Origin: Armatimonadota bacterium
GTDB lineage: Bacteria > Armatimonadota > DTGP01 > JAKQQT01
Assembly: GCA_036504855.1 (NCBI GenBank)
Contig: DASXUL010000031.1
Coordinates: 3,077-67,076 of the forward strand
Length of the DNA stretch: 64,000 nucleotides
Reading direction: 5' to 3'
The notes under the pieces are model-generated. The model did no database searches. It had not been told where the DNA came from and worked only from the letters and a program-made list of their open reading frames with translations. How positions within the stretch are numbered: position 1 is the stretch's first letter; each line of letters begins with the position of its first letter. Of the stretch, positions 1-64,000 are shown piece after piece. A program made the translations under genes and the position numbers.

Positions 1-152
1 TCGCCCTGGCGCTGCACTGCGGGCTGGACTTCCCGAATGCGCTCCTCGAATGCTGCCTGAACGGCGCGCCGGCCAATCTCCCAACCGACTACCCGGACGG
101 CGTTCGCTGCCGCAACACCTATCCCGGCGACCTATCGCACCTGTTCTCGATC

Positions 153-911
153 TTGAAGGCCCATCCGCGCCCCGGCGATCCTCCGCCGCCCTCACGCGCG
201 AAAAGCGCGCTGGAGTTCGCCGCCCTTTCGGTGAACCCCACCATCCGCCACGACCACCTCTGGCGGTCGGACCCGATGCCGGGCTTCGTGCAGCTTGGGA
301 AGGCCGCCGCCCTGGTCTCGACGAAGGCTGCGGGGCGGCTGGCCCAACCGCTCGCCAATCGGCGCGACGCCAGGTTGCTGGGGCGATTGGCGCGGGAATA
401 CGAGGCGCGCGAGCTTCGCCCGCATCACTTCGACCCGCCCCCTCGCCGCCTGCTCTTCCTCTGCTACGGCAACATCTGCCGCAGCCCCTTCGCCGAGCTC
501 TATTGGAACGCCAGGGCCCAAGAAGCCGCCCGCCCGATGCCGGAGGCCATCTCCGCGGGGTTCATCCCGGAGCCCCACCGCTCCACGCCGGCTCGCATCG
601 CCCTTCTCGCGGCGGAATGCGGAGTGGACCTGAGCGCTCACCGCTCGCGCGTTGTGGGCAGGGCCGACATAGACGCCGCCGACGCCATCTTCGTGATGGA
701 CCTCAACAATTGGCGCGATCTGATGTCGCGGTTCCCCGGCGCCGAGGGCAAAGCCTGCTTCCTGGGCGCCTACGCGGACGGCGGCGACGCGGACCAGATG
801 GAAATCGAAGACCCGTACGAGCTCGACGCCGACGGAGGCCGCGCCTGCTACGGGCTCCTGAAGCGGGCCCTGGACGGTTTGTTCGCTCGCGTGTTGGCCT
901 CCCAGCCCTAA
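153..911 (+). CDS. Low-molecular-weight protein-tyrosine phosphatase domain protein (Wzb/Ptp-like). The frame is open back to nt 3, so the true 5' end is uncertain and the gene may be larger or start upstream of the window.
   Basis: CX5R P-loop signature LLFLCYGNICRSP and a downstream DPY (Asp-loop) motif. Stop TAA at 909-911. No stop in this frame between nt 3 and 153. Confidence 0.6.
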   Translation: MKAHPRPGDPPPPSRAKSALEFAALSVNPTIRHDHLWRSDPMPGFVQLGKAAALVSTKAAGRLAQPLANRRDARLLGRLAREYEARELRPHHFDPPPRRLLFLCYGNICRSPFAELYWNARAQEAARPMPEAISAGFIPEPHRSTPARIALLAAECGVDLSAHRSRVVGRADIDAADAIFVMDLNNWRDLMSRFPGAEGKACFLGAYADGGDADQMEIEDPYELDADGGRACYGLLKRALDGLFARVLASQP

Positions 912-1013
912 CCGCGCGAGCGTGCAACCCGCGCTTGCCTTGCCCGGCCCCTTCCGCTTATCATGAGGAGGCGTTTGCGCGCCTGCTCAGACGCCTATTG
1001 AGGAGACCATTCA

Positions 1014-1220
1014 ATGGCCAAGTACAAGATCAAGACAAACCGCCGAGCCGCCAAGACCTTCAAGATCACCGGCACCGGCAAGATCACACACCGCGCCAGC
1101 AACAACAGCCATAAGGCGATCAAGCGGAGCCAAGCTCGCAATCGCCGGCTGGACCAGGAAACCGTGGTGACCGGCAAGACAGCCAAGCGCATCGCTTTGC
1201 TGCTGCCTGGCAAGTTTTAG
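1014..1220 (+). CDS. rpmI: 50S ribosomal protein L35
   Basis: 68-aa basic protein MAKYKIKTNRRAAKTFKITGTGKI..., typical L35. Immediately precedes rplT. Confidence 0.9.
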   Translation: MAKYKIKTNRRAAKTFKITGTGKITHRASNNSHKAIKRSQARNRRLDQETVVTGKTAKRIALLLPGKF

Positions 1221-1340
1221 GGTTCTGAGGCCAGGAGGCAGGGCATTCCCCAACCTCCAGCCCCACCCCATTCCCCCCGGACACACGCGGCCCCGGCAAG
1301 GGGCCGATGGAATCCGCGGACCTAAGAGGAAACCAAACAT

Positions 1341-1691
<351 letters not shown>

Positions 1692-1776
1692 GACGAGCAA
1701 ACCGCATATCTGGTTGATTCTCAAGCCGCCTTCTGTGAAAACCGACACGGAAGGCGGCTTGCTGCATTATCGCCCC

Positions 1777-2775
1777 ATGAACATAGACGAACTACTGAAA
1801 GACGCCCGCGCCCGCATCGGCGCGGCAAACACCAGCGTCGATCTTGACGCTCTCGACACAGAGTACCTCGGCCGTAAGGGCAGCGTTACGGCCCTGCGCC
1901 GAACGCTCGGGCAGGCCGCCGCGGAAGACCGGCCCCGCCTCGGCCAGGCCATTAACGCCGCCGCCGTCGAAGTGGAAGCCCTCGTCGCCAGCCGCCGCGC
2001 GGAACTGCTGGCCGGCGAAACCGCCGCACGCCTTGAGGCGGAACGCCTGGACGTTACCCTGCCCGGCGCCCCGCGCCGTTTGGGACGCGTTCACCCCCTC
2101 ACCGCCACCATCAACCGCGTGCAGGATATCTTCTGCGGACTCGGCTTCACCTTCCTGGATATGCCGGACGTGGAAGACGTGGCCTACAATTTCGGCGCGC
2201 TGAACTACCCGGAAGACCACCCGGCGATGGATGAGCAGATGTCCTTCTTCGTGGAGGGCACGGCCGGCCGCTATATGCTGCGCACGCAGACGACGGCCTT
2301 CCAGGGACACATCCTCGAAAAGGTGAAGCCGCCCTTCCGCTTCGCTACCGTTGGACGCTGCTACCGCTACGAAGCCGTGGACGCCACGCACGGTCACACG
2401 TTCCACCAGGTGGACTGCTTCGCCGTGGGCGAGGGCATCAGCATGGCGGACCTGCGCGGCACGCTGCAGGAGTTCGTGAACCAGATGTTCGGCGAGGGCG
2501 TTACCGTGCGCTTCCGCCCCGATTTCTTCCCGTTCGTGGAGCCCGGCGCGGAGATCGCCATCCGTTGGGAAGTCGACGGCCAGGAGCGCTACCTCGAATT
2601 GGGCGGCGCCGGCCTCGTGCACCCCAACATCCTGGAGCATTTCGGCATCGACAGCGAACGCTACACCGGCTTCGCCTTCGGCCTCGGCCTCGAACGCATG
2701 CCGATGATCCAGTACGGCATCCCCGACCTGCGCCTCTTCTGGGAGAACGACCTGCGCTTCCTGGAGCAGTTCTAG
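1777..2775 (+). CDS. pheS: Phenylalanine--tRNA ligase alpha subunit
   Basis: Class II aaRS motifs (FRPDFFPFVEPGAE, GAGLVHPNIL...GFAFGLGLERM). The ORF opens at 1714, but the PheS-like N-terminus MNIDELLKDAR starts at ATG 1777. Confidence 0.9.
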   Translation: MNIDELLKDARARIGAANTSVDLDALDTEYLGRKGSVTALRRTLGQAAAEDRPRLGQAINAAAVEVEALVASRRAELLAGETAARLEAERLDVTLPGAPRRLGRVHPLTATINRVQDIFCGLGFTFLDMPDVEDVAYNFGALNYPEDHPAMDEQMSFFVEGTAGRYMLRTQTTAFQGHILEKVKPPFRFATVGRCYRYEAVDATHGHTFHQVDCFAVGEGISMADLRGTLQEFVNQMFGEGVTVRFRPDFFPFVEPGAEIAIRWEVDGQERYLELGGAGLVHPNILEHFGIDSERYTGFAFGLGLERMPMIQYGIPDLRLFWENDLRFLEQF

Positions 2776-2904
2776 GCTTACGAGTCATCAGTTATCAGTC
2801 GTCAGTCATCAGCCCGAAGGCTTTGATCAATCAGGCGGCCTTGCCTACGTGCGGCGCCTCCGGCTGACAACTGACGACTGATGACTGACGACTGACAACT
2901 AACC
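2776..2904. repeat. Nested-palindrome intergenic element, copy 1. It fills the entire pheS-pheT spacer.
   Basis: Left arm gagtcatcagttatcagtcgtcagtcatcagcc; right arm ggctgacaactgacgactgatgactgacgactgacaact. Arms are heptamer (TCAGTCA-like) tandems. The inner GC-rich hairpin is cccgaagg...cctccggctg. Confidence 0.75.
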
Positions 2905-4923
2905 ATGAAATATCCTCTTGAGTGGGTTTTGGAATATGCGCCCGTGGATTGGGGCGCGGAAGTAGTGGCGGAGCGGCTGACGATGAGCGGCTCCGAAGTG
3001 GAACACATGCGCGACGGCGTGATGGAAGTGAAGGTCACCCCCAACCGGGGCGACACGCTCTCCATGGTCGGCCTGGCGCGCGAGGTGGCCGCGCTGTCGC
3101 GCCAGAACGTGCACATCCCGGATACCGCCGTGCCCGAGGGCGCCGTGAGCGTCTTCGACCTCGCCCGCGTGGACGTGGACGCCCAGGACCTCTGCCCGCG
3201 ATACGCCGCCCGCGTGGTGCAGGGCGTGAAGATCGGCCCGTCGCCCGAATGGCTCGCCCAACGCGTTGAGGCGGCCGGCCTCCGCTCCATCAGCAACGTG
3301 GTGGACATCACCAACTACGTGATGCTGGAGTTCGGGCAGCCCCTGCACGCCTTCGATTACGACCTTCTGGCCGAGAACCGCATCGTGGTGCGCCGCGCCA
3401 AACCCGGCGAAACGCTGACCACCATCGACGGCGATGAGCGCAGTCTCTCGCCCGATATGCTGGTCATCGCGGACGCGGATAAAGCCGTGGCCGTGGCCGG
3501 CGTGATGGGCGGCGTTGACTCCGAAATCTCGGACGGCACGACCAACGTGCTGCTGGAGAGCGCGCATTTCGATGCCCTCAGTATCCGCCGCACCGCCAAG
3601 GCGCTGGGCATGAGCACCGACGCCAGCTACCGGTTCGAACGGACCGTGGATCCCGCCGGCGTGGTCCTCGCCATCGACCGCGCCGCCCAGCTACTCGTGC
3701 GGGTAGCGGGCGGAACCGTTGCCCAGGGCGTCATCGACCGCGACTGGACGCCGTCGCGTCCGCGCGTGCTCTCGTTGCGCCCCGAGCGCTGCAACACGAT
3801 CCTCGGCTTGGAGTTCTCGGCGGAGCAGATGACGGACGCCCTTGCCTCGCTGAACCTGAGCCCCGTGGGAGAGTCCCCCATTCAGTGCACGATTCCCACC
3901 TACCGGCCGGACCTCGTGCGCGAGGATGACCTGGCTGAGGAAGTGGGCCGCATTCTGGGCTACGACCTGATCCCGGCCAACCCGGTGAACGGTGAGCACC
4001 TGCACGGCGGCCTGAGCGCGCCGGAGCGCTTCCGCCGCCAACTCCATACCGTGGCGCTGTCGTGCGGCTGGCAGGAAGCCGTAAACCCCACGCTGGCGGA
4101 CGACGAGATCGTCTGCGCCCTCGGCTTCACGGCCACGGCGCGGCTCTCGAACCCGCTTTCCCGCGAAGTGAACGTCATCCGCCCCAGCCTGCTGCCGGGC
4201 GTGGTGGATTCGATCCGCCGCAACCTGCGCCAGCAGCGAACGAGCCTGGGTTTCTACGAGATCGGCCGCGCGCATCAGATGGTGGACGGCGCCCCCCGCG
4301 AGGACGTGCGCTGGGCCGCCGCCGTGATCGGCCCGGTTGCGACGCCGAGCTGGACGGGCCAGCCCGCCGTCGCTGATTTCTATACGCTGAAAGGCTCGCT
4401 GGAATCCGCGTTCGCCGCGCTGCGCGCCGGCGCCCCCGAGTTCACGGCCGAAACCCATGAGGGCTTCCACCCGGGCCGCACCGCCGGCGTGGTTCTGAAC
4501 GGACGCCGCATCGGCTTCATCGGCGAGTTGCACCCGGACCTGGCGGCCAAATGGGATATCGCGGGGCGATTGGTGATGTTCGAGGTGGATGTCGCCGCGC
4601 TGCACCATGCCGCCGCCGGGGCCAAATTCGCCGCCCTGCCCCGCTTCCCGGGCGCGACCCGCGACATCTCGTTTGTGGTGGACCGGTCGCTGAAGCAGGC
4701 AACCATCGCCGCCATCATCCGCGAGGCCGCCGGCCCGCTGCTGACGGACCTGACGCTGTTCGACCTCTATCGCGGCGAACGCCTGAGCGCCGACAAGCAG
4801 AGCATGGCCTACCGCCTGACGCTTCGCTCCGATGACCGCACGCTGTCCGACGAAGAGGCGAACGGCATCCGCGACGCGGTGAGGGCGGCCCTGGCCGAAA
4901 AGGCCGGAGCCCCCACCCAGTGA
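2905..4923 (+). CDS. pheT: Phenylalanine--tRNA ligase beta subunit, short form of 672 aa that lacks the N-terminal tRNA-binding OB-fold region
   Basis: B3/4 domain motif VTPNRGDTLSMVGLAREVAA, B5 and core domains, and a C-terminal FDX-ACB-like region. Immediately follows pheS. Confidence 0.9.
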   Translation: MKYPLEWVLEYAPVDWGAEVVAERLTMSGSEVEHMRDGVMEVKVTPNRGDTLSMVGLAREVAALSRQNVHIPDTAVPEGAVSVFDLARVDVDAQDLCPRYAARVVQGVKIGPSPEWLAQRVEAAGLRSISNVVDITNYVMLEFGQPLHAFDYDLLAENRIVVRRAKPGETLTTIDGDERSLSPDMLVIADADKAVAVAGVMGGVDSEISDGTTNVLLESAHFDALSIRRTAKALGMSTDASYRFERTVDPAGVVLAIDRAAQLLVRVAGGTVAQGVIDRDWTPSRPRVLSLRPERCNTILGLEFSAEQMTDALASLNLSPVGESPIQCTIPTYRPDLVREDDLAEEVGRILGYDLIPANPVNGEHLHGGLSAPERFRRQLHTVALSCGWQEAVNPTLADDEIVCALGFTATARLSNPLSREVNVIRPSLLPGVVDSIRRNLRQQRTSLGFYEIGRAHQMVDGAPREDVRWAAAVIGPVATPSWTGQPAVADFYTLKGSLESAFAALRAGAPEFTAETHEGFHPGRTAGVVLNGRRIGFIGELHPDLAAKWDIAGRLVMFEVDVAALHHAAAGAKFAALPRFPGATRDISFVVDRSLKQATIAAIIREAAGPLLTDLTLFDLYRGERLSADKQSMAYRLTLRSDDRTLSDEEANGIRDAVRAALAEKAGAPTQ

Positions 4924-6674
4924 GATTGCGCGGGAAGGGCGCGGCGCCGGAGCGCGAGGGAAACGGGCAACCGTCCCCTTCCGCTTCCGCCGCGCCCTTC
5001 CCGCGCGCCGTTCTGGCCGCCATCCTCCTTGGCGCCGCCTACCTGCGCTTTTCCGGGCTCGCCTGGGGCCTGCCGAACGCCCACCACTGGTTCTCCTACC
5101 ACCCGGACGAAGCCCTCATCCTGCTGGCCGCCGCCAAGGTGAACGTGTTCGCCGGGCAGCTTGACCCTGGATTCTTCAACTACGGCAGCCTGTACATCTA
5201 CCTGATCAGCGCCGTCACGCACGTTCTGGATGCCTGGGCGCCGCTTTCGCAGCCGTGGCAGGAGCTTGCCCGGATGACGCTCGTCGGGCGCGCGCTCGCC
5301 GCATCCTTCGGCGTCGGCACGGTTTACGCAACGTACCTCATCGCCAACCGCCTGGCGGGACGGCGCGCGGGGTTCATCGCGGCCATCATCATGGCCGTGC
5401 TGCCGATGCACGTTGTCCACTCGCACTTCGCAACCGTGGATGTGCCTGCCACGTTCTGGGTGAGCGCGGCGCTTTACAACGCCCTCCGCTGGCCGGCGGG
5501 ACGGCGCGCGGCGCTGTGGTGCGGCATCTTCGCGGGCCTCGCGGCCGGCACGAAGTACAACGCGGGCCTCGTGTTGCTGGCCAGCTGGGCCGCCGCGGCG
5601 ATGGCGAGGGAGGTTCCGAAATCGGCCCGCTGGCAGGCCGCCGGCCTGATAACCGCCGCCTGCGCCGCGGCGTTCCTCTTGAGCACGCCGGGCGTCGCCA
5701 TCAACACGCCGCAGTTCCTCCACGATTTCGGCTATGAGGCGCAACACGTGCGCACCGGCCACGGCCTGGTGTTCGTGAACACGGGGCCCGGCTGGCTGTA
5801 TCACCTGAGGGTCAACCTCTGGCAGGGGATCGGCCCGTTCCTCCCCATCGCGGCGCTCATCGCCCTGCGCCATATCCGCCGGCCGGTTCGGTTGCACCCC
5901 GCGACCATCACCCTCTTGGCGTTCGGGCTTCCGTACTTCGCGCTGATCGCCGCCGCCGCCGTTCGCTTCCAGCGCTACGATATGCCGCTGCTTCCGCTGC
6001 TGGCGGCCGGCGCCGCCGTGCTGATGGACCGCGAACGCGGGCGCTGGATGCACGTCTCCACCGCGGCGATCATCGCCACGATGGTCCTGGCAACCGGCCT
6101 CAAGAACACGATGGCCGCCCCCGCGGGCGACCTTCAGATGACCGGACAGCCGTACAGAGGCGATCCGAGGGACGCCGTGGCGGAGTGGTTCCGTCAGACA
6201 GTCCCGCCCGGCCGAACGGTGGGTCTCGCCTCCGCCCCCTGGTTCTACACGCCGCCCTTCACCACCGCCAACGCGGGCCCGCAGTCTCGCGGCGCCTTCG
6301 GGCACGAAGCCACGCCGCCGGCTTATCCTCTGCTGTTGCCGGACGCCGAGGGGGAGACGGCCTGGAGCCAATGGCCGGACCTCATTGTGATTTCCGACTA
6401 CGAGTACGGCGACGCCATGCGCCTGCAGGGCGCGCCGGTTGTGGAGCGGGCGGCGCAGATCGACCGCGTGAAGATCGACCCATCCTCGCCCGAGGAGGCG
6501 CAACGCATAGTCCGCCTCTGGAACAACGTTGTGGCCCGATATGAACTGGTAGGCCTGTGGTCGCCTCGAATGCCCGCTATGGGCCTCTCGTGGCCAAAGA
6601 AGGCCCTTCCGCCCCACGACGCCTTCTACCCCTACCCCACCCTCATCGTCTTCCGCCGCTCGGACAAGAAGTGA
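4920..6674 (+). CDS. GT-C fold membrane glycosyltransferase (PMT/ArnT-like, GT39/GT83-type)
   Basis: Multi-pass membrane protein with an N-terminal periplasmic-loop motif FSYHPDEALIL, typical of dolichyl/undecaprenyl-phosphate-sugar-dependent transferases. The ATGA overlap with pheT suggests co-transcription. Confidence 0.55.
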   Translation: MRLRGKGAAPEREGNGQPSPSASAAPFPRAVLAAILLGAAYLRFSGLAWGLPNAHHWFSYHPDEALILLAAAKVNVFAGQLDPGFFNYGSLYIYLISAVTHVLDAWAPLSQPWQELARMTLVGRALAASFGVGTVYATYLIANRLAGRRAGFIAAIIMAVLPMHVVHSHFATVDVPATFWVSAALYNALRWPAGRRAALWCGIFAGLAAGTKYNAGLVLLASWAAAAMAREVPKSARWQAAGLITAACAAAFLLSTPGVAINTPQFLHDFGYEAQHVRTGHGLVFVNTGPGWLYHLRVNLWQGIGPFLPIAALIALRHIRRPVRLHPATITLLAFGLPYFALIAAAAVRFQRYDMPLLPLLAAGAAVLMDRERGRWMHVSTAAIIATMVLATGLKNTMAAPAGDLQMTGQPYRGDPRDAVAEWFRQTVPPGRTVGLASAPWFYTPPFTTANAGPQSRGAFGHEATPPAYPLLLPDAEGETAWSQWPDLIVISDYEYGDAMRLQGAPVVERAAQIDRVKIDPSSPEEAQRIVRLWNNVVARYELVGLWSPRMPAMGLSWPKKALPPHDAFYPYPTLIVFRRSDKK

Positions 6675-6716
6675 GGGCCGGTGGCGGGCGCGCCGGCAGA
6701 TCCGAGACGGGGCGCC

Positions 6717-7310
6717 TCATCCGCCGATGCGAACGACAACCTGAACGGGCTTGGGGTCGTTCATTGAATGCGATGGATACGTCAGTCGGATGTGGTTTCG
6801 GTCCAGCACTTCGACTCTGAACTGATTCGTGCTGTGCTGGTAATCCAGTTCCCGCACCCAGACGAGGCCGGGGATGATCGGACGCTCCTCTATCACCGAC
6901 AGGTTGAAGCTCGAAAAGGCCCCGGGGCTGGACAGATAGCCCCGGATTGTGGACCGCCCTACGTGCGCCTTCGACTTGGAGTAGCTGGGTCCACTGACGC
7001 CAAGTCCCATCAGAAAGAACAGCAACGACAGCAGGAACGCCGCGAAGGAAAGGCCGGTGATGGGGGCAATTACGGTGAGGGCCACGGACCTCCTCCACCC
7101 TGGGAGGCATCGGCGCATATAACCGAAGCTGAAAGCCGGGAGCAGGAACGACCAGATGTTCACAAGGTCGTTGGCCCACCACACGGCAAACCGAGGGCCG
7201 CCGAACAGCCGGTCCACCTGCACGAGCGCGAACGCCAGCAGGCACACTGCCGCCCGAAAGGGCAGGCTGTCGGCCAACGCTCGCACGGTATGGGTAACGG
7301 CGTTCATCAG
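6717..7310 (-). CDS. Hypothetical membrane protein (3 predicted TM helices plus a C-terminal soluble domain). Last gene of the 11108-6717 minus-strand operon.
   Basis: The ORF runs 6717-7574, but the plausible start is MNAVTHTV at about 7310, which avoids overlap with the upstream gene. Hydrophobic segments: AAVCLLAFALV, IWSFLLPAFSFGY, LSFAAFLLSLLFFLMGLGV. Confidence 0.4.
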   Translation of the reverse strand: MMNAVTHTVRALADSLPFRAAVCLLAFALVQVDRLFGGPRFAVWWANDLVNIWSFLLPAFSFGYMRRCLPGWRRSVALTVIAPITGLSFAAFLLSLLFFLMGLGVSGPSYSKSKAHVGRSTIRGYLSSPGAFSSFNLSVIEERPIIPGLVWVRELDYQHSTNQFRVEVLDRNHIRLTYPSHSMNDPKPVQVVVRIGG

Positions 7311-7395
7311 TAGGCCCAAACGCAAAGCGTACGTCCTTGTCACGCTGGTTCGCACAACCTCCGGCGCCCCCAGCAAGTGGGCGACGCGACAGCGA

Positions 7396-9171
7396 TTAGC
7401 CGGAGCCGTAGATGAAGATGGCGAGCTTTCCGCCCCTTGCAAGCAGTTCATCATGCCGTCGGTCGCGTTCGGCGCGATCCTGGCGCTTGCGCCCTCCCAA
7501 GCCCCATCCACTTCCGGTGGCCCTATCGTCACATCGCTCGGGTTCGCCGTTGTCGATATGGAACCCGGCGGCAACGAAATCCGCCTCCTGGGCGCGCCTT
7601 AACTCCTCGCCGGCATTGATCGTGTCGATGTAGCAGACGCCGCCCGGGCGCAGCCAGCCGGCCAACCGCGCGACCAATTGCGCCCGCTCTGAGCCTTCGA
7701 AACCGTGGAGCAGCCGACTGGCGCAAATCAGATCGAACGGCTCGGGCGGCGAGTAGGTGAACAGGTCTGCCGCCACGGCATGCAAGCGGCCCCCCATGAC
7801 GCCGCCGCGCTCCGTTCTGTCACGCAGAGGGCCGTTCACGCGGCTGTGCCCGGGAACGATGTAATGGGAGACGAGCCGGTCCATTCCGCCCTGCTCGAAC
7901 TCGTATCCGTCTAGGAAGCGCGTTGCCACGGTGGAGATGTCCAGCGCCGTTACGTCGAAGCCCACGGAGGCATAGGCATGCGGGTGCAGAGCAATGCCGT
8001 TCCCGGCGAACAGGATGCGCAGGCATCCATGCGCGCGGAGCCAATCTACGCCCGGCATGCCGAAGACGAAGGGGAAGCAGAACGTATTCCGCCAGTTCTC
8101 ATGGGCGATGTTGCGCGTCCAGTAGCGGTCCCATCCGGCGATGTTGTTCCAGTCGCGTGGAGGGCTGATGTGCTCTTCCAAGGACTTTGCTTTCTGATCG
8201 ATCCAGCCGAGGAAGGTCAGCGGCAATCGCGACAGGCGGCGGTCCTCGGCGTCCTCAGGCGTCCATGTGCTGACCCGCACGTCGCCGAGGAACGACCGTC
8301 CGCGATCGAAACAGTAGAAACACGGCGCGAACCGCCCATTCCCCACACCGCCGATCCCCACCGCAAAGGGGACAAGTTCCTCCGGCATCGGCGGGGTGGC
8401 GCGACGCTGCTCCTCCATCACGGCCAAAAGGCTGCCATCCGCGTCCGGGGAGAGCGGCAGGAAGCGAGGACCTAGTTCGGCCTCCCCGAACTCCATCAGG
8501 AAACGGCGGTAGGCCTCAGGAAACGCGAAGCCCAACCGACTCTCCACCTGCGCGATCGCGTCGGGCGAGACCGGCGGGCCGTAGAGGAAGCCATCCCGAG
8601 CAAGATCCGAGTAGAGGCGCTCGGCTGTGCTCTCGTACGGCGCCGGCGTTTCGATCCACTCGCTCTCGAGGTCGATTTCATCCTCGATGTAGTCGAAGAA
8701 CGTGCGGCTTCCGCTGAGCTTGATGGCGGACGGAAACCAGGAGCGCTGGTGCTCACCGTCGCCATCCACATCCGCCGAGTCCAGTTGACCGACGAGTTCC
8801 ATCGGCTTCCGGTCCAACCGGCACTCCCATACCGCGAAGGGATACACGCTGGCGGGCGGCGGACTGCCGTGCTTCCCAGCCCGGAGGGCACTGGCGGCCG
8901 GCAGGAGGCCGGCGCGACCCGGAGCTTCCGGAGCGAGTATCTGCGAGCGCCCATAGTCCTGTCGTCCAATGCGTTGTCGCTGATCCGGGAGCACGGCGGC
9001 CCCGAACTCCAGGAGGAACCAGCGGCAGCTGGGCGAGAGGGAGTGGCCGAGTTCCGCCTCGGCTCGCGCGATGGCCTCCTCGCTCACCGGAGGGCCGGCG
9101 GTCGCCTCCCCCGTGGCGATCAGCGCGCGCATGCGTTTGGCGATCCGGCTAGAGCGTTCTTGCGGCGTCAT
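7396..9171 (-). CDS. Fusion protein: two SMI1/KNR4 (SUKH) domains followed by a C-terminal class I SAM-dependent methyltransferase domain
   Basis: SUKH-like segments SEEAIARAEAELGHSLSPSCRWFLLEFG and SPDAIAQVESRLGFAFPEAYRRFLMEFGEAE. C-terminus has a Rossmann-like ILFAGNGIALHP...DVTALDIS...LICASRLLH...LRPGGVCYI. Confidence 0.6.
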   Translation of the reverse strand: MTPQERSSRIAKRMRALIATGEATAGPPVSEEAIARAEAELGHSLSPSCRWFLLEFGAAVLPDQRQRIGRQDYGRSQILAPEAPGRAGLLPAASALRAGKHGSPPPASVYPFAVWECRLDRKPMELVGQLDSADVDGDGEHQRSWFPSAIKLSGSRTFFDYIEDEIDLESEWIETPAPYESTAERLYSDLARDGFLYGPPVSPDAIAQVESRLGFAFPEAYRRFLMEFGEAELGPRFLPLSPDADGSLLAVMEEQRRATPPMPEELVPFAVGIGGVGNGRFAPCFYCFDRGRSFLGDVRVSTWTPEDAEDRRLSRLPLTFLGWIDQKAKSLEEHISPPRDWNNIAGWDRYWTRNIAHENWRNTFCFPFVFGMPGVDWLRAHGCLRILFAGNGIALHPHAYASVGFDVTALDISTVATRFLDGYEFEQGGMDRLVSHYIVPGHSRVNGPLRDRTERGGVMGGRLHAVAADLFTYSPPEPFDLICASRLLHGFEGSERAQLVARLAGWLRPGGVCYIDTINAGEELRRAQEADFVAAGFHIDNGEPERCDDRATGSGWGLGGRKRQDRAERDRRHDELLARGGKLAIFIYGSG

Positions 9172-9215
9172 GGCGACGTACCTTTCTGTGAGCGGGACTG
9201 GCCCGTTCGTGGCTG

Positions 9216-10052
9216 TCAGGCGTGGAGCTTCGCATACTCATCGCCGAGGTTCGGAATCTCGATACAGGCCAAACCGGCGGACTCGCCGACGGCGCGAAGG
9301 GCGGCGGCGATGGCGCGCAAGTCGAGGCGCGTGGAGTATATCTCCGCATGGTCGCCGTGCGGCCCTCCCGGGATCACGGTTACGATGGCGTCTTGGCAAA
9401 AGCGGAGAACGCCGTCGCGGCGAAAACCCATCCGGTTGATGGCATCCCAGTGGCCCAGCGCCGCATCGTCTCCCTGGATGAATGCACGCTCGATCTCGAC
9501 CAGTTCGCCCTCCATCTCTGTGTCCGGCCGGTCGAAGGCGAAGACGCGCGGGCTCACTGTGTTCGCGAACAGGGGAAGCGTCGTCTGTGGGCCGATATCG
9601 CCGCCGCCTATCCGAAACGCGATGACGTCCACCGAATGGCACGGGACAATGCGGCCGGTTGAGGGCGAGACGGAGCGCGAGTGACGCGTATCCGCCAGGC
9701 GGGCCACGCTGCGACCAAGGGCCTCCTCAACAAGGCCGATGTCCGGCAAGCAAGCCTCGCCCAGATACCACAGGCGCGACTGACGCCCCGCCAATGCCGC
9801 AACGGCCATCGCGACGATCGTGGGATATCCAAAGGGACGCCGCATCCACGCGGCCTGGTCTTCTGGAGCCGGCGGGGAGTCGAACGGCAGGCGCTGATCC
9901 ACGATCACCCGACAGAGCCCATCGTCGGGTGCTTCGTCCGCGGGGAGCATCGATCCATCATCGGCCAGGCGAGCGCGCTCCTCGGTGTAGAGGTAGAGTC
10001 CGGGCTCCTGGTATATCCGTTCGCGTTCCGCGTTGGGGTTCGTCATCTCCAT
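9216..10052 (-). CDS. Hypothetical protein (278 aa), unknown function. Second gene of the operon.
   Basis: Balanced, non-repetitive composition. Tight spacing (7 nt to upstream gene, 45 nt to downstream gene) on the same strand. Confidence 0.45.
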   Translation of the reverse strand: MEMTNPNAERERIYQEPGLYLYTEERARLADDGSMLPADEAPDDGLCRVIVDQRLPFDSPPAPEDQAAWMRRPFGYPTIVAMAVAALAGRQSRLWYLGEACLPDIGLVEEALGRSVARLADTRHSRSVSPSTGRIVPCHSVDVIAFRIGGGDIGPQTTLPLFANTVSPRVFAFDRPDTEMEGELVEIERAFIQGDDAALGHWDAINRMGFRRDGVLRFCQDAIVTVIPGGPHGDHAEIYSTRLDLRAIAAALRAVGESAGLACIEIPNLGDEYAKLHA

Positions 10053-10058
10053 TGCGTA

Positions 10059-11108
10059 TCAGCGCGATACGTGGGGTCGCAGCCCTCGAACTCCGTCGGG
10101 TGCAACCGGCGGCAGGTCGATGCTCAGCGCCGCCGCCAGGGCATCCAGGCGATCCATGAAGGCCGCGAGGGATTCCGGCGTGGCGTAGTCCAGGTAGTGG
10201 GGCCATTCCAGGAGGCGCACCGTCCATTCCGAGGCGAGGGCGGCGCGGCGCAGGGCGTCGATTGGGATGTCCTCGCCGAGGGCGCCGGAGAGGCCGCGAT
10301 GGTAGGCCGCCAGAAGGGCCTCGAGATCCACCGTCGCGCCGGCAACGTCGGCGCGCTGGTAGAGGAAGGAGAGGTCCGCCGGGCCGCGGCCGATGGCGGC
10401 GCCCTGCCAATCCGCCCAAACGAGGGCGCCGGCGGCGTCGAGCAGGATGTTGCCGATGTGGCAATCGCCCTGGATCAGCGTTTCGGGGAGCGCGGCAAGG
10501 TGGCGCTGGGCTTCGGGCGTGGTCGCGATGGCCGCTTCGATGAACCGCACGCGCGCCTCCGTCCACACAGGGGCGAACCGGGGCTCCTCACGGACGTGCG
10601 CCCAGGAGGCGCGGGCGTGGGCGAGTTCGTCGTCGGACACGGCGATCGGTCGCCGGATCAGGAATTCACAGGCATCCAGCTCGGCGGCCCGGCCCCAGAA
10701 CGCGGCGTGCAGCCGGCCCAGATCCTCGGCCACGCGAGCGAAGTGCGCGGCGGAACAGGCAGCCGGCGACGGGGCAGGGCGCAGGCTTTCCATGACCATC
10801 CAAACCCCCACGGCCGGCCCGTGCTCGACGCCGTGGATGCGCGGGGTACGCACCGGGAGGCGGGCGGCCAGACGGCGGTAGAACTCCGCTTCGCGCGCGG
10901 CGCCCGCATGCGAGTCGGCATCGGCGTCGGGAAGGCGCGCTTTCAGCACCAGTTCACGCCCATCGTCGAAGCGAATGCGGTAGGCCCGGGCGCCGGAGAT
11001 GCCGCCGTGCAGCGTCTCAACGCCCGCAACGCCGCCCTCCGGCCACCCAAGCCGCCGCAACCCCTCCCCCACAATCGCCTCGGCCTCCGCTTGCTCGTCG
11101 TAATCCAT
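10059..11108 (-). CDS. Phosphotransferase enzyme family (APH / choline-kinase fold) protein
   Basis: Catalytic-loop-like LIQGDCHIGNILL (compare HGDxHxGN), followed by VWADWQGAAIGRGPADL (DxxG-like). N-terminal nucleotide-binding region LHGGISGARAYRI...LVLKA. Confidence 0.6.
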   Translation of the reverse strand: MDYDEQAEAEAIVGEGLRRLGWPEGGVAGVETLHGGISGARAYRIRFDDGRELVLKARLPDADADSHAGAAREAEFYRRLAARLPVRTPRIHGVEHGPAVGVWMVMESLRPAPSPAACSAAHFARVAEDLGRLHAAFWGRAAELDACEFLIRRPIAVSDDELAHARASWAHVREEPRFAPVWTEARVRFIEAAIATTPEAQRHLAALPETLIQGDCHIGNILLDAAGALVWADWQGAAIGRGPADLSFLYQRADVAGATVDLEALLAAYHRGLSGALGEDIPIDALRRAALASEWTVRLLEWPHYLDYATPESLAAFMDRLDALAAALSIDLPPVAPDGVRGLRPHVSR

Positions 11109-11132
11109 TCGTCGGTTCCCTTTTGTCGCTGG

Positions 11133-13826
11133 CTATGGCGCTATCGCCTGTAGTATCTGCGCCACGTCGGCCACGTCCAGCACGCCGTCTGCGTTGAAGT
11201 CGGCAGCGGCGGCCTCGGCGGCGCTGGGCTTCCTCATGCCGGCCGCGTCGCGCAGCGCCAGGTAGGCATCCAGCGACGTCAGCTTCCCGTCGCCGCTGGC
11301 ATCGCCCGGCAGCGCGGGACGCACGGTGACCGCCATATCGAGCGTCAGAGACGGCAACCCGATCCGCAGGGAACCGTTCACCGGGCGGCCGGCGGCCGTG
11401 GACAGGACGGCGCCGGTGTTCGTGTTCCAGCACGTCAGCACGTACTGCCCTTCCGCCATGCCGCTGACGGTCAGGGTCACGCCCGTGATCGTCTGCGCGG
11501 CGCTGGAGCGAACGTCCTCGGTCACCCACATCATCGCCTGGCGCGCGTCGGCCGAGGCCATCGTGATGAGTCCGGCACGGCTCGATGACACCCGGTTGTC
11601 GGCGTTTGCCACGTGGAAGGTGGACCAGTCCAGCCCCTTGCACACGGCCGCTTGGGCCTTCTGGACCGCGTGCATGGCCATGGTCAGGTAGTGCGGGTCC
11701 AGATAGGGCCAGCGCATCCCGCCGCCGGCCCCGCCGGAGGCCAGGTGCGCCCATGCCATGTGGTGGAAGTATTGCGTATCGAACGTCGGGTTGTTGGTGA
11801 GCCACGGGTACGGGAGGTCGATGGGTCCGGATTCGCTATCGGTATACGGCCGGCCATCTGCGATGGCGGCGAGGTTGGCCTTCACGCCGCCGTTCACCGA
11901 GATCGCCGGGGCGATGATGTTCTGCGGGTTGTTCACCGTACCGCCGTAGTACTGATGGGTATTGGCGAACTCAAAGCGCGGATGCCGCAACGCCACGTCG
12001 CCGATGATCCCGCCCGGCTCGGAAGCCGCCGTGGACACGGTCACCATATGCCGGTGTCCCCATTTGGCGTACTCGTAGTCCTGAACGTAAGCGGCCATCT
12101 CGTTCACCCAGTCCTGGCGTTGAGCCTCGGAAGCGTTCCACCAGATGTCGAACTCGTTGAGCAGGTCCCAGGCGAAGATGGCGCGGCTGTTGCCGTACCG
12201 GTCGATAAGGTATTTGAAGCGGTTCTTCTGCGAGGCGCGCACGGCAGGGCTGGTGATGAAGTCCGTCATATTGGTCACAAGGCCGCCCGGATTCACCGCA
12301 TTGTAGGGATTCGGGTCCCAGTTGCGGTTCATCCAGAACGTGTCCCACGGGGTAGCCAGCACGGTCATGCCGTACTTCTCGCAAATGGGAAGGAACTGGT
12401 CCCAGAACCTCTGGTTCAGCGGCGCCCAGGTTCCCAGCGGGGTTTCCATGTACTGAACGGGGTTCTCAGCGTACTCCATCATGATGCGCATCACGTTCAC
12501 GCCGTTGGCCTTCAGCATCGCCACATAAGCATCGGCCGAGGCGACATCTCCGTTGCGGAACAGGCCGGTGAGGCCGGGCCAGTCGTATCCGTCGTTCTCG
12601 CCGATCGCCACGGTAACGCTGCCGTCCGGGAACACGAAGGCCCGGCCGTCGTCCGCCACGCGCGCGTTTCGCCCGTAAAGGTCGCGGTTCACGGTGATGT
12701 TCACGGAAGGCGTGGACGCGGTGGAGCCGTCCGCCGCGGTGAGCACGGCGCTGATGGCGTGCGGGCCGTCGCTGCCGGCCGGGAACACTCGACGGGCCGT
12801 GAAAGGCGCGCCCCCCTCGGCGAACGGCGCCCCGTTATCCAGGTACTTGGCGTGCACGAACGGATCCGTCAGGCCCAGCACAACCGTATAGGCCGGGCCA
12901 ACGATCTGCCCCTCGAAAGGCTGCACAATGGTGGGACGCGCCAGGGTCACGGGGGCCCAGAACGCCCTGCGGTAGCCTCCGGCATCGGTCGCCGAGAGGC
13001 GTAGCGTATACGTTCCGCCTGCCGCCGACGCGTCCAGCGACCACGGCGCGTTGATCACGCCCGGCGTCACCCCGCTCGCCAGTTGCGTCCACGTTGCGGG
13101 CGCGAGGCCGGCCCCAACCTCCAGCGCCCAGGACGTCGCCGATGGGCCGACGAAGCCGTGCACGTTCACGGATCCCGAGATGAATGCATTCGGCGCCGGA
13201 GCGGTGATGGAGGCAGACGGTCCGCTCATAGACACGTCGTCCCAGCGGCTCACGCTGTTATTCCAGCCATAGAGCATCACCCGGGCGTCGTCGTTCAGGG
13301 AATCGCTGTTCAGCGTGTATACGACGGCGCCGTTCGCCAGGAAAGTGTAGTTGTTCCCGTTGCGCTCAATGCGAAGCGTGGTGGGATTGGAGGGGCTGAC
13401 CGCGCCGGGAACCGGCGACCTGCCGGAGTAGTTGTTCGGCCCGGGGAACCACACATGCAGGATCGGCGTGCCGTCCGCGTCCGTGCCTTCCATGCCGAAC
13501 TCCAGCCAGTGGTTGAACCCGGTGGGGCCGCAATAGAGCTGAAGGATCTGGTTCGTGCCGCTCCAGCCATCGGCCTCCGCCTGCACAACGCCCTTCTGCC
13601 CGATCCGCGCGAACGACGCGAATCCGCTGCGGTACGGCGCGCCCGTTACGGTCAGCCCGCCGCCCACGGTGGACGCCGAGGCCAGGGCGGAGCCGTCCTC
13701 ATTGATCGCCGCCCACCGCCCCGAATCGAGCGTAGACGCGGAGAAGTCGTCATACGGAGTCATGGTCTGAGCGGAAGCGGCCAGTGTGGCGGCAAGGCCA
13801 AGCAGCAGGGGGGCAAGCGTTTTCAT
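11133..13826 (-). CDS. Secreted glycoside hydrolase (GH5-like TIM barrel) with an N-terminal lectin/LamG-like region and a C-terminal type-I dockerin
   Basis: Signal peptide MKTLAPLLLGLAATLAASA. The ORF begins at GTG 13841, but the likely start is ATG 13826. Central catalytic region carries the NEFD motif (AWDLLNEFDIWW). C-terminal duplicated Ca-binding dockerin repeats: GDASGDGKLTSLDAYLALRDAAG and ADFNADGVLDVADVAQILQAI. Confidence 0.7.
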   Translation of the reverse strand: MKTLAPLLLGLAATLAASAQTMTPYDDFSASTLDSGRWAAINEDGSALASASTVGGGLTVTGAPYRSGFASFARIGQKGVVQAEADGWSGTNQILQLYCGPTGFNHWLEFGMEGTDADGTPILHVWFPGPNNYSGRSPVPGAVSPSNPTTLRIERNGNNYTFLANGAVVYTLNSDSLNDDARVMLYGWNNSVSRWDDVSMSGPSASITAPAPNAFISGSVNVHGFVGPSATSWALEVGAGLAPATWTQLASGVTPGVINAPWSLDASAAGGTYTLRLSATDAGGYRRAFWAPVTLARPTIVQPFEGQIVGPAYTVVLGLTDPFVHAKYLDNGAPFAEGGAPFTARRVFPAGSDGPHAISAVLTAADGSTASTPSVNITVNRDLYGRNARVADDGRAFVFPDGSVTVAIGENDGYDWPGLTGLFRNGDVASADAYVAMLKANGVNVMRIMMEYAENPVQYMETPLGTWAPLNQRFWDQFLPICEKYGMTVLATPWDTFWMNRNWDPNPYNAVNPGGLVTNMTDFITSPAVRASQKNRFKYLIDRYGNSRAIFAWDLLNEFDIWWNASEAQRQDWVNEMAAYVQDYEYAKWGHRHMVTVSTAASEPGGIIGDVALRHPRFEFANTHQYYGGTVNNPQNIIAPAISVNGGVKANLAAIADGRPYTDSESGPIDLPYPWLTNNPTFDTQYFHHMAWAHLASGGAGGGMRWPYLDPHYLTMAMHAVQKAQAAVCKGLDWSTFHVANADNRVSSSRAGLITMASADARQAMMWVTEDVRSSAAQTITGVTLTVSGMAEGQYVLTCWNTNTGAVLSTAAGRPVNGSLRIGLPSLTLDMAVTVRPALPGDASGDGKLTSLDAYLALRDAAGMRKPSAAEAAAADFNADGVLDVADVAQILQAIAP

Positions 13827-13841
13827 ACCCAATGATACCAC

Positions 13842-13985
13842 GGATAGTCATCAGTTATCAGTCGTCAGTCTTCAGTCCGGCGGCTTCGACCATGAGGCCG
13901 CTTACCGCATGGTCGAGACCTCCGGACTGATGACTGAGGACTGATGACTGATGACTGACGACTGAAGACTGAAGACTGAAGACTC
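13842..13985. repeat. Nested-palindrome intergenic element, copy 2, between two minus-strand genes
   Basis: tcatcagttatcagtcgtcagtcttcagtccggcggcttcgaccatgaggccgcttaccgcatggtcgagacctccggactgatgactgaggactgatgactgatgactgacgactgaagactgaagactgaagac. Confidence 0.75.
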
Positions 13986-15071
13986 CTAGATGACTTCCAA
14001 GCCGTCGCGGTCTGGGAGGGTTGGGAAGGGCGCGTGCGGCTCGGCCTGATACCAGAACGATGTGCTGGAGATGTCGTCCTGCATCGGAAGGTAGCGGCCG
14101 TCCGGGCGCCAGCCGAGCGCCTGGATGGTCACCCTCAGGTCCTGCTGGAAGCGGATGGGGTCCTGAACGTGCCAGCGATAGAGGCCGAACCGTTGCTGGC
14201 TCTGGTAGAGGCCGTCTGGCTTGATGACCTGCGGCAAGCCGAGGTAGGGGGTGCTGAAGACGCCGTACTCGCCTTGCGGGTGCTCGAAATTCCAGGCGCC
14301 GCCGAAGTAGTCTTCGGTGCCCGTGCCGCAGATAGTGGGGAAATCGGTATCGCCATCCAGGTAGAACTTGATCTCGCCCTCGCCCCACCAGCCCGTGTTG
14401 TTCACGCCCCAGGCCAGGTAGGTTCCCACATACTGCCCCCAGCCCTTCACCCCATCCAGAAGGGTGTGAACGGTCTTGTACGGCAGCGGGTTGCTGCGGC
14501 GGAACTGAGCGTGGAAGTATGCTGCGTCGTCGGGAACCTCCGTCAGCGTGTAATCCACCTGGTAGTAGTAGCCGCCACACGGCTCATGCCAGAGGTTCTC
14601 CACCGTGATCCGGGCGCTCTTGCGGAACGGCATCTCCCAGTAGCTGTTGAACCCGCCGGCCGGGTTCACCGCAACGGGCAGGCTGGAAACGTTGCACCGT
14701 TTGCACCAACCGCTGCAGAAGAGATCGCCCAGCGGGACCTCCACGCTGGGGGTCTCCTCGCCGTCCCAGTAGACGCGGATCACGAGGCGCCGCCAGAAAT
14801 CCGGGTGAACCGTGTTCCAGAAATGTTGGATGGCTCCTGGCCCCTCGATGTCGGCGATGGTGACCGTCTCGTTGGGAGGGATTGTGATGCAGGGAGATAC
14901 CTTCCAGCCCTGGCCCAGTTCGCGGGCGCAGCGCGACCCAGAGCCTTCGGTGGCCATGCCGGCCTTGCCCTTCTCGCCGGTGAAGTTCTCCGCGCTGATG
15001 CTGCGCGATTGCGCTCTGGAAAGGCGCGAGACGTTGTGCAGGCCGATGCCCAGCCCGTTGAATCCGTCCAT
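13986..15071 (-). CDS. DUF2961-like protein (family reported as glycoside hydrolase GH172)
   Basis: 361 aa from MDGFNGLG (ATG 15071, RBS aggagc). The upstream 49 codons of the ORF are Arg-rich and likely non-coding. Sits adjacent to the GH5 gene. Confidence 0.5.
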   Translation of the reverse strand: MDGFNGLGIGLHNVSRLSRAQSRSISAENFTGEKGKAGMATEGSGSRCARELGQGWKVSPCITIPPNETVTIADIEGPGAIQHFWNTVHPDFWRRLVIRVYWDGEETPSVEVPLGDLFCSGWCKRCNVSSLPVAVNPAGGFNSYWEMPFRKSARITVENLWHEPCGGYYYQVDYTLTEVPDDAAYFHAQFRRSNPLPYKTVHTLLDGVKGWGQYVGTYLAWGVNNTGWWGEGEIKFYLDGDTDFPTICGTGTEDYFGGAWNFEHPQGEYGVFSTPYLGLPQVIKPDGLYQSQQRFGLYRWHVQDPIRFQQDLRVTIQALGWRPDGRYLPMQDDISSTSFWYQAEPHAPFPTLPDRDGLEVI

Positions 15072-15222
15072 GAGGCTTGTGCTCCTGTGAGTGGTCTCTG
15101 GCGGCGGGCCGCCGCCCATGCAGTTTAGGGTTCGGGGGCGGGACGAGGAAAAGCCCGAAGCGGGGTTCCGCTTCGGGCTTTTCCGGCGCCGGTTCCGGGC
15201 CTGGGCCCGGTATGGCATTGCG

Positions 15223-17826
15223 TTACCGAACGGCGATCATATGCAGGATGCCGTCTGTGGAAGCGCCGAGCACGAAGTCAACGCCCGGGATCTGACCGGT
15301 GGCGGCGAGGGCGCCGCGAACCGGGGTGATCACGGAGATGATCTGCTGATCGTCACCGTTCAGCGGGATACCGGAGAGGATCTCGCGGTTTTCCGTGGCG
15401 CGGTAGAGCAGGTTGTTGGTCTCAACGGGCATGCTCATGCTTCCGCCGGTGTTGCTGGCGTTGAACAGGCCGGGGAGGGTCAGGCCTACGGAGGCGCCGG
15501 CCGGATCGAAGGAAACGATGCGGCCATCGGCGGTGCCGGCCTGGATCAGGTTGGTGCGCTTCTCATAGAAGGCGCCGGCGATCAGCGGGCTGCCCAGGTT
15601 GGCGACCGTGCTGACGTTGCCGTTGACGATGTTCACCTTGCTGAACGTCTGACCGGTGCCAGTGCCCAGGTAGGCGGCCGGGCCAACCATCAGCGGGGAG
15701 GTGACCGCGGCCACCGGGGCGCTGTTGATCGGAACGAGGTCCGGGAAGGACAGCGTGTAGACGCCGCTGTTGGAGCCCACTACCACGCGGTTGGCGTACG
15801 GGACGCTCGGCGAGGAGGTGGTGATGCCAGAGCCGAGGCTGGCTTCCTTGGTGACCGTGGCCAGGGTGTCGGCCGGAACGACAGCCACCTTGGAGGCGCC
15901 GTTCAGGCTGTAGGAGACCACCAGTTGATCGGCGGCGAGGCCGGAGATCGCGTGGTCAACAACGGCGGGAGCGGTGTAGATCTTCGCGCCGGCCGCGAAC
16001 GGCTTGCCGGAGATCGTTTCGCCCGTCTTGAGGTTGAACCGGTAGATGGAACCGCCGTCGGTGGCGACGTAAGCGAAGTCCTTCAACACGGCGGCGCGGC
16101 CAATGACCTTGCCATCCAGGAACTTGCCCAACTCGAACCCCGGCATATCATTGCCGGTGGCGGGGTTGATGACGAAGAGCGTCTGGCCGGAAGCCGCGAT
16201 GGCAACCCGGGCGTCATCGGTGCGGGTGGCCGCCGTGGGCGAGCCTTCCACCATGGCGCCGAGCTTGCGGCTCTGAATGGCCTGAACCATCGTGCCGCCA
16301 ATCAGGCCGCCGCGGAGAGCGCCCGAGGCGCCGCCGGAGGCGACAGTGTACTGGCCGGTGAAGGTGGCCGGGTTGAACGGGGCGTAGTCGGTTGTGTTAA
16401 ACGGCGCCACGGCGGATTCGGCGCCGGGCTTGGCGTTCAGCGTGCCCTTGAGACTGGCGTTGCCAAAGGCATCGTACGTGGCGACCACGCTAAACGTGCC
16501 CGTTTCAATGGCGGCGCCGAGGTCCGGATTGGCGTAGGAGATCGTGAACGTTCCGGTGTAAGTAACAACAACGCCGTCAACGGCGGCGACGGATCCGCTC
16601 AGGAGCAGGTTGTAGCGGCTGAGATCGCGATCCTGCAGGTCTGGAGCGCCGATGCCGAGGTAGGCGGCCAGAGGACCGCCGGCGTTGAAGGGCTCGCCCA
16701 CGTCCGCTCGACCGTTGCCGTTCGAGTCCGTGTTGACGATATTGCCTTCGGCGATGCTGGCGGAGAAGCCCAGGACGCCTCCGATGAGAGAGCCGGAAAC
16801 GATGCCGGTTTTGCCGCCCGCGGCCGGAACATAGGTCCCGTGGAAGGTGGCGGGGTTGAAGATGGCGTAGTCCGTGTTGGCCCACGCGGCTTCCGTGGTC
16901 GAGAAGCCAGGCTTGGCGACGAGGGTGGCGGTGAGTTTGGCGGCGCCGGTGCTGGCTTCGTTGTAGTCCGCAACCAGCGTGAAGTCGCCCGTCTCAATGG
17001 TCAGTCCGGTGGGGAACAGGTTGCCGTCGTTGTAGACGAGGGAGAACGTTCCCGCGTATGACACTGTCGTGCCGGACACGGATGTCACCGTGCCGTTGAA
17101 CTTCAGCGAATAGCGGTTCAGGTCGTTGTCGGTCAGCGGCGGGGCGCCAACGTAGAAGTAGGTGGAGAGGGGCGCCGTCATGGCGAAGGTCTCGCCAACT
17201 TCAGCGACGCCGTCGCCGTTCTCATCGCCGTTGGAGGCCGTGCCGTTAGACAGGCTCGCCGCGAAGCCGATGTTGCCTGCGTTGACGCTGGCGGTGATCA
17301 CACCCGTGGCCGGATCTGAGTTCGGCGTGTAGACGCCGAAGAAGCGGCCGGGGTTGTACAAGGAAAAGTCCGTAGCCGCGAACTTCGGATCCGAGGAAAC
17401 CGAGCCCGGATTAGCGGTGAGGGTTCCGGTGATCTTGGCGGCGCCTGATCCATCGAACTTGGCGCGCAGGTCCAACGTTCCGGTTTCAATGTCTGTGGTC
17501 AGATCCGGGCCGCTGTACGTGATGGTGAAGGTGCCCGTGTAGCGCACTGATGTGCCGGAGACTTCCGCGACGACGCCGTTGAGGGTGGCGAAGTACCGGT
17601 TCAAGTCATTGTCGAGGATCGCTGGGGCCGAGCCCGAGGAGCGGTAACTGGTAAATGCCGCGTTCGTAACCGTGAATGTCTCGTTTACGTCGGCCTTACC
17701 GTTGTGGTTAGCGTCGTTGTTCACGACGGTGGCGTTAGCCATTGTGAAGCCGAAACCATCGGCCCGGGCAGGAGCCGTCCCCAACCCGGTCAAGACGAGG
17801 AGGGCGGCCGCCCATCTCAATTTCAT
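15223..17826 (-). CDS. Secreted protein with three tandem ~160-aa repeat modules and a C-terminal beta-propeller-like domain
   Basis: Signal peptide MKLRWAAALLVLTGLGTAPARA (ATG 17826, RBS aggaag). Repeats carry recurring ...NDLNRY...G.V..V.G..V.Y.GTF...Y..P.L...IETG.F.L.A.....G.A.L..TL.A.PG.... The ORF extends spuriously upstream to 17991. Confidence 0.55.
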   Translation of the reverse strand: MKLRWAAALLVLTGLGTAPARADGFGFTMANATVVNNDANHNGKADVNETFTVTNAAFTSYRSSGSAPAILDNDLNRYFATLNGVVAEVSGTSVRYTGTFTITYSGPDLTTDIETGTLDLRAKFDGSGAAKITGTLTANPGSVSSDPKFAATDFSLYNPGRFFGVYTPNSDPATGVITASVNAGNIGFAASLSNGTASNGDENGDGVAEVGETFAMTAPLSTYFYVGAPPLTDNDLNRYSLKFNGTVTSVSGTTVSYAGTFSLVYNDGNLFPTGLTIETGDFTLVADYNEASTGAAKLTATLVAKPGFSTTEAAWANTDYAIFNPATFHGTYVPAAGGKTGIVSGSLIGGVLGFSASIAEGNIVNTDSNGNGRADVGEPFNAGGPLAAYLGIGAPDLQDRDLSRYNLLLSGSVAAVDGVVVTYTGTFTISYANPDLGAAIETGTFSVVATYDAFGNASLKGTLNAKPGAESAVAPFNTTDYAPFNPATFTGQYTVASGGASGALRGGLIGGTMVQAIQSRKLGAMVEGSPTAATRTDDARVAIAASGQTLFVINPATGNDMPGFELGKFLDGKVIGRAAVLKDFAYVATDGGSIYRFNLKTGETISGKPFAAGAKIYTAPAVVDHAISGLAADQLVVSYSLNGASKVAVVPADTLATVTKEASLGSGITTSSPSVPYANRVVVGSNSGVYTLSFPDLVPINSAPVAAVTSPLMVGPAAYLGTGTGQTFSKVNIVNGNVSTVANLGSPLIAGAFYEKRTNLIQAGTADGRIVSFDPAGASVGLTLPGLFNASNTGGSMSMPVETNNLLYRATENREILSGIPLNGDDQQIISVITPVRGALAATGQIPGVDFVLGASTDGILHMIAVR

Positions 17827-18464
17827 CGTCTGACTTCCTTTCATTACGCGGGGAAATCCAGGGCACGCAGGGGAGCGCGCCACCAAGTTGTTCGAGTGAG
17901 GGCCGCTTTCACCCGGGGTTCCCCCCGGGCGCGCCCCCATCAGGGATAAATCGTCTGCTGTATGAAAGGGAACACGCGAATCCGCCAGCACAGACGCGCG
18001 GAACCCCAGATGCGGAAATCAGAAGGGGATGACACAAGAGTGAACTACCTGCAGGGTCGGGGCCAGAAGGAGGAACCGACACACGGCGTTCGGCGCTTCT
18101 CCGCTGCCGACGATCCTGTAGGATTCAGAGAGAGACTCTTTTGTGTCCGACCCCGGCCGGCGCCTTTACTACCCCGGCCCCACCAAGAGCGGGCTGAGAA
18201 GCCCCTCCCAAAAAGCAGAAGGACAGCCGCTTCCCGTTCACTGCCTGGCGCCTCCATTATAATACGAATCGGGCGCGGTTTTCATCCGGCGTGCCTAAAA
18301 GTTTGCCACGCGGCAATGAACGCGCGATCACGCTGATTCCGCAACAAAGAGCGGGTAGACGCACCATGAACTATGATCGGTCGCCTGAACGCGGCTCTTT
18401 ACCCGTATGACACGAATGGCCACGCTCCCGCAACGGGTCGGGGCTCGCTAGGAGGCGAATCGGA

Positions 18465-19499
18465 TTGACGCAACCAACCACGCTTGGACGGAGGCTGGCC
18501 AACGCGGGCGCAGCGGCGCTGGCGGCCGGGCTCATGGCGGCCATGGCGTACGCCCCCAACCTCAGCCCCTACCACAACCGGGTGCGCGGCGTCTTCCTCT
18601 CCGTTGCGCCAATCTCCGCCGGTTTCCTGTTAGGCGCCGCCGCGCCCGCGTTCTGCCTCCGCCGCATGCGCGCTATCCTCCTCGCCGCGGCGCTCATCCT
18701 GCTGGCCGCGCTCTGGCCCCGCCTGCGAACTGACATCCCCTCGGCCTCACGCACAATGGTCCTGGGCGGCGGCCTCTGCATCGCCGTGGTCTTCGTTCGC
18801 ATCGGCATGCTCCAGGCCGGCGTTACCTGGGGCGGGCGCGAGGCGGACGATTCGGCCCCCAGATGGGCGGCGACCTTGGCCATCGCGTTCGCCTGGGCCT
18901 GGCTCGGCCTCACCGTGGCCAACCCCCGCGAAACGTTCGCCCCCACCCGCTGGCTCCTCACCGCAACCGGCGACCGGCCTTCCGCGTCCGCCCTCGCCGT
19001 GCCGATCGTCACCCGTCGAGAGTATGCAGTCTCGTCCGTGAACCCCGGGCCAGACCTGGTTCGCCGCGACGCTGGCATGTACCGGTTTGCTCTTCACAGC
19101 ATAGCCGTCAAGCGCGGCGAGGCCATGGCGGCCGCCTCCGTGGAACGCCGGGACGGCGCGCCGTTGCGCGAACCAATGTGGCTCAGTGTGGACGTCGCGG
19201 ACCCGATCGCCCCCGCCTTCGGAGCCGGCCTCGACCGTGAGACCGCTCTCCTCCCCGGCGACCCCAGTCTCCGCGCCGTCCATCAATCGGGTCGCGCGAA
19301 ACGCCTCACGGCTTACGCCTGGTTCGGCCTCACGCAAAGCGCCCCCTCGCTTCACGTTCGCGTTCGGCTGTGGGCTGTGCGCCGCGAGCATCCAGACGGA
19401 GGCCTGGACCTCGTGGCTCGCCAGGACGCCGATTTCGGCCTCATCCGCGTCTCACCCCGCCTTCCGGCCTGGTTGATCGCTCCACGCCGGCGCCCATAG
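18465..19499 (+). CDS. Hypothetical integral membrane protein
   Basis: N-terminal half holds several hydrophobic helices (AALAAGLMAAMAYAP, FLLGAAAPAFCL, ILLAAALILLAALW, LAIAFAWAWLGL). Long ORF in the expected frame. Confidence 0.4.
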   Translation: MTQPTTLGRRLANAGAAALAAGLMAAMAYAPNLSPYHNRVRGVFLSVAPISAGFLLGAAAPAFCLRRMRAILLAAALILLAALWPRLRTDIPSASRTMVLGGGLCIAVVFVRIGMLQAGVTWGGREADDSAPRWAATLAIAFAWAWLGLTVANPRETFAPTRWLLTATGDRPSASALAVPIVTRREYAVSSVNPGPDLVRRDAGMYRFALHSIAVKRGEAMAAASVERRDGAPLREPMWLSVDVADPIAPAFGAGLDRETALLPGDPSLRAVHQSGRAKRLTAYAWFGLTQSAPSLHVRVRLWAVRREHPDGGLDLVARQDADFGLIRVSPRLPAWLIAPRRRP

Positions 19500-19559
19500 C
19501 CATACGCCTGCCGCAACGCCTAGGATGGCCGGGAGCACAACGCGTCCGAGGAGAACGCC

Positions 19560-22196
19560 ATGCACATCGTTCGTCTCTGTCTTCCGGCGCTGCTGGCGGT
19601 TGCGGGCCACGCGACCGAGCCGGCGGCGCCCCTCGTGAAGGACCTCGTTCAGTTCGCCGGCGGAAAGCCCGTTCCCATCGTGGCTGTGGCCGCATGGGAC
19701 GGGGCTGTTGAGCGCTCCGGGCCTCCGCCTTCAACAGCCGGCAAGGCATGGCTCCCGGCTCTCCAGGCCATCGCCGAAGGAGCCTCGACACCAAGCGATA
19801 CCGCCATCCCCTTCGGTTTCGGCGCCGTGTGGACCATTGCGCCCGACGAGATGACGGTCCCCAGCCTGCCCATCGGCCCGTTCGACCCGCTGACGACCCT
19901 ACGGGCGGACACCCTGTTTCCGATGGTCGCCGCCAGCCTAACGCCGGAACAGATGGAGAAGGCCTCCGCGGGCGGGTTGACCTGGAATGATTGGACGGTG
20001 GACCAGCAGCGCCTGCTCACCGCCGCGTTTAGCCGGCCCGGCCTCTCCGCCTCCACGGTATCGTGGGCGGGCGGGGTACCAACATCGCGCGCCACACCGT
20101 TGCCCGGCGGCGCGCTGCCCATCTGGCGCGCAAGGGTGCGCCTTGGGCTGGCCTTTCGATATCTGCGCATCCCCGCCGCGGACGGTGGATTCGGCTCTGG
20201 GTACTATCTGCACACCGAAGAGCCGCGGCTCCGTTTCCCTTCCGAATCGATGTCTCCCATCGGGTACGACCCCCCGATTACGTCGCACTGCCGACAGACC
20301 GCCAGACTGAAGCCGCAGGGCATCGCCTTCGGCAGCGCGGCGCTGTCGGCCCCGATCGGCGTCTCCGGTTCCCTCACCGTCGCCGAGGTCGTCAAGGCCG
20401 CCGCTGCGGCAACCGGTCTGTCGATAAAGGTCGATCCGCATTTCGCCGGCAAGCCCGCCTTCGTTGGCGACTCCAGGTTGCGCGCCGGCGACGTTATGAA
20501 GGCTCTGGCGTTCGACCTCAGCGCCGCGTGGCGTCGCATTGGCCGTCACCTGTACCTGGCGTGGGACATGCTGGGTTTCGCGGCGTTCGACACGCTGCTG
20601 CGGGAGACCGCCGAACCCGTGCAGGAGGCGTTGCGCACCTTCTCGGCATCGATCGCCAGAAGCGGTTGGGTGGCCGACGCGTTCCAATACGTGGCGCCGC
20701 GGGCCGCGGCGCGAATCGGCCCAACCCCGGAACAAGTTGCCGCGCTCGCACGGGTCCCCCCCATCACGGCGAACGTGATCAACGCGGAGGACGCCAGTAC
20801 GCTTCCCTTCAGCCAGTTGACTTCGGCGCAGCAGGCCGCCATCCGCGCGGTGATGCCGCCGATCGAGCCCGGCGATCTCCAGCGCGCCGTCGTCGGTAAC
20901 CTGACCATCGAGGCCACCGTTCAGGTTCCAGGGCTGCCGCCGATGCTGCTAGGCGAAAACGGGCTCGCGGGGATTGACGCCGTGTTCACCGCGCCCGCGC
21001 CGGCCCAGAATCCCAAGGCCGACTGGCCGCCGAAGAACCTGCCGGGCGAGGGCTCCATCCGGTTGCCGCAGCCGGTGCGAGCGCTGGCGCCGACCCTCCT
21101 CACCCGCGGCGAATGGCCCCGACTGCTGGAGCAGATGCGCCGAAAGGGCCTCAATTGCCTGTACTTCCCCGTGCTGTGGGACGGACACGCAACCTTCCCG
21201 TGCAAAGCCTTCCCGCTGGCTCCAGAGGCGCGCGGCGTGGATCTGCTGGCCGAGGTAGCGACACGGGCGAAGCCGCTTGGCATTCGCGTTGTTGGAGTTG
21301 TCCATACGCTCGCGTGGCGCTTCCCTGGAGGCGGCGAGCTCCACTGGCTGCACCGGCATCCGGAAATGGTGGACGTGGACGCGGCGGGCCGCACGCGGCG
21401 CGAATGGGCCACGCCGGAACGGTTGCGCTCGCCGCTCTACAAAGGCGCCGACTGGGCGGAGGACCCACTCGCGTTTTCCGATATGGCGGACCCGACCCTG
21501 CCGGCGGTGCGCTCACGCCTGCTGGCCTTCTGCGCCGAGCTGCGGGCCCACGGCGGCCTTGACGGCGTGGCGCTGGCCCATTGGACACGCGGCGCGGGCC
21601 AAGATTACCCCGGCTCGCTGATGCCGATGTTGGGTTACACGATACCTGCCCGCGCGGCCTTCCTCGAAAAGCGCGACGAGGATATCGCCGACACGCCGTT
21701 GGAGCCATTCTGGCGAGGGCGAACGTGGTCGCCGTTCGGCCCCGCCGATCAGAGGCTCGTGTTCTCGGACACGGCGAGCCAGTGGCGGGGGCTGCAGTGG
21801 GATGCGGAGATCGATCTGGTGGACGCGCTGGAAGACGAACTGCGCAAGACGTGGATAGCCGGCGTGAGCGTGTTCTACCCCTATGAAGCCGCAGTCCCGG
21901 CGCCGTTGGCGGCCAAGCGATTGGAAGCGGATACGCTCATCGCCTCAACCGCTTCGGGGAAAGGGGAGTACCAATGGCTTCCGGCGCCGAAGCCCGTCGA
22001 TCCCGCGCCCGGCTACATCCAGACCTACCTCGGCGACGAACTGGCGAAGGCCAACGAGAACCGCGCCGCCCGAGCCGCCATCCGCCTTCAGCGCCTCACC
22101 GGCCCCTCCGCCGCCAACCTCGCCGGCGTCGTGCTGGACTTCACCACCGGCCCAGACCTGATGTGGGATGCGTTGAGGTTGGTCGCCGGGCCGTGA
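19560..22196 (+). CDS. Secreted 878-aa protein with a C-terminal GHL10-like (PF02638-type) glycoside-hydrolase-like TIM-barrel domain
   Basis: Signal peptide MHIVRLCLPALLAVAGHA. Segment LYFPVLWDGHATFPCKAFP...GVDLLAEVATRAKPLGIRVVGVVHTLAWRF resembles the conserved GHL10 core. Confidence 0.5.
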   Translation: MHIVRLCLPALLAVAGHATEPAAPLVKDLVQFAGGKPVPIVAVAAWDGAVERSGPPPSTAGKAWLPALQAIAEGASTPSDTAIPFGFGAVWTIAPDEMTVPSLPIGPFDPLTTLRADTLFPMVAASLTPEQMEKASAGGLTWNDWTVDQQRLLTAAFSRPGLSASTVSWAGGVPTSRATPLPGGALPIWRARVRLGLAFRYLRIPAADGGFGSGYYLHTEEPRLRFPSESMSPIGYDPPITSHCRQTARLKPQGIAFGSAALSAPIGVSGSLTVAEVVKAAAAATGLSIKVDPHFAGKPAFVGDSRLRAGDVMKALAFDLSAAWRRIGRHLYLAWDMLGFAAFDTLLRETAEPVQEALRTFSASIARSGWVADAFQYVAPRAAARIGPTPEQVAALARVPPITANVINAEDASTLPFSQLTSAQQAAIRAVMPPIEPGDLQRAVVGNLTIEATVQVPGLPPMLLGENGLAGIDAVFTAPAPAQNPKADWPPKNLPGEGSIRLPQPVRALAPTLLTRGEWPRLLEQMRRKGLNCLYFPVLWDGHATFPCKAFPLAPEARGVDLLAEVATRAKPLGIRVVGVVHTLAWRFPGGGELHWLHRHPEMVDVDAAGRTRREWATPERLRSPLYKGADWAEDPLAFSDMADPTLPAVRSRLLAFCAELRAHGGLDGVALAHWTRGAGQDYPGSLMPMLGYTIPARAAFLEKRDEDIADTPLEPFWRGRTWSPFGPADQRLVFSDTASQWRGLQWDAEIDLVDALEDELRKTWIAGVSVFYPYEAAVPAPLAAKRLEADTLIASTASGKGEYQWLPAPKPVDPAPGYIQTYLGDELAKANENRAARAAIRLQRLTGPSAANLAGVVLDFTTGPDLMWDALRLVAGP

Positions 22197-22320
22197 CGCG
22201 TCAGCTGTCAGCTATCAGCCTTCAGCAATCAACCGGAAGCTCCGCCCAACGAGGACAGTATCCTCGACGGGCGGAGCTTCCGGCTGATGGCTGAAGGCTG
22301 ATAGCAGACAGCTGATATTC
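22197..22320. repeat. Nested-palindrome intergenic element, copy 3 (variant heptamers CAGCTGT / CAGCTAT / CAGCAAT), between convergent genes
   Basis: gtcagctgtcagctatcagccttcagcaatcaaccggaagctccgcccaacgaggacagtatcctcgacgggcggagcttccggctgatggctgaaggctgatagcagacagctgat. Confidence 0.7.
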
Positions 22321-22321
22321 C

Positions 22322-23260
22322 TCACGCCATCGTGCGGTCCAGGCGGTTGAGCTGGAACTCCACGGGGGCGGCGGCGGCCAGCAGTTGCGTGGTGGTCTCG
22401 GTCTGGATGATCACGTCGTTGATGTCGGCCAGCACCTGTTCCGGCGGCAGGGTGCGGATCTGGTCGGAGATCAGGCCGAAGGTATTCTCGATGAGGTCAA
22501 GCTGGCACTCCAGGTTGGTGATGATGTTGCCCAGTTCGCCGATCCGCTCGCGCCGCTTCTGAACCACTTCCAGGTTCTTCTGAAGCACGAGGCGGTTGGC
22601 GTCGTTGGCCGCGCCCGCGACGCTGCCCTTAAGCTGCTCGATACGGGAATCCAGCCCTGTTTGAACCTGCTCGATGATGGAGGCCATCTCGGCGGTCTTG
22701 CGGGGCTGGCCGTTCACCGGGATGCGCAGCCCATCCTGTTTCTCGGTGATGAGCACGCTGGCCAGGTCGAAAATGCGGTCCACCCATCCGGCGCCCTGGA
22801 AAACCGGGCCCGGCGTTGGGCGCACCATGTCCACCAGGTATGCGCGGTACTGCGCGGACTTCGCGCCGAACTGGAGGAACTTGTCCAGCAGCACGTCCAT
22901 CTGGCGGCAAACGATGACTGTGTGCTCACGGCCGAAACCGATTGCGGCGGCGTTGGGAAGCTGGTTGCGCATGGTTTCCAGGCGCTGGAAGCGGCCGCGA
23001 TCCTGCGGCAGCAAGCCGGGCAGGATTTCGCGCTTCATCTTGGCGCGCTCCAACTGCCGGGTGCGCAGAGCGCGCCCCTCCAGCACGTTGCGGTACCAGC
23101 CGCTGTCAGGCACGAAGAGCATGTAGCCGAGTTCCATGGCGGCGGCAACGAAGAGCACCGCCGGATCCTCCGTGGCCATCGCCACAAAGAAGGCGAACAC
23201 CACGAACAGGAGGTTCAGGGGCTCCGCAAACGCCGACTTCACGGTTTGTGGCACTCTCAT
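22322..23260 (-). CDS. Hypothetical membrane-anchored coiled-coil protein
   Basis: N-terminal hydrophobic pair (LNLLFVVFAFFVAMA, VLFVAAAMELGYMLFV), then a long helical, charged region. Confidence 0.4.
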   Translation of the reverse strand: MRVPQTVKSAFAEPLNLLFVVFAFFVAMATEDPAVLFVAAAMELGYMLFVPDSGWYRNVLEGRALRTRQLERAKMKREILPGLLPQDRGRFQRLETMRNQLPNAAAIGFGREHTVIVCRQMDVLLDKFLQFGAKSAQYRAYLVDMVRPTPGPVFQGAGWVDRIFDLASVLITEKQDGLRIPVNGQPRKTAEMASIIEQVQTGLDSRIEQLKGSVAGAANDANRLVLQKNLEVVQKRRERIGELGNIITNLECQLDLIENTFGLISDQIRTLPPEQVLADINDVIIQTETTTQLLAAAAPVEFQLNRLDRTMA

Positions 23261-23364
23261 CTGTTCTTCCTATCACCCGCTCCAGGCCAACGTTGGTGAA
23301 CACATCGTCCGCGGCGTCGCGTTCCATGCTCCAAAGAATCGACGTTCGCGCCGCAGCCTGCGGT

Positions 23365-24426
23365 TCAGTGCTCCGCGATGGCGTCTCGCAAGGGACCCGC
23401 GTCCATAGGCGCTGAAAAGTCGGGCAACGGGCCGCTTGTGACGGCTCTCGCCTGCTTGGCCGCCAATCTCGCGTAGCCCGCCATTCCGCCGGCCAGGCCG
23501 GCGAAGGCCATTTGGTCCGTCACGCTGGCCGGCGCAAGCTGACGCGAAAGGTCTTCAGCGTTGATGCCGGTCGCCTTCGCCTGTTCGGCCACGTAACGCT
23601 TCCAGTCTGAAGTGTTCCCCGAAATGGCTTCCTGGCCCTTCAACCAGGCCCGCACCAGGCGGGTAACCGTCTCGGGGCTCCGCCTCGCCAAAGCGGCGCT
23701 AACCACCAGAACGTCCGGCATCGCCGCCGGCAACTTCGCCGTGCTTTGCCATGTCGGCCACTGGCGCGCGCGGGCCGGCATCTGGTCCACCCTCCCGGCG
23801 ATGGCCTTCGCGGCGCCGTTGGGACTGCGCGCCGCGCCGTCTCGGATCGTTCGCAGAGCCTTGCTCTTCTCCTCCGGGCTGTACCGCGCGGATCCGTACA
23901 CCACGGCCATCAGATAGTCCGCGCTGCCGGACCGGGTGGTGTCCACCGCCTGGTCCGCCGGAGCGGGCTTCCCATCCTCGGTGCGAACGGCGTCTGAGCC
24001 GGCCCGCCACGAGACAAGCAAAACCACCGGCGGCGGCGCTTCGCCGTCCATCGCCGCGCGGACGACGCTTGGATAGTCCACCACGGCCGCATCCAACGAT
24101 CCGCTCGCCAGCCCGGACACCGGGTCCTGATTCGCATCCGCCCAGGACACGCGTTCCAGGCGAACCGGCTGTCCAAGCCCATCGGCCAGAGCCGGGTTGG
24201 GCACGACGCCCGGTTGACTCAGGTCCAGCGCAGCCGGGGGCGGGCAGCCCGCGTAACCAATCACGAAGCCATCGTGCGCGGAGGGAACCGCGCGAGGCAG
24301 AATAGCGGCAACCGGCCGGGCCCTCGGGAGCCGGTGGCGAACCGTAGACGTTGCCCGCCAGAGCCCGTAGAGGCCGGCAAGTCCCAGGGCGAACGCGGCG
24401 AGCTTCCCGGCGAACCGAAGGCGCAT
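23365..24426 (-). CDS. Putative periplasmic substrate-binding protein (NMT1/SsuA-like). Weak call.
   Basis: N-terminal signal/anchor LAAFALGLAGLYGLW, and an alpha/beta pattern with LVVSAALARRSPETVTRLVRAWLKG typical of SBP C-terminal lobes. Confidence 0.35.
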   Translation of the reverse strand: MRLRFAGKLAAFALGLAGLYGLWRATSTVRHRLPRARPVAAILPRAVPSAHDGFVIGYAGCPPPAALDLSQPGVVPNPALADGLGQPVRLERVSWADANQDPVSGLASGSLDAAVVDYPSVVRAAMDGEAPPPVVLLVSWRAGSDAVRTEDGKPAPADQAVDTTRSGSADYLMAVVYGSARYSPEEKSKALRTIRDGAARSPNGAAKAIAGRVDQMPARARQWPTWQSTAKLPAAMPDVLVVSAALARRSPETVTRLVRAWLKGQEAISGNTSDWKRYVAEQAKATGINAEDLSRQLAPASVTDQMAFAGLAGGMAGYARLAAKQARAVTSGPLPDFSAPMDAGPLRDAIAEH

Positions 24427-24433
24427 TGGCCCC

Positions 24434-25198
24434 CTACTGTTTCTGTTCGATGGTCGTTTGAACCGGCATCTCGACGGTCTCCGACTGCGCCGGGTTCAGT
24501 TGCCGGGCGCTGTCGCTTCCCGCCGGAGCCAGGCCGAGTTGCTGCTGGTACTGCAGGTACGCGGTGGAGGCGGCCATCGAGGCCGCGCTGGCCTTCACCT
24601 GGGCGAGTTGGGCCTCGGTAGACCGTCCGCTCACTTCCAGCATGCCCTGGGCCTTGGCATAACGCTCGTCGATGCGGCGGCTCACTTCGTCCAGCACGGC
24701 GGAATCGTCGCCGGATTCGAAGGAGGCGCGGAGCTGCGCCATCTGCTCCACCATCGCCGCCTGCTTATTCTTGTTGATCTGCTGCAGAGCCTGCTGCGTG
24801 CGGCGCTCCACTTCGGACTCGTAGGCGTCCAGAAGCTGCTTCGCCTGCTCCGCCGCCTGCTGCGCGAGGTCGAGCTGATGCTGCTTGTCGCCGAGGCCTG
24901 CCTCCAGGGTCTGCTTGCGGCCAATGAGCACCTCAGCGGCCTGACGCATGGACTCTCCGCCTCGAACGGCGGCGACGATCTGCGGCTCCAGAGCGGCCAG
25001 CTCGCGCTGCGCGGTGTCCAGATCGGCCTGGGCCATGTTGCGAGCGCCCAGGGCGCTGGCGACGGCCATGCGCATCTTCGGCACCTTGGCGCGCATATCG
25101 CGCATCAACTGCTTGAGGGTGAGCTCGGGGTCTTCGGCGTTCTCAAAGAAGGCGCCCCAGAAGCCGCGCCAGATGCGAACGAACCAGTTGGTGAACAT
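24434..25198 (-). CDS. pspA: PspA/IM30 family protein (phage shock protein A-like)
   Basis: MFTNWFVRIWRGFWGAFFENAEDPELTLKQLMRDMRAKV matches the conserved PspA N-terminus. Coiled coils throughout. ATG at 25198; the ORF's upstream 57 codons are unlikely to be coding. Confidence 0.75.
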   Translation of the reverse strand: MFTNWFVRIWRGFWGAFFENAEDPELTLKQLMRDMRAKVPKMRMAVASALGARNMAQADLDTAQRELAALEPQIVAAVRGGESMRQAAEVLIGRKQTLEAGLGDKQHQLDLAQQAAEQAKQLLDAYESEVERRTQQALQQINKNKQAAMVEQMAQLRASFESGDDSAVLDEVSRRIDERYAKAQGMLEVSGRSTEAQLAQVKASAASMAASTAYLQYQQQLGLAPAGSDSARQLNPAQSETVEMPVQTTIEQKQ

Positions 25199-25343
25199 CG
25201 CGAGTTGACCGTTCCTTTCCCAATCGCCGGAGCGCCCCGGCGCGTTATGGCAAACCAGACGGGGATGTCGTCTCTCCCCTGCGTCTATCGATACGCCCGC
25301 ACGGCCCCCAAGGTTACGCGAACCTCCGGCAACCGGCGGCGGT

Positions 25344-26066
25344 TTACTGCGAGAGCTGGAACACGACATTGCGGTTGGCGCGCACCTCGGCGGGACGGCC
25401 GTGGCGAAGCGCCGGGCGGAACTTGAGGCGTTTCACATAGTCTACCGCGGCGTCGTCCAGACGATTGTCGCCGGATGACTGGGTAACGTGAGCCTCGCTG
25501 ACGGTTCCCTCGGTTGAGATGGTGAACCCGACCTTGGCCGTGCCCTGCACGCCGTCGTTGTACGCGGAGGCGGGGTACTCCTGCGCTGGGTCGTTCATCT
25601 TCACGGGGTCCCGATCGACATCGCTGGAGGAGTCGGAGGAATCAGATGAATCGCCGGCCGTGTCCGCGTGATCGTCCGGCGTCACCGTTGGAGGCTCGGA
25701 ATCCTTGGGCAAAACCACGGGGGGCTCCACCTGACGGTAAGCCGGCTGCTTCGCGGCCTTGGAGGGCGCCGGCGCCAGGGTGGGCGGCGTTGCCACGGGC
25801 GCGGGAACGGGAACTGGGGTGGCCGCCACCGGCGGCACTTCGGTTACAGTTACCTTCCCCTTCGGAAGCGCGGGAGGAGGCGCCACGGTGGGGGCCGCCA
25901 CGGGCGCCGGGGAGGAGGCGGGAGGCGGCGAGTTGCGCTTCCCTACGTAGTAAGCGCCCAGGATCAGCAGGGCGATGACGGGCAGCATGGCCCACCAACG
26001 CGGATCAGTCTTCCGTGTCTCGTCCGTCCTCACGACGTTTGGTTGCTGCGTGCCCTTGGGCTCCAT
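25344..26066 (-). CDS. tonB: TonB-family energy transducer (TM anchor, Pro-rich spacer, TonB C-terminal domain)
   Basis: LPVIALLILGAYYV anchor. PAPVAAPTVAPPPALP...PVPAPVATPP proline-rich region. C-terminal YPASAYNDGVQGTAKVGFTISTEGTVSEAHV...VDYVKRLKFRPA. Confidence 0.65.
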   Translation of the reverse strand: MEPKGTQQPNVVRTDETRKTDPRWWAMLPVIALLILGAYYVGKRNSPPPASSPAPVAAPTVAPPPALPKGKVTVTEVPPVAATPVPVPAPVATPPTLAPAPSKAAKQPAYRQVEPPVVLPKDSEPPTVTPDDHADTAGDSSDSSDSSSDVDRDPVKMNDPAQEYPASAYNDGVQGTAKVGFTISTEGTVSEAHVTQSSGDNRLDDAAVDYVKRLKFRPALRHGRPAEVRANRNVVFQLSQ

Positions 26067-26268
26067 CCCCTGCTCCTTCCGGTGGCATTCACACAAGATG
26101 ATAGCACCGGAATCGGAGACCGTTCACCGCCAGCGCATGAAGTCACCGCGGATAACAAAGGGGACACGGAGTTACACGCGACGCTCGGGCAATGATCAAC
26201 GACCGTTCCCGAACCCTCCGTGCGGCGCCGTGCCCCCTATGTTACGCTCCGCGGTGCGCCCGCCTGGC

Positions 26269-26590
26269 CTAAAGGTGCGGCTGGAGCTTGCCGGCGATGG
26301 CCTGTTTCGGCATGGCGCCGATGATCTGATCCACGCGCTCGCCGTTCTTGAAGATCATCAGCGTGGGGATGCTCATGATGCCGAACGAGCCGGCGATGCC
26401 GGGCGCCTCGTCCGTGTTCACCTTCACCACCTTGAGTTTGCCCGCGTAATCCTTCGCCAACTCCTCAACAACGGGGGCCACCATACGACAGGGGCCACAC
26501 CAGGGAGCCCAGAAATCCACCAGTACGGTGATCGGGCTATCCAACACTTCCTGCTGGAAGTTCTGCTCGTTTACTTCAGTCGCGGCGCTC
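26269..26590 (-). CDS. trxA: Thioredoxin
   Basis: WCGPC active site ([12 protein letters not shown]). 107 aa from MSAATEV; RBS aaggag upstream. Confidence 0.85.
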
Positions 26591-26676
26591 ATACCGTTCA
26601 CTACTCCTTGAGATTATACGAGATCTGGCCGCCGGCCCGCTCTCGTCTGCCATACACAGATGGACCCAAGGGCCCA

Positions 26677-27279
26677 TCAGATCGCGTCGTTCAAATGCTC
26701 GAGAAGCCACTGCGAGGCCGCGCGCATCGCGCGCCCCCGATGACTCACCATGTTCTTCTCGGACTCGGTCAACTCCGCCATGCTCCGGCCATCGGCAAAG
26801 AGGAATACCGGGTCGTATCCGAACCCGCCTTCCCCGCGCGGCGAAAGGGCAATGGTCCCCTCCACCGAGCCGGCGCCTTCCCACAGCGCTCCGCCTGGGG
26901 CTGCAATGCAGACGGCGCAGACGAACCGCCCATCGCGTCGATCAGTGGGCACGCCTTCCATCGCGGAAAGCAATTTCGCAATGCGCTCGGCATCCGTGGC
27001 GCCGTCCCCGGCCCACCGCTTTGAATGCAGCCCGGGGGCGCCGTCCAGCGCGTCCACCATCAAGCCGGAATCGTCCGCCAGGGCGATGGCCCCAGCGGCC
27101 GCGGCCACTGTCTGCGCCTTCAGGCGGGCGTTTGCGGCAAACGTCTCGCCCGTTTCCTCAACGTCGGTGATCTCGGCGGGGGCGGCGATGACGTTCCATC
27201 CGCAATCAGCGAGCAACGACTTCATCTCGATGACCTTATGCGCGTTCGCCGTTGCCAGCATCAGTGTTCGAATAGGCAT
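26677..27279 (-). CDS. rdgB: dITP/XTP pyrophosphatase (RdgB/Ham1 family)
   Basis: LMLATANAHKVIEM...ETGETFAANARLKA...FGYDPVF...SHRGRA are Ham1 motifs. Adjacent to rph, a conserved pairing. Confidence 0.82.
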   Translation of the reverse strand: MPIRTLMLATANAHKVIEMKSLLADCGWNVIAAPAEITDVEETGETFAANARLKAQTVAAAAGAIALADDSGLMVDALDGAPGLHSKRWAGDGATDAERIAKLLSAMEGVPTDRRDGRFVCAVCIAAPGGALWEGAGSVEGTIALSPRGEGGFGYDPVFLFADGRSMAELTESEKNMVSHRGRAMRAASQWLLEHLNDAI

Positions 27280-27323
27280 ATGGTGCAACAATGCGCCCCG
27301 GAAGGCGGTTCCTGACGCCGGCC

Positions 27324-28046
27324 TCAGCCGCGCGCCAGCGCTTCCTTCTGAACCTCAAACAGGTTGCGGATGCCGCCCTCCGCCAGGTCCAACATGCGGG
27401 TGAGGCGCTCGCGCCCGAATGGCGCGCCTTCGGCGGCGCCCTGCACCTCCACAAACTGCCCCGCCGAGGTCATCACCACGTTCATATCCACGGCGGCGGT
27501 GGAATCCTCGCGGTAGTTCAGATCCAGCGCTACCTGCCCGCCAACGATTCCTACGCTGATGGCAGCCAGGACATCGTGCACCGGGATGCGTTTCAGGCCG
27601 CGGGCGCGGGTCATCCATTCCAGAGCATCCATCATGGCCACATAGGCTCCGGTGATGGAGGCGGTGCGGGTGCCCCCGTCCGCCTGGATCACGTCACAAT
27701 CCACGGTAATGGTGCGCTCGCCCATGGCGGACAGGTCTACAACCGAACGCAGGCTGCGCCCGATGAGGCGTTGGATCTCAAGGCTGCGTCCGTTGGGCCG
27801 AGCCGTGGAATCGCGCTGGTTGCGGGTGTTGGTGGCGCGGGGCAACATGGAGTACTCGGCGGTGACCCAGCCGCGCCCGCTGTCCTTCAGGAACGGAGGG
27901 ACGCGATCCTCCACGCTGGCGGCGCAGATGACCTTCGTGTCGCCAAAAGCCACCAGGCAGGAGCCCTCGGGGTGTTTCAGGAATTGCCGCGTGATGCTCA
28001 CGGGGCGCAGTTCGTCCCAGGCCCGACCGTCCGATCTTCCGTTCAA
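27324..28046 (-). CDS. rph: Ribonuclease PH
   Basis: [43 protein letters not shown] matches the RNase PH N-terminus. Likely TTG start at 28046, preceded by RBS aggagg. The ORF's upstream 23 codons are probably untranslated. Confidence 0.82.
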
Positions 28047-28111
28047 CAGCTTCCTCCTCCGGCGCCGGGAACAGCGCACCCGCTCAGGATAGGCGGGGGC
28101 GCCGGACCGGA

Positions 28112-28942
28112 TCAATTGCCGGCCGCCAATCCCTTGCGCAGAAGGAACGCCCCCTTATCGGTTCGCATGGGAAGAGCGCGGAGCGCTGGGAACTCCGCCA
28201 GCCATCGCCGCACGCACTCCTGCTCGTCCGGGCGGATGCCGTCGTCAACGAGGATCAGCGCTCCGTCGGCGAGCCGCGAATAGAGCATCGGCAAGGCGGG
28301 GTAGCGGGCCAGCGGCTGCACCGTCTCGGGCGGCCCGTCAATGACGAGAAGGTCGATGGCATCCACGCCATCCAGCGCCGAAACGTCGTACCATCGCCAT
28401 GGATTGGCCCCGATGCGATGCTCGCACAGCGGCGCGTCGTGCACCGTAGCAAAGCCCGCCAGGCCGTGGATGGCAAGGGTCCGCCGCGTCTCGCAGGCGA
28501 AGACCGCGTCGTGGTCCAGCGAGACCACGCGGCCGCCGCCGAGCCGCTCCAGCGTATAGGCCGAGATCAGGGTAGAGACGCCGCTTCCCAGTTCCACGAT
28601 GGTGCGCGGCTTCGCCTCCAGGTTCAGGTTGATGAGGGTGCGGGCGAAATCCGCGGAGGCCGCCCAGCCGCCCATCGGGGGCAGCGGCGCGCGCACCGGC
28701 AGGCATGCCAGTACGTTCGCCAGCGCCTCGCTCTGGCGCGCGGCCTCCTCCATGCGGGCAAGGATGTCCGCGTAACGCCTCTTCGCGAGGATGAAGCCCG
28801 CCGCCGACAGCCCCAACCCGGCGGCGACAATGGGCAGCAATACCGCCGGCCCCCACAGCGGCCAGCCCGCGGCGCCCAGGATCAGGGCGGCCAACCCAAA
28901 TGCGGCGGCCAGCTTCTTTCCACTCAGGTTCGGCGTCATCAT
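28112..28942 (-). CDS. Membrane-anchored class I SAM-dependent methyltransferase
   Basis: Motif [12 protein letters not shown] and post-I acidic VVSLDHD. N-terminal [20 protein letters not shown]...[14 protein letters not shown] at 28942; the upstream part of the ORF is Arg/Cys-rich and unlikely to be coding. Confidence 0.5.
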
Positions 28943-29184
28943 CACATTCACCTCGTAAAGACATGGGGCATGGCGGCAAAACGGGCCACGCGATCGGCTT
29001 CGACAGAGCGGGCAATGGGTACGGGCACAGTGTAGGACGCGAGCGTTCCGCCGAACCAACCGAACCGCCCCCCCGCCCCCCAATCCTGGGGGACCCAAAA
29101 GTGAACGCGCGGTTCTGACGCGACGCTTACGCCGAGCGAATGGCTTGGGTCCCCCAGGATTGGTGGGCAGGGGGGCAGAGAAGC

Positions 29185-29610
29185 ATGAACACGAAAAGAC
29201 CCTACACAACACTGGGGCTCATCCTGGCCGCCGGCGCCGCAAACGCGTGGCGCAACCGCCGGCGCGGGCCGGCGACGGTCGTCTACGACGGCGCGTGCCC
29301 CCTGTGCGTGGCGGCCGTGGACCGGCTGCGGGGGTGGGATGCGGGCGGCGTCCTTCGCTATGCCGACGCGCGCGCCGCGGGGGGCGAGTCGCCGCGCGAA
29401 ATGCGCCTCGAGTTTCCGGATGGCCGGAGCCTGGGCGGGTTCGACGCCGCGCGCGCCCTTTGCCTGCTGCTGCCGCGGCTGCGTCCGCTGGCCCCGCTGC
29501 TCTTCGTCCCCGGGATCCGAACTCCGGGCGCCCTCGCCTACCGTCTGGTCGCCAGGTTTCGCCCCATCCCCGGCCGCTGCCAGGGCGGCTCCTGCGCCCG
29601 TGGGAAATGA
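29185..29610 (+). CDS. Thiol-disulfide oxidoreductase DCC family (DUF393)
   Basis: VVYDGACPLCVAAVDRLRGWD is the DCC-family CxxC signature. Confidence 0.55.
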   Translation: MNTKRPYTTLGLILAAGAANAWRNRRRGPATVVYDGACPLCVAAVDRLRGWDAGGVLRYADARAAGGESPREMRLEFPDGRSLGGFDAARALCLLLPRLRPLAPLLFVPGIRTPGALAYRLVARFRPIPGRCQGGSCARGK

Positions 29611-29708
29611 GCGTCCAGGCATGACGCGCCCGGCCTTAGACAGACCATAAGATTAACACCCCTGCCCACGATTTCGCGTCGTACCGCCGGTTTATAATGC
29701 GGGTACTG

Positions 29709-29756
29709 CGCCTACATATAGTGTGTCGCAGCCATCTGGTATACTATATCTTGTGG
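29709..29756 (+). promoter_or_regulatory. Two putative NrdR boxes spaced 32 bp apart, within a locally AT-rich nrdJ promoter/leader
   Basis: Box 1 cgcctacatatagtgt (29709-29724) and box 2 atactatatcttgtgg (29741-29756) match the recalled NrdR operator palindrome (acaCwAtATaTwGtgt) at 13/16 and 12/16. tatact (-10-like) overlaps box 2. Confidence 0.45.
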
Positions 29757-29900
29757 TTGCCCCACATTAACACTGCGGGCCACTTGAAGAACCGCCGACA
29801 ATTGTGGTCGTGTTCTTTGCCCTGTTTTCAGATTCATGCAGTCCGGCGGCGCGAGGAGCTTTAGGGCGACCCCGCCGCGACCGATAAAGGAGTTCGGATC

Positions 29901-32729
29901 ATGTTGGACACCCATCCGGGATCGGACGCGGGAGACGGGTTCACGCTCGGCGCCCCGCCCGCGCGCAAATCGCGCGCCAAGAAAGCCGTCCGGCGCGGCA
30001 TCACCGTGCGCCGGTTCTTCACCGAGCCGGACGTCCACCCCTTCGATGAGCTCGAATGGGAGATGCGCTCCGCCGCCATCACCGACGAGAGCGGCAAGAT
30101 CATCTTCGAGCAGAAGGATGTGGAAATGCCGGTCAGTTGGAGCCAACTGGCCACCAACGTCGTCGTCTCCAAATACTTCAAGGGCCCCATTGACACGCCG
30201 CAGCGCGAGCGCAGCCTGAAGCAACTGATCGGCCGCGTTACCGCCACCCTCACCGCCTGGGGCGTGAAGGACAACTATTTCGCGGACCAGGAGGATGCCG
30301 AGGCTTTCAACGCCGAGCTTTCCTACCTGCTGGTGAACCAGTACGCCGCCTTCAACAGCCCGGTGTGGTTCAACGTGGGCGTGGAAGCGAACCCGCAGTG
30401 CTCCGCCTGCTTCATCCAGAGCGTGCAGGACAACATGAGCAGCATCATGGACCTCGCCAAGAACGAGGTGATGCTCTTCAAGTACGGTTCCGGCACCGGC
30501 TCCAACCTCTCCAACATCCGCAGCTCCAAGGAGCATCTGGGCGGCGGCGGCGTGGCCAGCGGCCCCGTTTCCTTCATGAAGGGGTACGATTCGTTCGCCG
30601 GCGTCATCAAGTCCGGCGGCAAGACGCGCCGCGCGGCCAAGATGGTGATCCTGAACGCGGATCACCCGGATATCGAGGAGTTCATCAACTGCAAGGCCTC
30701 GGAAGAGAGGAAGGCCTGGGCGCTGATCGACGCCGGCTATGACGGCGGGTTCAACGTGGTTGGCGGCGCCTACGACAGCATCCAGTTCCAGAACGCCAAC
30801 AACTCCGTGCGCGCCACCGACGACTTCATGCGCGCCGTGGACCAGGACGGCGATTGGACCACCCGCTTCGTTACCACCGGCGAGCCGTACGAAACGAAGA
30901 AGGCCCGCGAGTATATGCGCCAGATCGCCGAGGCCGCCTGGGTCTGCGGCGACCCCGGCATGCAGTTCCACACCACCATCAACGACTGGCATACCTGCCC
31001 GAACACCGCCCCCATCAACGCCTCCAACCCGTGCAGCGAGTACGTGTTCCTGGATGACTCCGCCTGCAATCTCGCCAGCCTGAACCTGATGAAGTTCCGC
31101 GAGGAAGACGGCGCCCTGGATATCGACGCGTTCTGCCACGCGGTCAGCATCTTCGTGCTGGCCCAGGAGATCATCGTCGGGAACGCGGCCTATCCCACCG
31201 AGGCCATCGAGAAGAACAGCCATGCCTACCGCCCGCTGGGCCTCGGATACGCCAACCTGGGCGCGCTGCTGATGGCGCGCGGCGTGCCTTACGACAGCGA
31301 TGAAGGCCGGGCCATCTGCGGAGCCATTACCGCCCTGATGACCGGCCAGGCCTACAAAACCAGCGCGCAGATCGCCGCCCACACCGGCCCCTTCGCCGGC
31401 TTCGCGGCCAACCGCGAACCCTGCCTGCGCGTCATCAAGAAGCACGGCGCCGCCGTGAACACCATTGACCCGAAGAAGTGCTCCGAGGACCTCCTGGAAG
31501 CCGCCAAGGAAGTCTGGTCGGACGCCTACGCGGTGGCCAGCGAGCACGGAGTGCGCAACGCCCAGGTGACCGTGCTGGCGCCCACCGGCACCATCGCCTT
31601 CTTCATGGACTGCGACACCACCGGCATCGAGCCGGACATCGCGTTGGTGAAGTACAAGAAGCTGGTGGGCGGCGGACTGCTGAAGATCGTGAACCAGACC
31701 GTGCCCGAGGCCCTGACGCGGCTCGGCTACGACGCGGATGAGGTATCCGGCATCCTGGACTATATCGACCAGAACGACACGATCGAGGGCGCGCCCGGGC
31801 TGCGGGATGAGCATCTGCCGGTGTTCGATTGCGCCTTCAAGCCCGCCAATGGCCTGCGCAGCATCCACTACATGGGCCACGTCCGCATGATGGCGGCGGC
31901 CCAGCCGTTCATCAGCGGCGCCATCTCGAAGACGGTGAACATGCCCCACACGGCCACCGCCGAGGAGATCGCCCACACCTACCTGGAAGCCTGGAAGCTG
32001 GGGCTGAAGGCCATCGCTATCTACCGCGACGGGTGCAAGCGCACCCAGCCGCTGAACACCAGCCGCGACGCCGGTTCCGGCGCGCAGACGCCCGCCAACC
32101 AGGTCGTGATGGCCCCCGAAGCGCGCCCGCAGCGGCGGCGCCTGCCGGACGAGCGCAACAGCGTGACCCACAAGTTCAGCGTGGCCGGCCATGAGGGCTA
32201 TATCACCGTTGGCCTGTATGAAGACGGCACGCCCGGCGAGGTGTTCATCACCATCAGCAAGGAAGGCAGCGTGGTTAGCGGCATGATGGATGCTTTTGCC
32301 ACCGCCATCAGCCTGAACCTGCAATACGGCGTGCCCCTGGGCGTGCTGGTGAAGAAGTACAGCCACATGCGCTTCGAGCCCAGCGGCTTTACCCAGAACA
32401 AGCAGATCCCCATCGCCAAGAGCATCGTGGACTACATCTTCCGCTGGATGGCGCTGAAGTTCATGCCGGACACGGAACAGCCCAACCTGCCGCTGGAGAT
32501 GGAGCCCGTTAAGCCGGTCGCCAACGGCAACGGCAAGAGCAACGGCCTCACCGGCCTGGCCATGGCCGCCCTGGGCGCCAACAAGTCGGTGACCCTGGCC
32601 TCTCAGGAAGCCCTGGTCTACCAGACCCAAACCGACGCCCCGCCCTGCCCCGAGTGCGGCACCATCATGACCCGCTCCGGCAGTTGCTACCGCTGCATCA
32701 ACTGCGGAGGCACCAGCGGCTGCTCGTAG
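29901..32729 (+). CDS. nrdJ: Adenosylcobalamin-dependent (class II) ribonucleotide reductase
   Basis: 942 aa. Conserved RNR regions (NPCSEYVFLDDSACNLASLNL, ...ISKTVNMP..., active-site Cys/Glu context) and a C-terminal zinc ribbon CPECG...CYRCINCG. Confidence 0.9.
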   Translation: MLDTHPGSDAGDGFTLGAPPARKSRAKKAVRRGITVRRFFTEPDVHPFDELEWEMRSAAITDESGKIIFEQKDVEMPVSWSQLATNVVVSKYFKGPIDTPQRERSLKQLIGRVTATLTAWGVKDNYFADQEDAEAFNAELSYLLVNQYAAFNSPVWFNVGVEANPQCSACFIQSVQDNMSSIMDLAKNEVMLFKYGSGTGSNLSNIRSSKEHLGGGGVASGPVSFMKGYDSFAGVIKSGGKTRRAAKMVILNADHPDIEEFINCKASEERKAWALIDAGYDGGFNVVGGAYDSIQFQNANNSVRATDDFMRAVDQDGDWTTRFVTTGEPYETKKAREYMRQIAEAAWVCGDPGMQFHTTINDWHTCPNTAPINASNPCSEYVFLDDSACNLASLNLMKFREEDGALDIDAFCHAVSIFVLAQEIIVGNAAYPTEAIEKNSHAYRPLGLGYANLGALLMARGVPYDSDEGRAICGAITALMTGQAYKTSAQIAAHTGPFAGFAANREPCLRVIKKHGAAVNTIDPKKCSEDLLEAAKEVWSDAYAVASEHGVRNAQVTVLAPTGTIAFFMDCDTTGIEPDIALVKYKKLVGGGLLKIVNQTVPEALTRLGYDADEVSGILDYIDQNDTIEGAPGLRDEHLPVFDCAFKPANGLRSIHYMGHVRMMAAAQPFISGAISKTVNMPHTATAEEIAHTYLEAWKLGLKAIAIYRDGCKRTQPLNTSRDAGSGAQTPANQVVMAPEARPQRRRLPDERNSVTHKFSVAGHEGYITVGLYEDGTPGEVFITISKEGSVVSGMMDAFATAISLNLQYGVPLGVLVKKYSHMRFEPSGFTQNKQIPIAKSIVDYIFRWMALKFMPDTEQPNLPLEMEPVKPVANGNGKSNGLTGLAMAALGANKSVTLASQEALVYQTQTDAPPCPECGTIMTRSGSCYRCINCGGTSGCS

Positions 32730-32823
32730 TCGACTCCAAAACCCGTTCGTGAACCGGGGGCCGCGCCAGACTTGGCGCGGCCCTCCGACCATCTCGGTTA
32801 GCCGAGTAGGAGAAAGCACAAAG

Positions 32824-33672
32824 TTGACGTTTTCCGAAAGAATGGGGATCGTGAAGCCTCGCGAGGCGCTCCAGGTTAGCCGGATCGATACCGCGCTGCG
32901 TTACTCACTTTGGAACACAGTTGTGTCTGCCTTCGGCAATGACTGGCGCAAACTTGCCGGTCTGTTGTTCGACAAACACTGCAAACTACCAGTAGACTCC
33001 CTGCCCGACAAATCATACTGCGAACATCGCGGTGGCCGTGACGAGAACAGCCCATGCCGCCACTGGCTTCTGGATAAGTTCAACTGCTGCCCCTGGTACG
33101 AGGTATACGACCTGTTGGAGTGCATAGTCACCAACTTGAACCTGCTTCAGCCAGACGCCGTGCTGCAGAGACAATTCCTGCAGGAGGTCAGCCAAGTTCT
33201 AGAGCGTGAGGGCTCAGGCTACCGCCTCATTGGGACCGAGTTCGCCCCCATAGCATCAGAGGCAGACATTGCGGCGATTGAGGCGGCTCAGCGCTCGCCA
33301 TTGGTAGGTGCCAGCACGCACATCAGCAAGGGCCTCTCCTGCTTCGCACGGAAACCCGAACCAGACTACCACAATTGCATCAAGGAATCTATCACTGCGG
33401 TGGAGAGCGTCTGCAAGATCATCGTCGGCGACGACAAGGCTACACTTGGCAAGGTGCTCAGTAAGCTCGACAGCGTCATGCCCATTCACAAAAGCCTGCG
33501 CCAGTCCATGGACTTCCTGTACGCATTCACAAACGATGAGGGCGGCATCCGGCATGCCGGCTCGACCAAGTCCGAAGTCGGTTGCGCCGAAGCCAGGTTC
33601 TGCTTGGTGACGTGTTCCGCCCTCGTCGGTTACCTCACCGACAAGGCGCGGGAGACTGGCCTTCTTTCGTAG
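32824..33672 (+). CDS. AbiJ-NTD4 / HEPN (Abi_C)-like abortive-infection-type protein, in a lower-GC islet
   Basis: N-terminus (M)TFSERMGIVKPREALQVSRIDTALRYSLWNTVVSAF resembles the AbiJ N-terminal domain. TTG start at 32824, with RBS aggaga 8 nt upstream. Local GC is about 55-58% against 68-70% in flanks. Confidence 0.5.
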   Translation: MTFSERMGIVKPREALQVSRIDTALRYSLWNTVVSAFGNDWRKLAGLLFDKHCKLPVDSLPDKSYCEHRGGRDENSPCRHWLLDKFNCCPWYEVYDLLECIVTNLNLLQPDAVLQRQFLQEVSQVLEREGSGYRLIGTEFAPIASEADIAAIEAAQRSPLVGASTHISKGLSCFARKPEPDYHNCIKESITAVESVCKIIVGDDKATLGKVLSKLDSVMPIHKSLRQSMDFLYAFTNDEGGIRHAGSTKSEVGCAEARFCLVTCSALVGYLTDKARETGLLS

Positions 33673-33728
33673 CGCCCGGGCGTTACGCCGTGCGGAGGCT
33701 CTTCGGCGCGATGTGTAGCCTTCCTTCC

Positions 33729-33876
33729 CACGTCACCCTGAGGAACGAAGGGTCTCGGCCTTGCGCTGCGTCGTGGGAGACGTCTCAGGCACCCGATACC
33801 ACCTTGGCATGGGTGCTTGAGACGTTTTTTGTTGCGGGCGGCCAGGCCGAGACCCTTCGTTCCTCAGGGTGACGTG
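33729..33876. repeat. 32-bp perfect inverted repeat flanking an inner terminator-like hairpin
   Basis: cacgtcaccctgaggaacgaagggtctcggcc (33729-33760) is perfectly reverse-complementary to 33845-33876. Inner stem gagacgtctcaggcaccc...gggtgcttgagacg is followed by ttttttgtt. Confidence 0.65.
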
Positions 33877-34308
33877 GAAGGGAGGCGACTCGCATCGCGA
33901 ACGGAAGCCCCGCGCGCGGACGGGTCAGGACGGCCAGCGTCCCTTGGCGCGGCGCGGGGCGGACACGGCAGGCCGTGTCCCTTCGCTTACCTGGTTCCCT
34001 CCGCCGAACGGTGGACGGCCGGGCCCACCGGGTCCGGGCGGCTCCGGCGCGGCCCTTCAGGGCCATCATGGCCGATGGCCCGTAGACGGGGGGGTCCAAC
34101 CCCCGGCCCACCTCCCGCCCAGCCTCTCCCCGCTGACGGCTGATAGCTGACGGCTTCTTATATGACGCGCTTATGAACTCTCTGTGAATTCTCGCGGCCG
34201 CTGAGCGTGGAGGCGCTTCGGGGACGCTTAAGAGGGCGGTTTTGGGGCCGAAGACCCAGATGGTTGCGCACCCAATAACCGAAACGAATAGGCACGGAGG
34301 CCACAACA

Positions 34309-34902
34309 ATGACCATCTCAGGTCTCGGTTCCAGCTACAACATCAAATCGTTGACCGGAACCCAAAGCACATCATCGATCGCCAGCCTGCTGGCGACGGA
34401 GGACACAGACAGCGCGAGTTCCACATCCAGCGCCGCCGATCTGTCGAAGCCAGGCCAGATGCTGGCCAAGTTGAAGCAGCTTCAGCAGGAAGACCCGGCC
34501 AAGTTCAAGGAAGTCGTCAGCAAAATCGCGGACAAGCTCTCGGCCGCGGCCGAGAAGGCCGGCGCGGATACCAAAGACGGCAAGTTCCTTACGAAGCTCG
34601 CCAGCGATTTCCAGAAGGCGGCGGACACGGGCGACCTCTCGTCGCTGGAGCCGCCGGCTCGCCCGGCCAATGACGCCATCGCCGCCTACAAGTCGCTCAG
34701 CGGCAGCGATGGCAGCGCGCTCGGCAAAGCAGCCAACGGCAAGGGCCCCCGCGGCGCCGGCGGACCTCCTCCGGGCGGACCGCCGCCCGCCAGCAGCGCC
34801 TCCGACGACGATGACGACTCCGACACGACCACTGTGAAGTCCCTGCTGGATCAGATCGACGACGAACTGACCGCCGCCCTCAGCGGAAGCTCCGAGTCCT
34901 GA
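34309..34902 (+). CDS. Hypothetical low-complexity (Ser/Ala/Asp-rich, likely disordered) protein
   Basis: 197-aa ORF with moderate-GC codon usage. Poly-D/S tracts and a GGPPPGGPPP motif. No recognisable domain. Confidence 0.35.
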   Translation: MTISGLGSSYNIKSLTGTQSTSSIASLLATEDTDSASSTSSAADLSKPGQMLAKLKQLQQEDPAKFKEVVSKIADKLSAAAEKAGADTKDGKFLTKLASDFQKAADTGDLSSLEPPARPANDAIAAYKSLSGSDGSALGKAANGKGPRGAGGPPPGGPPPASSASDDDDDSDTTTVKSLLDQIDDELTAALSGSSES

Positions 34903-35310
34903 TCTCACCCCCAGGTGCATAGAGCGATGATTAGCTGAATGCCGAAGCCGGCGCGGAACGACAATCCCCCTCCCGCTCTCGCCGGCTCCGGCATTCCCCA
35001 TCCGTCACTCATCGCACGTCACGCCGCATCCAACCGGCCACGGCGCCCGCCAGGAAGCCCAGCGGCAGGTAGCGGCCGAAATCCTCCATCAGCGCTCGAA
35101 TGCACTGGGCGTCCACCGGCCCTCTCACCGTTCCGATGACCACCAGCGCCACCAACCCGATCCCCATCACGCCGCCCACCAGGCTTCTCCCCACGTTGGC
35201 TGTCCGTTCCATCGTTCCATATCCTCCATTCGGCGCGCCCTCATTGGCCCGTCAAAAGGAGCTTGCTCCATCCCCCTCCCCGCCGCACTGGTCCCTTGGT
35301 ACCGATTTGG

Positions 35311-35448
35311 GAGTCGTCAGTCATCAGTTTTCAGTCATCAGTGATCAGTCGTCAGTCATCAGCCCGAAGGCTCATATGAGCAGCGCACTTTCCTGATGGA
35401 GCAAACCCTCGGGCTGATGACTGACGACTGACAACTGACGACTGATCA
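35311..35448. repeat. Nested-palindrome intergenic element, copy 4, upstream of queG
   Basis: gagtcgtcagtcatcagttttcagtcatcagtgatcagtcgtcagtcatcagcccgaagg...ccctcgggctgatgactgacgactgacaactgacgactgatca. Confidence 0.75.
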
Positions 35449-35475
35449 CCGAAAACTCCCGCTACACTGAATCCC

Positions 35476-36621
35476 ATGGACACGGCGGCGTTCACGGCGG
35501 AATTGAAGGCGGAGGCGCGGCGGCTCGGGTTCCCGGCGGCCCGCGCGGCTCTCGCCCAGCCGGCCGCGCACCGCTCGGCCTTCCGCGCCTGGCTGGATGC
35601 GGGCATGCACGGCGAGATGGCGTACATGGCGCGCGTCCCGGAGGTGCGCGAGGATCCCGCCGCCCTGCTGCCTGGCGCCGTTTCCGCCCTCGTGGTGGGC
35701 CTCAACTACTTCACGCCGGACAGGGACTCATCTGCGCCGCGCCCGGCCGGGGTCGTCAGCCGGTATGTGCGCGGCGGGGATTACCATGAGGCCATGTGGG
35801 CGCGCCTGAACGAACTGGGGGCCTGGGTGCGCGCCCGCGTGCCCGGCGCTGAAGCGAAAGGCTGTGTAGATACCGCTCCGGTGTTGGAGAGAGACCTGGC
35901 GGCCGCCGGCGGGCTCGGCTGGATCGGGAAGAACACATGCCTCATCACGCCCGGCGTTGGGTCCTGGTACTTCATCGGCGAGTTGCTCCTCAGCGTGCCG
36001 CTGGAGCCGGACCCGCCGATCGGCGACCACTGCGGATCGTGCCGCAGGTGCCTCGACGCCTGCCCCACCGGCGCCTTCGCCGGGCCGCGCGCTCTGGATG
36101 CCCGCCGCTGCATCTCCTACCTCACCATCGAGCTCAAAGGCCCCATCCCGCGCGACCTGCGCCCCCTGATGGGCCTGCACGTCTACGGCTGCGACATCTG
36201 CCAGGACGTCTGCCCTCACAACAAATGGCAGACGCCCACCAACGACCCGGCCCTCCAGCCGCGGTCTGATCTGAACCGGCCGGACCTGCTGGACCTCCTT
36301 TCGCTGGACGCGGAGGCTTTCCGCGCGCGGTTCCGCGGGTCGGCCATCCTCCGCACGAAGCGGCGCGGGCTCTTGCGAAACGTCTGCGTGGCCCTGGGAA
36401 ACGCCGGAGACGCGCGCGCCGCGCCGGCGCTTACCGCCGCGCTTTCCGACCCGGAGCCCCTCGTTCGCGGTCACGCCGCATGGGCGCTGGGCCGCCTCGG
36501 CGGCGCGGAGGAGGCGTTGCGCGCGGCCCGGGCCGGGGAGGCCGATGCGTGGGTGCGCGAGGAGATCGACGAAGCGCTATCGGATTCCTTGCCTCACCCT
36601 CCCTGCGAGGGGCCACAATGA
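35476..36621 (+). CDS. queG: Epoxyqueuosine reductase
   Basis: Two 4Fe-4S motifs (CGSCRRCLDACPTGAF, CDICQDVCPHNKW) plus C-terminal HEAT-like PEPLVRGHAAWALGRLG. Confidence 0.85.
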   Translation: MDTAAFTAELKAEARRLGFPAARAALAQPAAHRSAFRAWLDAGMHGEMAYMARVPEVREDPAALLPGAVSALVVGLNYFTPDRDSSAPRPAGVVSRYVRGGDYHEAMWARLNELGAWVRARVPGAEAKGCVDTAPVLERDLAAAGGLGWIGKNTCLITPGVGSWYFIGELLLSVPLEPDPPIGDHCGSCRRCLDACPTGAFAGPRALDARRCISYLTIELKGPIPRDLRPLMGLHVYGCDICQDVCPHNKWQTPTNDPALQPRSDLNRPDLLDLLSLDAEAFRARFRGSAILRTKRRGLLRNVCVALGNAGDARAAPALTAALSDPEPLVRGHAAWALGRLGGAEEALRAARAGEADAWVREEIDEALSDSLPHPPCEGPQ

Positions 36622-36655
36622 GGCCAAATCCAGTCCCAATGAAACGGGGAAATAC

Positions 36656-38032
36656 ATGAACAAACGATGGTTCCTGGCGCTGGCCATGCTGGCTCCGCTG
36701 GCGACGGCGCCGGCGGGAGCGGCGCGTCCGGCGCCCAAGGCCGCTTTGCCTCGCGTGCCGCGCGTCAACTTCACCGACACGCGCCTGAAGAATGGCCTGC
36801 GCGTGCTCCTCGCGCGAGACGCTTCCGCGCCGGTCATCTCCGTGGCGGTGGTCTACAACGTGGGCGCCTTCGTGGAGCCCGTGGGGCACACCGGCTTCGC
36901 CCACCTCTTCGAGCACCTCATGTTCGAGGGCTCCGCCAACCTCGCCAAGGGCGAGCACGCCAAGCTGCTTACCGACAACGGCGGCACTTACAATGGCGGC
37001 ACGTCGTTCGACTTCACCATCTACTACGAAACGCTGCCGTCCAACCAGCTAGCCCTGGGGCTCTTCCTCGAGGCCGACCGCATGGGCGGCCTGGACGTCA
37101 CTCAGAGAAACCTGGACAACCAGCGCGCCGTGGTGCAGGAAGAGCGCCGGATGCGCTACGACAACGTGCCCTACGGCACGCTCAGCGAGCGGCTTCAGGA
37201 CCTGGCTTTCACGAAGTCCCCCTACAAGCACATGCCGATCGGCTCCATGGCCGACCTCAACGCCGCCAGCCTCGCGTACGTGCGCCACTTCTACCGCACA
37301 TTCTACGCGCCGGACAACGCCGTTCTGGTGGTCTCCGGTGACTTCGATCCCGCCCGGGCCGCGGCCCTCGTGAGCAAGTACTTTGCTCGCATCCCGCGCG
37401 GGCCGAAGCCTACCTTCCCCTCCCTCTATGAGCCGCCGCAGACCAAAGAGCGTCGCCTGGCCTACACGGATCCGCTGGCCTCGCTTCCGGCCTATATCTC
37501 CGGATACCACATTCCCAACGGCAACCACCCCGATGCGCCCGCTCTCGAGATGCTGGGCTCTGTTCTCACTGGCGGCAAGTCCGCCCGCGTCTGGAAGTCC
37601 CTGGTGGAAGTGAAGCAGGTGTGCACCTCCGTAAGCGCCGGCGGCGGCGCCGGCCGGGGTCCCGACTTGTTCACGTTCCGTATGACATTCGCGCCCGGTC
37701 AGAAGGTGGAAACCGCCGAAGCCGCCCTGGACGCCGAGATCGCGCGCGTTCGGCAGAGCGGCGTTACAGCCGACGAGATGCGCACGGCGCGCGTTCAGGC
37801 GCTCCTCGGCGCCGTTCAGAGCCGGCGCGATTCCATGATGCGAGCCGAAGAGATCGGCATCGACGCCGTTGTATATGGTGATCCCAACCGCGCCAACACC
37901 CATCTGGCGAAGCTGAACGCCGTTACGGCCGCCGACGTGCGGCGCGTGGCGAGGAAGTACCTGGTCCGCTCAAACCGCAGCGTGGTTATCGCCCTGCCGC
38001 CCGTCGCCAACGTTCCGGAGGCCGCACAATGA
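36656..38032 (+). CDS. M16 (pitrilysin/insulinase) family zinc peptidase, catalytic-type subunit
   Basis: Signal peptide MNKRWFLALAMLAPLATAPAGAA. Inverted zinc motif HTGFAHLFEHLMFEG (HxxEH). ATG at 36656. Confidence 0.8.
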   Translation: MNKRWFLALAMLAPLATAPAGAARPAPKAALPRVPRVNFTDTRLKNGLRVLLARDASAPVISVAVVYNVGAFVEPVGHTGFAHLFEHLMFEGSANLAKGEHAKLLTDNGGTYNGGTSFDFTIYYETLPSNQLALGLFLEADRMGGLDVTQRNLDNQRAVVQEERRMRYDNVPYGTLSERLQDLAFTKSPYKHMPIGSMADLNAASLAYVRHFYRTFYAPDNAVLVVSGDFDPARAAALVSKYFARIPRGPKPTFPSLYEPPQTKERRLAYTDPLASLPAYISGYHIPNGNHPDAPALEMLGSVLTGGKSARVWKSLVEVKQVCTSVSAGGGAGRGPDLFTFRMTFAPGQKVETAEAALDAEIARVRQSGVTADEMRTARVQALLGAVQSRRDSMMRAEEIGIDAVVYGDPNRANTHLAKLNAVTAADVRRVARKYLVRSNRSVVIALPPVANVPEAAQ

Positions 38033-39477
38033 AATCCGCATTCCTGATCGCGCTCGGCATCCTTGTGGTCGGGCCGGCGACGGCGCAAGACGTTCCGCCG
38101 CCCCCAACCCACGTCGCCGCAAAGAACCGCGCGCCCGTTGACAAGTCCATCTTGCGCGTTCGGTTCCCGCGTCCAAAGCGTTACACTTTGCCCAATGGCC
38201 TGCGGCTGCTGGTGCTGGAAGACCACAAGCTGCCTACGGTAGACTTCAGCCTCAGCATCCTCGCCGGCTCGTTCTTCGAGCCGAAGGCGAAAACCGGCCT
38301 CGCCTCAATGACCGCCAGCATGCTGGACGAGGGAACCAAGACGCGCTCCTCCCAGCAGATCGCCGTGGCGCTGGACCGCATGGGCGCCAGCCTCTCGGCC
38401 GGGGCAGACCAGGGCGCCGAGCGCGCGGAGGTGTCCGCCTCCGGCCTTTCCACCGACACGGGCGCCATCCTCGGCCTGATGCGCGACATCGTGCGAAACC
38501 CCGTCTTCCCCGAGGCCCAGTTCCAGAAAGTGAAGCGACAGACCGTGGCCGGCATCACCGGCGCGATGAAGGACGCCGACACGCTGGCCGAGATCGCCAC
38601 ACGCCGCGCGCTCTACGGCGACACCCCGCCCGCCCGCGTAACGCCCAGCATCACCCAGGTCAACGCGCTCACCCGGGCGGACCTCGCCGCCTTTCACGCC
38701 GCCTACTATCGCCCCAATCGCGCCATCCTCGGCGTTGTGGGCGACGTGAAGGCGGACGACATCTACAAGCTGGCGCTGAAAGCACTTGGCGACTGGAAGA
38801 AGGGCTCCGGCCCGCTTCTCGCCAGCCTGCCGGCGTTCGCTCCACAGACCGCCACCAAGGTCTTCGTGGTGGACCGCCCCGGATCCGTGCAAACCTCCAT
38901 CCGGCTCGCCAACCTCGCCATCACTCGGAAGAGCCCGGATTTCGTGCCGTTCACGGTGATGAACCGCATCCTCGGCCTCAGCCCAACCTCCCGCCTCAAC
39001 CTCAACATCCGCGAATCGAAGGGTTACACGTACGATGTGCGGTCGGTATTCGACGCGCCGCGATACCTTGGCGCCTGGGTGGCCCAAACGGAGGTGCGGA
39101 ACGCCGTTACGGCGGACACGCTGACGCAGTTCTTCAACGAGTTCCGCCGCATTGAGACGGCGCCGGCGCCGAAGGCGGAGCTGGACGCGGCCAAACGCGG
39201 AATTGTGGGCGCGTTCGCACGCCGCATGGAGAGCCCGGACATCCTGCTCGGGATGGCGCTCACGCTGGAGGAATACGGCCTTCCGGCGGACTACTGGGAC
39301 CGTTACCCGGCGATGGTTCAGGCTGTCACCCCCGCCGCCGTGCAGCGCGTCGCCCGCCAGTACATCGGCGAAGGCCGCCTGCAGATCGTGGCCGTCGGCG
39401 AGAAATCCGTGGTGGAGGAGGCGCTGAAGCCTTACGGCATTCCCGAAACCGTGGATGTCGTCGCCGGCATGAAGTAA
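38029..39477 (+). CDS. M16 family peptidase, non-catalytic-type partner subunit
   Basis: M16 fold signature (R/Y dyad region, ...GYTYDVRS...) without HxxEH. Signal peptide present. ATGA overlap with the upstream M16 gene. Confidence 0.72.
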   Translation: MKSAFLIALGILVVGPATAQDVPPPPTHVAAKNRAPVDKSILRVRFPRPKRYTLPNGLRLLVLEDHKLPTVDFSLSILAGSFFEPKAKTGLASMTASMLDEGTKTRSSQQIAVALDRMGASLSAGADQGAERAEVSASGLSTDTGAILGLMRDIVRNPVFPEAQFQKVKRQTVAGITGAMKDADTLAEIATRRALYGDTPPARVTPSITQVNALTRADLAAFHAAYYRPNRAILGVVGDVKADDIYKLALKALGDWKKGSGPLLASLPAFAPQTATKVFVVDRPGSVQTSIRLANLAITRKSPDFVPFTVMNRILGLSPTSRLNLNIRESKGYTYDVRSVFDAPRYLGAWVAQTEVRNAVTADTLTQFFNEFRRIETAPAPKAELDAAKRGIVGAFARRMESPDILLGMALTLEEYGLPADYWDRYPAMVQAVTPAAVQRVARQYIGEGRLQIVAVGEKSVVEEALKPYGIPETVDVVAGMK

Positions 39478-39495
39478 GATCCAAGCGCAGAGCGT

Positions 39496-39533
39496 GATAT
39501 GGGGCGCCGCGGCCTGCCGCGGCGCCCCATATC
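39496..39533. terminator. Perfect 17-bp-stem palindrome. Likely a bidirectional terminator between convergent genes.
   Basis: gatatggggcgccgcgg-cctg-ccgcggcgccccatatc. Confidence 0.55.
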
Positions 39534-39572
39534 AGACTCAGAGTCCAGCCTCATTCAGCGTGCAGCGCCCGT

Positions 39573-40427
39573 TCAGCGGGCGGCCACAGTGTCGCCGACG
39601 TCATACCCGCGGCCCGGGATGGTGACGAAGTCCGCGAAGCCGATGTAGTAAGTGTTCAGGCGCGGCTGGTACACCGCCCGCATCGTGGTGGGGAACCTGT
39701 TGGTAGCGTCGATGAATGCCGGGCGCGGCACAGGCAGAGTGAATGACTGCCGGGTGAGCAGGCGTTCACGGGTGATCATGGGCTCAACGAAGTTCATCTG
39801 CCCATCCCAGAACCCTGCGATCATGACGGCGCGGAACGGGGGGGTGATCTCCGCCGGGTTGAACGTATGTACTCCCATTTGAGGAACGCCGGCTGCCGGC
39901 CCGGGGTAAATGTAGCCGGCCGGCAGATGCGCGCTATCCGGGGGCAGCGGGTCGATACCCTGAATGCCCCAGACTTCCGCCTCCGGCATGTGGTAGAAGT
40001 GGAAGTCGAAGTGAGGCACCATGAAGATCGCGGGCTCGTGACCGTTCGGGTTCCAGTGGATCTCCAGGTGGTTGAACCAGGTCTGTTGCCGGACGATGCT
40101 GGGCCAGTCTAGCGGTTGCTGCGAGCCAGCGGGCCCGGGTCCCATCATCGCCGGCGGGCTCTTGATGGCATCCATCGGCAGTTCGAAGCCGACCTCAACA
40201 ACCTCGCCGTCGGCCGCAACGCGGGCATAGGTGCGGACCTCTCCCACGCGGGACCATTTCGTGCCCTGCCCGTATATCCACTGAATCGGCCCCAAAGCGG
40301 CCCGAACCGGTTGCATCAGCGTAACTGTCAGCGCGACGAACGCGCCGCATCTCGCGGCATCTCTGAAGCTCATCAAGCAATCCCTCCTTCGTACGGCTGA
40401 GTGTGCGAATGCGTGCACGAACGCCAA
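39573..40427 (-). CDS. Hypothetical secreted protein
   Basis: Signal-like AFVALTVTLMQPVRAA. His/aromatic-rich beta region (PHFDFHFYHMPEAEVW). Confidence 0.45.
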   Translation of the reverse strand: MAFVHAFAHSAVRRRDCLMSFRDAARCGAFVALTVTLMQPVRAALGPIQWIYGQGTKWSRVGEVRTYARVAADGEVVEVGFELPMDAIKSPPAMMGPGPAGSQQPLDWPSIVRQQTWFNHLEIHWNPNGHEPAIFMVPHFDFHFYHMPEAEVWGIQGIDPLPPDSAHLPAGYIYPGPAAGVPQMGVHTFNPAEITPPFRAVMIAGFWDGQMNFVEPMITRERLLTRQSFTLPVPRPAFIDATNRFPTTMRAVYQPRLNTYYIGFADFVTIPGRGYDVGDTVAAR

Positions 40428-40538
40428 TGATATCCCGCCAGGCCGCCATTTTCAAGGACGCCCCCATCTGCGCCGGAGCCAGCGTACGGCCAAGCGTCCT
40501 ATAATGTCTCTAGCAACCCATAGACATCCGGGGGGAAC

Positions 40539-41042
40539 ATGCGACGTCCCATCCTCATCCTCGTAAACACCATCTATCACGTCTGCGCCGCGCTTTGGAT
40601 CGGCAGTCTCATTGGCATTGGCGCCATGGCGGCGCCCGCGGCGTTCCAGACCCTGGGACGCGGCGCCGGAAGTCCGGCGGGCATCATCATCGGAGAGGCC
40701 TTCAAGTGGGCCAACACCAGCTCGTTTGCCTGCCTTGCCATTATGCTGGCCGTCGGCGTGTTCGAGTTGTCCTACCGGAAGCGAGTGAACACCAAGCGGC
40801 TGCTGATGGCCCGCCTGTTGCTCACGGGGGTAGCGCTGCTGATCGTTCTGTACCTGTCGCAACAATTGATGCCGCAGATGGAGATCCGGCGCGCCATCGG
40901 CGATATGGCGTCATTCGACCGGATGCATCGGGCTTACTCAGATATCGCGCGGTTGGAAGTGCTGCTGGGCGTGGCGCTGATCGCGCTCACCAACGCCGTT
41001 AACATCGGCCCGCGACGTGAAGGCGGGCATCCGAGGCATTGA
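40539..41042 (+). CDS. Small integral membrane protein (DUF4149-like, 4 TM). Overlaps the glcD start (ATGA).
   Basis: Four hydrophobic helices (HVCAALWIGSLIGIGAMAAPAAF, FACLAIMLAVGVF, LLLTGVALLIVLYL, LLGVALIALTNAV). Confidence 0.4.
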   Translation: MRRPILILVNTIYHVCAALWIGSLIGIGAMAAPAAFQTLGRGAGSPAGIIIGEAFKWANTSSFACLAIMLAVGVFELSYRKRVNTKRLLMARLLLTGVALLIVLYLSQQLMPQMEIRRAIGDMASFDRMHRAYSDIARLEVLLGVALIALTNAVNIGPRREGGHPRH

Positions 41043-42481
41043 TGAACCCGGAGTTCCTGCGCCGATTGAAGGCGCTGCTATCGTCGGACGCCGTGCTCAC
41101 CCAACCGGTTGAGCGGATGGTCTACGAGTGCGACGCGTACACCGTGGAGAAGGCCCAGCCGGACGTGGTAACCCTGCCGTCATCCACGGATGACGTGGCC
41201 GGCATCGTGCGCCTCTGCCGCGAGTACGCCGTGCCGTTTCTGGCGCGCGGAGCCGGAACCGGGCTCTCCGGCGGCGCGCTGGCCCTGGGCGGAACCGTCA
41301 TCATCGCGATGGCCCGCATGAACAAGGTCCTCTCGGTGGACGCCGCCAACCGCCGCGCCCGCGTGCAGGCTGGCATCGTAAACACGCACGTCTCCCGCGC
41401 CGTGGAAGCGTTCGGGCTGCACTTCGCTCCGGACCCCAGCTCGCAGAGCGCCTCCACCATCGGCGGCAACATCGCCGAGAACGCCGGCGGCCCGCATACC
41501 CTGAAATACGGCGTCACCTCCAACCACATCCTGGCGGCCGAGATCGTGACGCCGGACGGCGACGTGATCGAAGTTGGCTCCCCGGTGGAGGACGCCCCGG
41601 GTCTGGACTTGCTGGGCGTGATCGTCGGCTCGGAGGGCACCTTCGGGATCATCACCGAGGCCACGCTTCGGCTCACCCCCATCGCCCCGGCCTGGCGGAC
41701 TCTGCTGGCCACGTTCGACACGGTGGATGACGCCACCAACACGGTGAGCGGCATCATCGCCGAGGGCATCTTGCCCGCCGCGCTGGAGATGATGGATGCC
41801 GTCATCATCCAGAGCGTTGAGGCGGCTTTCCATCTCGGCTTCCCGCTGGACGCCGCCGCCGTGCTTCTGGTGGAACTGGACGGACATGCCGCCGGCCTGG
41901 ACGCCGACGCCGCGCGCTGTCTCGCCGTGTGCGAGGCCCATCACGCCCGCAAGGTGGACATGGCCCGCACCGAGGAGGAACGCGCCGCGCTCTGGAAGGC
42001 CCGCAAGAAGGGCGTTGGCACGCTGGGCCGCATCTCTCGCAGCATGGTCACCCAGGACTGCGTCATCCCGCGCAGCAAGCTGCCCGTCGTCCTTGCATCC
42101 ATCAGCGAGATCGTGGCCCGCCACGGCCTGCGCGTAGCCAACATTTTCCACGCCGGCGACGGCAACCTGCACCCCATCGTGCTCTTCGACGAGCGCATCC
42201 CCGACGAGGTGGAACGGATGGTGGCTGCAGGACACGAGATTATCTCACTCTGCCTCGGCGTGGGCGGCAGCATCACCGGCGAGCACGGGGTGGGGGTGGA
42301 GAAGCAGGATTTCCTCGCCCTCCAGTTCTCCGAAGCGGATCTCGATACGATGCGCCGCCTCCACGATGCGCTGGATCCGGACGACTTCTGCAACCCCGGC
42401 AAGGTGTTCCCGGGGGCCAAAGGTTGCTCCCGCGGCTGCACCCACGAGATCAAACTGCGCCAGAAGGCCGCCGCCGTGTAA
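41039..42481 (+). CDS. glcD: Glycolate oxidase FAD-linked subunit
   Basis: FAD-binding PCMH domain (RGAGTGLSGGA) and a C-terminal FAD-oxidase domain. Start MNPEFLRRLKALL. Confidence 0.82.
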   Translation: MMNPEFLRRLKALLSSDAVLTQPVERMVYECDAYTVEKAQPDVVTLPSSTDDVAGIVRLCREYAVPFLARGAGTGLSGGALALGGTVIIAMARMNKVLSVDAANRRARVQAGIVNTHVSRAVEAFGLHFAPDPSSQSASTIGGNIAENAGGPHTLKYGVTSNHILAAEIVTPDGDVIEVGSPVEDAPGLDLLGVIVGSEGTFGIITEATLRLTPIAPAWRTLLATFDTVDDATNTVSGIIAEGILPAALEMMDAVIIQSVEAAFHLGFPLDAAAVLLVELDGHAAGLDADAARCLAVCEAHHARKVDMARTEEERAALWKARKKGVGTLGRISRSMVTQDCVIPRSKLPVVLASISEIVARHGLRVANIFHAGDGNLHPIVLFDERIPDEVERMVAAGHEIISLCLGVGGSITGEHGVGVEKQDFLALQFSEADLDTMRRLHDALDPDDFCNPGKVFPGAKGCSRGCTHEIKLRQKAAAV

Positions 42482-42536
42482 CCGGCGCGTTGGGCGCGTG
42501 TTCTCTGAAGCCCAACCCAGGAAAGCCCGACACTCC

Positions 42537-43757
42537 ATGACAGACATTGCCTCCGCGTTGCGCCTGAAGCTCGGCGCGTTGAACGTGATAGACGGTAAGA
42601 AGACGCCCTTTGGGGCGCGGGCAGCGGCGTTTCCGGCCAACGAGGCCGAGGCCGCCGAGTGCGTTGCCCAGGCCGCCTCCGTTGGCGCGCCGGTGATCTG
42701 CGCCGGCGGCGGATCCTACGTGGATGCCCTCGCGCCCGTTCGCCCAGACGCCCTCCTCCTCTCCTCCGCCCGCATGGCCGCCATCGTCGAATACCACCCG
42801 GAAGACATGGTGATCACCGCGGAGGCCGGCCTTCCCTTGGCCATGCTGCAGGATGCCTTGCGGCGTAAGGGCCAGTTCCTGCCGGTGAACCCGCCGGAGC
42901 CGCAGGCCGCCACGCTGGGCGGCATCGTGGCCTCGGCTTCCACCGGAACGTGGCGCTCCGCCTACGGGCCGGTGAAGGACCATGTTATCGAGGTGCAGGG
43001 CGTGGACGCGCAGTCACGCGTCATCCGGGGCGGCGCGCGCGTGGTGAAGAACGTGGCCGGATACGACCTTCCGAAGCTCTACACAGGAAGCCGCGGCTCC
43101 CTGCTGTTCCTCACGCTCCTCACGTTCAAAGTCCGCCCGCTTCCAGAGGCGGCGGCATGGCTCTTGTTCACGGCCCCCACGTGGAGGGCCCTGCATGAAC
43201 GCCTGGCCGTCCTCGCCGCATCCGATGTGCGACCCAACATCATTGAAGTCACCCGTCCCGACCTGACGGACACGCAGGAACGCCCCTCCGCCCTCATCAC
43301 CCTGGAAGGCAGCGCGGAATCCGTTCAGTGGCAGGTAACCGCAGCCTCCAACGCGCTGCGGGGCGACGGCTCCGTGGTAGGCCGCGTGGACGACTACGCT
43401 TCGATGCCCCGCTCCGGCGACGTGGAGTTCACCATGCGCGTGCTGCCCACGGAGACCTACGAGATGGCGGAGGCCGTCTGCCAGGTGCTGGAACGCGGAG
43501 GGGTGACCTATCTTCCGATGGAGGGGCGGCTCACCGCGCGGTTGATGGCTCACCCGAACACGCCGGAACTCATCGCCCTGCTGCGCGACGCCGCCGAGGC
43601 GCGCGGAGGAACGCTCACCATGGAGCGCATGCCGAACGCGTGGTCAGGCCACGTGTCCCCTTTCGGCGCTCCGCGCCCCGACGCCGCGCTCACCCGTCTG
43701 GTGAAAGCCCGCCTCGACCCGCACAACACCTTCTCCGCCCAGATGCCTGGCTGGTAA
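42537..43757 (+). CDS. glcE: Glycolate oxidase FAD-binding subunit
   Basis: FAD-binding domain without the catalytic C-terminal domain. ...VKNVAGYDLPKLYTGSRGSLLFL... is typical of GlcE. ATG at 42537. Confidence 0.72.
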   Translation: MTDIASALRLKLGALNVIDGKKTPFGARAAAFPANEAEAAECVAQAASVGAPVICAGGGSYVDALAPVRPDALLLSSARMAAIVEYHPEDMVITAEAGLPLAMLQDALRRKGQFLPVNPPEPQAATLGGIVASASTGTWRSAYGPVKDHVIEVQGVDAQSRVIRGGARVVKNVAGYDLPKLYTGSRGSLLFLTLLTFKVRPLPEAAAWLLFTAPTWRALHERLAVLAASDVRPNIIEVTRPDLTDTQERPSALITLEGSAESVQWQVTAASNALRGDGSVVGRVDDYASMPRSGDVEFTMRVLPTETYEMAEAVCQVLERGGVTYLPMEGRLTARLMAHPNTPELIALLRDAAEARGGTLTMERMPNAWSGHVSPFGAPRPDAALTRLVKARLDPHNTFSAQMPGW

Positions 43758-43760
43758 TAC

Positions 43761-43807
43761 GCAAATGGAATGTCCGGCGGCCCTGGCCGCCGGACATTCC
43801 ATTTGCG
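43761..43807. terminator. Perfect 22-bp-stem palindrome between convergent glcE and the beta-helix gene
   Basis: gcaaatggaatgtccggcggcc-ctg-ggccgccggacattccatttgc. Confidence 0.55.
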
Positions 43808-43814
43808 AGCTATG

Positions 43815-46121
43815 CTACCGGCTCATCGCCTTCAGCGCGCGGGCCAGAGCGATGGCGTCCTGGATCGTGAGGCCGTTCGCGCCCGACATCTGATAGGCAT
43901 CCGCCTGCGCGGCGCTTGCGGGGGCGAGCCCGCCCGCGATGCGCAGGATGGCGGCCACATCACTCCACTTGCGCTCCGTCCCCGTTGCTGCGCTCTCATA
44001 GCACCCGGCGTCCACATGGAGGCCCTGGATGCGGGGCAGACCGTCCAGGTCCAACTCACCGGGCAGCACGGCGCTGTCATCCCCGAAGTCCACGCACGGC
44101 GACATGGGAAGCAAATGGTAGTCTTCGTTGAGCAAGTCTGCGAACATGGGATACGCCAGGATATTGCCGCCGCCCGCCAGGATAGGCGGCAGCGTGCCCT
44201 GCTCGACGGACGATGGGTAGATGCAGTTGCCCCGTGCCGTGACGTACGGTGAGGCGAGCACCGGCGTAATTGCGAAATCGCAGAAGGCCAGGATGTTGTT
44301 CATTATGCTCATGCGGCCCTGGATCATGAGGCGCAGCGCGGCTCCTGGACTGTTCACCACGGTGTTGTTCACCACATCCACCTCGGAGCGTTCGAGGCTC
44401 ATCGCAGCGAAGGGCGAGCCAGGAGTCACCGCCGCGTTCGCATCGAGGAGGTTGTTGGCGATTCTGCCGGCCGGGCAGTAATAGGCGCGGATCGCGGAGA
44501 GTGATGACCCGGATGAGACGCGGGTACCTGTCACCAGATTGCCGACGATGGTGGGCGTTGATGCTTGCGCTTCGACCGCCGTTGGAACCTTAGCGGTTCC
44601 CCCCACGACGGCGTTGTTCTCGAAAACGGCGGCGGAGCCAATCATCGATACGGCGCCGTTGATGTTGAGGAAGACGTTGTTGCGGATGTACGGCGATCCC
44701 CCCGAGCAGTTCACGCCTAGCATGGACGCATACTGAGTTGTGGAACCGTAGAAGATGAACCCATCGATGGAGCTCACGCGAAGGCCCGCAACGCTGCCGG
44801 CCGCGGCCCTTGATCCGGCGAGAAACGTGGGGTTGGCGGCCAGATTCCGTTGGTCGCGCGTTGATTCCGTACCGGCGAAACCGCCATAGAGGTAGACGTA
44901 TGGCCGCACGAGTATGGAGACCGCCAGCGGCGCAGCGCTCTGGGTCAGCGCGTAGGAGCCTGCCGCCACCCACACCTCGCCGCCGCCCGACGCCGCCGCC
45001 GCGTCAACCGCTGACTGAACGCTGTTCGTGGCCGTCGCCCAGGTGAGCCCGTCGTTCGTCCTCGCGCCTTTCGGCGAAACGTGGAAAACCCGCCTCGGCG
45101 TCGGCAGCCACTGGCGTCCGTCGGACTCGTCTGCCCCGATATCCACGTGCGCGCCCTGAAGCCGGGGCTGGAGGTCTACGTCTGTGTCTCCGGCTGCCGC
45201 CAGCGCGTCGTCGCCCGCATCACGGCAAGGGGAATCCGGCTGGATGTGGAGGTTCCCCGCGCCGTAGTCTGCCAGTGCTGGGTCGGAGTCGATATCATCC
45301 GGCCCCGGCTTGCTTCCAGCGGACACGTAGTCGCCGCCGATGTTGCCGTGGACGCAGTTATGGCGGCGGACGATTCGCGCCGCGTCCTCGGATATGCCGC
45401 TGACGTTGAAGGCGATGATGTTGTTGGCCAGGAGAGAGGTAGGCGCGTTCGTTACAGCCACCGCGCCGGCGGCGCCCGCATTGCCCACGATAGTGTTGTT
45501 GACGATGTACACGGCAGCATTGGACGCGTAGATCGCCGAACCAGACTGCGACGAGTTGGCCGTAATGATGTTCCCGGCGATCGTGGCGGCCGCTCCGCTC
45601 TGGCAGCAGATGCCTCCTCCTGTTCCCTTCATCGGTTCCGCATAGTTGGAGGTGACGATGTTGTGCGTCAGGATCAGTTTCCCGGTCTGCAGGCTCACGC
45701 CACCTCCATAGCCGGCCGACAGGCCGTTGCGGATGGTGAACCCATCTACCACGGCTGGCGGGCTGTTTACGGCGCCGGACCGCACGGTGACGCAGGGTGT
45801 TCTGTAGGCGCCGTCGATGACCGTGAGCGAAGGGATGCCCAGGCGCTGATCGCGGTAGGTTTCGGTGCCCACGAACCCGCCGTACAGAGCGACGGGCTTG
45901 TCGATGAGAAGATTGCCGGCATAGGTCCCGGCGGCTACCCAGATCTCGTCGCCGGCCGCTGCCGCCTGGATCGCCGCGGGAATCGCCGGGAAGGCGGTGG
46001 ACCACGACTTTCCGTCCGCCGTTGTGAGGGTGATGCCGCGATCTACGTAAATGACCCGCGCGGACGCCCCGCCCGCCAGCATGAAGAGGATGCTGAGGGC
46101 GCAGAAGGATGGATTACGCAT
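43815..46121 (-). CDS. Secreted protein with two tandem right-handed parallel beta-helix (pectate-lyase-like) domains and a C-terminal dockerin-like tail
   Basis: Signal peptide MRNPSFCALSILFMLAGGASA (ATG 46121). Recurrent NNTIVGN / NNIIAFN / NNVFLN coils. Duplicated N-capping modules AAAAGDEIWVAAGTYAG and AAASGGGEVWVAAGSYA. Tail WSDVAAILRIAGGL...ANGLTIQDAIALARALKAM. Confidence 0.65.
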   Translation of the reverse strand: MRNPSFCALSILFMLAGGASARVIYVDRGITLTTADGKSWSTAFPAIPAAIQAAAAGDEIWVAAGTYAGNLLIDKPVALYGGFVGTETYRDQRLGIPSLTVIDGAYRTPCVTVRSGAVNSPPAVVDGFTIRNGLSAGYGGGVSLQTGKLILTHNIVTSNYAEPMKGTGGGICCQSGAAATIAGNIITANSSQSGSAIYASNAAVYIVNNTIVGNAGAAGAVAVTNAPTSLLANNIIAFNVSGISEDAARIVRRHNCVHGNIGGDYVSAGSKPGPDDIDSDPALADYGAGNLHIQPDSPCRDAGDDALAAAGDTDVDLQPRLQGAHVDIGADESDGRQWLPTPRRVFHVSPKGARTNDGLTWATATNSVQSAVDAAAASGGGEVWVAAGSYALTQSAAPLAVSILVRPYVYLYGGFAGTESTRDQRNLAANPTFLAGSRAAAGSVAGLRVSSIDGFIFYGSTTQYASMLGVNCSGGSPYIRNNVFLNINGAVSMIGSAAVFENNAVVGGTAKVPTAVEAQASTPTIVGNLVTGTRVSSGSSLSAIRAYYCPAGRIANNLLDANAAVTPGSPFAAMSLERSEVDVVNNTVVNSPGAALRLMIQGRMSIMNNILAFCDFAITPVLASPYVTARGNCIYPSSVEQGTLPPILAGGGNILAYPMFADLLNEDYHLLPMSPCVDFGDDSAVLPGELDLDGLPRIQGLHVDAGCYESAATGTERKWSDVAAILRIAGGLAPASAAQADAYQMSGANGLTIQDAIALARALKAMSR

Positions 46122-46234
46122 GGAATGCTCCTGGCTTCGGCACGCCGTTGCGCCCAGTGGCGTGTCCGCCTGATTCTGACCGGCGGACTGACCGGATTGT
46201 TCCACGTTGACCCTCATGCCCGCCGCCGCGTACC

Positions 46235-47536
46235 ATGAGGTCAGGAAACACCATGCCAGAGACATCCATTTCGCTTCAAGAACCCCGATCCTTCTACGAC
46301 GGACTGCTGGACTGCGTCCACTGCGGCTTCTGCCTGGACGTCTGCCCCACCTACGTTGAGACCGGCAATGAAGCGGACTCGCCGCGCGGGCGCATCTACA
46401 TCATGCGCGCCCTCGAGGAAGGCCAGATCGACCTGGACGCCGGCGCCGTGGAACACCTGTCCCGCTGCGTGGGCTGCCGCGCCTGCGAGCCGGCCTGCCC
46501 CAGCGGGGTGGCGTACGGCAGTCTCATCGAGCTTCAACGCCAGCGCATCCAGAAAGGCCGGAAGGAGCCGCCGGCGCGAGACCGCGCCAAGCGCCTGCTG
46601 CTGTGGACCCTCACGGATGCCCGTCGCGCCGCCCTCGCCATGGCCCCCGCGGCCTGGCTGGGACGCATCACCGGCGCCGGCCGGAACGTGATGCCGGCCT
46701 TCCTCGGACGGCTCATGGGGGGGCACGGCGCCATGCACCTGCACCATCCCGTATCGCCGATCAGCCGCCGTCTTCCCGCCCGCACGCCGGCGGAGGGCCC
46801 GCAACGCGCCCGCGTGGCCGTTCTGAAGGGCTGCGTGATGAACGTGCTCTACCACGAGGTGAACCGCGCCACGATCCGCGTGCTGGCGGCGAACGGTTGC
46901 GAGGTGATCGTCCCGCGCGGCCAGAAATGCTGCGGAGCCCTGCACGCCCACAATGGATTCGTGGACGAGGCGAAGGAGATGGCGAAACACACGATTGCCG
47001 TGTTCGAGCGCGAGAACTTGGACGCCGTGGTCATCAACAGCGCCGGATGCGGGTCCACGATGAAGGACTACGGCCACATGCTGGAAGACGACCCGCAGTG
47101 GCGTCAGCGCGCCGCCGCCTTCTCGGCCAAGGTGAAAGACGTTTCGGAGTACCTGGATGCCCTCGGCCTCGTCCAAACGCTGAACCCCATCAACGAAACC
47201 GTGGTCTACCACGATGCCTGCCACCTTGGGCACGCGCAGGGCGTGCGAACGCCGCCGCGCCGGCTTCTGGAGCAGATACCGGGCCTCACGCTGGTCCCGC
47301 TGGAGGAGGGCGAACTCTGCTGCGGCAGCGCCGGAATCTACAACTTCCTGGAGCCCGATATGGCCGGACGTTTGCAGGACCGCAAGGTGGAGAACATCCT
47401 GGCCTCCGGCGCCTCGGCCGTGGTCACCGGCAACCCCGGCTGCCTCTCCTGGATCAACGACGGCCTCAAGAAACGCGGCCTCTCGATGGACGTATTGCAT
47501 CCCGTGGAACTGCTGGACCGCGCGAGGGGAGAATGA
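46235..47536 (+). CDS. glcF: Glycolate oxidase iron-sulfur subunit
   Basis: Two 4Fe-4S ferredoxin motifs (CVHCGFCLDVCPTY, CVGCRACEPACPSG) plus C-terminal CCG domains (CCGALH..., CCGSAG). Confidence 0.8.
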   Translation: MRSGNTMPETSISLQEPRSFYDGLLDCVHCGFCLDVCPTYVETGNEADSPRGRIYIMRALEEGQIDLDAGAVEHLSRCVGCRACEPACPSGVAYGSLIELQRQRIQKGRKEPPARDRAKRLLLWTLTDARRAALAMAPAAWLGRITGAGRNVMPAFLGRLMGGHGAMHLHHPVSPISRRLPARTPAEGPQRARVAVLKGCVMNVLYHEVNRATIRVLAANGCEVIVPRGQKCCGALHAHNGFVDEAKEMAKHTIAVFERENLDAVVINSAGCGSTMKDYGHMLEDDPQWRQRAAAFSAKVKDVSEYLDALGLVQTLNPINETVVYHDACHLGHAQGVRTPPRRLLEQIPGLTLVPLEEGELCCGSAGIYNFLEPDMAGRLQDRKVENILASGASAVVTGNPGCLSWINDGLKKRGLSMDVLHPVELLDRARGE

Positions 47537-47922
47537 TGAGAGCGTACGCCGAGGCGTTGCGCCGCTTGCGCTGGAAATCCCATTCGCGCGACTGGTGGAT
47601 GAAGCGCCTCGGCAAGGGCCTCCAGTACGCCGCATGGCTAGCGATGTGGGCCGTTTTCTGCGCCGCGTGGTTCGTTCACCCGTGGTGGATGAAGCTCTTG
47701 ATGATTCCCTTGGGGGTCCTGACCCGGTACATCGTGCCCTACGTGATCCTGGGCGCGTTAGTCGTCGCCGCCGTCGCGGGGCGCGTTGTCGTTGTCATCG
47801 TCGGGAGCGTCGTCTTCGTGGTACTGGGCATCCCATATCTCCTGTTCATCTACGTCCCCTTGCACGCCGAAGAGACTTACCGCCGGGACGGGTACCCGCC
47901 GAAGATCCGACCTTACCCCTAG
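47533..47922 (+). CDS. Hypothetical small membrane protein (129 aa)
   Basis: Overlaps the glcF stop (ATGATGA). Trp-rich hydrophobic helices (AAWLAMWAVFCAAWFV, VVVVIVGSVVFVVLGIPYLLFIY). Confidence 0.35.
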   Translation: MMRAYAEALRRLRWKSHSRDWWMKRLGKGLQYAAWLAMWAVFCAAWFVHPWWMKLLMIPLGVLTRYIVPYVILGALVVAAVAGRVVVVIVGSVVFVVLGIPYLLFIYVPLHAEETYRRDGYPPKIRPYP

Positions 47923-47925
47923 CCT

Positions 47926-49605
47926 ATGTTGTCTGAGATCCATATCCGCAATTTCGCGCTGATTGAGCGGCTGGACTTGCTCCTGGCGCCAGGGCTCAAC
48001 ATCGTCACGGGCGAAACGGGCGCCGGGAAGTCCATCTTCATCGACGCCATCAACGCCGTGTTGGGCGAGCGCACGGGCTCTGATGTGATCCGCAGCGGCG
48101 CGGAGCGGGCCAGCGTTGAGGGAGCCTTCAGCACGAACGATGCGCCCTCCGTAACAGCCCGCCTCGTTGAAGAAGGTCTGGATGATGAGGAGGACCTCCT
48201 CGTCCTCACCCGCGAGCTGGTGCGCGGCGGCCAGGGCGCGGCCCGCGTGAACGGCCGCCGCACGACGGTTGGCGTGCTGAGGTCCGTTGGCGATGGCCTC
48301 GTGGATGTGCACGGTCAGCACGAGCATCAGAGCCTGCTCTCCGTGGAGCGCCACGTGGACATACTGGACTCCTGGGGCGGCGCCGAGATCTGCGCTTTGC
48401 GCGAGCGCACGGCCGCGCTGCACGCCCAGTGGCGGGCCGCCCTCGCCGAGATGACCGCCCTCCAGATGGATGAGCGCGAGCGCGCCCGCCGCGTTGACCT
48501 CTACTCCTTCCAGGCCGATGAGATTGAATCGGCCTCCCCCCAGCCCGGAGAGGACGAAGCCCTGATGGCGGATCGCATCCGCATCGGCGGCGCGGAGAAA
48601 CTCGCCGCCGCCGCGGGCGAGGCGCATGACCTTCTCAACGGAGAGGGCGGCACGGCCGTGGAGGCCTTGGGCACGGCCATGAGCCGCCTGCGCGACGCTG
48701 TGCGCCTGGATGCCGCCCTCCAGCCGATGCTGGATTCCGTGGAAAACGCCTACTACACCGCCCAGGAAGCCGCGCGGGACCTTTCCGCCTACGTGGAGGG
48801 TGTAGAGTTCAGCCCGGAACGCCTGCAGGAAGTCGAGGACCGCCTGGACATCCTGCGCCGCCTCAAGCGGAAGTACGGCGATTCGCTGGAAGAGGTCATT
48901 GCCTATCGCGACCGAATTTCCGCGGAGCTTGAAGCGCTCCAGGGAGCGGACGCCCGCATCGAAGAGCTAACCGCCGAGATCGAGCGCATCCGCGGCGAGC
49001 TGGACATTGTGAACGGACAACTCCGGGCCCAACGACGCGAGGCGGGAGAGTCTCTGCGGCGCGCCATGGAACTGGAACTGGGGGACCTGGCGATGGAGAA
49101 AACGCGCGTGGAGGTTTCGCTTACCCCCATCGACCCCACCGCCAAGGGCGCCGACCACGTGGAGTTCCTCATGTCTCCCAACCCCGGCGAGCCGCTGAAG
49201 CCGCTGGCGCGCATCGCCTCCGGCGGCGAGCTGAGCCGCCTCATGCTGGCGCTGAAGTCCGTGGTCGCCAAAGCGGATCCGGTGCCGGTTCTCGTTTTCG
49301 ACGAGATCGACACGGGCGTCTCCGGCCGCCAGGCCGGCGTCATTGCCGCCAAGATGCGCGGCCTGGCCGCCTCCAGCCAGGTGCTGTGCGTCACCCACTC
49401 GCCCCAGATCGCTGCCGCGGCCGACCAGCACTACGTCATCCGCAAGACGGTGGAAGGCGGCCGCACGCTGACCCACGTCACCCCGCTGGACGAAGCCGCC
49501 CGCGTGGAAGAGGTGGCCCGCATGCTGGCCGGAGCCTCGCCGACCGAGAGCGCCAGGGCGCACGCGCGCGCCCTGATCGCCGAGTTCCACGCCGCCCAAC
49601 CATAA
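47926..49605 (+). CDS. recN: DNA repair protein RecN
   Basis: Walker A GETGAGKS, a long coiled coil, and the ABC signature region near the C-terminus. 559 aa. Confidence 0.9.
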   Translation: MLSEIHIRNFALIERLDLLLAPGLNIVTGETGAGKSIFIDAINAVLGERTGSDVIRSGAERASVEGAFSTNDAPSVTARLVEEGLDDEEDLLVLTRELVRGGQGAARVNGRRTTVGVLRSVGDGLVDVHGQHEHQSLLSVERHVDILDSWGGAEICALRERTAALHAQWRAALAEMTALQMDERERARRVDLYSFQADEIESASPQPGEDEALMADRIRIGGAEKLAAAAGEAHDLLNGEGGTAVEALGTAMSRLRDAVRLDAALQPMLDSVENAYYTAQEAARDLSAYVEGVEFSPERLQEVEDRLDILRRLKRKYGDSLEEVIAYRDRISAELEALQGADARIEELTAEIERIRGELDIVNGQLRAQRREAGESLRRAMELELGDLAMEKTRVEVSLTPIDPTAKGADHVEFLMSPNPGEPLKPLARIASGGELSRLMLALKSVVAKADPVPVLVFDEIDTGVSGRQAGVIAAKMRGLAASSQVLCVTHSPQIAAAADQHYVIRKTVEGGRTLTHVTPLDEAARVEEVARMLAGASPTESARAHARALIAEFHAAQP

Positions 49606-49667
49606 AGACACAATGGCGCCGCGGTTTGGGATCTCTCGCGGGCCGCGTCTCGCGATAGACTACACTG

Positions 49668-50810
49668 ATGGTTCAACCACATACGATATCGGGGCCCGCC
49701 CGCGTGGGACGCCGCACCAAGGAGTTGGTTCGCCGCATCCAGCCGGGCGACGTAGCCGTGATATTCCATCGCGACCTCGACGCCATGGCGGCCAGCCAAC
49801 TGGTGGAGCGCAGGCCGTGCGCGGTGGTCAACGCGGAGGCATCCACAAGCGGTCGCTACGTCAACGGCGGTCCGCGCGTGCTTCTGGAGGGCGGCATCCC
49901 GCTCTTCGACGCCACCGATGCCGAGTGGGCGGACGACATCCGGGATGGGGAGACGATCCGCGTTGCCGGCGCCGGCGTCTACCGAGGCGAGATCCGCCTC
50001 ACCCGCGTGCGCGAGGTCACCGAAGCCACCCTGCAGGCCCAGCGAGCCGCCGCGCGCGACAACCTGGAAACCGAGATCGCCGCCTTCGCCGAGAACACGC
50101 TGCGTTACCTCGCGGACGATAAGGCGCTGCTGTTGAACCCCACGGACGTGCCCGCGACGGCTGTTAAGATCGACGGACGGCCGGCCCTCATCGTGGTGCG
50201 CGGCGAGGGCTACCGGGCGGACTTGGAGATGGTGAGGCCTTACGTAAAGGAGCAGCAGCCGGTGCTGATTGGCGTGGACGGCGGCGCCGATGCCCTGCTG
50301 GAGTGCGGATTCACCCCGGATATCCTTCTGGGCGACATGGACAGCGCATCGGACGACGCCATCCGGAAGGCCGGACAGGTGATCGTGCACGCATACGTAG
50401 ACGGGCGGGCGCCCGGGCTGCAGCGCGTGCAGGCGCTGGGGCGGGACGTCACCACCTTCGCGGTACCCGGCACCAGCGAGGATGCCGCCATGTTGCTGGC
50501 CTATGAGCGCGGGGCATCATTGATCGTGGCCGTTGGCACGCATTTCTCGCTGGAGGAGTTCCTGGACAAAGGGCGGGCCGGCATGGCCAGCACGTTTCTG
50601 GTGCGCCTGCGCGTAGGAGCGCGCCTCGTGGATGCCAAAGGGGTGTCGCGCCTCTACGGCGGCGGCATCCGGCCGCGCTACTTGCTGGCGCTCCTGGCGG
50701 CATCCGCCCTGCCTATCGCCATCGTTTTGCTGTTGTCGTCGCCGCTCAGCGACGCCGTGCGCCTGCTGGCGGTAAAGCTGCAGTTCTGGCTCTGGCGATT
50801 GAGACACTGA
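49668..50810 (+). CDS. steA: Putative cytokinetic ring protein SteA
   Basis: 380 aa with a thiamin-pyrophosphokinase-like core and a C-terminal TM (LLALLAASALPIAIVLLL). recN-steA-mctB order as in Actinobacteria. Confidence 0.65.
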   Translation: MVQPHTISGPARVGRRTKELVRRIQPGDVAVIFHRDLDAMAASQLVERRPCAVVNAEASTSGRYVNGGPRVLLEGGIPLFDATDAEWADDIRDGETIRVAGAGVYRGEIRLTRVREVTEATLQAQRAAARDNLETEIAAFAENTLRYLADDKALLLNPTDVPATAVKIDGRPALIVVRGEGYRADLEMVRPYVKEQQPVLIGVDGGADALLECGFTPDILLGDMDSASDDAIRKAGQVIVHAYVDGRAPGLQRVQALGRDVTTFAVPGTSEDAAMLLAYERGASLIVAVGTHFSLEEFLDKGRAGMASTFLVRLRVGARLVDAKGVSRLYGGGIRPRYLLALLAASALPIAIVLLLSSPLSDAVRLLAVKLQFWLWRLRH

Positions 50811-50912
50811 GGGAGTCATCAGTTGTCAGTGATCAGTCGTCAGTTCGGAGCCATTGGAGACGGCTCTACTCGGCGACTGACTACTGATGACTGACGACTG
50901 ACAACTCATACC
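50811..50912. repeat. Nested-palindrome intergenic element, copy 5. It fills the steA-mctB spacer.
   Basis: ggagtcatcagttgtcagtgatcagtcgtcagttcggagccattggagacggctctactcggcgactgactactgatgactgacgactgacaactc. Confidence 0.75.
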
Positions 50913-51797
50913 ATGATTGACTACCGAACATATCTCACCGGCCTCGTGGCGGTTTTCCTGGCCCTCGGGTTGGGGATGCTCGTCGGCGCGGCCCTGGTTG
51001 GCTCTCCGTCCACGGTTCGCCAGCAGAAGGAACTGCGCACGCTGCAGAAGTCCTTCACCGAATTTCAGGAGCAGAACTCCGCCCTCCGATCGACGGCCGA
51101 TGACGTTCGGGCAAGGCTGATGCGCGAGGATTCGGCGATGCGCGAGCTGATGCCGCGCTTCGTGGACGGCCGTCTTGCCGGCCGCCGAGTGGCGATCGTG
51201 CTGTGCGGACAGATGGATGACACCGCCTTCCTGGCTAACGTCAACGAGGCGCTATCGGCTGCCGGCGCGACGGTATCCAGCACCACGCGCGTGCCCGACG
51301 ACTGGCTCCCCACGGACGAGGGGCGTGATTCGGTGGCGTCCGCCTTCGGGGTTCCCCGGCAGGAAGCCAGCGACGCCAAGCTCGGCGCGGCCCTGGGCTA
51401 CGCGGTGGCGGCCGGACATGCGGATCAGATTGCCGCCGCCGCCGACGCGGCCGCCGGGTTGCGTCTGGAAGGTGATTACTCGAAGCCCGTCCACGCCGCG
51501 CTGCTGATCACCGGAGCCACTACCGAGGAGCGTCAAACCGCCGCGCGTTTGGGGCTCACCCCGGAATCCGGCGTCCTCAACGGCCTTGCGGCCACCTCAT
51601 TGCGCGTTGTGGCGGCCGAGCCCGATGGCGAGGAACGCTTCTCCGTCCTGCCGATGCTCTTTCGCAAGGCCAACGCCACCGTGGACCACATCAACCTCGC
51701 CGCCGGCCAGCTCTCCGCCGTTTTCGGCCTCGCCGGTCGCGACGGGCACTTTGGCCTCAAGCGTTCCGCCGAACGCGCCATCCCGGAGATGCCCTAG
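50913..51797 (+). CDS. MctB/DUF3186-family (copper transporter MctB-like) membrane-anchored protein
   Basis: N-terminus MIDYRTYLTGLVAVFLALGLGMLVGAALVG matches the conserved MctB start MIDFRYH..SLVAVFLALA.G..LG. Confidence 0.62.
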   Translation: MIDYRTYLTGLVAVFLALGLGMLVGAALVGSPSTVRQQKELRTLQKSFTEFQEQNSALRSTADDVRARLMREDSAMRELMPRFVDGRLAGRRVAIVLCGQMDDTAFLANVNEALSAAGATVSSTTRVPDDWLPTDEGRDSVASAFGVPRQEASDAKLGAALGYAVAAGHADQIAAAADAAAGLRLEGDYSKPVHAALLITGATTEERQTAARLGLTPESGVLNGLAATSLRVVAAEPDGEERFSVLPMLFRKANATVDHINLAAGQLSAVFGLAGRDGHFGLKRSAERAIPEMP

Positions 51798-51916
51798 GTC
51801 AGCAATCAGCAATCAGCATTCAGCCCGAAGGCCTCTGTCCATGAGACACCGCATCTCATGGACAGAGGCCTTCGGGCTGAATGCTGAATGCTGAATGCTG
51901 AATGCTGATTGCTGAC
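51798..51916. repeat. Nested-palindrome intergenic element, copy 6 (CAGCAAT / CAGCATT heptamer variant), with a perfect inner hairpin
   Basis: ggtcagcaatcagcaatcagcattcagcccgaaggcctctgtccatgagacaccgcatctcatggacagaggccttcgggctgaatgctgaatgctgaatgctgattgctgacc. Confidence 0.78.
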
Positions 51917-54900
51917 CTAGAGTCCGGCTGCCGTCTTCGCCAGGCGGACGGCGTCGCGGATGTCCACGGTAACGGCCGAAGTTCCGGCGGTTTCCACGTT
52001 GAGGCGGGTTCGGTCGCCGGCGCTCGTCAGGCCGGACGCCAGACGAAGGGCATTGATGGCGTCGACCATGGTGGTTGGGCCGCCGCCGCAGCAAACCAGC
52101 GGGGTCCCGTTTATGACAAGGGCCCAGCAACCCAGCGTTCCCGTATCGCTGTTTGCCGAGTCGGTGACGGCCAGCGTCCAGACGCCCTCTGCATGGACGC
52201 CTTTCAGCCCCGCCAGCGGCTCCTCAGGCTGATAGCTGCCGGAGAACGGGGCAGTTCCGGCGGCGATGGCCGTCGTCGCCGCGTCATCGAACGTGGTGTA
52301 GACGCCGGCGCAGCTATTCGTCCCCGTGCCGATGTTCACTCCGTCCGCGCCCTCGTTGCCGAACAAGAGGATTTCCTGGCCGGTTGGCGCTCGCAGGACG
52401 ATGCTGAGGTCGCTCACGTAAGTGTGGTTGATGCGCACTTTCGCCACGATGCTCTTGATGACCTGCGGCGCGGCAACCGTGAGGACGCTGTTCGTCGTAG
52501 TGAGATCCGGAATCGGCGTAACAGAGCCGGCATAGGTGTAGGTATTGGACGCCGCCGTGCCGAGAGCGCCCAGGTCATACGCCTTGGTCACGGTCCCGAG
52601 GTCGGCCAAGCCGTCCGTCAGGTGAAGCGACGCGACAATCGAGCCGCCGCAAAGCGCGTTCGCGGTCAGTCGAATCGACTTCTCGACGGTGGCGCCGGCC
52701 GCGATGACCCCGTAACTGACGTTCGACGTTAACGGCGCCACGCCGCCCGTTGGAAGAAGGTTGGCGCTGAGGTTCGCTGTGGCCGTGTTGCCGGTGTTCT
52801 TCAGGGGCACGGCGATGGTAACCGTCTCGTTCGGATCCACGGCGCCGTTGGCCGGCGAGCAGCCTTCCGCGGTGATGCGAGGCGTGCCCATGGCGATCGC
52901 CGGGCCACAGCAGGCTGTCGGCTGCGCCGTAACGTCCAAGCTCCAGCACCCCAGCGTGCCCGTGTCATCCGGGTAGGTATCGTACACGCGCAGCGTCCAC
53001 ACGCCCCCGGCCTGTTTGCCGATGAGTGACGCCAGCTTCTGGGTGGGCTGATACGACCCGGCGAAGGGCGCCGTGCCGCTGTGGATGCTGGTCGCGGCGG
53101 CATCGTCGAAAACCGTCACCGTGCCGGCGCATGTATTGGCTCCGGATCCGAGGTTCTGCCCGTTGTCGCCCGCGGAGGCATCGAGGATGACATCCGTGCC
53201 GTCGGGAGACGTGAGGATTATGTAGAGGTCGCTGACATAGGTGTGGTTCGCGCGCAGGCGCACCTTCAGGTTGGAGATGACGCCGATGTCTGGCACGGCG
53301 ATAGTCCGCGTCAGCAGACTGTCGTCCGGGATGAGAAGCGGCGTGCCGGTGTCGGCATACACGGCCTGCACAGCGGAGCCCAGCTTGCCGCGATGGATGG
53401 CGTACGTAACGTCACTGCTGTCCACGCCGTTCACGGTGAGGTGCAAGGTGATGACGTTGACGCCCCAGCAATCGCCCTTCACATACAGTTGGAACGGCTT
53501 CGCGGCCGCGGCGGTATCCGACCCAATGTCCCCATATGCCTGTGAGACCGTCACCGGGATCACGCCGCCCGTCGGCTGGAGGGTGGCGACCACGTTGTGC
53601 AGCGCCGACGCTCCGATGTTGCGCAGGCCCAGGTTCACGGTAACAAGCTCGGCGGGGTCGATCACGCCATTGCCGCCCCCGCAACCCTCGGCAACCAGAA
53701 CGGCGCCGTTCGGCGCCGCGTCGCCAGGCGTGGCAACCGTGCAGGATCGATAGTCGCGTTTGGCGATGTCCAGGCGCCACGCGTAGAGCGCCACCCCCGA
53801 GTTGCCGCCGGAGTCTTCCATCACCAGCGTCCACGGGCCGGCGATCGGCTTTCCGGCGAATACGGACAGCGGGTCCACTGGCCGGACGGCGCCAACGAAC
53901 GGCGCCTCGGTTGTCTGCACAGACTGGGCGGCGGAGTCGTCGAAGATGCAGAACGCGCCGGACTCGTCGTTGGCGCCCGAACCGAAGCCCGCTCCCGGGT
54001 ATCCGGCGTCCGCGCTCAGCACCGCCGTTGTGCCGTCCGGGCCGATGAGCCGGATGGTAGCGTCCGTCGCCCAGGGGTGATCGGCGCGAACCGCCACCTT
54101 CAAGGCATCCACGGCGCCCTCATCGGAGACCGTGATCGTTTGCGAGATTGTGCCGCCGGAGTCTGGGGCCTGGGTAAGCGCGCGAGTGTAGAAGACGTCG
54201 GCGGCCGGCCCCAGCGCGCCGAGGCGCAACGGGTACGAGACCGAGCCCATCGCCGCGGCGCCGGACTGAAGGGTCAGCGTAGGCGAGATGGTGTCGCCCG
54301 GGTTCCCTGTGGCGGTGAAGCGAATGGAGACCGCCGCCGTGGCGCCAATCGCGATGGAGCCCACTGTCTGCGTGCCCGAGACGGGAATAACGCCCGTCTG
54401 CTGAACCAGCGCGGCGGTGACGCCAGTGGCGGCCGCCGTGCCCACGTTGCGAAGGCCGAAGCTCACCGTCACGGTCTCATTGGGGTCCACCGCTGAGTTG
54501 CCGGGGGAACAGGACTCCACCGTAACCGCGGCCGTCCCAGCCACGATGACCGGAACGGCCTGCTCCGTGATGTTCGAGGCCGCCAGGGCGAAATCCTGGT
54601 CCAGCGAGCTGCCGGAGCCGGGCACGCCGTCCGAAACGATGTTCTTCGCCGTGACGATGATGGCCACATTACCCGAGACGCCGGCCGGTAGGAACACGGA
54701 CTCCACGTTGTTGCGCACATCCGCGCGACCGCCGGTAGTGGAAACCGAGTTGCTGAATACGTTTCCCTGGTACGTCTTCCCGCCGATCAACACCTGGAGA
54801 TCGAGGTCGTTATTGTAGGCGGCGGCCGTGGTCGAGCCCGGGGCATCCGTCCAGGCGAGAGTGATATGGGCGGGCTTCGTGGTGGACGCAATCACGCCGG

Positions 54901-56956
54901 TGACCACGCGCGTCTGGCCTGTGGCAGTGAAGATATCGGCCGACTGCTGATCGCGCAAGACGAGCGCGCCAGCGGCGAATGCATCGCCCAGGTTCATCGC
55001 GCCCCAGCCCTGGACGGTGGACGGCAGGGTGTCCCCGGCATAGGCGCCGGTGAGGTAACGGGCCGAATTCATCAACAGCGCTTTCGTCATCGCCGGGCTG
55101 GCGGGCGGCAGCCCTTTGTTGATAAACCACTGGCGCACCAGCGCGGCGCCGCCGGCCACGGCCGGGCAGGAATGGCTGGTGCCGCTGGAGGCGGTATAGT
55201 ATTGCTGGCCCAAGGGGAAATACTTGCTCCCGCCAGCCCCGCCGCTGACGCCGCTGGCGCTGAAGCAGGCGTCCGCCGTCCCGGTGGCCGCCTGAGTGGC
55301 CGCTTGGGCCACGCCGCCGGAGACGTGCGTTCCCGGGGCGACGATGTCCGGCTTCACGCGTCCATCGGCGCACGGCCCGCGACTGGAAAAGCTCACCATA
55401 TCATTGGCGGAGTTGGCCTCGGTGTCGCCAATGCCGCTGGCGTCCGCGCCGCCCATGGCCTGCACGTTCTCCGTCGCGCCCACCGAGATGATGTTCTTTC
55501 CCGCGCCCGGCGTGCCCATCGTGCGGAGGCCCGGCCCGGCGTTGCCGGCGGAGAACACGATGACCATCTGCTGATTGCCCGCAACCGAACTCTGGGCGTC
55601 TCGAACCAGCGAGTCGTACTCCTGGCAGAACGAATCGTAGGCCCCGCCGTTGTCGCCGCCCCAGGAGTTGCTGCTCACGCGGGCGCCGCCGGCGTAGGCT
55701 TCGGATTGCAGCTTGGAGACATCCGGGTTCGTGTAGCTGTCTGGATCGAAGATAACGGACGAGCCCAGTTTGACGAATGGGGCGATGCCGAGGCCGTAGT
55801 GATAGCCAGCGCTATCCACGTGGGGCGAGGCCGTGGCGGCATTGTAGCCGCCGATGATATGCGCGTTCAGAGTGCCGTGGCCGTCGCAGCCTTTCAGCGT
55901 GCTATTGGAATTCGCAGTGCCTTCTAGACGCGCGTAGGAGACCCGGCTGGCGCCGGCGGCAGCGCCCGCCACGCGGAGGTTCGGATGGTAAGGGGCAGCC
56001 GTTCCGTTGTCGATGCCGCTATCGGTAACGTCCACGACGAACCCGGACGCGGTGAATTGCGCCTGCGTGAAACCGACGGAAGTGAGCCAGTTCAGGTAGC
56101 CCGGTCCTGATGGCGCGGCGCCGGTGAGGAACCCGGAACTGATGCGCGCCTGGCGCTCATCCATCTTGTGCGGCTCCGCATACGGCTGGATCGAGACGAC
56201 GTCTGGCCGCGCGGCGACAACCCTGATGCTCTTGTCAGAGAGGGTGACGACGACGTTCACGTACCCCAGCGCCTTCCGCACGATCGGCGCGGACGCCGAG
56301 GCGAGCGCCGACATCGTGGACGCGTTCGTTTCGTCGTCCTCCACCAACTGCACCGTTACTCGGCGTGAGGCGTTCTTGCCTTTGGCGCCGCGGAGGCGGG
56401 TAAGGCGACGGTCCAGCTTCCAATCGGAGCGGAAATCCGAGGCCCACTGGATGTAAGGGCTGCACGAGGCGGCAGCCGCCAGCGAAGCGGCGTCACCGAA
56501 CACCAGATACGCGTTGTTCGGGACATAACACACAACACGCACGCCCGCCCCGTCCAGCGCCGTGCGCCATTCCGGCAGAACGGGCCCGGCGAACTGCACC
56601 AGCCCAAGGCGCTTCCCCGCGGCCGGCGGGGGCGTCACCTGGGCGGCGGCGGTCGCGCCCTGGGTGCGCACGGCGCCCGCATTCAGGAGGATCGTGTCCA
56701 GGTCGTCGCGCACTTCCGCGCCGGGCCCGGGCGGCAGCGCGCCGATCTGAGCAGAGGAGGCCGACATCAGGCGAAAGGCGCCGTAGTCCACCAGCGTGCT
56801 TGCGCCGCGGCTTGAAAGCTGTGCTGCCAGTTCGGGGTCCTGGACAATGAGCTTGTGGTGGTCGGCGCCTGGCAGCGGAATCACTCCGGCGGCTGGGGAG
56901 GCGGCGCAGAACGCGGCCAGCGCGAAGCCGGCTGCGAAGGCCTTGAAGGTGGACAT
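51917..56956 (-). CDS. Giant secreted subtilisin-like (S8) serine protease with three tandem [CARDB/DUF11-like + proprotein-convertase P-domain] modules and a C-terminal dockerin-like tail
   Basis: Signal peptide MSTFKAFAAGFALAAFCAASPAAG. Catalytic triad contexts VVDVTDSGID (Asp), GHGTLNAHIIGG (His), GTSHSCPAVAGG (Ser). Repeated ...DPNETVTV..L.N.G...A... plus P-domain ...GPW.L...D...GTLG.W.L... motifs. Tail DAINALRLASGL...VDIRDAVRLAKTAAGL. Confidence 0.7.
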   Translation of the reverse strand: MSTFKAFAAGFALAAFCAASPAAGVIPLPGADHHKLIVQDPELAAQLSSRGASTLVDYGAFRLMSASSAQIGALPPGPGAEVRDDLDTILLNAGAVRTQGATAAAQVTPPPAAGKRLGLVQFAGPVLPEWRTALDGAGVRVVCYVPNNAYLVFGDAASLAAAASCSPYIQWASDFRSDWKLDRRLTRLRGAKGKNASRRVTVQLVEDDETNASTMSALASASAPIVRKALGYVNVVVTLSDKSIRVVAARPDVVSIQPYAEPHKMDERQARISSGFLTGAAPSGPGYLNWLTSVGFTQAQFTASGFVVDVTDSGIDNGTAAPYHPNLRVAGAAAGASRVSYARLEGTANSNSTLKGCDGHGTLNAHIIGGYNAATASPHVDSAGYHYGLGIAPFVKLGSSVIFDPDSYTNPDVSKLQSEAYAGGARVSSNSWGGDNGGAYDSFCQEYDSLVRDAQSSVAGNQQMVIVFSAGNAGPGLRTMGTPGAGKNIISVGATENVQAMGGADASGIGDTEANSANDMVSFSSRGPCADGRVKPDIVAPGTHVSGGVAQAATQAATGTADACFSASGVSGGAGGSKYFPLGQQYYTASSGTSHSCPAVAGGAALVRQWFINKGLPPASPAMTKALLMNSARYLTGAYAGDTLPSTVQGWGAMNLGDAFAAGALVLRDQQSADIFTATGQTRVVTGVIASTTKPAHITLAWTDAPGSTTAAAYNNDLDLQVLIGGKTYQGNVFSNSVSTTGGRADVRNNVESVFLPAGVSGNVAIIVTAKNIVSDGVPGSGSSLDQDFALAASNITEQAVPVIVAGTAAVTVESCSPGNSAVDPNETVTVSFGLRNVGTAAATGVTAALVQQTGVIPVSGTQTVGSIAIGATAAVSIRFTATGNPGDTISPTLTLQSGAAAMGSVSYPLRLGALGPAADVFYTRALTQAPDSGGTISQTITVSDEGAVDALKVAVRADHPWATDATIRLIGPDGTTAVLSADAGYPGAGFGSGANDESGAFCIFDDSAAQSVQTTEAPFVGAVRPVDPLSVFAGKPIAGPWTLVMEDSGGNSGVALYAWRLDIAKRDYRSCTVATPGDAAPNGAVLVAEGCGGGNGVIDPAELVTVNLGLRNIGASALHNVVATLQPTGGVIPVTVSQAYGDIGSDTAAAAKPFQLYVKGDCWGVNVITLHLTVNGVDSSDVTYAIHRGKLGSAVQAVYADTGTPLLIPDDSLLTRTIAVPDIGVISNLKVRLRANHTYVSDLYIILTSPDGTDVILDASAGDNGQNLGSGANTCAGTVTVFDDAAATSIHSGTAPFAGSYQPTQKLASLIGKQAGGVWTLRVYDTYPDDTGTLGCWSLDVTAQPTACCGPAIAMGTPRITAEGCSPANGAVDPNETVTIAVPLKNTGNTATANLSANLLPTGGVAPLTSNVSYGVIAAGATVEKSIRLTANALCGGSIVASLHLTDGLADLGTVTKAYDLGALGTAASNTYTYAGSVTPIPDLTTTNSVLTVAAPQVIKSIVAKVRINHTYVSDLSIVLRAPTGQEILLFGNEGADGVNIGTGTNSCAGVYTTFDDAATTAIAAGTAPFSGSYQPEEPLAGLKGVHAEGVWTLAVTDSANSDTGTLGCWALVINGTPLVCCGGGPTTMVDAINALRLASGLTSAGDRTRLNVETAGTSAVTVDIRDAVRLAKTAAGL

Positions 56957-57292
56957 TGGGCAGGTCCTTTCGTTCGTTGGGTGCAGACTCCGCCGCAGGA
57001 AGCGGCCATTCTGCCATGATAGCTATGCCATGCCGCTCCAAAGAAACAGATGATTATGAAGAATCGGGCAAGCGGGTTGCGGCGCTTGATGTCCGGCTCG
57101 GTCGAACCGCTGAGGCCGCGGGATCAGCCGAGCAAAGGGATGATGCAAGCAGCTCAAGGCCGGTGTCGCCTTCACATGCAGAGGTTCGTCATCCGGCATT
57201 CCATTGCGGCATGCGGCATTGGGACACGGCTTCCCGTGTCCGCCCCGTAACGCCGATGGGCCGGGCGTTCCACACTGACTCAGCAGAATCGC

Positions 57293-58951
57293 TCACCGTT
57301 TGCGGTCCTGCACCACGATGGAGACCAGCAGCCAGAATCCCAGTGCCATGGCCAGGATGAAACCGATGCCGGCGACCATGGGGAAATCGCCGATGCTGGG
57401 GCCGATGTGGTACTGCATCGTCAGGGCGCTTCCCACGATGATGCCGGCGTCAATAATGCCAAACGCCACGCGGTTGGCTACCTTCTGCAGCCCCTCCACC
57501 AGCGTCTCCGTCTCATCGGTTACCACGCGCACCTGAAGGCGATTCTCGGAAAGCACGTCCAATAGACGGTTCACGCGCATGGGCGCGTACGTCAGCGTCT
57601 CCTCCCACTCGCCCCAGCTTCGGAAGGCGCGGCCGGGCGTGTTGGCGCGGATGCGGTCCTGCAACAGGGCGCTGGAGAGGTAGTCGCGCGTCACCGCCGC
57701 GAGGTCGAGGGACGGGTTGAGATGCTGGGCGATGCTCGACATGCTGAGCAGCGTCTTCCCGAGCAAGGTGGTGGTGCTAGGAACGAGGATGCGGCGCCGA
57801 AACGCCACCTGGGTCATCTGCAGCAACACGAGGCCCCCCATCGCCTCGGCCGGCGGCATATGCTGGTCGCGCGCCATCACGTGGCTCACCTCATTGCGAA
57901 AACCATCCACGTCGGCGTCATCGCGTAGCGTGGAGATGTCCAACAACGTCTCAGCCGCGTGGTAGGCATCTCCCTCCGCGTACGATATGAGCAACCGCAC
58001 GAATTCGGCGCGAGTCTTCTCATCCAGGTAGACCACCATGCCGAAGTCCATCAGAACGAGGCGGCCGTTCTCGTCCACTCGCACGTTGCCGGCGTGGGGG
58101 TCGCAGTGCACGGCTCCGTCGATGGCGATCTGCTTCAGATACGCTTCCACAAACTCGCGGGCCAGCGCGGCGGCATGGGCCTCGTGCCCCTGAGTCTGGT
58201 AGGCCGTCACTTTCAGCCCATCCACGCGCTCCATGGTGATCACGCGGCGCGAGGAAAGGTCGTCGTAGACCACCGGGATGCGGATCTGTTCGAACTCGCG
58301 AAGGTTCTTGGCGAAAAGGCGCATGGCGCCGGCCTCGATGCGGTAGTTCAACTCGTCCTGCAGGCTTGCGTCCAGTTCACGGACAACGCCGGGAAGGTCG
58401 TACAGGCGTCCCGCTTCGGAGTGCTCCGCCATCCAAGCGGCAAGCGAGTGCAGCAGGCTGAGGTCCTGCTGGATGGGATCGGCCACGCCAGGACGCTGGA
58501 CCTTCACGACAACGGGCTCTCCGGAATGGAGCACGGCATCGTGCACCTGCGCCAGCGACGCCGCCGCCCGCGGCTTCTCGCTGAACTCCGCGTACGCTTC
58601 CTTCAGCGTGAGGCCCAGTTCGTGTTCCACGATGCGCCTGACGTCCGCGAAGGGAACATGCTGAGCGTTATCCTGTAGTTTCCGCAGTTCCACAATGTAC
58701 TCGGGCGGCACGAGGTCCGGGCGGGTGGACAGGAATTGCCCCACCTTCACGAAGGTGGGGCCGAGTTCCTCCAGCGCATCCACGAGGCGGGACGCCTGGT
58801 TCGTGCGGGCGTCCTCGTCCTTGGGCATGGATGGCTTGAAGCCGAGCGCCGCTCCGAGGCCGGAGGCCACCACGAGATGGGTCAGACCGTGGCGGTTCAT
58901 CACGGCCGCAATCGCCGCTCCTCGCTTGATATGGCTGGGGCTCAAGAGCAT
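57293..58951 (-). CDS. ubiB: ABC1/UbiB-family atypical protein kinase
   Basis: FVKVGQFLSTRPDLVPPEYIVELRKLQD and ASLAQVHDAVL...GEPVVVKVQRPGV (ABC1 motifs); HCDPHAGNVRV catalytic loop; C-terminal TM. ATG at 58951. The ORF's extra 213 N-terminal codons are Arg/Gly-rich junk. Confidence 0.75.
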   Translation of the reverse strand: MLLSPSHIKRGAAIAAVMNRHGLTHLVVASGLGAALGFKPSMPKDEDARTNQASRLVDALEELGPTFVKVGQFLSTRPDLVPPEYIVELRKLQDNAQHVPFADVRRIVEHELGLTLKEAYAEFSEKPRAAASLAQVHDAVLHSGEPVVVKVQRPGVADPIQQDLSLLHSLAAWMAEHSEAGRLYDLPGVVRELDASLQDELNYRIEAGAMRLFAKNLREFEQIRIPVVYDDLSSRRVITMERVDGLKVTAYQTQGHEAHAAALAREFVEAYLKQIAIDGAVHCDPHAGNVRVDENGRLVLMDFGMVVYLDEKTRAEFVRLLISYAEGDAYHAAETLLDISTLRDDADVDGFRNEVSHVMARDQHMPPAEAMGGLVLLQMTQVAFRRRILVPSTTTLLGKTLLSMSSIAQHLNPSLDLAAVTRDYLSSALLQDRIRANTPGRAFRSWGEWEETLTYAPMRVNRLLDVLSENRLQVRVVTDETETLVEGLQKVANRVAFGIIDAGIIVGSALTMQYHIGPSIGDFPMVAGIGFILAMALGFWLLVSIVVQDRKR

Positions 58952-59433
58952 TGCGGCTCCGTTGGGACCGCGGCGGCGTCTACAGCCACCGCGCCCGCTT
59001 CTGCAAGGATGGCGGCGGCCTCCACCGCGCGGGAATCCTCTGCGCGAAGCAGCACGGCCGCGCCGCCCGCCCGCCCCAGGTCCTCCGCCTGCCGGGCCGT
59101 GAAACCGCCCCGGGTGAGCGCGCCCAGCACTCCCGCCACGGCGGCGGTGGTTGAGGCCAGCGACTCGCGCATGGCGGCGCCAAACGGCCCCGCGGCAAGG
59201 TCGCGTCCAATGAATGGGACGAACGAGAGGGCGCTGTCCGCGGCATCCATGGCCATTTCGCCAAGGCGCCGTCCGGCATCTCCCGCTCGGCCGGCATGTG
59301 GCCGCGAGCGGCCCGCCGGGTTGGCGTTCAACACAAAAGCGATGTCGTTCTCGGTGAAGCCCGCCTCGTGGAGCTTCCGGACAGCCGCTCGGGCAGCCTG
59401 ACCGGCCTCGAACACGCCGACCACCGTTTTCAT
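58942..59433 (-). CDS. General stress protein 17M / YflT-like domain protein
   Basis: MKTVVGVFEAGQAARAAVRKLHEAGFTENDIAFV matches the conserved YflT N-terminus. Overlaps the ubiB start by 10 nt. Confidence 0.5.
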   Translation of the reverse strand: MKTVVGVFEAGQAARAAVRKLHEAGFTENDIAFVLNANPAGRSRPHAGRAGDAGRRLGEMAMDAADSALSFVPFIGRDLAAGPFGAAMRESLASTTAAVAGVLGALTRGGFTARQAEDLGRAGGAAVLLRAEDSRAVEAAAILAEAGAVAVDAAAVPTEPQCS

Positions 59434-59559
59434 CGGCCGCCCTCCCGCGTTCGCCGCGGAATGCGGCGCCTGAAACTTGCCGCCGGCCTGCTGCCAGCGC
59501 GCTACCATGGAGGTGTATACCCAAGTGGCGGGCGATCACACCGTCCGGAGAAAGACGCC

Positions 59560-59799
59560 ATGACCCGAGAACCCGAGACACCCTGCACACCGGATTCCTG
59601 CTCGGCGCTCAGCAACCTGCGAGCCTCCGTGGACGCTTTCATGGCGGATCTGCTGGCTTCGGCCCTCGCCGTGAAGGCCGAACAGAACCTGGCCGGCAAC
59701 GCCGAGGCTTTCGACTACACCGTTTCCTTCCTCTCCGGCGTGTACCGCGCGTTGGCGCTGCAGGTGCGCGACATCACTATTGAGGCGATGGATGGCTAG
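59560..59799 (+). CDS. Hypothetical small protein (80 aa), translationally coupled to the downstream MFS transporter
   Basis: RBS ggaga upstream of ATG 59560. Balanced composition. Stop TAG overlaps the transporter start (ATGGCTAG). Confidence 0.35.
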   Translation: MTREPETPCTPDSCSALSNLRASVDAFMADLLASALAVKAEQNLAGNAEAFDYTVSFLSGVYRALALQVRDITIEAMDG

Positions 59800-61120
59800 C
59801 CTGCGGTCATCGCCGGCCGGCGCCGGCGAGGCAGGCCCGGAGGCGCAGCGCCTGCGCAGCCCGTTTGCCCCGCTGCGCCACCGGAATTACCGCCTGTTCT
59901 GGGCGGGGCAGCTCGTTTCCGTCACCGGTTCGTGGGTGCAGAGCGTTGCCCAGGGCTGGCTCATCGCCCGGCTGGCGGATCCTTCCGGAACCCACGGTGA
60001 GGCGGCGGCCGGTTGGTACCTCGGCCTCGTGGGCGCTGCCGGCACGCTGCCCGTGTTGTTCGGCGCCCTCTTCGGCGGCGTGGTGGCAGACCGCGTTGAG
60101 AAGCGCCGGCTCATCATGGCCACGCAGGCGGTGATGATGCTCTGCGCCTTCACGCTGGCCGCGCTGACATTCACGCACGTTGTGCGCATCTGGCACGTTA
60201 TGGCGCTCGCCGCCTGCCTCGGAACGGCCACCGCCTTCGACCTGCCCGCCCGTCAAGCCTTCGTGGTGGAGATGGTGGGGCGAGAGGACCTCAGCGGGGC
60301 CGTGGCTCTGAACTCCAGCCTGTTCAACGCCGCGCGGATGGTGGGCCCGGCCATCACGGGCGCACTGATGGCGGCTCGGGTGAGCCTGTCGGTGTGCTTT
60401 CTTCTGAACGGCCTCAGTTTCCTGGCAGTGATCTTCGGCCTTCGGCAGATGGTGTTGCCCCCAACGGAACGCGTGCAGATGGATGACAACGTGCTCTCCA
60501 CCATCATGGAGGGCATCGGCTACGCGCGCCACAATCGTTCCGTGCGGCGCATCCTGACCTTCGTTGCGGCCTTCGGCACGTTCGCGTTTTCGTTCAACGT
60601 TCTGCTTCCGGCCTTCGTGCGCTATTACATCGTGCCGGGCCTGCCGGAGGGCATCCAGGGCCGCTCCTACGGGCTGATCGAAAGCGTTCGCGGCGTGGGC
60701 GCCCTCGCCGGCGCGCTCACCATGGCGAGCCTCGCGCGGGGCGGCCAGCAGCGCAAGATGCTGGTGGCGGGCGCCATTGGCTCCTCGATCGGCCTTGTGG
60801 CCTTCTCGCTGACGCGCAGCGTCTTGAGCGCCTACGTGGTCATCATGCTCGTGGCCTACTGCTTCGTGTGCTGCTTCGCCTCGTGCCAGACGCTGATCCA
60901 GATGGAGGTCCCCAACGAGTTGCGCGGGCGCGTAATGAGCCTGTACGTGCTGCTCTTCACGGGCCTCACCCCCATCGGCAGCCTCACGGCGGGCAGCCTC
61001 GCCCGCCATTACGACGCTCCAACCGCCATGCGCGCCGGCGTCTACATTTCCCTGGTCATCCTGGCCGTTGCGGCGCTTGCCGAACTGCGACACCTGGCGA
61101 TGCGGAAGCGATTCGAGTAG
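59792..61120 (+). CDS. MFS transporter
   Basis: 12-TM pattern and an MFS signature-like GALFGGVVADRVEKRR between TM2 and TM3. The ORF opens at TTG 59780; first ATG is 59792. Confidence 0.7.
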   Translation: MASLRSSPAGAGEAGPEAQRLRSPFAPLRHRNYRLFWAGQLVSVTGSWVQSVAQGWLIARLADPSGTHGEAAAGWYLGLVGAAGTLPVLFGALFGGVVADRVEKRRLIMATQAVMMLCAFTLAALTFTHVVRIWHVMALAACLGTATAFDLPARQAFVVEMVGREDLSGAVALNSSLFNAARMVGPAITGALMAARVSLSVCFLLNGLSFLAVIFGLRQMVLPPTERVQMDDNVLSTIMEGIGYARHNRSVRRILTFVAAFGTFAFSFNVLLPAFVRYYIVPGLPEGIQGRSYGLIESVRGVGALAGALTMASLARGGQQRKMLVAGAIGSSIGLVAFSLTRSVLSAYVVIMLVAYCFVCCFASCQTLIQMEVPNELRGRVMSLYVLLFTGLTPIGSLTAGSLARHYDAPTAMRAGVYISLVILAVAALAELRHLAMRKRFE

Positions 61121-61177
61121 ACGCAACGCCCCAGCGAGTGAAGCCGCCGGGCTCAGTTGGCCCCACGGCCGGGCGTT

Positions 61178-62038
61178 TCAGCCGGCGGAGCCTTTGTCCT
61201 CAAAGACCGGCTCCTCGTCCGCGAAGGTCATCAGCTCGGCGGTCTCCGCCTCGGTGATCGGCCGGAAATCCTCGGCAAGCTCCACGGCAAGCTGAAAGAG
61301 CTCCCATTCGCCGGGAGGCAGGGCGGCCGTGACGGGTTGGCTGAGGGTCCAGCGGAGCGCGAGCTCCACAGGGCGGCGGTCAGACAGCGGCTCGTACCAT
61401 ACCTTCTTCCAGCGGCGTTCGGCGCCCTCGGGCCATTTCCCGTGGGCCATGGCCTTCAAGGCGAGGCGAGCAACGTTGCGGCGGGCCGCTTCGTCCAATA
61501 TGCGCGGGCCGAAATCGCCGGCGTTCCACGCGGCGAAGTTCACGGGAAACAGCACGCTGTCGAAGTTGAAACGGTCCATCGCCGCTACGGCGGCCTGTTG
61601 TGAGTGGGCGGAGAATCCCAGGTGTCGAACTTTCCCGCTTTCGCGCGCCTTCACGAAGGTCTCAATGGCCCCGCCGGGCCCGAAGACCTGCTCCACGTCC
61701 TCCTGCGTCGCCATCGCGTGAAGCTGATAGAGGTCGAAGCGGTCGGTGCGCATGGCGCGGAGCGAGTCCTCGAGAGCTTCGGCAGCGCCGGCCGCATCGC
61801 GCTTCTCCGTTTTGCACGCCAGGAACACGCCCTCACGATGGGGTTCCAGCGCCGGGCCCAGCAATTGCTGGGCATTCCCATAGGACGGCGCGATGTCGAA
61901 GTAGTTGACGCCCCGGTCCACGGCCCAGGCCACGCGCTCCGCGGCCTCCTGCTGCGTGGCATCCATCACCACGATCCCGCCGAACCCAACGATAGAGAGA
62001 TTCTCGCCTGTTGCCCCATATGGCCGTCTCGCCAGCAT
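61178..62038 (-). CDS. Aldo/keto reductase
   Basis: AKR motifs (GVNYFDIAPSYG, ...VRHLGFSAH...). ATG at 62038 with strong RBS aaggagg. The 9 extra ORF codons upstream are read from the hairpin repeat. Confidence 0.8.
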   Translation of the reverse strand: MLARRPYGATGENLSIVGFGGIVVMDATQQEAAERVAWAVDRGVNYFDIAPSYGNAQQLLGPALEPHREGVFLACKTEKRDAAGAAEALEDSLRAMRTDRFDLYQLHAMATQEDVEQVFGPGGAIETFVKARESGKVRHLGFSAHSQQAAVAAMDRFNFDSVLFPVNFAAWNAGDFGPRILDEAARRNVARLALKAMAHGKWPEGAERRWKKVWYEPLSDRRPVELALRWTLSQPVTAALPPGEWELFQLAVELAEDFRPITEAETAELMTFADEEPVFEDKGSAG

Positions 62039-62058
62039 ATTGGCCTCCTTGCATCCGG

Positions 62059-62172
62059 TAGTCATCAGTCATCAGTCGTCAGTGATCAGTCAGGAGGCTT
62101 GGGCCATGAGGATGGCCTCCGGTTGGGCCCAGCCTCCTGACTGACGACTGAAAACTGATGACTGATGACTGC
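62059..62172. repeat. Nested-palindrome intergenic element, copy 7, in a divergent promoter region
   Basis: tagtcatcagtcatcagtcgtcagtgatcagtcaggaggcttgggccatgaggatggcctccggttgggcccagcctcctgactgacgactgaaaactgatgactgatgactgc. Confidence 0.75.
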
Positions 62173-62263
62173 TCACTGATACCTCAATATGCCACGGCGG
62201 GCCGGGCGAATGCATCTGCGCCCAGGTTTACGGTCCCAACCGCGCGCGCGGCGTGGAAAGAAG

Positions 62264-63055
62264 ATGCAGAACAGATCCACCGAAAGGACTTCCGGCGTGC
62301 GTTTCCGGCATTTCATACTGTCTCCCGTGGCGGTCTTCGGCGTTGCCGCCCTCCTACCAGTGGCGCTCCAGGGCAATGGCGCCCCTGTGGTCTACGCGCA
62401 AGCGCCGGTTGCCGTGATCGCGGACGGCTGTGACATCCCACCCGGGAAGTTGGCGCGCATGGCCAGCCGCACCCTGACCGGAATTGAGGAACGCCTCAAC
62501 ATCCGCCTGCGGAAAGCGGACCTTACCGTGCGGGTTTGCGGCAACGATGCCGCCTACCAGCGGGCGGGCGGCCTCGGCAACACCGATGCCTGCTATCTGT
62601 GCCCCTCCACCATCGTGCTGCGCCGGCCGAGATCCCTCTCCGGCGACCTGGCCCACGAGTTCGCCCACGTGCTGATCCACGAACGCACGGCGGCCCGATG
62701 CCCGGCCTGGCTGGAAGAGGGAATCGTCAACCACGAGAACCACATCACCCCGGACGGGCAGTACACGGAGATCGAGCGGCAACGCCTCGATTCCGCCCTC
62801 CGCAACGCGGCGCGCGCAGATCGCAACTGGGACCTTGAGTCGCTCTGCCAGGCGGCCCAGGAAAGCCACACGATGGACGACGCCTTCTACGGCGCCGCCT
62901 GGTCCGCCTCGGAGAGCCTGTACCGAACCTACGGCCGAGAAGCGGTGCTCAAGGCGCTGGACGACATGGCGGCCTTCGGAGTGGACGGGGCCTTCCAGCG
63001 GCGCTTCGGCGTCAACGTGTCGCAGTTCGAGACCGCATGGAAGGCATCTCTCTAG
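62264..63055 (+). CDS. Secreted putative zinc metalloprotease (HEXXH)
   Basis: HEFAHVLIHE zincin motif. N-terminal signal/anchor FILSPVAVFGVAALLPVA. ATG at 62264. Confidence 0.5.
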   Translation: MQNRSTERTSGVRFRHFILSPVAVFGVAALLPVALQGNGAPVVYAQAPVAVIADGCDIPPGKLARMASRTLTGIEERLNIRLRKADLTVRVCGNDAAYQRAGGLGNTDACYLCPSTIVLRRPRSLSGDLAHEFAHVLIHERTAARCPAWLEEGIVNHENHITPDGQYTEIERQRLDSALRNAARADRNWDLESLCQAAQESHTMDDAFYGAAWSASESLYRTYGREAVLKALDDMAAFGVDGAFQRRFGVNVSQFETAWKASL

Positions 63056-63064
63056 GCCGTCCGC

Positions 63065-63694
63065 CTACTTGGGGAACTCCGTGCTGGGGCGTTCGCGCGA
63101 ATCGGCCGGCGCCTCGAAGTAAGGCTTTTCGCGCGGGAACGGCGTCATCCCGATGAACAACGTCATCGGGAAGGATTTGGCGGTTTCGTTATACGAGCGC
63201 ACGGCGTTGTTGTACTGCTCACGGGAGTGGGCGAGACGATTCTCGGAACCTTCCACGCTGTCTTGCAGAGTCAGGAAGCTATCGTTGCTCTTCAACTCCG
63301 GGTAAGCTTCCACCACCGAGTTGATGGCCGTGTTCACGGCGTTACTCAAGTCCTGGCTGGCCCGCGCTTTCTGGGGAGACGGGCCGGGGCCGGCGGCGTT
63401 CACGCGCGAGCGCGCATCCGCGATGCGGCCAAACACCTTCTCCTCGTGCCCCGCCACGCCCTTCACGACTCCCATCAGCTGAGGGATCAGGTCGCTGCGG
63501 CGCTGGAGGTTGTTGTCCACCTGCGCCCATGCCGACTTCACCTGCTGGTCCTGCTTCACCAGCGTGTTGTACGCGCCCTTGAACGAGCCGTAGACCGAGA
63601 GGGCGATCAGGCCCAGAACGGCCAGCGCGATGCAGCCAACCGCGCAGCCCTTCTTCGGCCTGCTGGCGGCGTATCCGGTGTCTTGGGTATCCAT
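63065..63694 (-). CDS. lemA: LemA family protein
   Basis: N-terminal TM, then QVKSAWAQVDNNLQRRSDLIPQL...EQYNNAVRSYNETAKSFPMTLF, matching the LemA conserved core. Confidence 0.8.
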   Translation of the reverse strand: MDTQDTGYAASRPKKGCAVGCIALAVLGLIALSVYGSFKGAYNTLVKQDQQVKSAWAQVDNNLQRRSDLIPQLMGVVKGVAGHEEKVFGRIADARSRVNAAGPGPSPQKARASQDLSNAVNTAINSVVEAYPELKSNDSFLTLQDSVEGSENRLAHSREQYNNAVRSYNETAKSFPMTLFIGMTPFPREKPYFEAPADSRERPSTEFPK

Positions 63695-63709
63695 CCGATC
63701 CCTCCTCGC

Positions 63710-64000
63710 CTACGCGTTGTCCCACTGGTCCACAACGGCCACGAGACACTCAACTGCGCTCAAGTAGCCGGCGAACACCGCATCCACGTCCGCCGGCTCG
63801 CCGCCGGCGTGGAGGTCCACCGCCGCTTGCAGGGCCGCGCCATTCAGGCCGCAGACGGCGGACACGGAGCGCATCACCTCCGCGCGGTCTGAGGGAGGCG
63901 TCTGCCCCACAAGGCGCAGCACCCCCTGAAACAGCGCGCGAAACGATGAAAGCGAGTCCGTGATCAGGTCCTGCACGGCGCGCGGATGGCCGGCGGCGCG
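63710..64000 (-). CDS. Hypothetical protein, 3' end only. The gene continues beyond the window.
   Basis: Open frame on the minus strand from the TAG at 63710-63712 to the window end. Confidence 0.3.
   Translation of the reverse strand, partial: RAAGHPRAVQDLITDSLSSFRALFQGVLRLVGQTPPSDRAEVMRSVSAVCGLNGAALQAAVDLHAGGEPADVDAVFAGYLSAVECLVAVVDQWDNA

Follow-up and report, generated by a model that had tools for sequence, protein, structure and literature searches.

The window, meaning here the whole 64,000-nt stretch of Armatimonadota DNA under analysis (contig DASXUL010000031.1, positions 3,077 to 67,076), contains seven palindromic elements, e1 to e7, in the spacers between ordinary chromosomal genes (pheS/pheT, DUF2961, queG-like, SteA-like, MctB-like, S8 peptidase and aldo/keto reductase genes). 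An initial annotation, made from the letters alone, had claimed at least seven copies of a family of nested palindromes with heptamer arms, dense and intergenic; on direct reading all seven are in place and the description is borne out. Since the window sequence is 100% identical in the JGI and Logan assemblies, the elements are not an assembly artefact. Identity to the closest PheS in the genome collection is 76%, and to the next MctB homologue 58%.

Elements e1, e2, e4 and e5 lie between co-directional genes. In the case of e1 (2776–2904) these are pheS, with its stop codon (TAG) at 2773–2775, and pheT, with its ATG at 2905; the left arm runs from about 2783 to 2812 (TCAGTTA, TCAGTCG and TCAGTCA units) and the right arm from 2864 to 2900. 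Element e2 (13842–13985; left arm 13846–13877, right arm 13925–13984) reaches from the stop of a minus-strand DUF2961 gene (13986–13988) towards the next minus-strand gene, whose ATG, as corrected, is at 13826, leaving 15 nt to the element. The co-directional context of e4 (35311–35448) is likewise a correction. This element is 27 nt upstream of a queG-like gene (ATG 35476) and the upstream gene ends at 34902, some 400 nt away, so that the proposal that each copy fills its whole spacer does not hold for e4. Element e5 (50811–50912) takes up the space from the stop of the SteA-like gene (TGA, 50808–50810) to the ATG of the MctB-like gene (50913).

Convergent genes flank e3 and e6. The former (22197–22320) is of a TCAGCNN type, lies between stops at 22194–22196 and 22322–22324, and has arms of 55 nt that are 91% complementary. 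The latter (51798–51916) is of a TCAGCAW type with 48-nt arms, 96% complementary, between stops at 51795–51797 and 51917–51919, and its palindrome CTAGGTCAGC...GCTGACCTAG takes in both of these stop codons. Element e7 (62059–62172) separates divergent genes, an aldo/keto reductase gene on the minus strand and a Peptidase_MA_2-like gene (ATG 62189); the gene to its left most likely starts at 62036, behind an AAGGAGG. Synteny breaks exactly at e6: the window has S8 peptidase (1679 aa) and ABC1 kinase genes inserted at 51917–59590, and in the relatives L699 and L701 mctB is followed directly by MFS_3, without them.

A further (NNNCTGA)3 array on the plus strand (34131–34157) has no partner arm. 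It had been listed as a solo arm of the family; it is no broken copy and belongs to a composite of about 450 nt, non-coding and 3' of an AbiJ-like gene, whose other part is a non-heptamer inverted repeat at 33722–33883 with 43-nt arms that are 93% complementary. A collinear homologue of this composite (L697, 1–310) is found about 3 kb upstream of the window and ends in eight NNNCTGA units before infC, and the composite is a second repeat family in the genome. Two other convergent spacers are filled by perfect or nearly perfect hairpins of 23–24 bp with no T tail (43760–43807 and 39490–39539), and gene ends in this genome seem as a rule to carry long hairpins without a tail. Another inverted repeat (29067–29176; 32-nt arms, 94% complementary) sits in the 688-nt gap 5' of a class II (B12-dependent) ribonucleotide reductase gene, where Rfam finds no cobalamin riboswitch.

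Inverted arrays of heptamers

Each of the seven loci pairs two tandem heptanucleotide arrays in inverted orientation, a palindromic form of the TAACTGA/TCAGTTA class. Read directly, e1 to e7 share the form 5'-(TCAGYNN)3-8 – unique GC-rich core – (NNRCTGA)3-9-3', and with Tandem Repeats Finder both arms of all seven are period-7 arrays of 2.9–8.6 units. Left and right arms have 4.3 and 5.3 units in e1, 4.6 and 8.6 in e2, 2.9 and 3.0 in e3, 7.3 and 4.6 in e4, 4.4 and 4.7 in e5, 3.7 and 5.7 in e6, and 4.7 and 6.1 in e7.

The arrays stand out from the rest of the sequence without any model of the element. TCAG repeated at least three times with 7-nt spacing occurs seven times in the window, each time as a left arm, and CTGA so repeated occurs eight times, as the seven right arms and the solo array; shuffled sequences give 0 of either. 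The four-unit pattern has 24 matches against 0.00 expected; chance similarity, an alternative that the initial annotation had itself named, predicts none. In an unbiased periodicity scan of the window, period 7 accounts for 13 arrays, each one an arm of these elements, as against 0, 2, 0 and 1 arrays at periods 5, 6, 8 and 9. Exact-pattern and periodicity scans alone recover all seven copies.

When the seven copies are aligned, four TCAG and four CTGA blocks are invariant and nothing else is. Most units deviate from TAACTGA/TCAGTTA at positions 5–7 while the core CTGA does not vary, and the exact TCAGTTA unit is found in e1 and e2. Compensatory changes affect 23 of the 45 consensus pairs, and position 5 of the unit (T or C) always co-varies with its partner base. 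One heptamer family is common to all seven loci, and the cores between the arms are only weakly similar and mostly unrelated (4 of 21 pairwise comparisons above 99% of shuffles). An inner module of the form agcccgaagg...ccttcgggct, described as frequent, is complete in e6 and in no other copy, GCCCGAAGG being present in e1, e4 and e6; the central CCATGAG that had been noted with it is confined to e2, e6 and e7.

Folding, translation signals and known repeat families

Folded as RNA, either strand of e1 to e7 forms 38–54 base pairs with a dG of −51 to −106 kcal/mol and z of −6.5 to −18, and as DNA the ranges are −27 to −62 for dG and −5.6 to −18 for z. The stable structure on both strands that had been expected is therefore found. 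Selection on one RNA strand is not apparent, the sense fold being better in 39 elements and worse in 40 (p = 0.88), and the window copies have no sense/antisense trend either. Unlike intrinsic terminators, the window copies have stems but no U tract: direct reading finds no T run after either arm in e1 to e7, and a terminator scan calls none at e5 to e7. Altogether, the 3' third of the window (44500–64000) has few T-tailed terminators, 4 against 9.9 in shuffles. Rfam gives no match to the elements at the gathering threshold and below it just microRNA-precursor look-alikes, at e7 and e4.

At e1, e2, e4, e5 and the right side of e7 the CTGA strand faces a nearby start codon that has no Shine-Dalgarno sequence, which is not significant against a background of 16 in 42 genes. 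A split Shine-Dalgarno sequence bridged by the hairpin was considered for pheT and rejected, the effective spacing of about 26 nt being too long. Stop codons in all three frames, considered as the point of the heptamer, hold for TCAG, whose 3' arm supplies TGA, and for GTAG, with TAG in its 5' arm, but fail for TCGGTGT, TCGGGTG and AAAACAG.

Bacterial tandem repeats with 7-nt units have been on record since 1990 and are, among long microsatellites, the most over-represented, and we know of no established function or mechanism for them; STRR heptamers were reportedly described in cyanobacteria by Mazel in 1990. The closest counterpart to the window arms is a set of TAACTGA repeats in Beggiatoaceae, Thiomargarita, cyanobacteria and Bacteroidetes (MacGregor 2015, PMC4679880), and the view that no named family matches has to be given up, TCAGTTA being the reverse complement of TAACTGA and inverted heptamer pairs being on record in Xanthomonas (PMC4692102). 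The TAACTGA arrays are mostly found just 5' of start codons without a Shine-Dalgarno sequence, are direct in all but one of 170 sets, differ between Cyanothece strains by indels in 7-nt increments, and have S1, Csp or CsrA as proposed binders (PMC4679880). With them the window arms share head-to-tail 7-nt units, a mixing of related units within an array, an almost wholly intergenic placement, a patchy distribution across lineages and a CTGA strand that points to a nearby start without a Shine-Dalgarno sequence. Unlike those direct arrays, all seven window copies are inverted pairs around a unique GC-rich core, their host is an uncultured Armatimonadota bacterium of 66% GC, and the variable triplet is far more diverse.

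In Xanthomonas, 186 arrays of GGGAATC (equivalent to TCGGGAA) have been described with 70 convergent inverted pairs (70–75 pairs per genome), with 83% of positions conserved between species and lengths that vary, and were read as G-quadruplex formers (Rehm 2015, PMC4692102). The likeness extends to two heptamer arrays in convergent inversion within one intergenic spacer and to a polarity with the G-rich arm first. A position kept while the length varies is seen for related elements of the Armatimonadota relatives L140, L185 and L154 treated below. With a single G per unit, TCAGYNN, unlike the G-rich Xanthomonas units, is unable to form a quadruplex, so the property that the two have in common is the hairpin.

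Mrazek (2007), as cited in PMC4679880 and PMC4692102, described long simple sequence repeats with units of 5–11 nt in which heptamers are over-represented, and put forward polymerase slippage; in Nostoc, heptamer repeats affect the expression of recF and recO and a binding partner has been proposed (Pradhan 2022). The window arms agree with the long simple repeats and the STRR heptamers in the over-represented unit length of 7, intergenic placement and a presumed change by slippage. They differ in inverted pairing, polarity and arm co-evolution, which those descriptions, so far as the citing papers relay them, do not include. A full-text search of the literature for the literal arm sequences found only primers, and no plasmid was matched by e4 in a BLAST search, which may be due to low-complexity masking.

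A likeness to REP/BIME, Correia and MIRU elements had also been suggested, and at the level of families it falls away once their defining features are looked for. Like REP/BIME/REPIN sequences the window elements are abundant, lineage-specific intergenic palindromes that form hairpins between or after genes, and at the RNA level they probably work like REP/BIME, by analogy. GTAG is the REP signature, and the window copies have neither a GTAG head nor a fixed consensus of 20–40 nt, their arms being microsatellites; no RAYT (Y1 transposase) gene is present in the 64-kb window, and no transposase or IS turned up there in Pfam scans of some 40 ORFs. Transcripts of Correia (CREE) and ERIC elements form hairpins that RNase III cleaves. 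Like these, the window copies are intergenic inverted-repeat elements of about 100–150 nt; unlike Correia elements they have no conserved terminal repeat of about 26 nt and no TA duplication, and their ends are fuzzy (GAG/TAG units). They also differ from a classical MITE in having no target-site duplication and no related IS in the window, and from MIRU, which are direct repeats of 40–100 bp, in their 7-nt units and inverted arrangement.

Relatives, metagenomes and phages

TCAG arrays are nearly absent from 68 pheS-region loci of other Armatimonadota (about 0.9 Mb). Several of these loci keep the architecture with different heptamers and most have no element. The pheS|pheT spacer measures 1–30 nt in about 30 of 46 lineages, usually with a GGAGG, and is occupied by a heptamer hairpin in six lineages, the window included, with six different heptamers: (GGTAGAT)n in L140, (AAAACAG)n in L154, (GCAGTMG)n in L157, approximately (TCRGGTA)n in L159, (GTAGTCA)n in L185 and (TCAGTNN)n in the window. 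Relatives thus use wholly different heptamers at the same loci, and the elements are for that reason better defined by architecture than by sequence. The nearest relatives of the window are too distant for a comparison of the positions of its own copies, and the closest, L122, has no e1, its pheS and pheT being separated by 1 nt (TGA-C-ATG). At the place of e2, L122 (11590–11728) has a short TCRGGTG array together with two GTAG-headed, REP-like palindromes (GTAGGGGCACAGCATGCTGTGCCCCTAC).

L140 and L185 make a closer pair: their DNA identity is 82%, and both carry elements in three consecutive spacers, 5' of rpmI, in rplT|pheS and in pheS|pheT. One orthologous element keeps its position and its heptamer (TCGGTGT) and has 2.5 units in the one and 4.5 in the other. 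In the remaining two spacers GTAG stays as the core, and each unit, in the left arm and the right arm alike, has a new variable triplet (in pheS|pheT, GTAGATG against GTAGTCA); where GTAGGGA faces GTAGACG there are 12 compensatory pairs and 0 broken ones. Within L185 the heptamer is a different one at each locus. In the more distant L154 elements are kept with unrelated heptamers, and its AAAACAG element in pheS|pheT shares the loop start AAATGCCTG. That orthologues keep their position and alter both unit number and triplets in both arms argues that these related elements persist in place, change length in 7-nt steps and have arms that evolve together.

Two further arrangements were met in relatives. 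In L699, from the same metagenome, the orthologous steA|mctB spacer (9944–9996) is a direct array of seven CGGAACT/CGAAACC units with no inverted partner and no Shine-Dalgarno sequence. In L701 (6587–7077) an insertion between recN and the gene for NAD kinase consists of a 135-aa ORF of PF05635 (the '23S rRNA intervening sequence protein') bracketed by arms of (GGGTGYT)n and (ARCACCC)n; at this site L699 (6985–7025) has a 41-nt spacer only, and the L701 unit resembles a hairpin element that carries a gene.

Arrays of five TCAGNNN units are common in IMG/VR contigs (at least 120 matches, with many variable triplets and a GC of 0.33–0.70), and several of the contigs listed are true phage or prophage, with terminase, portal, major head and tape-measure genes and with the elements between structural genes. 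A metagenome scan with TCAGNNNTCAGNNNTCAGCCCGAAGG returned 26 further contigs, unrelated to the window organism and mostly with TCAGCNN hairpins; the idea that these were more copies from the window organism was given up, GCCCGAAGGC being merely the apex of TCAGCNN hairpins. In L209 (reverse strand) a (TCAGCNN)n hairpin with a GCCCGAAGGG apex stands between the rpsN (S14) stop and the rpsH (S8) ATG of the spc operon.

Among the matches listed, neighbouring TCAG and CTGA arrays come in the order TCAG...CTGA 48 times and in the reverse order once, and the same polarity is seen for GTAG (13 against 0) and TCGG (9 against 0), so that 70 of the 71 pairs carry the core in their 5' arm. Since both arm orders give an identical duplex, pairing energy cannot explain the polarity. 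The 5' arm has more G than C in 72 elements and less in 32 (p = 1e-4). The inverted-pair layout is also specific to period 7: in equal samples of 120 loci for each of periods 6, 7 and 8, drawn from the viral collection with at least 120 matches per period, inverted pairs with the same core number 49 at period 7 but no more than 5 and 1 at periods 8 and 6. Among the matches listed, several pairs of period 8 occur together in L496 and L563 alone (TCAGCTAG/TCAGTCGG units), the octamer inverted arrays being at 5484–5559, 5933–5993 and 7732–7794 in L496 and at 1650–1712 in L563.

A census of 102 elements, in a sample chosen by pattern from contigs with a GC of at least 0.55 and with crude gene calls, places 79 between co-directional, 9 between convergent and 4 between divergent genes; a further 9 are at contig ends, and a single one lies within an ORF. 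Most have the preceding stop codon only a few nt from their start. The ORF calling biases the start-codon side and not the stop-codon side. Solo TCAG arrays present NNNCUGA on the mRNA in 43 cases against 19, the orientation bias reported by MacGregor (2015), and solo TCGG arrays have no bias (15 against 15).

Origin and function

The explanation that seems best to us, believed and doubted in about equal measure, is that these are self-maintaining microsatellite palindromes that would act as RNA hairpins between cistrons and would not be conventional transposons. In such a model the arms gain and lose 7-nt units through slipped-strand mispairing, as the unequal arms within one element and the differences in unit number between orthologues suggest; the length variation that the initial annotation had envisaged finds its indirect support in these same two observations. 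A new unit variant would enter both arms, and compensatory replacement is shown between orthologues. Template switching within a palindrome is a known route of quasipalindrome correction, and the complementarity of the arms may be due to such switching, to selection for pairing, or to both. Elements survive in non-coding spacers only, a restriction that is shown, and grow there until they abut the stop before and the start after them.

At the RNA level the transcript of either strand is predicted to fold into a hairpin of 40–50 bp without a U tail. That long duplexes are cut by RNase III and hold up 3' exonucleases is well known from the hairpins of REP and Correia elements and from those between the cistrons of T7. 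By the same token the window hairpins would most likely be a double-stranded target for RNase III-type processing and a barrier at the 3' end, and the fates of the neighbouring cistrons would thereby be uncoupled. A 3' arm of CUGA repeats would furnish the leader of the next gene without a Shine-Dalgarno sequence, as has been proposed for the TAACTGA repeats. Elements are tolerated in phage modules and in essential operons, a window copy lying inside pheST and similar elements elsewhere in rpmI-rplT-pheST and in rpsN|rpsH, from which it follows that they are not efficient terminators.

Where the window copies came from is less easily accommodated by slippage. A single heptamer family at seven loci, with weakly similar cores, is easier to reconcile with dispersal from a master copy than with seven separate origins, and the 1-nt spacer of L122 at the site of e1 leaves nothing there to expand from. 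Slippage also leaves the fixed polarity (70 against 1) and the choice of 7 nt unexplained. An element mobilised in trans and a protein that reads the core both remain serious rivals.

The first of these, which we think unlikely, makes the elements non-autonomous and mobile, of a MITE/REPIN type, and has them moved by an unlinked HUH/RAYT-like single-strand transposase that would recognise the hairpin together with a conserved tetranucleotide, TCAG here and GTAG or TCGG elsewhere. It would account for the shared heptamer family of the window, for a fixed polarity, which is expected under descent, for the presence of e1 and its absence from L122, exactly between stop and start, and for blooms that are patchy and lineage-specific, most of the 68 relatives having no elements. 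The conserved core of L140 and L185 is GTAG, the signature of REP, and the heptamer arms around the PF05635 ORF of L701, absent from L699, point the same way. Against mobility, e1 to e7 have fuzzy ends without target-site duplication, the 64 kb hold no transposase, the cores are mostly unrelated, the L185 heptamer differs from locus to locus, and orthologous elements stay put while their heptamer changes.

The second rival is less probable still, and supposes that the arrays are sites for a nucleic-acid-binding protein which reads a short core every 7 nt and, by way of the 5' arm, controls the hairpin as an antitermination, processing or translation switch. A conserved 4-nt core with a free 3-nt spacer, placed always in the arm that is transcribed first, would suit such a protein, and the bias of solo arrays to NNNCUGA on the mRNA is in keeping with it. 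The Bacillus HutP site is (UAG-N4)3, which CAG or TAG every 7 nt equals. Binding partners have moreover been proposed by both MacGregor (2015) and Pradhan (2022). On the other side, orthologous loci switch to heptamers without NAG (for example TCGGGTG and TCGGTGT), no candidate gene is seen in the window, and solo TCGG arrays are unbiased. An extension of this reading, that heptamer-armed hairpins are widespread polar control modules of bacteria and phages read every 7 nt by a HutP-like protein, is a long shot; if true, a protein that seizes the 5' arm would decide whether the 40–50 bp hairpin forms and so set processing, read-through or re-initiation, and polarity and period 7 would be its footprint. 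That the elements are bidirectional, factor-independent transcription terminators is the least probable of all, for very stable GC-containing stems right after stop codons, the convergent positions of e3 and e6 and the scarcity of canonical T-tailed terminators speak for it but the U tract is absent, e7 lies between divergent genes, and terminators would be harmful inside pheST, steA-mctB, rpmI-rplT-pheS and rpsN-rpsH and between phage head genes.

Heptamer repeats as such were already known, and it is their palindromic TCAG form in Armatimonadota that has not been reported before, along with the co-evolution of arms, the period specificity and a strict polarity across cores, hosts and phages. 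Many different heptamers take this layout, both at orthologous loci and in the structural modules of phages. The co-evolution of arms, the polarity and the stop/start placement are features by which a by-product of mutation, an element that moves and an RNA switch read by a protein can be told apart. Should the hairpins be RNase III or coupling devices, they would matter for operon expression and for the annotation of spacers in many uncultured lineages.

Genes are at times enclosed by heptamer pairs at long range. Such pairs were considered as gene-carrying units, and most of the genes inside them are ordinary genes between neighbouring hairpins. The phage contig L107 has, at 1169–2338, two nested heptamer pairs, GGGAGTA/TACTCCC and ATTCGCT/AGCGAAT, which bracket head-tail connector and head completion genes.

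Follow-up and report, generated by a model that had tools for sequence, protein, structure and literature searches.

The window, i.e. the whole stretch of 64,000 nucleotides analyzed here, originates from an Armatimonadota metagenome-assembled genome (MAG) and carries three genes for secreted proteins, P1 (positions 11133–13826), P2 (43815–46121), and P3 (51917–56956), all of which were confirmed at these coordinates on the minus strand. In the window, neither Rfam nor tRNA scans yielded a match. P1 is a glycoside-hydrolase-like protein of 897 residues with a C-terminal dockerin. The same gene call was recovered from JGI and Logan contigs by exact look-up, and relatives of P1 were not found in metagenome scans. 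By direct reading, the N-terminus of the protein (MKTLAPLLLGLAATLAASA) resembles a signal peptide. A segment comprising residues 470–606 (12009–12419, minus strand) resembles GH5 or clan GH-A barrels. It obtained weak phmmer matches in the PDB (E = 3.7e-5 to 3e-3), including the DUF5060-domain protein 9gmj (E = 3.7e-5) and the GH5 mannanases 3wh9 and 1rh9 (E ~2e-4), and contains an LLNE motif (WDLLNEFD). Pfam Cellulase did not match P1 at E ≤ 1, and the label “GH5-like”, backed by the weak PDB sequence matches, is a putative one. The C-terminus of P1 (residues 840–893; 11148–11309, minus strand) is a genuine type-I dockerin and a full member of Pfam family PF00404. The Dockerin_1 model scored 23.6 bits on the whole protein and 30.0 bits on the tail alone, with a gathering threshold of 22.9 bits, and two intact calcium loops of 12 residues each (DASGDGKLTSLD and DFNADGVLDVAD) can be read directly from the sequence. 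With a score above the Pfam cut-off and both loops readable, the preliminary description of this tail as a canonical duplicated type-I dockerin was correct.

P2 (768 residues) contains two beta-helix regions with Pfam matches to Beta_helix (two stretches) and NosD. P3 (1679 residues) is an S8 protease with matches to Peptidase_S8, P_proprotein (three stretches), and CARDB, and bears the NCBI name “S8 family serine peptidase [Armatimonadota bacterium]”. Both proteins have a signal-peptide-like N-terminus, and products of exactly these lengths were found in protein collections. The subtilase catalytic domain of P3 (PF00082, 160.4 bits) spans residues 304–652 (55001–56047, minus strand), and the protein ends with a dockerin-like tail (residues 1620–1679; 51920–52099, minus strand), which is a typical member of the tail family described below and is also present in the P3 orthologue P0002. 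The corresponding tail of P2 (residues 712–768; 43818–43988, minus strand) is a divergent family member. It directly follows a choice-of-anchor Q domain (NCBIfam NF041518; residues 668–710; 43992–44120, minus strand), which scored 46.7 bits (cut-off 25). The choice-of-anchor Q family is named for standing before interchangeable C-terminal anchors; in P2, the next module is the dockerin-like tail and no recognized anchor type. A syntenic orthologue of P2, P0223, is encoded in the Armatimonadota MAG GCA_036504095.1, and no match was returned when the 159 C-terminal residues of P2 served as query in a word-indexed search for homologues. Two 12-residue loops with Asp or Asn at positions 1, 3, 5, 9, and 12 are present in P1 and absent from both other tails. 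In P2, both calcium loops are degenerate, the second reading QMSGANGLTIQD. In P3, loop 1 is absent and loop 2 has 16 residues (NVETAGTSAVTVDIRD).

The preliminary description had also proposed that the glycanase-like protein, the beta-helix protein, and the protease have a C-terminal module in common, and had suggested the Dockerin_1 model and a profile comparison as checks. Dockerin_1 recognized P1 (above 22.9 bits), whereas the tails of P2 and P3 obtained no Dockerin_1 match even at E ≤ 10. These two tails had no match in NCBIfam either, and pairwise BLASTP comparisons among the three tails were insignificant with the sole exception of P1 against P3 (E = 0.002 over 22 residues). A family model was built from 143 database members, using a seed without P2 and excluding the P2 orthologues, and was run on all 1079 six-frame open reading frames (ORFs) of the window. 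Despite the absent Dockerin_1 match, this model retrieved the P3 tail as the best match (67.3 bits, E = 5e-20) and the P2 tail as the second (30.2 bits, E = 1.8e-8). The P1 dockerin ranked third (13.8 bits, E = 0.0025), and the next ORF had an E-value of 0.62. The ranking P3 > P2 > P1 was repeated in another family-model scan of the window. Family models scored 62–67 bits on the P3 tail (E = 1.7e-18 to 5e-20) and 33.8 bits on the P2 tail (E = 1.5e-9), while the P1 dockerin is borderline for the tail family (13.8–19.4 bits). As the six-frame ORFs of the same composition gave no further match, the 66% GC content of the DNA does not explain the tail matches. At the level of sequence profiles, the tails of P1, P2, and P3 are clearly related, and the proposal of a common C-terminal module is upheld by these matches within the window. 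A fourth tail, at the end of an 878-residue protein at 19560–22196, looked alike by eye and was rejected by the family model with 1.2 bits.

An exhaustive profile search of 1.84 billion representatives, seeded with the window tails, retrieved 306 proteins at E ≤ 0.001 (9 of them at E ≤ 1e-10) that have one conserved module of ~55 residues in common. The consensus of this module is (F/Y)TlaDAarALRIAGGL-aaasaaDltRLNVEtaGaSagrVDilDAvRiARKaAGL, and in many cases (E/D)xNP stands behind it as the extreme end of the protein. Among the best 148 of the 306 proteins, the module is located at most 12 residues from the C-terminus in 143, and NP forms the end of the protein in 89. This NP end is absent from the window tails, from P0002, and from the P2 orthologues. 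Columns G16 and D44 show no variation, conservation exceeds 90% at L11, A45, and R50, and the segments ALRIAGGL and RiARKaAGL are kept across hundreds of unrelated cargo proteins. A signal-peptide-like N-terminus was present in 54 of 69 full-length members, and 53 of 137 family members carry the motif HVDxGxYE, as in the choice-of-anchor Q domain of P2, ahead of the tail. The cargo consists mostly of beta-helix/NosD, RCC1, PD40 propeller, carboxypeptidase-regulatory-like (CarboxypepD_reg), laminin-G (Laminin_G_3), and S8 protease domains, not of cellulases. This composition does not fit the “cellulosome-like” system that had been envisaged. The same tail on many differing secreted proteins marks it as a mobile C-terminal module. 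All seven named members belong to Armatimonadota MAGs, and among these named examples the family appears to be restricted to this phylum. A scan of a genome collection with the family gave a single locus, again in an Armatimonadota MAG. Only three loci were found with the tail in metagenome scans, and a word-indexed search with a profile of 74 tails retrieved only 7 short fragments.

Sequence bridges and the predicted fold both support the earlier claim that the P2 and P3 tails are related to dockerins. The family model aligned the P1 dockerin from end to end (19.4 bits), leaving a gap of 4 residues in loop 2. A Pfam scan of 74 family tails gave no significant match, the lone Dockerin_1 match being that of one member at E = 0.11. 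For several intermediate proteins, Dockerin_1 was nevertheless the best or only Pfam match, with sub-threshold scores of 19.6 (P0241), 20.2 (P0242), 16.4 (P0141), and 13.2 bits (P0153); across ten hand-picked intermediate members, the score was at most 20.2 bits versus the cut-off of 22.9. Loop 2 has 16 residues in 90 of 148 members and 12 residues in 16 of 148, and the 12-residue versions are canonical (e.g., DTNGDNRIDILD and NPDGNSLLDLRD). Comparison of the two halves of the family profile revealed 44% consensus identity over 16 columns (P = 2.5e-4), and each duplicated segment of the module ends with hydrophobic-x-x-x-Asp-Ala followed by a helix. A tandem internal duplication of the loop-helix segment is kept in the family, the first calcium loop is lost, and the second usually carries a 4-residue insertion.

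AlphaFold models of the tails had moderate confidence (pLDDT of 74.6 for P3 and 76.3 for P2), and a three-helix dockerin fold is predicted for both. When the models were compared by Foldseek with the PDB (350,542 chains), dockerins accounted for 12 of 14 matches of the P3 tail and for 18 of 25 matches of the P2 tail, including all of the top 14; the single E-values were each ~1 or more, and the weight of this result lies in the near-exclusive dockerin content of the match lists. The best match was 2ccl_B (probability 0.96, rmsd 1.5 Å), query TM-scores reached up to 0.68, and the rmsd to dockerins ranged from 1.5 to 2.2 Å. A PDB profile search returned five matches with 5m2o_B as the sole dockerin (rank 2, E = 0.33), and this chain was also the first and second Foldseek match for the two tail models. 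The dockerin-like tails of other P3 homologues are of a different flavor (GDTxGDGxV...VRRQxG), and hhalign comparisons with them were not significant (E = 0.32 for four window-type tails and E = 0.063 for the full family). Taken together, these data show that P2 and P3 each end with a diverged module of ~55 residues that derives from dockerins. The tail family is a lineage-restricted, diverged dockerin variant below the detection of Pfam and NCBIfam. A coherent, phylum-restricted family missed by both resources now has a consensus and bridging members, and annotators gain a new domain model.

In cellulosomes, dockerins serve as the classic plug-and-socket modules, whereas their non-cellulosomal roles are largely unexplained. 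Like the type-I dockerin of Clostridium thermocellum (PF00404; PDB 1OHZ, 2CCL), the tails are C-terminal modules of ~60 residues on secreted enzymes, with two duplicated segments that are 33–35 residues apart and show the pattern hydrophobic-x-x-x-Asp and then a helix, and their predicted three-helix fold superposes on it with an rmsd of 1.5–2.2 Å. In contrast to the clostridial module, the tails of P2 and P3 are not recognized by the Pfam model and lack the first calcium loop, loop 2 of the tail family mostly has 16 residues (90 of 148) rather than 12, the window and six related loci yielded no cohesin, the cargo is mostly non-cellulolytic, and the host is not a Firmicute but an Armatimonadota bacterium with an apparent outer membrane. 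Non-standard loops have precedents in Ruminococcus flavefaciens, whose atypical dockerins include group 1 (PDB 5M2O), group 2, and the ScaA dockerin. The second calcium repeat of the group 1 dockerins has 13 or 11 residues and their helix is followed by xxxNP, whereas only one calcium repeat is recognizable in group 2 and ScaA dockerins (PMC2930009). The tail family differs from them by its 4-residue insertion and the missing first loop, the sequence similarity is marginal (E = 0.33), and the R. flavefaciens dockerins bind known cohesins in a defined cellulosome.

According to Peer et al. (2009, FEMS Microbiol Lett 291:1) as cited in PMC10066038, non-cellulosomal dockerins occur across many phyla. 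Such dockerin-like modules occur, like the tails, on diverse proteins and outside a cellulosome, are in part presumed to be adhesive, and often lack a detectable cohesin; unlike the tails, which escape Pfam detection and are apparently confined to the Armatimonadota, they were found with standard dockerin profiles. Within the phylum, the cultured species Fervidibacter sacchari was reported to be devoid of cohesin and dockerin domains (PMC11535203). PF00404 dockerins occupy the tail slot in other P3 homologues (P0064, P0069, and P0076), of which P0064 is from Armatimonadetes. Given this finding and the occurrence of non-cellulosomal dockerins in many phyla, the earlier statement that such modules are unusual for a high-GC lineage was exaggerated.

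Cohesin (PF00963) was found neither in the window nor among the Pfam-annotated genes called on six related loci, and no other candidate receptor emerged from this DNA. The neighborhoods of four family members contained neither a cohesin nor a recurrent neighbor. Many genomes reportedly encode dockerins without encoding cohesins, so that a partner for the tails cannot be assumed. Moreover, as calcium ligands have been lost, completely so in P2, the tails may neither fold in the classical calcium-dependent manner nor bind cohesin in that way. A docking partner common to the tails is plausible. LptF and LptG are encoded near the P0223 locus, and these organisms therefore appear to have an outer membrane.

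We consider it probable that the diverged, dockerin-derived tails act as docking tags for a common cell-envelope receptor. The N-terminal signal peptides suggest that the cargo would be exported by the Sec pathway, and the folded C-terminal module would most likely serve as a protein-protein docking tag, through which one envelope receptor holds many different enzymes as well as beta-helix or propeller proteins by non-covalent contacts. This receptor would be encoded elsewhere and might be a divergent cohesin-like module or of another nature, and the canonical dockerin of P1 might bind the same partner or a sister partner. In a phylum that has received little study, the 55-residue tag offers an experimental handle on a receptor that would organize the cell surface.

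Alternatively, the tail could be no stable docking module but a C-terminal sorting or secretion signal, perhaps cleaved and type IX-like, for an outer-membrane export or attachment machinery. The strictly C-terminal position (143 of 148), the conserved free end (E/D)xNP (89 of 148), the choice-of-anchor Q domain directly ahead of the tail in P2 and its motif at this place in 53 of 137 members, the presence of several copies on unrelated secreted proteins of one genome, and the apparent outer membrane (LptF/LptG nearby) would be compatible with such a function. PEP-CTERM, LPXTG, and type IX C-terminal domains are likewise small interchangeable C-terminal modules on unrelated secreted proteins of one lineage, and the position of the P2 tail behind choice-of-anchor Q recalls choice-of-anchor-linked sorting domains. 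However, direct reading of the tails, which end with AAGL, KAMSR, or ...EPNP, revealed no hydrophobic stretch and no transmembrane helix with a basic cluster, which sets them apart from sortase and exosortase signals. None of the NCBIfam and Pfam models for sorting domains matched P1–P3 or the 74 family tails, and a helical, dockerin-like fold is predicted, whereas type IX domains form a beta-sandwich. The NP end is missing in the window tails, P0002, and the P2 orthologues, and xxxNP after a helix also occurs in R. flavefaciens group 1 dockerins (PMC2930009). We regard a sorting signal as unlikely.

Quite unlikely, in our view, is that the tails are dockerin relics without a common protein partner, which would function as a small stabilizing cap, in the binding of calcium or glycans, or as a general adhesin. 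The absence of cohesin from all DNA examined (the window and the related loci), the partial or complete loss of calcium ligands, and the adhesin role proposed for non-cellulosomal dockerins (PMC10066038) are consistent with this possibility, but the helix faces are strongly conserved (invariant G16 and D44; L11, A45, and R50 at >90%; ALRIAGGL and RiARKaAGL). Such conservation across unrelated cargo favors a specific interaction surface in common over neutral decay. It is highly improbable that the tails of P2 and P3 have no kinship with dockerins and resemble them through convergence or the Ala/Arg/Gly/Leu-rich composition of a high-GC genome: the lack of Pfam dockerin matches for both tails, the insignificant pairwise BLAST comparisons, and the non-significant profile comparisons with PDB dockerins and the dockerin-like tails of P3 homologues are outweighed by the absence of any other window ORF of the same composition below E = 0.5, the intermediate members with Dockerin_1 as their best, sub-threshold Pfam match, the canonical 12-residue loops and the retained internal duplication within the family, and the dominance of dockerins in the fold-search lists (350,542 chains).

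A more far-reaching version of the docking-tag model can be put forward tentatively, as a possibility only. The tails might belong to a phylum-specific surface-display or sorting system, in which a partly or fully calcium-independent, dockerin-derived tag on hundreds of Sec-exported cargo proteins, among them beta-helix proteins, proteases, propeller proteins, and glycanases, would be recognized by a machinery or by a receptor other than a classical cohesin. If the partner is no cohesin, the repertoire of bacterial surface-display systems would grow, and a phylum-specific system of this kind would in function parallel cohesin-dockerin assembly or the sorting of type IX C-terminal domains, independently of both.

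The secreted proteins P1 (glycanase-like; 11133-13826, 897 residues), P2 (beta-helix; 43815-46121, 768 residues) and P3 (S8 protease; 51917-56956, 1679 residues) are encoded at the positions given in the preliminary description, all on the minus strand of the window (66% GC), and each has a signal-peptide-like N-terminus. Contigs from JGI metagenome 3300035523 and from a Logan assembly carry identical copies of the window genes. P3, deposited at NCBI as 'MAG TPA: S8 family serine peptidase [Armatimonadota bacterium]', combines an S8 subtilase domain with three P-domains and CARDB (Pfam), and P2 contains two beta-helix regions (Pfam) followed by an NCBIfam choice-of-anchor Q domain (residues 668-710) that abuts its tail. 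The designation of P1 as GH5-like is plausible but weak, because the similarity of residues 470-606 to GH5 mannanases and a DUF5060-domain protein is low (PDB sequence matches, E = 3.7e-5 to 3e-3) and a Pfam scan returned no catalytic-domain match.

Among the three proteins, only P1 has a Pfam-detectable dockerin, with both calcium loops intact; it scores 23.6 bits when the full protein is scanned and 30.0 bits when only the tail is (cut-off 22.9). The P1 tail is an unremarkable dockerin. The tails of P2 and P3 had no Pfam match at E ≤ 10 and no NCBIfam match, and pairwise BLASTP of the three tails was uninformative. Taken at face value, these searches confirm the dockerin proposed for P1 and leave the tails of P2 and P3 without significant similarity to it or to each other.

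Profile searches gave a different picture. An alignment of the tails of P3, P2 and P0002, the closest full-length P3 homologue (44% identical, with the same tail at its end), served as the seed for HMMER, which was run exhaustively over 1.84 billion representative proteins and retrieved 306 proteins at E ≤ 0.001 and nine at E ≤ 1e-10. A family model built from database members only was then used to score the window's complete set of 1079 six-frame ORFs, alongside a control model seeded without P2 and excluding P2 orthologues. The P3 tail scored 62.4 bits (E = 1.7e-18) with the family model and 67.3 bits (E = 5e-20) with the control, the P2 tail 33.8 bits (E = 1.5e-9) and 30.2 bits (E = 1.8e-8), and the P1 dockerin 13.9 bits (E = 0.0024) and 13.8 bits (E = 0.0025), while the next-best ORF reached only E = 0.57 and 0.62, respectively. 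The relatedness of the P2 and P3 tails claimed earlier therefore holds at the profile level even with the control model. Composition is not the cause of these matches, since wrong-frame ORFs from the same high-GC DNA did not score against the family model. The tail of a signal-peptide-bearing protein of 878 residues without a Pfam or NCBIfam match (19560-22196, plus strand; C-terminus …AARAAIRLQRLTG…DLMWDALRLVAGP) looks alike by eye, but was rejected as a family member at 1.2 bits.

In consensus the family reads TFTLADAARALRIAGGLAAASAADLTRLNVETAGASAGRVDLLDAVRLARKAAGL, with (E/D)xNP usually following. In 143 of the best 148 of the 306 members the match lies no more than 12 residues from the C-terminus, and the dipeptide NP closes 89 of these 148. 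None of 74 members scanned was recognised by Pfam or NCBIfam. All seven organism-named members are Armatimonadota MAGs, several sharing assemblies. The cargo domains comprise beta-helix/NosD/DUF5123, RCC1 and PD40 propellers, CarboxypepD_reg, Laminin_G_3 and S8 protease; an N-terminus resembling a signal peptide is present in 54 of the 69 full-length members, and the HVDxGAYE motif of choice-of-anchor Q precedes the tail in 53 of 137, as in P2. At two related loci, tail-bearing genes form adjacent tandem pairs (L008, 321-2186 and 2458-6939; L009, 5742-9656 and 10001-14347), each gene scoring 55-73 bits with the family model. Both contigs are from Armatimonadota of the same metagenome, and one pair places a Laminin_G_3 protein beside a beta-helix protein.

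Several independent lines of evidence agree that the family is dockerin-derived. The family model aligned the P1 dockerin over nearly its whole length (19.4 bits), matching helix 1 to helix 1 and loop 2 to loop 2 save for a 4-residue gap; the dockerin-like tails of other P3 homologues did not score, which indicates that the P1 dockerin is specifically close to the family. For four of ten intermediate members, Dockerin_1 was the best or sole Pfam match, at the sub-threshold scores of 20.2, 19.6, 16.4 and 13.2 bits, and canonical loops persist in P0242 (first loop, GDVNNNGVVDATD) and P0241 (second loop, DTNGDNRIDILD). Loop 2 has 12 residues in 16, 13 in 21 and 16 in 90 of the best 148 members; the 12-residue loops carry N/D at position 1 (14/16), D/N at position 9 (14/16) and D at position 12 (16/16). 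The first half of the module can be aligned with the second (P = 2.5e-4; FTxaDAxxALRIAGGL versus vDixDAvRiaRKaaGL), which, judged from sequence, is an internal duplication, a hallmark of dockerins. For the tails of P3 (pLDDT 74.6) and P2 (76.3), AlphaFold predicted a short helix flanked by two long ones. In Foldseek searches of 350,542 PDB chains, dockerins made up 12 of 14 matches for the P3 model and 18 of 25 for the P2 model, including all top 14 of the latter (best 2ccl_B, probability 0.96, rmsd 1.5 Å), with single E-values of about 1 or higher. Profile comparisons of the family with the dockerin-like tails of P3 homologues (E = 0.063) and with PDB dockerins (E = 0.33) were insignificant. 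Score and calcium loops speak against dockerin membership of the P2 and P3 tails, whereas duplication and predicted fold speak for it.

Dockerins with non-standard loops have a precedent in Ruminococcus flavefaciens, where group 1 combines a second repeat of 13 or 11 residues with an xxxNP motif after a helix, and group 2 and ScaA retain one recognisable calcium repeat only (PMC2930009). In Fervidibacter sacchari, a cultured member of the phylum, cohesin and dockerin domains were reported absent (PMC11535203). The most apt description of the tails of P2 and P3 is that of a new and divergent dockerin variant, apparently Armatimonadota-specific. Dockerins outside cellulosomes are well known according to Peer et al. 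2009, as cited in PMC10066038, and other P3 homologues carry Pfam dockerins; the suggestions that such tails are unusual for a high-GC lineage and denote a cellulosome-like system are therefore unsupported.

As a dockerin-like module, the family is conserved, C-terminal, restricted to one lineage and mobile among cargo with signal-peptide-like N-termini. Its profile has invariant G16 and D44 and >90% conserved L11, A45 and R50, and the strong conservation of the helix faces argues for a shared interaction surface. Cohesins were found neither in the window nor around four other family members. As the main rival explanation, the tails could be sorting signals akin to the type IX secretion C-terminal domain, which would suit their strictly C-terminal position, the choice-of-anchor context and the NP terminus, although NP is already known as a dockerin helix cap and is missing from the window's own tails, and the predicted fold is helical. 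Under the docking reading, which is the more probable, cargo would be exported by Sec, and the module would then serve as a tag tethering diverse enzymes to a common envelope receptor. The family supplies a new domain definition ready for use and a concrete way towards a putative surface-organisation system, whose mechanism is so far a proposal.

A glycolate-oxidase-like gene set (41039-47536) brackets P2, which is encoded on the opposite strand, with glcE (42366-43757) on one side and glcF (46235-47536) on the other. The syntenic P2 orthologue P0223, whose tail is intermediate between that of P2 and the family consensus, adjoins glcE and glcD in Armatimonadota MAG GCA_036504095.1 (L005, 10001-15657); the glcE, glcD and DUF4149 surroundings are kept, and an ABC-F gene lies on the other side. 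Other P3 relatives (P0010-P0120) end in different recurrent motifs, such as ...FRFFVNVEALP and ...QRFYRxRxxP, which suggests that this protease family exchanges C-terminal modules between lineages. Directly downstream of P1 in window coordinates is a GH172-family gene (13986-15218, minus strand), and next comes a gene whose secreted product of 873 residues weakly matches a beta-propeller (15223-17844, minus strand); the two together with P1 may form a small glycan-processing cluster. A 197-residue, low-complexity protein rich in Ser, Asp and Gly and without a Pfam match is encoded at 34309-34902 (plus strand), and a 307-residue ORF at 32749-33672 (plus strand) is of atypical composition, as it fails the third-codon-position GC filter that selected the other genes.

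Follow-up and report, generated by a model that had tools for sequence, protein, structure and literature searches.

In an Armatimonadota contig, the region 3' of nrdJ had been described by a sequence-only reading as a low-GC islet (32750-34905) that combines a phage defense-like gene, a long inverted repeat, and an open reading frame (ORF) of 197 aa. The question raised by this locus is which of these elements belong together, that is, whether the gene acts alone or with the repeat or a neighbor as its partner, and whether it was acquired from elsewhere. Throughout the text, "the window" is the whole 64-kb stretch of DNA that was analyzed. We consider it probable that the locus holds one horizontally acquired AbiJ_NTD4-HEPN gene (PADLOC family PDC-S32), which would encode a sensor-controlled RNase and whose terminator lies within an unrelated palindromic hairpin repeat.

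Gene boundaries and composition

The abiJ-like gene and the signals on its 5' side are as follows.

32755 to 32787, + strand: GC-rich hairpin, terminator-like without a T-run, just 3' of the nrdJ stop codon (RNA fold)
32808 to 32816, + strand: ribosome-binding site AGGAGAAAG, with AGGAG at 32808-32812, 11 nt 5' of the TTG (read from the sequence)
32824 to 33672, + strand: abiJ-like coding sequence (TTG start; 282 aa) for a protein that combines AbiJ_NTD4 with a HEPN fold and belongs to PADLOC family PDC-S32

The stop codon of nrdJ (32727-32729) is followed by the hairpin, with the stretch 32730-32830 folding at -44 kcal/mol (z, -3.7). The proposed TTG start with a strong ribosome-binding site held up: besides the AGGAG, it is backed by an N-terminal F-S-x-R-x-G that was invariant in an alignment of 17 sequences and at least 90% conserved among 117 sequences. 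In the JGI annotation, the gene (P0001) begins at the ATG at 32842 and encodes 276 aa, 6 residues fewer than from the TTG. In 400-nt windows, low GC values (0.547 to 0.588) were confined to 32800-33600, which is the body of the gene. The islet thus shrinks to the ~850-bp gene only, since the noncoding spacer behind it (33673-34308; GC, 0.675) and the 197-aa ORF (GC, 0.650; third-position GC [GC3], 0.818) show the native composition. The flanks, given earlier as 68 to 70% GC, ranged from 0.62 to 0.70 and were not uniform. The gene itself had a GC of 0.574 and a GC3 of 0.721, about 2.2 standard deviations (SD) under the mean for the window's 40 long, coding-like ORFs (mean, 0.820; SD, 0.044; minimum, 0.69).

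Two features lie in the downstream part of the proposed islet.

34132 to 34155, strand not applicable: direct repeat with a 7-nt period (GCTGACG GCTGATA GCTGACG GCT), apparently a lone arm from the window's heptamer-hairpin family
34309 to 34902, + strand: orf197, a 197-aa protein rich in Ser, Ala, and Asp, in which residues ~46 to 113 form a conserved helical core

The ~630 bp of noncoding DNA reported here was confirmed as a spacer of 636 nt whose ORFs had no Pfam match, and the degenerate solo arm, expected at ~34131-34157, was recovered within it as the 7-nt-periodic stretch, resembling heptamer-hairpin copies elsewhere in the window. As for the 197-aa ORF, it is a real gene, with a ribosome-binding site (GGAGG at 34296-34300) and nine remote homologs that were aligned and that form a small unrelated family in an unrelated genomic context (no Pfam, NCBIfam, or PHROG match); its GC3, however, takes it out of the foreign segment to which it had been assigned. 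It is an unrelated native gene, separate from the defense gene.

Domain architecture and putative active site

The protein is made up of two domains.

32824 to 33291, + strand: N-terminal domain AbiJ_NTD4 (Pfam PF18863), residues 1 to 156, a putative sensor/regulatory domain
33304 to 33669, + strand: C-terminal HEPN-fold domain, residues ~161 to 282, with the R243-H244 codons at 33550-33555

The likeness of the N terminus to AbiJ-type proteins, first noticed in the bare sequence, was borne out by a Pfam match to AbiJ_NTD4 (E = 4.1e-23; 82.9 bits versus a cutoff of 34; profile positions 1 to 150 of 152), which was also present in 17 of 17 aligned homologs. Over its whole length, the protein matched PADLOC PDC-S32, with an E value of 2.3e-79 for profile PDLC04997 (residues 1 to 276 versus profile positions 7 to 282 of 285) and 4.5e-70 for a second profile, PDLC04996. 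A protein search retrieved 3517 homologs, all about 270 to 300 aa long, while the C-terminal domain alone as the query retrieved 3715 clusters at 50% identity, with the same architecture in nearly all of them. The closest non-self homolog was 42 to 44% identical, and the window protein differs from its homologs by an 11-aa insertion at residues 64 to 74 (17-sequence alignment) and by C185, where they carry Ser. There was no match to the PDB in a sequence-profile search, none with an E value of <1 by Foldseek, and none in PHROGs or NCBIfam for any of the three proteins of the region. A weak PADLOC match to "DrmC" (E = 1.6e-5) was seen at residues 217 to 281.

The claim of a C-terminal HEPN (Abi_C) domain stood as regards the fold and failed as regards the motif and the Pfam family. 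The AlphaFold model of the protein had a mean pLDDT of 81.6, and the C-terminal domain adopts the four-helix up-and-down bundle of the HEPN superfamily. However, the isolated domain scored 12.6 bits with Pfam Abi_C (PF14355), below the cutoff of 24 (E = 0.15), with even weak matches in only 2 of the 17 homologs, and a scan of the C-terminal part for the strict Rx4-6H HEPN motif was negative across 117 sequences. The sole invariant Arg of the domain in these sequences, R243, directly precedes H244; no conserved His stands 4 to 6 residues after R243, and no conserved Arg stands 4 to 6 residues before H166 or H222. The window protein keeps every invariant residue of the alignment, which in this domain are H166, N184, K187, E188, E194, H222, Y233, G241, R243, and H244. 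To judge from this conservation, the R243-H244 pair, located in a loop before the last helix, is a putative noncanonical active site, together with H166, N184, E188, and H222. The loop is the least confident part of the model (pLDDT of <50 at residues 239 to 249).

A protein with this fold might also lack nuclease activity and be a ligand- or nucleic acid-binding regulator (compare MtlR/YggD and the HEPN domain of sacsin), or else a selfish toxin or addiction gene with a benefit other than phage defense. We consider this unlikely, given that R243, H244, H222, H166, N184, and E188 are kept in 117 of 117 sequences, a pattern typical of an active site, that the domain spans as many as 3715 clusters, and that homologs are found among restriction-modification (R-M) systems, prophages, and plasmids, in a family listed by PADLOC as a defense candidate.

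Acquisition and genomic context

Horizontal acquisition, as had been suggested, was supported by the deviant GC3, by the distance to the nearest homolog, and by the places in which homologs are found. At one homolog locus, the neighbors were R-M and AAA_15 genes (a defense island), another homolog adjoined an integrase, and a further one adjoined a terminase. The AbiJ_NTD4/PDC-S32 family occurred on 80 viral contigs and on 41 plasmids, 25 of which were conjugative. One homolog stood solitary amid housekeeping genes, like the window gene, which is flanked by nrdJ and the unrelated native orf197. Along with this mobility, gene neighbors were not conserved across four independent homolog loci and no partner was shared among them, in agreement with the earlier view of a solitary gene.

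It could be argued that the gene is an old, native part of its lineage and that its lower GC stems from protein composition or weak expression: a GC3 of 0.72 is low yet within the range of the window, and there is no integrase or tRNA, nor are there clear direct repeats, on either side of the gene. Such an origin is nevertheless quite improbable. The nearest homolog is only 42 to 44% identical, the organism-named homologs among those listed belong to other phyla (the rest are metagenome proteins), the family is patchy and carried by phages and plasmids, and the neighboring nrdJ, orf197, and queG have GC3 values of 0.82 to 0.91 (0.911 for nrdJ).

An 11-nt direct repeat, CTTGGCGCGGC, found at 32771 and 33943, brackets the gene and the palindrome described below; in DNA of high GC, this is within chance expectation. 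With QueG as the query, a set of genomes with one per species gave a best relative of 52% identity, and a large protein search gave relatives at 64 to 69% identity. In these relatives, the synteny 5' of queG was not retained, with GH127 or other genes in that place and nrdJ nonadjacent, and the 213-aa and 68-aa ORFs 5' of queG had no homology to orf197 or orf67. A Logan contig from the same organism was identical to the window and stopped at 34063, which made it uninformative.

Palindromic element and terminator downstream of the gene

The spacer contains a long palindrome, the parts of which are as follows.

33722 to 33883, strand not applicable: 162-nt palindrome that resembles a REPIN or MITE, with arms at 33722-33764 and 33841-33883
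33732 to 33754, + strand: left copy of the hairpin motif, GTCA-CCCT-GAGGAACGA-AGGG-TC, in the left arm
33777 to 33834, + strand: intrinsic terminator of the abiJ-like gene, with the stem at 33777-33828 and a T6 run at 33826-33831
33851 to 33873, - strand: right, inverted copy of the hairpin motif, in the right arm

The perfect inverted repeat of 32 nt that had been reported is real (33728-33759 and 33846-33877, one base away from the earlier placement), with no match in 100 shuffles. It forms the core of arms of 43 nt that are 93% complementary and 76 nt apart, with weaker complementarity out to about 33708-33897, and the RNA fold of the palindrome had z-scores of -16 (+ strand) and -13.5 (- strand). 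The terminator-like hairpin with a T-run inside the repeat was likewise found: the stem (-33.9 kcal/mol; z, -6.25) is followed by UUUUUUGUU, as in intrinsic terminators. A simple terminator scan had missed it because its loop is longer than 8 nt, and it reads as unidirectional because no T-run follows the hairpin on the - strand.

With two inverted repeat copies bounding a short noncoding unit, the palindrome has the makeup of a REPIN- or MITE-like element. It is the only such unit in the 64-kb window; there was no evident target-site duplication flanking it, no significant match to it among plasmids or to a 22-mer of the motif in viral contigs, and no kilobase-scale inverted pair able to bound an autonomous element. 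Three other identities were considered and rejected, namely, an integron attC site (RYYYAAC ... GTTRRRY), given that the right arm reads GTTCCTC and that the motif also follows housekeeping genes, e.g., atpD; a hammerhead-like core, with CUGAUGA/GAAA absent; and a Tn3-type terminal repeat, the likeness to which is limited to GGAACGAA and was judged insufficient.

The long hairpin might also be thought of as an RNA partner of the HEPN protein, and the locus would then have two components. Such an RNA could have a regulatory role or be a type III antitoxin of the kind known for AbiV, AbiF, and ToxIN. A precedent exists in the HEPN toxin AbiV, which is paired with an RNA antitoxin (review PMC13064643), and the hairpin is encoded on the gene's own strand 50 nt past the stop codon, is extremely stable, and folds better on the + strand (-169.7 kcal/mol) than on the - strand (-146.5 kcal/mol). 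Nevertheless, no inverted repeat with arms of at least 20 nt was found up to 400 nt downstream of the homologs (0 of 66 viral-contig loci and 0 of 4 genomic loci), where the intergenic gaps are just 65 to 143 nt, and no type III antitoxin-like tandem repeats adjoin the gene. The arm motif, in turn, occurs at >120 unrelated places, such as after atpD, and never near other AbiJ_NTD4 genes; in all, these 70 homolog loci lack the long inverted repeat. An RNA partner is thus largely refuted, and we give it almost no weight. The inverted repeat does not belong to the defense gene; it represents one copy of a repeat that is widespread and independent of it.

A widespread hairpin motif

The arms carry a hairpin motif of ~24 nt, GTCA-stem-GAGGAACGA-stem-TC, with the general form GTCA-N4-GAGGNACGA-N4'-TC. 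A 20-mer of the arm matched >120 metagenome stretches exactly, in loci of 33 to 71% GC. The stems were of at least 7 types and showed covariation (33 of the 47 non-CCCT variants were fully complementary); the parts that did not vary were the loop, GAGGNACGA, and the GTCA and TC on its two sides. Put together without the hairpin, these flanks (GTCA|TC) equal AGTCATC, the unit of the heptamer arrays in this genome. The motif occurs as singlets, inverted pairs, and arrays. An inverted partner was present for 26 of 114 motif matches, in units of 51 to 176 nt (142 nt in the window), and the inverted-pair architecture was found in 25 of 81 motif loci, of which 80 came from metagenomes and one was that of the window. 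For instance, three units of ~100 nt lay within one 15-kb locus of another organism (L112), and at locus L089, a motif array was mixed with heptamer repeats. The distance from the stop codon to the start of the motif is exactly 12 nt in three gene families that are unrelated to each other, and the high-GC loci have an extra conserved hairpin extension in common. Rfam gave no match at the gathering score for the whole window and 20 motif loci, and at permissive E values, only chance miRNA and snoRNA matches appeared. The motif was not described in the searched literature, in which its strings matched unrelated primers only.

The presence of singlets, inverted doublets, and arrays across very different bacteria is REP/REPIN- or MITE-like behavior, which suggests that the repeat may be mobile. 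On the other hand, the motif could be a functional RNA or single-stranded DNA structure (a protein-binding site, a 3'-end stabilizer, or a terminator module) that is kept because it is useful and is not mobile DNA, in which case its exact conservation across phyla would follow from its function. The identity of the 20-mer over such a range of GC, the covarying stems around a fixed loop and between fixed flanks, the constant distance from the stop codon, and the extension common to high-GC loci all agree with this idea, but the motif is found in either orientation, in the form of inverted pairs, and as multicopy ~100-nt units within one genome, which is how REPIN- or MITE-like DNA behaves, and the arrays mixed with heptamer repeats and the lack of an Rfam family also speak against it. 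On the whole, we find it doubtful. We also put forward, tentatively and as a possibility, that the arms belong to an undescribed, phylum-crossing family of ~24-nt hairpins recognized by a widely shared protein and, as a separate point, that the PDC-S32 HEPN domain may have a new catalytic arrangement (an R-H pair plus remote histidines). The constant loop and flanks at 33 to 71% GC, combined with a covarying stem, point to recognition by such a protein, which would be a transposase-like mover or a host factor.

Proposed mechanism and significance

For the single acquired gene that we favor, the mechanism that we propose follows Anantharaman et al. (2013; PMC3710099). In an uninfected cell, the AbiJ_NTD4 domain would hold the C-terminal HEPN-fold domain inactive; upon infection, it would detect a phage component, and the HEPN domain would then cut RNA, so that the cell is arrested and the infection aborted. 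The system would work without a partner gene, and its transcript would end at the intrinsic terminator (33777-33834) inside the 162-nt palindromic element. In the searchable literature, we found no PDC-S32 or AbiJ_NTD4 member that had been experimentally tested for anti-phage activity.

The gene is a divergent Armatimonadota addition to a family of ~3,700 clusters (50% identity) and a candidate single-protein defense. The AbiJ_NTD4/PDC-S32 family is already catalogued as a defense candidate; the arm hairpin is absent from Rfam and the searched literature. Since the family is devoid of the canonical HEPN motif, its biochemistry would tell whether HEPN RNases can work with an adjacent Arg-His pair; the catalytic arrangement of the PDC-S32 HEPN domain may be one that is new for these enzymes. 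The inverted repeat is the more unexpected result, with an arm hairpin that recurs without a changed letter in widely differing bacteria. If mobile or recognized by a protein, this hairpin would be a widespread genome feature ignored by annotation pipelines, and perhaps translated into spurious ORFs. It would also represent a novel class of very small elements, mobile or functional, that are often accompanied by tandem heptamers.

Comparison with known systems

The closest likeness is to PADLOC PDC-S32, with a full-length match, the same length, the two-domain architecture, the invariant residues, and the single-gene organization. Among its members, the window protein is divergent (at most 44% identity to any other, with the insertion at residues 64 to 74 and C185 in place of Ser), and its gene is a solitary one that has housekeeping genes on both sides and no defense island around it. 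With the AbiJ/Abi_C family (Lactococcus Abi-859 and Staphylococcus aureus SadR), it has in common an N-terminal accessory domain, a C-terminal HEPN-fold domain, and a single-protein system for which an RNase-mediated abortive or defense mechanism is proposed. AbiJ-NTD4 was originally defined as a fusion partner to AbiJ-type HEPN domains (PMC3710099), and NTD4 is found in only 3 of 2,815 Abi_C proteins (PMC13590631). The R-Phi-X3-5-H motif, essential in the S. aureus Abi_C RNase SadR (PMC13590631), is replaced in the window protein by the adjacent R-H pair, and its score with Pfam Abi_C is below the cutoff (12.6 versus 24 bits). Compared with minimal HEPN domains and toxins (2hsb, 1ufb, 1wol, 5yep, and 7ae2), the window protein has neither an MNT antitoxin partner nor Rx4-6H and is fused to a 156-aa N-terminal domain. 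It also differs from type III toxin-antitoxin systems, as no tandem-repeat or conserved RNA gene lies next to the abiJ-like gene across the family.

The palindrome is most similar to REP/REPIN elements (Bertels and Rainey 2011; PMC3116915) and MITEs, being built from a short hairpin repeat that occurs as singlets, long-hairpin inverted doublets, and clusters, in intergenic positions and often just 3' of genes. REPs, however, are normally lineage specific, whereas this motif keeps its exact sequence in organisms whose GC ranges from 33 to 71%; its flank is GTCA and not GTAG, and there is one copy in the 64-kb window. Small dispersed repeats (SDR) and heptameric STRR repeats have reportedly been described in heterocystous cyanobacteria by Elhai et al. 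in 2008. Unlike the cyanobacterial SDR, the window motif is not confined to cyanobacteria. The likeness is one of description: in both cases, hairpin-capable dispersed repeats of 21 to 27 nt are found together with tandem heptamers, as at L089, and the window too holds a heptamer-hairpin family.

A compositional islet of one gene

The sequence-only reading had placed a low-GC islet at 32750-34905, spanning the abiJ-like gene, the spacer downstream and a 197-aa ORF (orf197). The GC drop is real, but its extent was overestimated: in 400-nt windows, values of 0.547 to 0.588 were confined to 32800-33600, returning to 0.67 to 0.70 at 33600-34200. Given this restriction and the native GC3 found elsewhere (mean of 0.820 and standard deviation of 0.044 across 40 long coding-like ORFs of the window), the islet amounts to the ca. 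850-bp abiJ-like gene alone, excluding the spacer and orf197.

Composition of the locus (window coordinates)
29901-32729, nrdJ: GC 0.649, GC3 0.911
32824-33672 (+), abiJ-like gene: GC 0.574, GC3 0.721
33673-34308, spacer: GC 0.675
34309-34902 (+), orf197: GC 0.650, GC3 0.818
35476-36621, queG: GC 0.722, GC3 0.872

The order along the locus is a methyltransferase gene (minus strand), a DCC1-like gene, nrdJ, the abiJ-like region, a 67-aa ORF (minus strand), queG, and two M16 peptidase genes. The genes flanking the abiJ-like region are housekeeping genes, with no defence island. The source is an uncultured Armatimonadota bacterium: QueG and the orf197 product each have a 100% identical counterpart that NCBI lists under 'MAG TPA: Armatimonadota bacterium'. 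JGI contig Ga0376481_000677 (metagenome 3300035523) carries this same locus. Between the divergent methyltransferase and DCC1-like genes lies a C/G-run-rich 32-nt inverted repeat (29067-29176; 94% complementary, arms 46 nt apart). An 11-nt perfect direct repeat, CTTGGCGCGGC, at 32771-32781 and 33943-33953 (spacing of 1,172 nt), flanks the abiJ-like gene together with the palindromic element behind it; such a repeat is at chance level for GC-rich DNA, though its placement is suggestive.

Orf197, expected from the sequence to be a low-complexity component of the low-GC islet, proved real and disordered, with a good ribosome-binding site, but its GC3 is native and it is unrelated to the abiJ-like gene, of which it is no partner. 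Its nine remote homologues (P0242-P0250, 170 to 209 aa) share a helical core of ca. 65 aa, roughly SKPGQLF..LQQLQ..DPA.FK.V....A.KL..A......D...A.FL..LAD.FQKAADTGDLSAL.PP., flanked by Ser/Thr-rich tails, and most members have a run of 4 to 8 histidines. None of the domain databases covers this family. The neighbors of one homologue are genes for glycosyltransferases and NHL-repeat proteins.

The abiJ-like gene belongs to a large candidate defence family

The proposed TTG start (32824) with a ribosome-binding site was borne out: AGGAG can be read 11 nt upstream, and the family N-terminus reads M-x-x-F-S-x-R-x-G, in which F-S-x-R-x-G shows no variation among 17 aligned sequences and is conserved to at least 90% in a larger set of 117. 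This conservation identifies TTG 32824 as the true start of a 282-aa protein; the JGI gene call starts six codons later (ATG 32842, 276 aa) and is hence short. The AbiJ-like N terminus was likewise recovered, as a Pfam AbiJ_NTD4 match to residues 1 to 156 (82.9 bits; cutoff of 34). Both PADLOC PDC-S32 models match the entire protein (E = 2e-79 and 4e-70), while NCBIfam and PHROGs gave no match.

A whole-protein search returned 3,517 homologues in a 90%-clustered collection, and the C-terminal domain alone retrieved 3,715 clusters at 50% identity, nearly all of them of 265 to 310 aa with the domain at the C terminus. No other sequence exceeds 44% identity to the window protein, which is a divergent member of the family and keeps all invariant residues. 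The gene's membership in a catalogued family of defence candidates is supported, and as a kind it is ordinary.

The inverted repeat is built from a cross-phylum hairpin motif

The predicted 32-bp perfect inverted repeat was recovered as the core of the palindromic element (33728-33759/33846-33877; no match in 100 shuffles), whose arms reach 43 nt at 93% complementarity. The 228-nt region 3' of the abiJ-like gene forms one long hairpin (fold z of -16 on the plus and -13.5 on the minus strand). Inside it, the anticipated terminator-like hairpin with its T-run is strong (-33.9 kcal/mol, z of -6.25, T6). The element is single copy within the 64-kb window. In our reading, it resembles a REPIN or MITE, is one copy of a hairpin repeat with a wide distribution, and incidentally supplies or encloses the terminator of the abiJ-like gene.

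The arm 20-mer GTCACCCTGAGGAACGAAGG matches more than 120 metagenome stretches among the matches listed, and the 80 retained loci span 33% to 71% GC. The conserved block, approximately TT-GTCACCCTGAGGAACGAAGG-GTCTC, holds a mini-hairpin (ACCCT/AGGGT, 9-nt loop). Other copies have stems ATTCT/AGAAT, ATGCT/AGCAT, ATTCC/GGAAT, ATCCT/AGGAT, ATGTT/AACAT, and ATGGT/ACCAT, whereas neither the loop (GAGGNACGA) nor the flanking GTCA...TC changes. The stems covary: their 4-nt arms are fully complementary in 33 of 47 non-CCCT variants (1/256 by chance), and shuffled sequence gave no match to the pattern. Copies occur as singlets, inverted doublets, multicopy units, and arrays. Inverted doublets of 51 to 176 nt make up 26 of 114 matches listed (the window unit is 142 nt), one genome (L112) has multiple units of ca. 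100 nt, and arrays in L089, L144, and L157 (periods of 59, 92, and 99 nt) adjoin CACTATT heptamer repeats. In these arrays and in L098, on contigs of 40 to 46% GC, 5 to 12 direct copies (L089 12300-13400, L144 1-600, L157 500-900, L098 2086-3064) are interleaved with two conserved kinds of spacer and the heptamers.

Variants were found in Anaerolineales and Chloroflexota genomes and in one related Armatimonadota MAG. In this MAG (DASXVS010000046.1; L082/L083 13980-14004), the variant GTCATCCTGAGCGAAGCGAAGGATC, followed by a degenerate inverted partner, lies downstream of M16 peptidase genes. In high-GC organisms (metagenome loci L086, L087, L106, L113, L122, and L139), the motif begins exactly 12 nt after a stop codon, the three unrelated genes with this spacing being atpD, an enoyl-CoA hydratase gene, and one for a small conserved protein. 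Directly behind the motif, these loci share an extension, GTCTGTC(S)...(S)GGGAC, whose hairpins covary and which includes a segment capable of alternative pairing; the whole looks like a larger structured unit. No Rfam family matches the motif, and it was not found in the searchable literature, plasmids, or viral contigs. It is unassociated with AbiJ_NTD4 genes: no copy was near them at four genomic homologue loci, and a long downstream inverted repeat was found at 0/4 genomic and 0/66 viral-contig loci. A hairpin repeat that crosses phyla and builds this inverted repeat merits follow-up.

The degenerate solo arm noted further downstream was also recognized, as a 7-nt-periodic stretch (34132-34155) resembling heptamer hairpins elsewhere in the window.

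Intergenic heptamer hairpins (window coordinates)
2783-2900
13846-13984
22201-22315
35312-35457
50814-50906
51799-51915
62060-62180

Their arms (35 to 55 nt, 73 to 96% complementary) are tandem units of AGTCATC/AGTCGTC/AGTGATC or TCAGCAA/TCAGCTG. Such arrays are ca. 10 times denser in the window (7 in 64 kb) than in other bacterial loci (13 in 1.26 Mb); related Armatimonadota contigs have arrays with different units, and nothing in Rfam matches them. Without its hairpin, GTCA[hairpin]TC (33732-33754) reads GTCATC, the core of this genome's commonest unit, AGTCATC (e.g., array 35312-35362); the hairpin could be an insertion into such units.

Mobility and absence of a partner

Among four homologue loci compared, no neighbor was common. 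The Thermodesulfovibrio homologue lies with an AAA_15/AAA_21 ATPase pair, DUF6602, an EMARD_N protein, and two restriction-modification systems; the Stutzerimonas homologue adjoins integrase fragments; a third has a terminase nearby; and the fourth stands alone between rnf/nth and DJ-1 genes, like the window gene. Relatives were found on 80 viral contigs, including many isolate prophages, and on 41 plasmids, of which 25 are conjugative. The deviant GC3 (0.721) and the homologues on phages and plasmids, without shared neighbors, support what had been suggested, a solitary and self-contained gene that was probably acquired horizontally.

Comparison with AbiJ and Abi_C proteins

Architecture, fold, and conservation aside, what is said here of the protein is what we infer. 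According to a proposal by Anantharaman et al., the N-terminal domains of AbiJ proteins are binders of phage components that hold back a C-terminal HEPN toxin until infection (PMC3710099). A model of this type is the most likely one for the abiJ-like protein: AbiJ_NTD4 would bind a phage component and hold the toxin in check in uninfected cells, and infection would lift the restraint. For lactococcal AbiJ, the mechanism is unknown, and escape mutations fall in a single-strand annealing protein (PMC13064643).

Of the expected C-terminal HEPN (Abi_C) domain, the fold assignment is supported, but Pfam Abi_C stayed below threshold (12.6 versus 24 bits), with a weak match in only 2 of 17 homologues, and the defining Rx4-6H motif was not found in the 117-sequence alignment. 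Invariant there are H166, N184, K187, E188, E194, H222, Y233, G241, R243, and H244. R243 and H244 are adjacent, in the loop preceding the last helix (residues 239 to 249, the lowest-confidence region of the model). The last HEPN helices (residues 217 to 281; 33472-33666) also weakly match a 107-position DrmC-labelled PADLOC model (E = 1.6e-5).

SadR, an experimentally studied Abi_C RNase, requires its motif RNEYGDAH both to act as an RNase and to confer defence, and just 3 of the 2,815 Abi_C proteins in the same study carry NTD4 (PMC13590631). Because Rx4-6H is absent, Abi_C is subthreshold, and NTD4 is rare among Abi_C proteins, the abiJ-like family is placed as a sister group of AbiJ/Abi_C proper, outside it. 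Where SadR has RNEYGDAH, this family has an adjacent Arg-His pair, a noncanonical HEPN site common to the whole family that merits follow-up.
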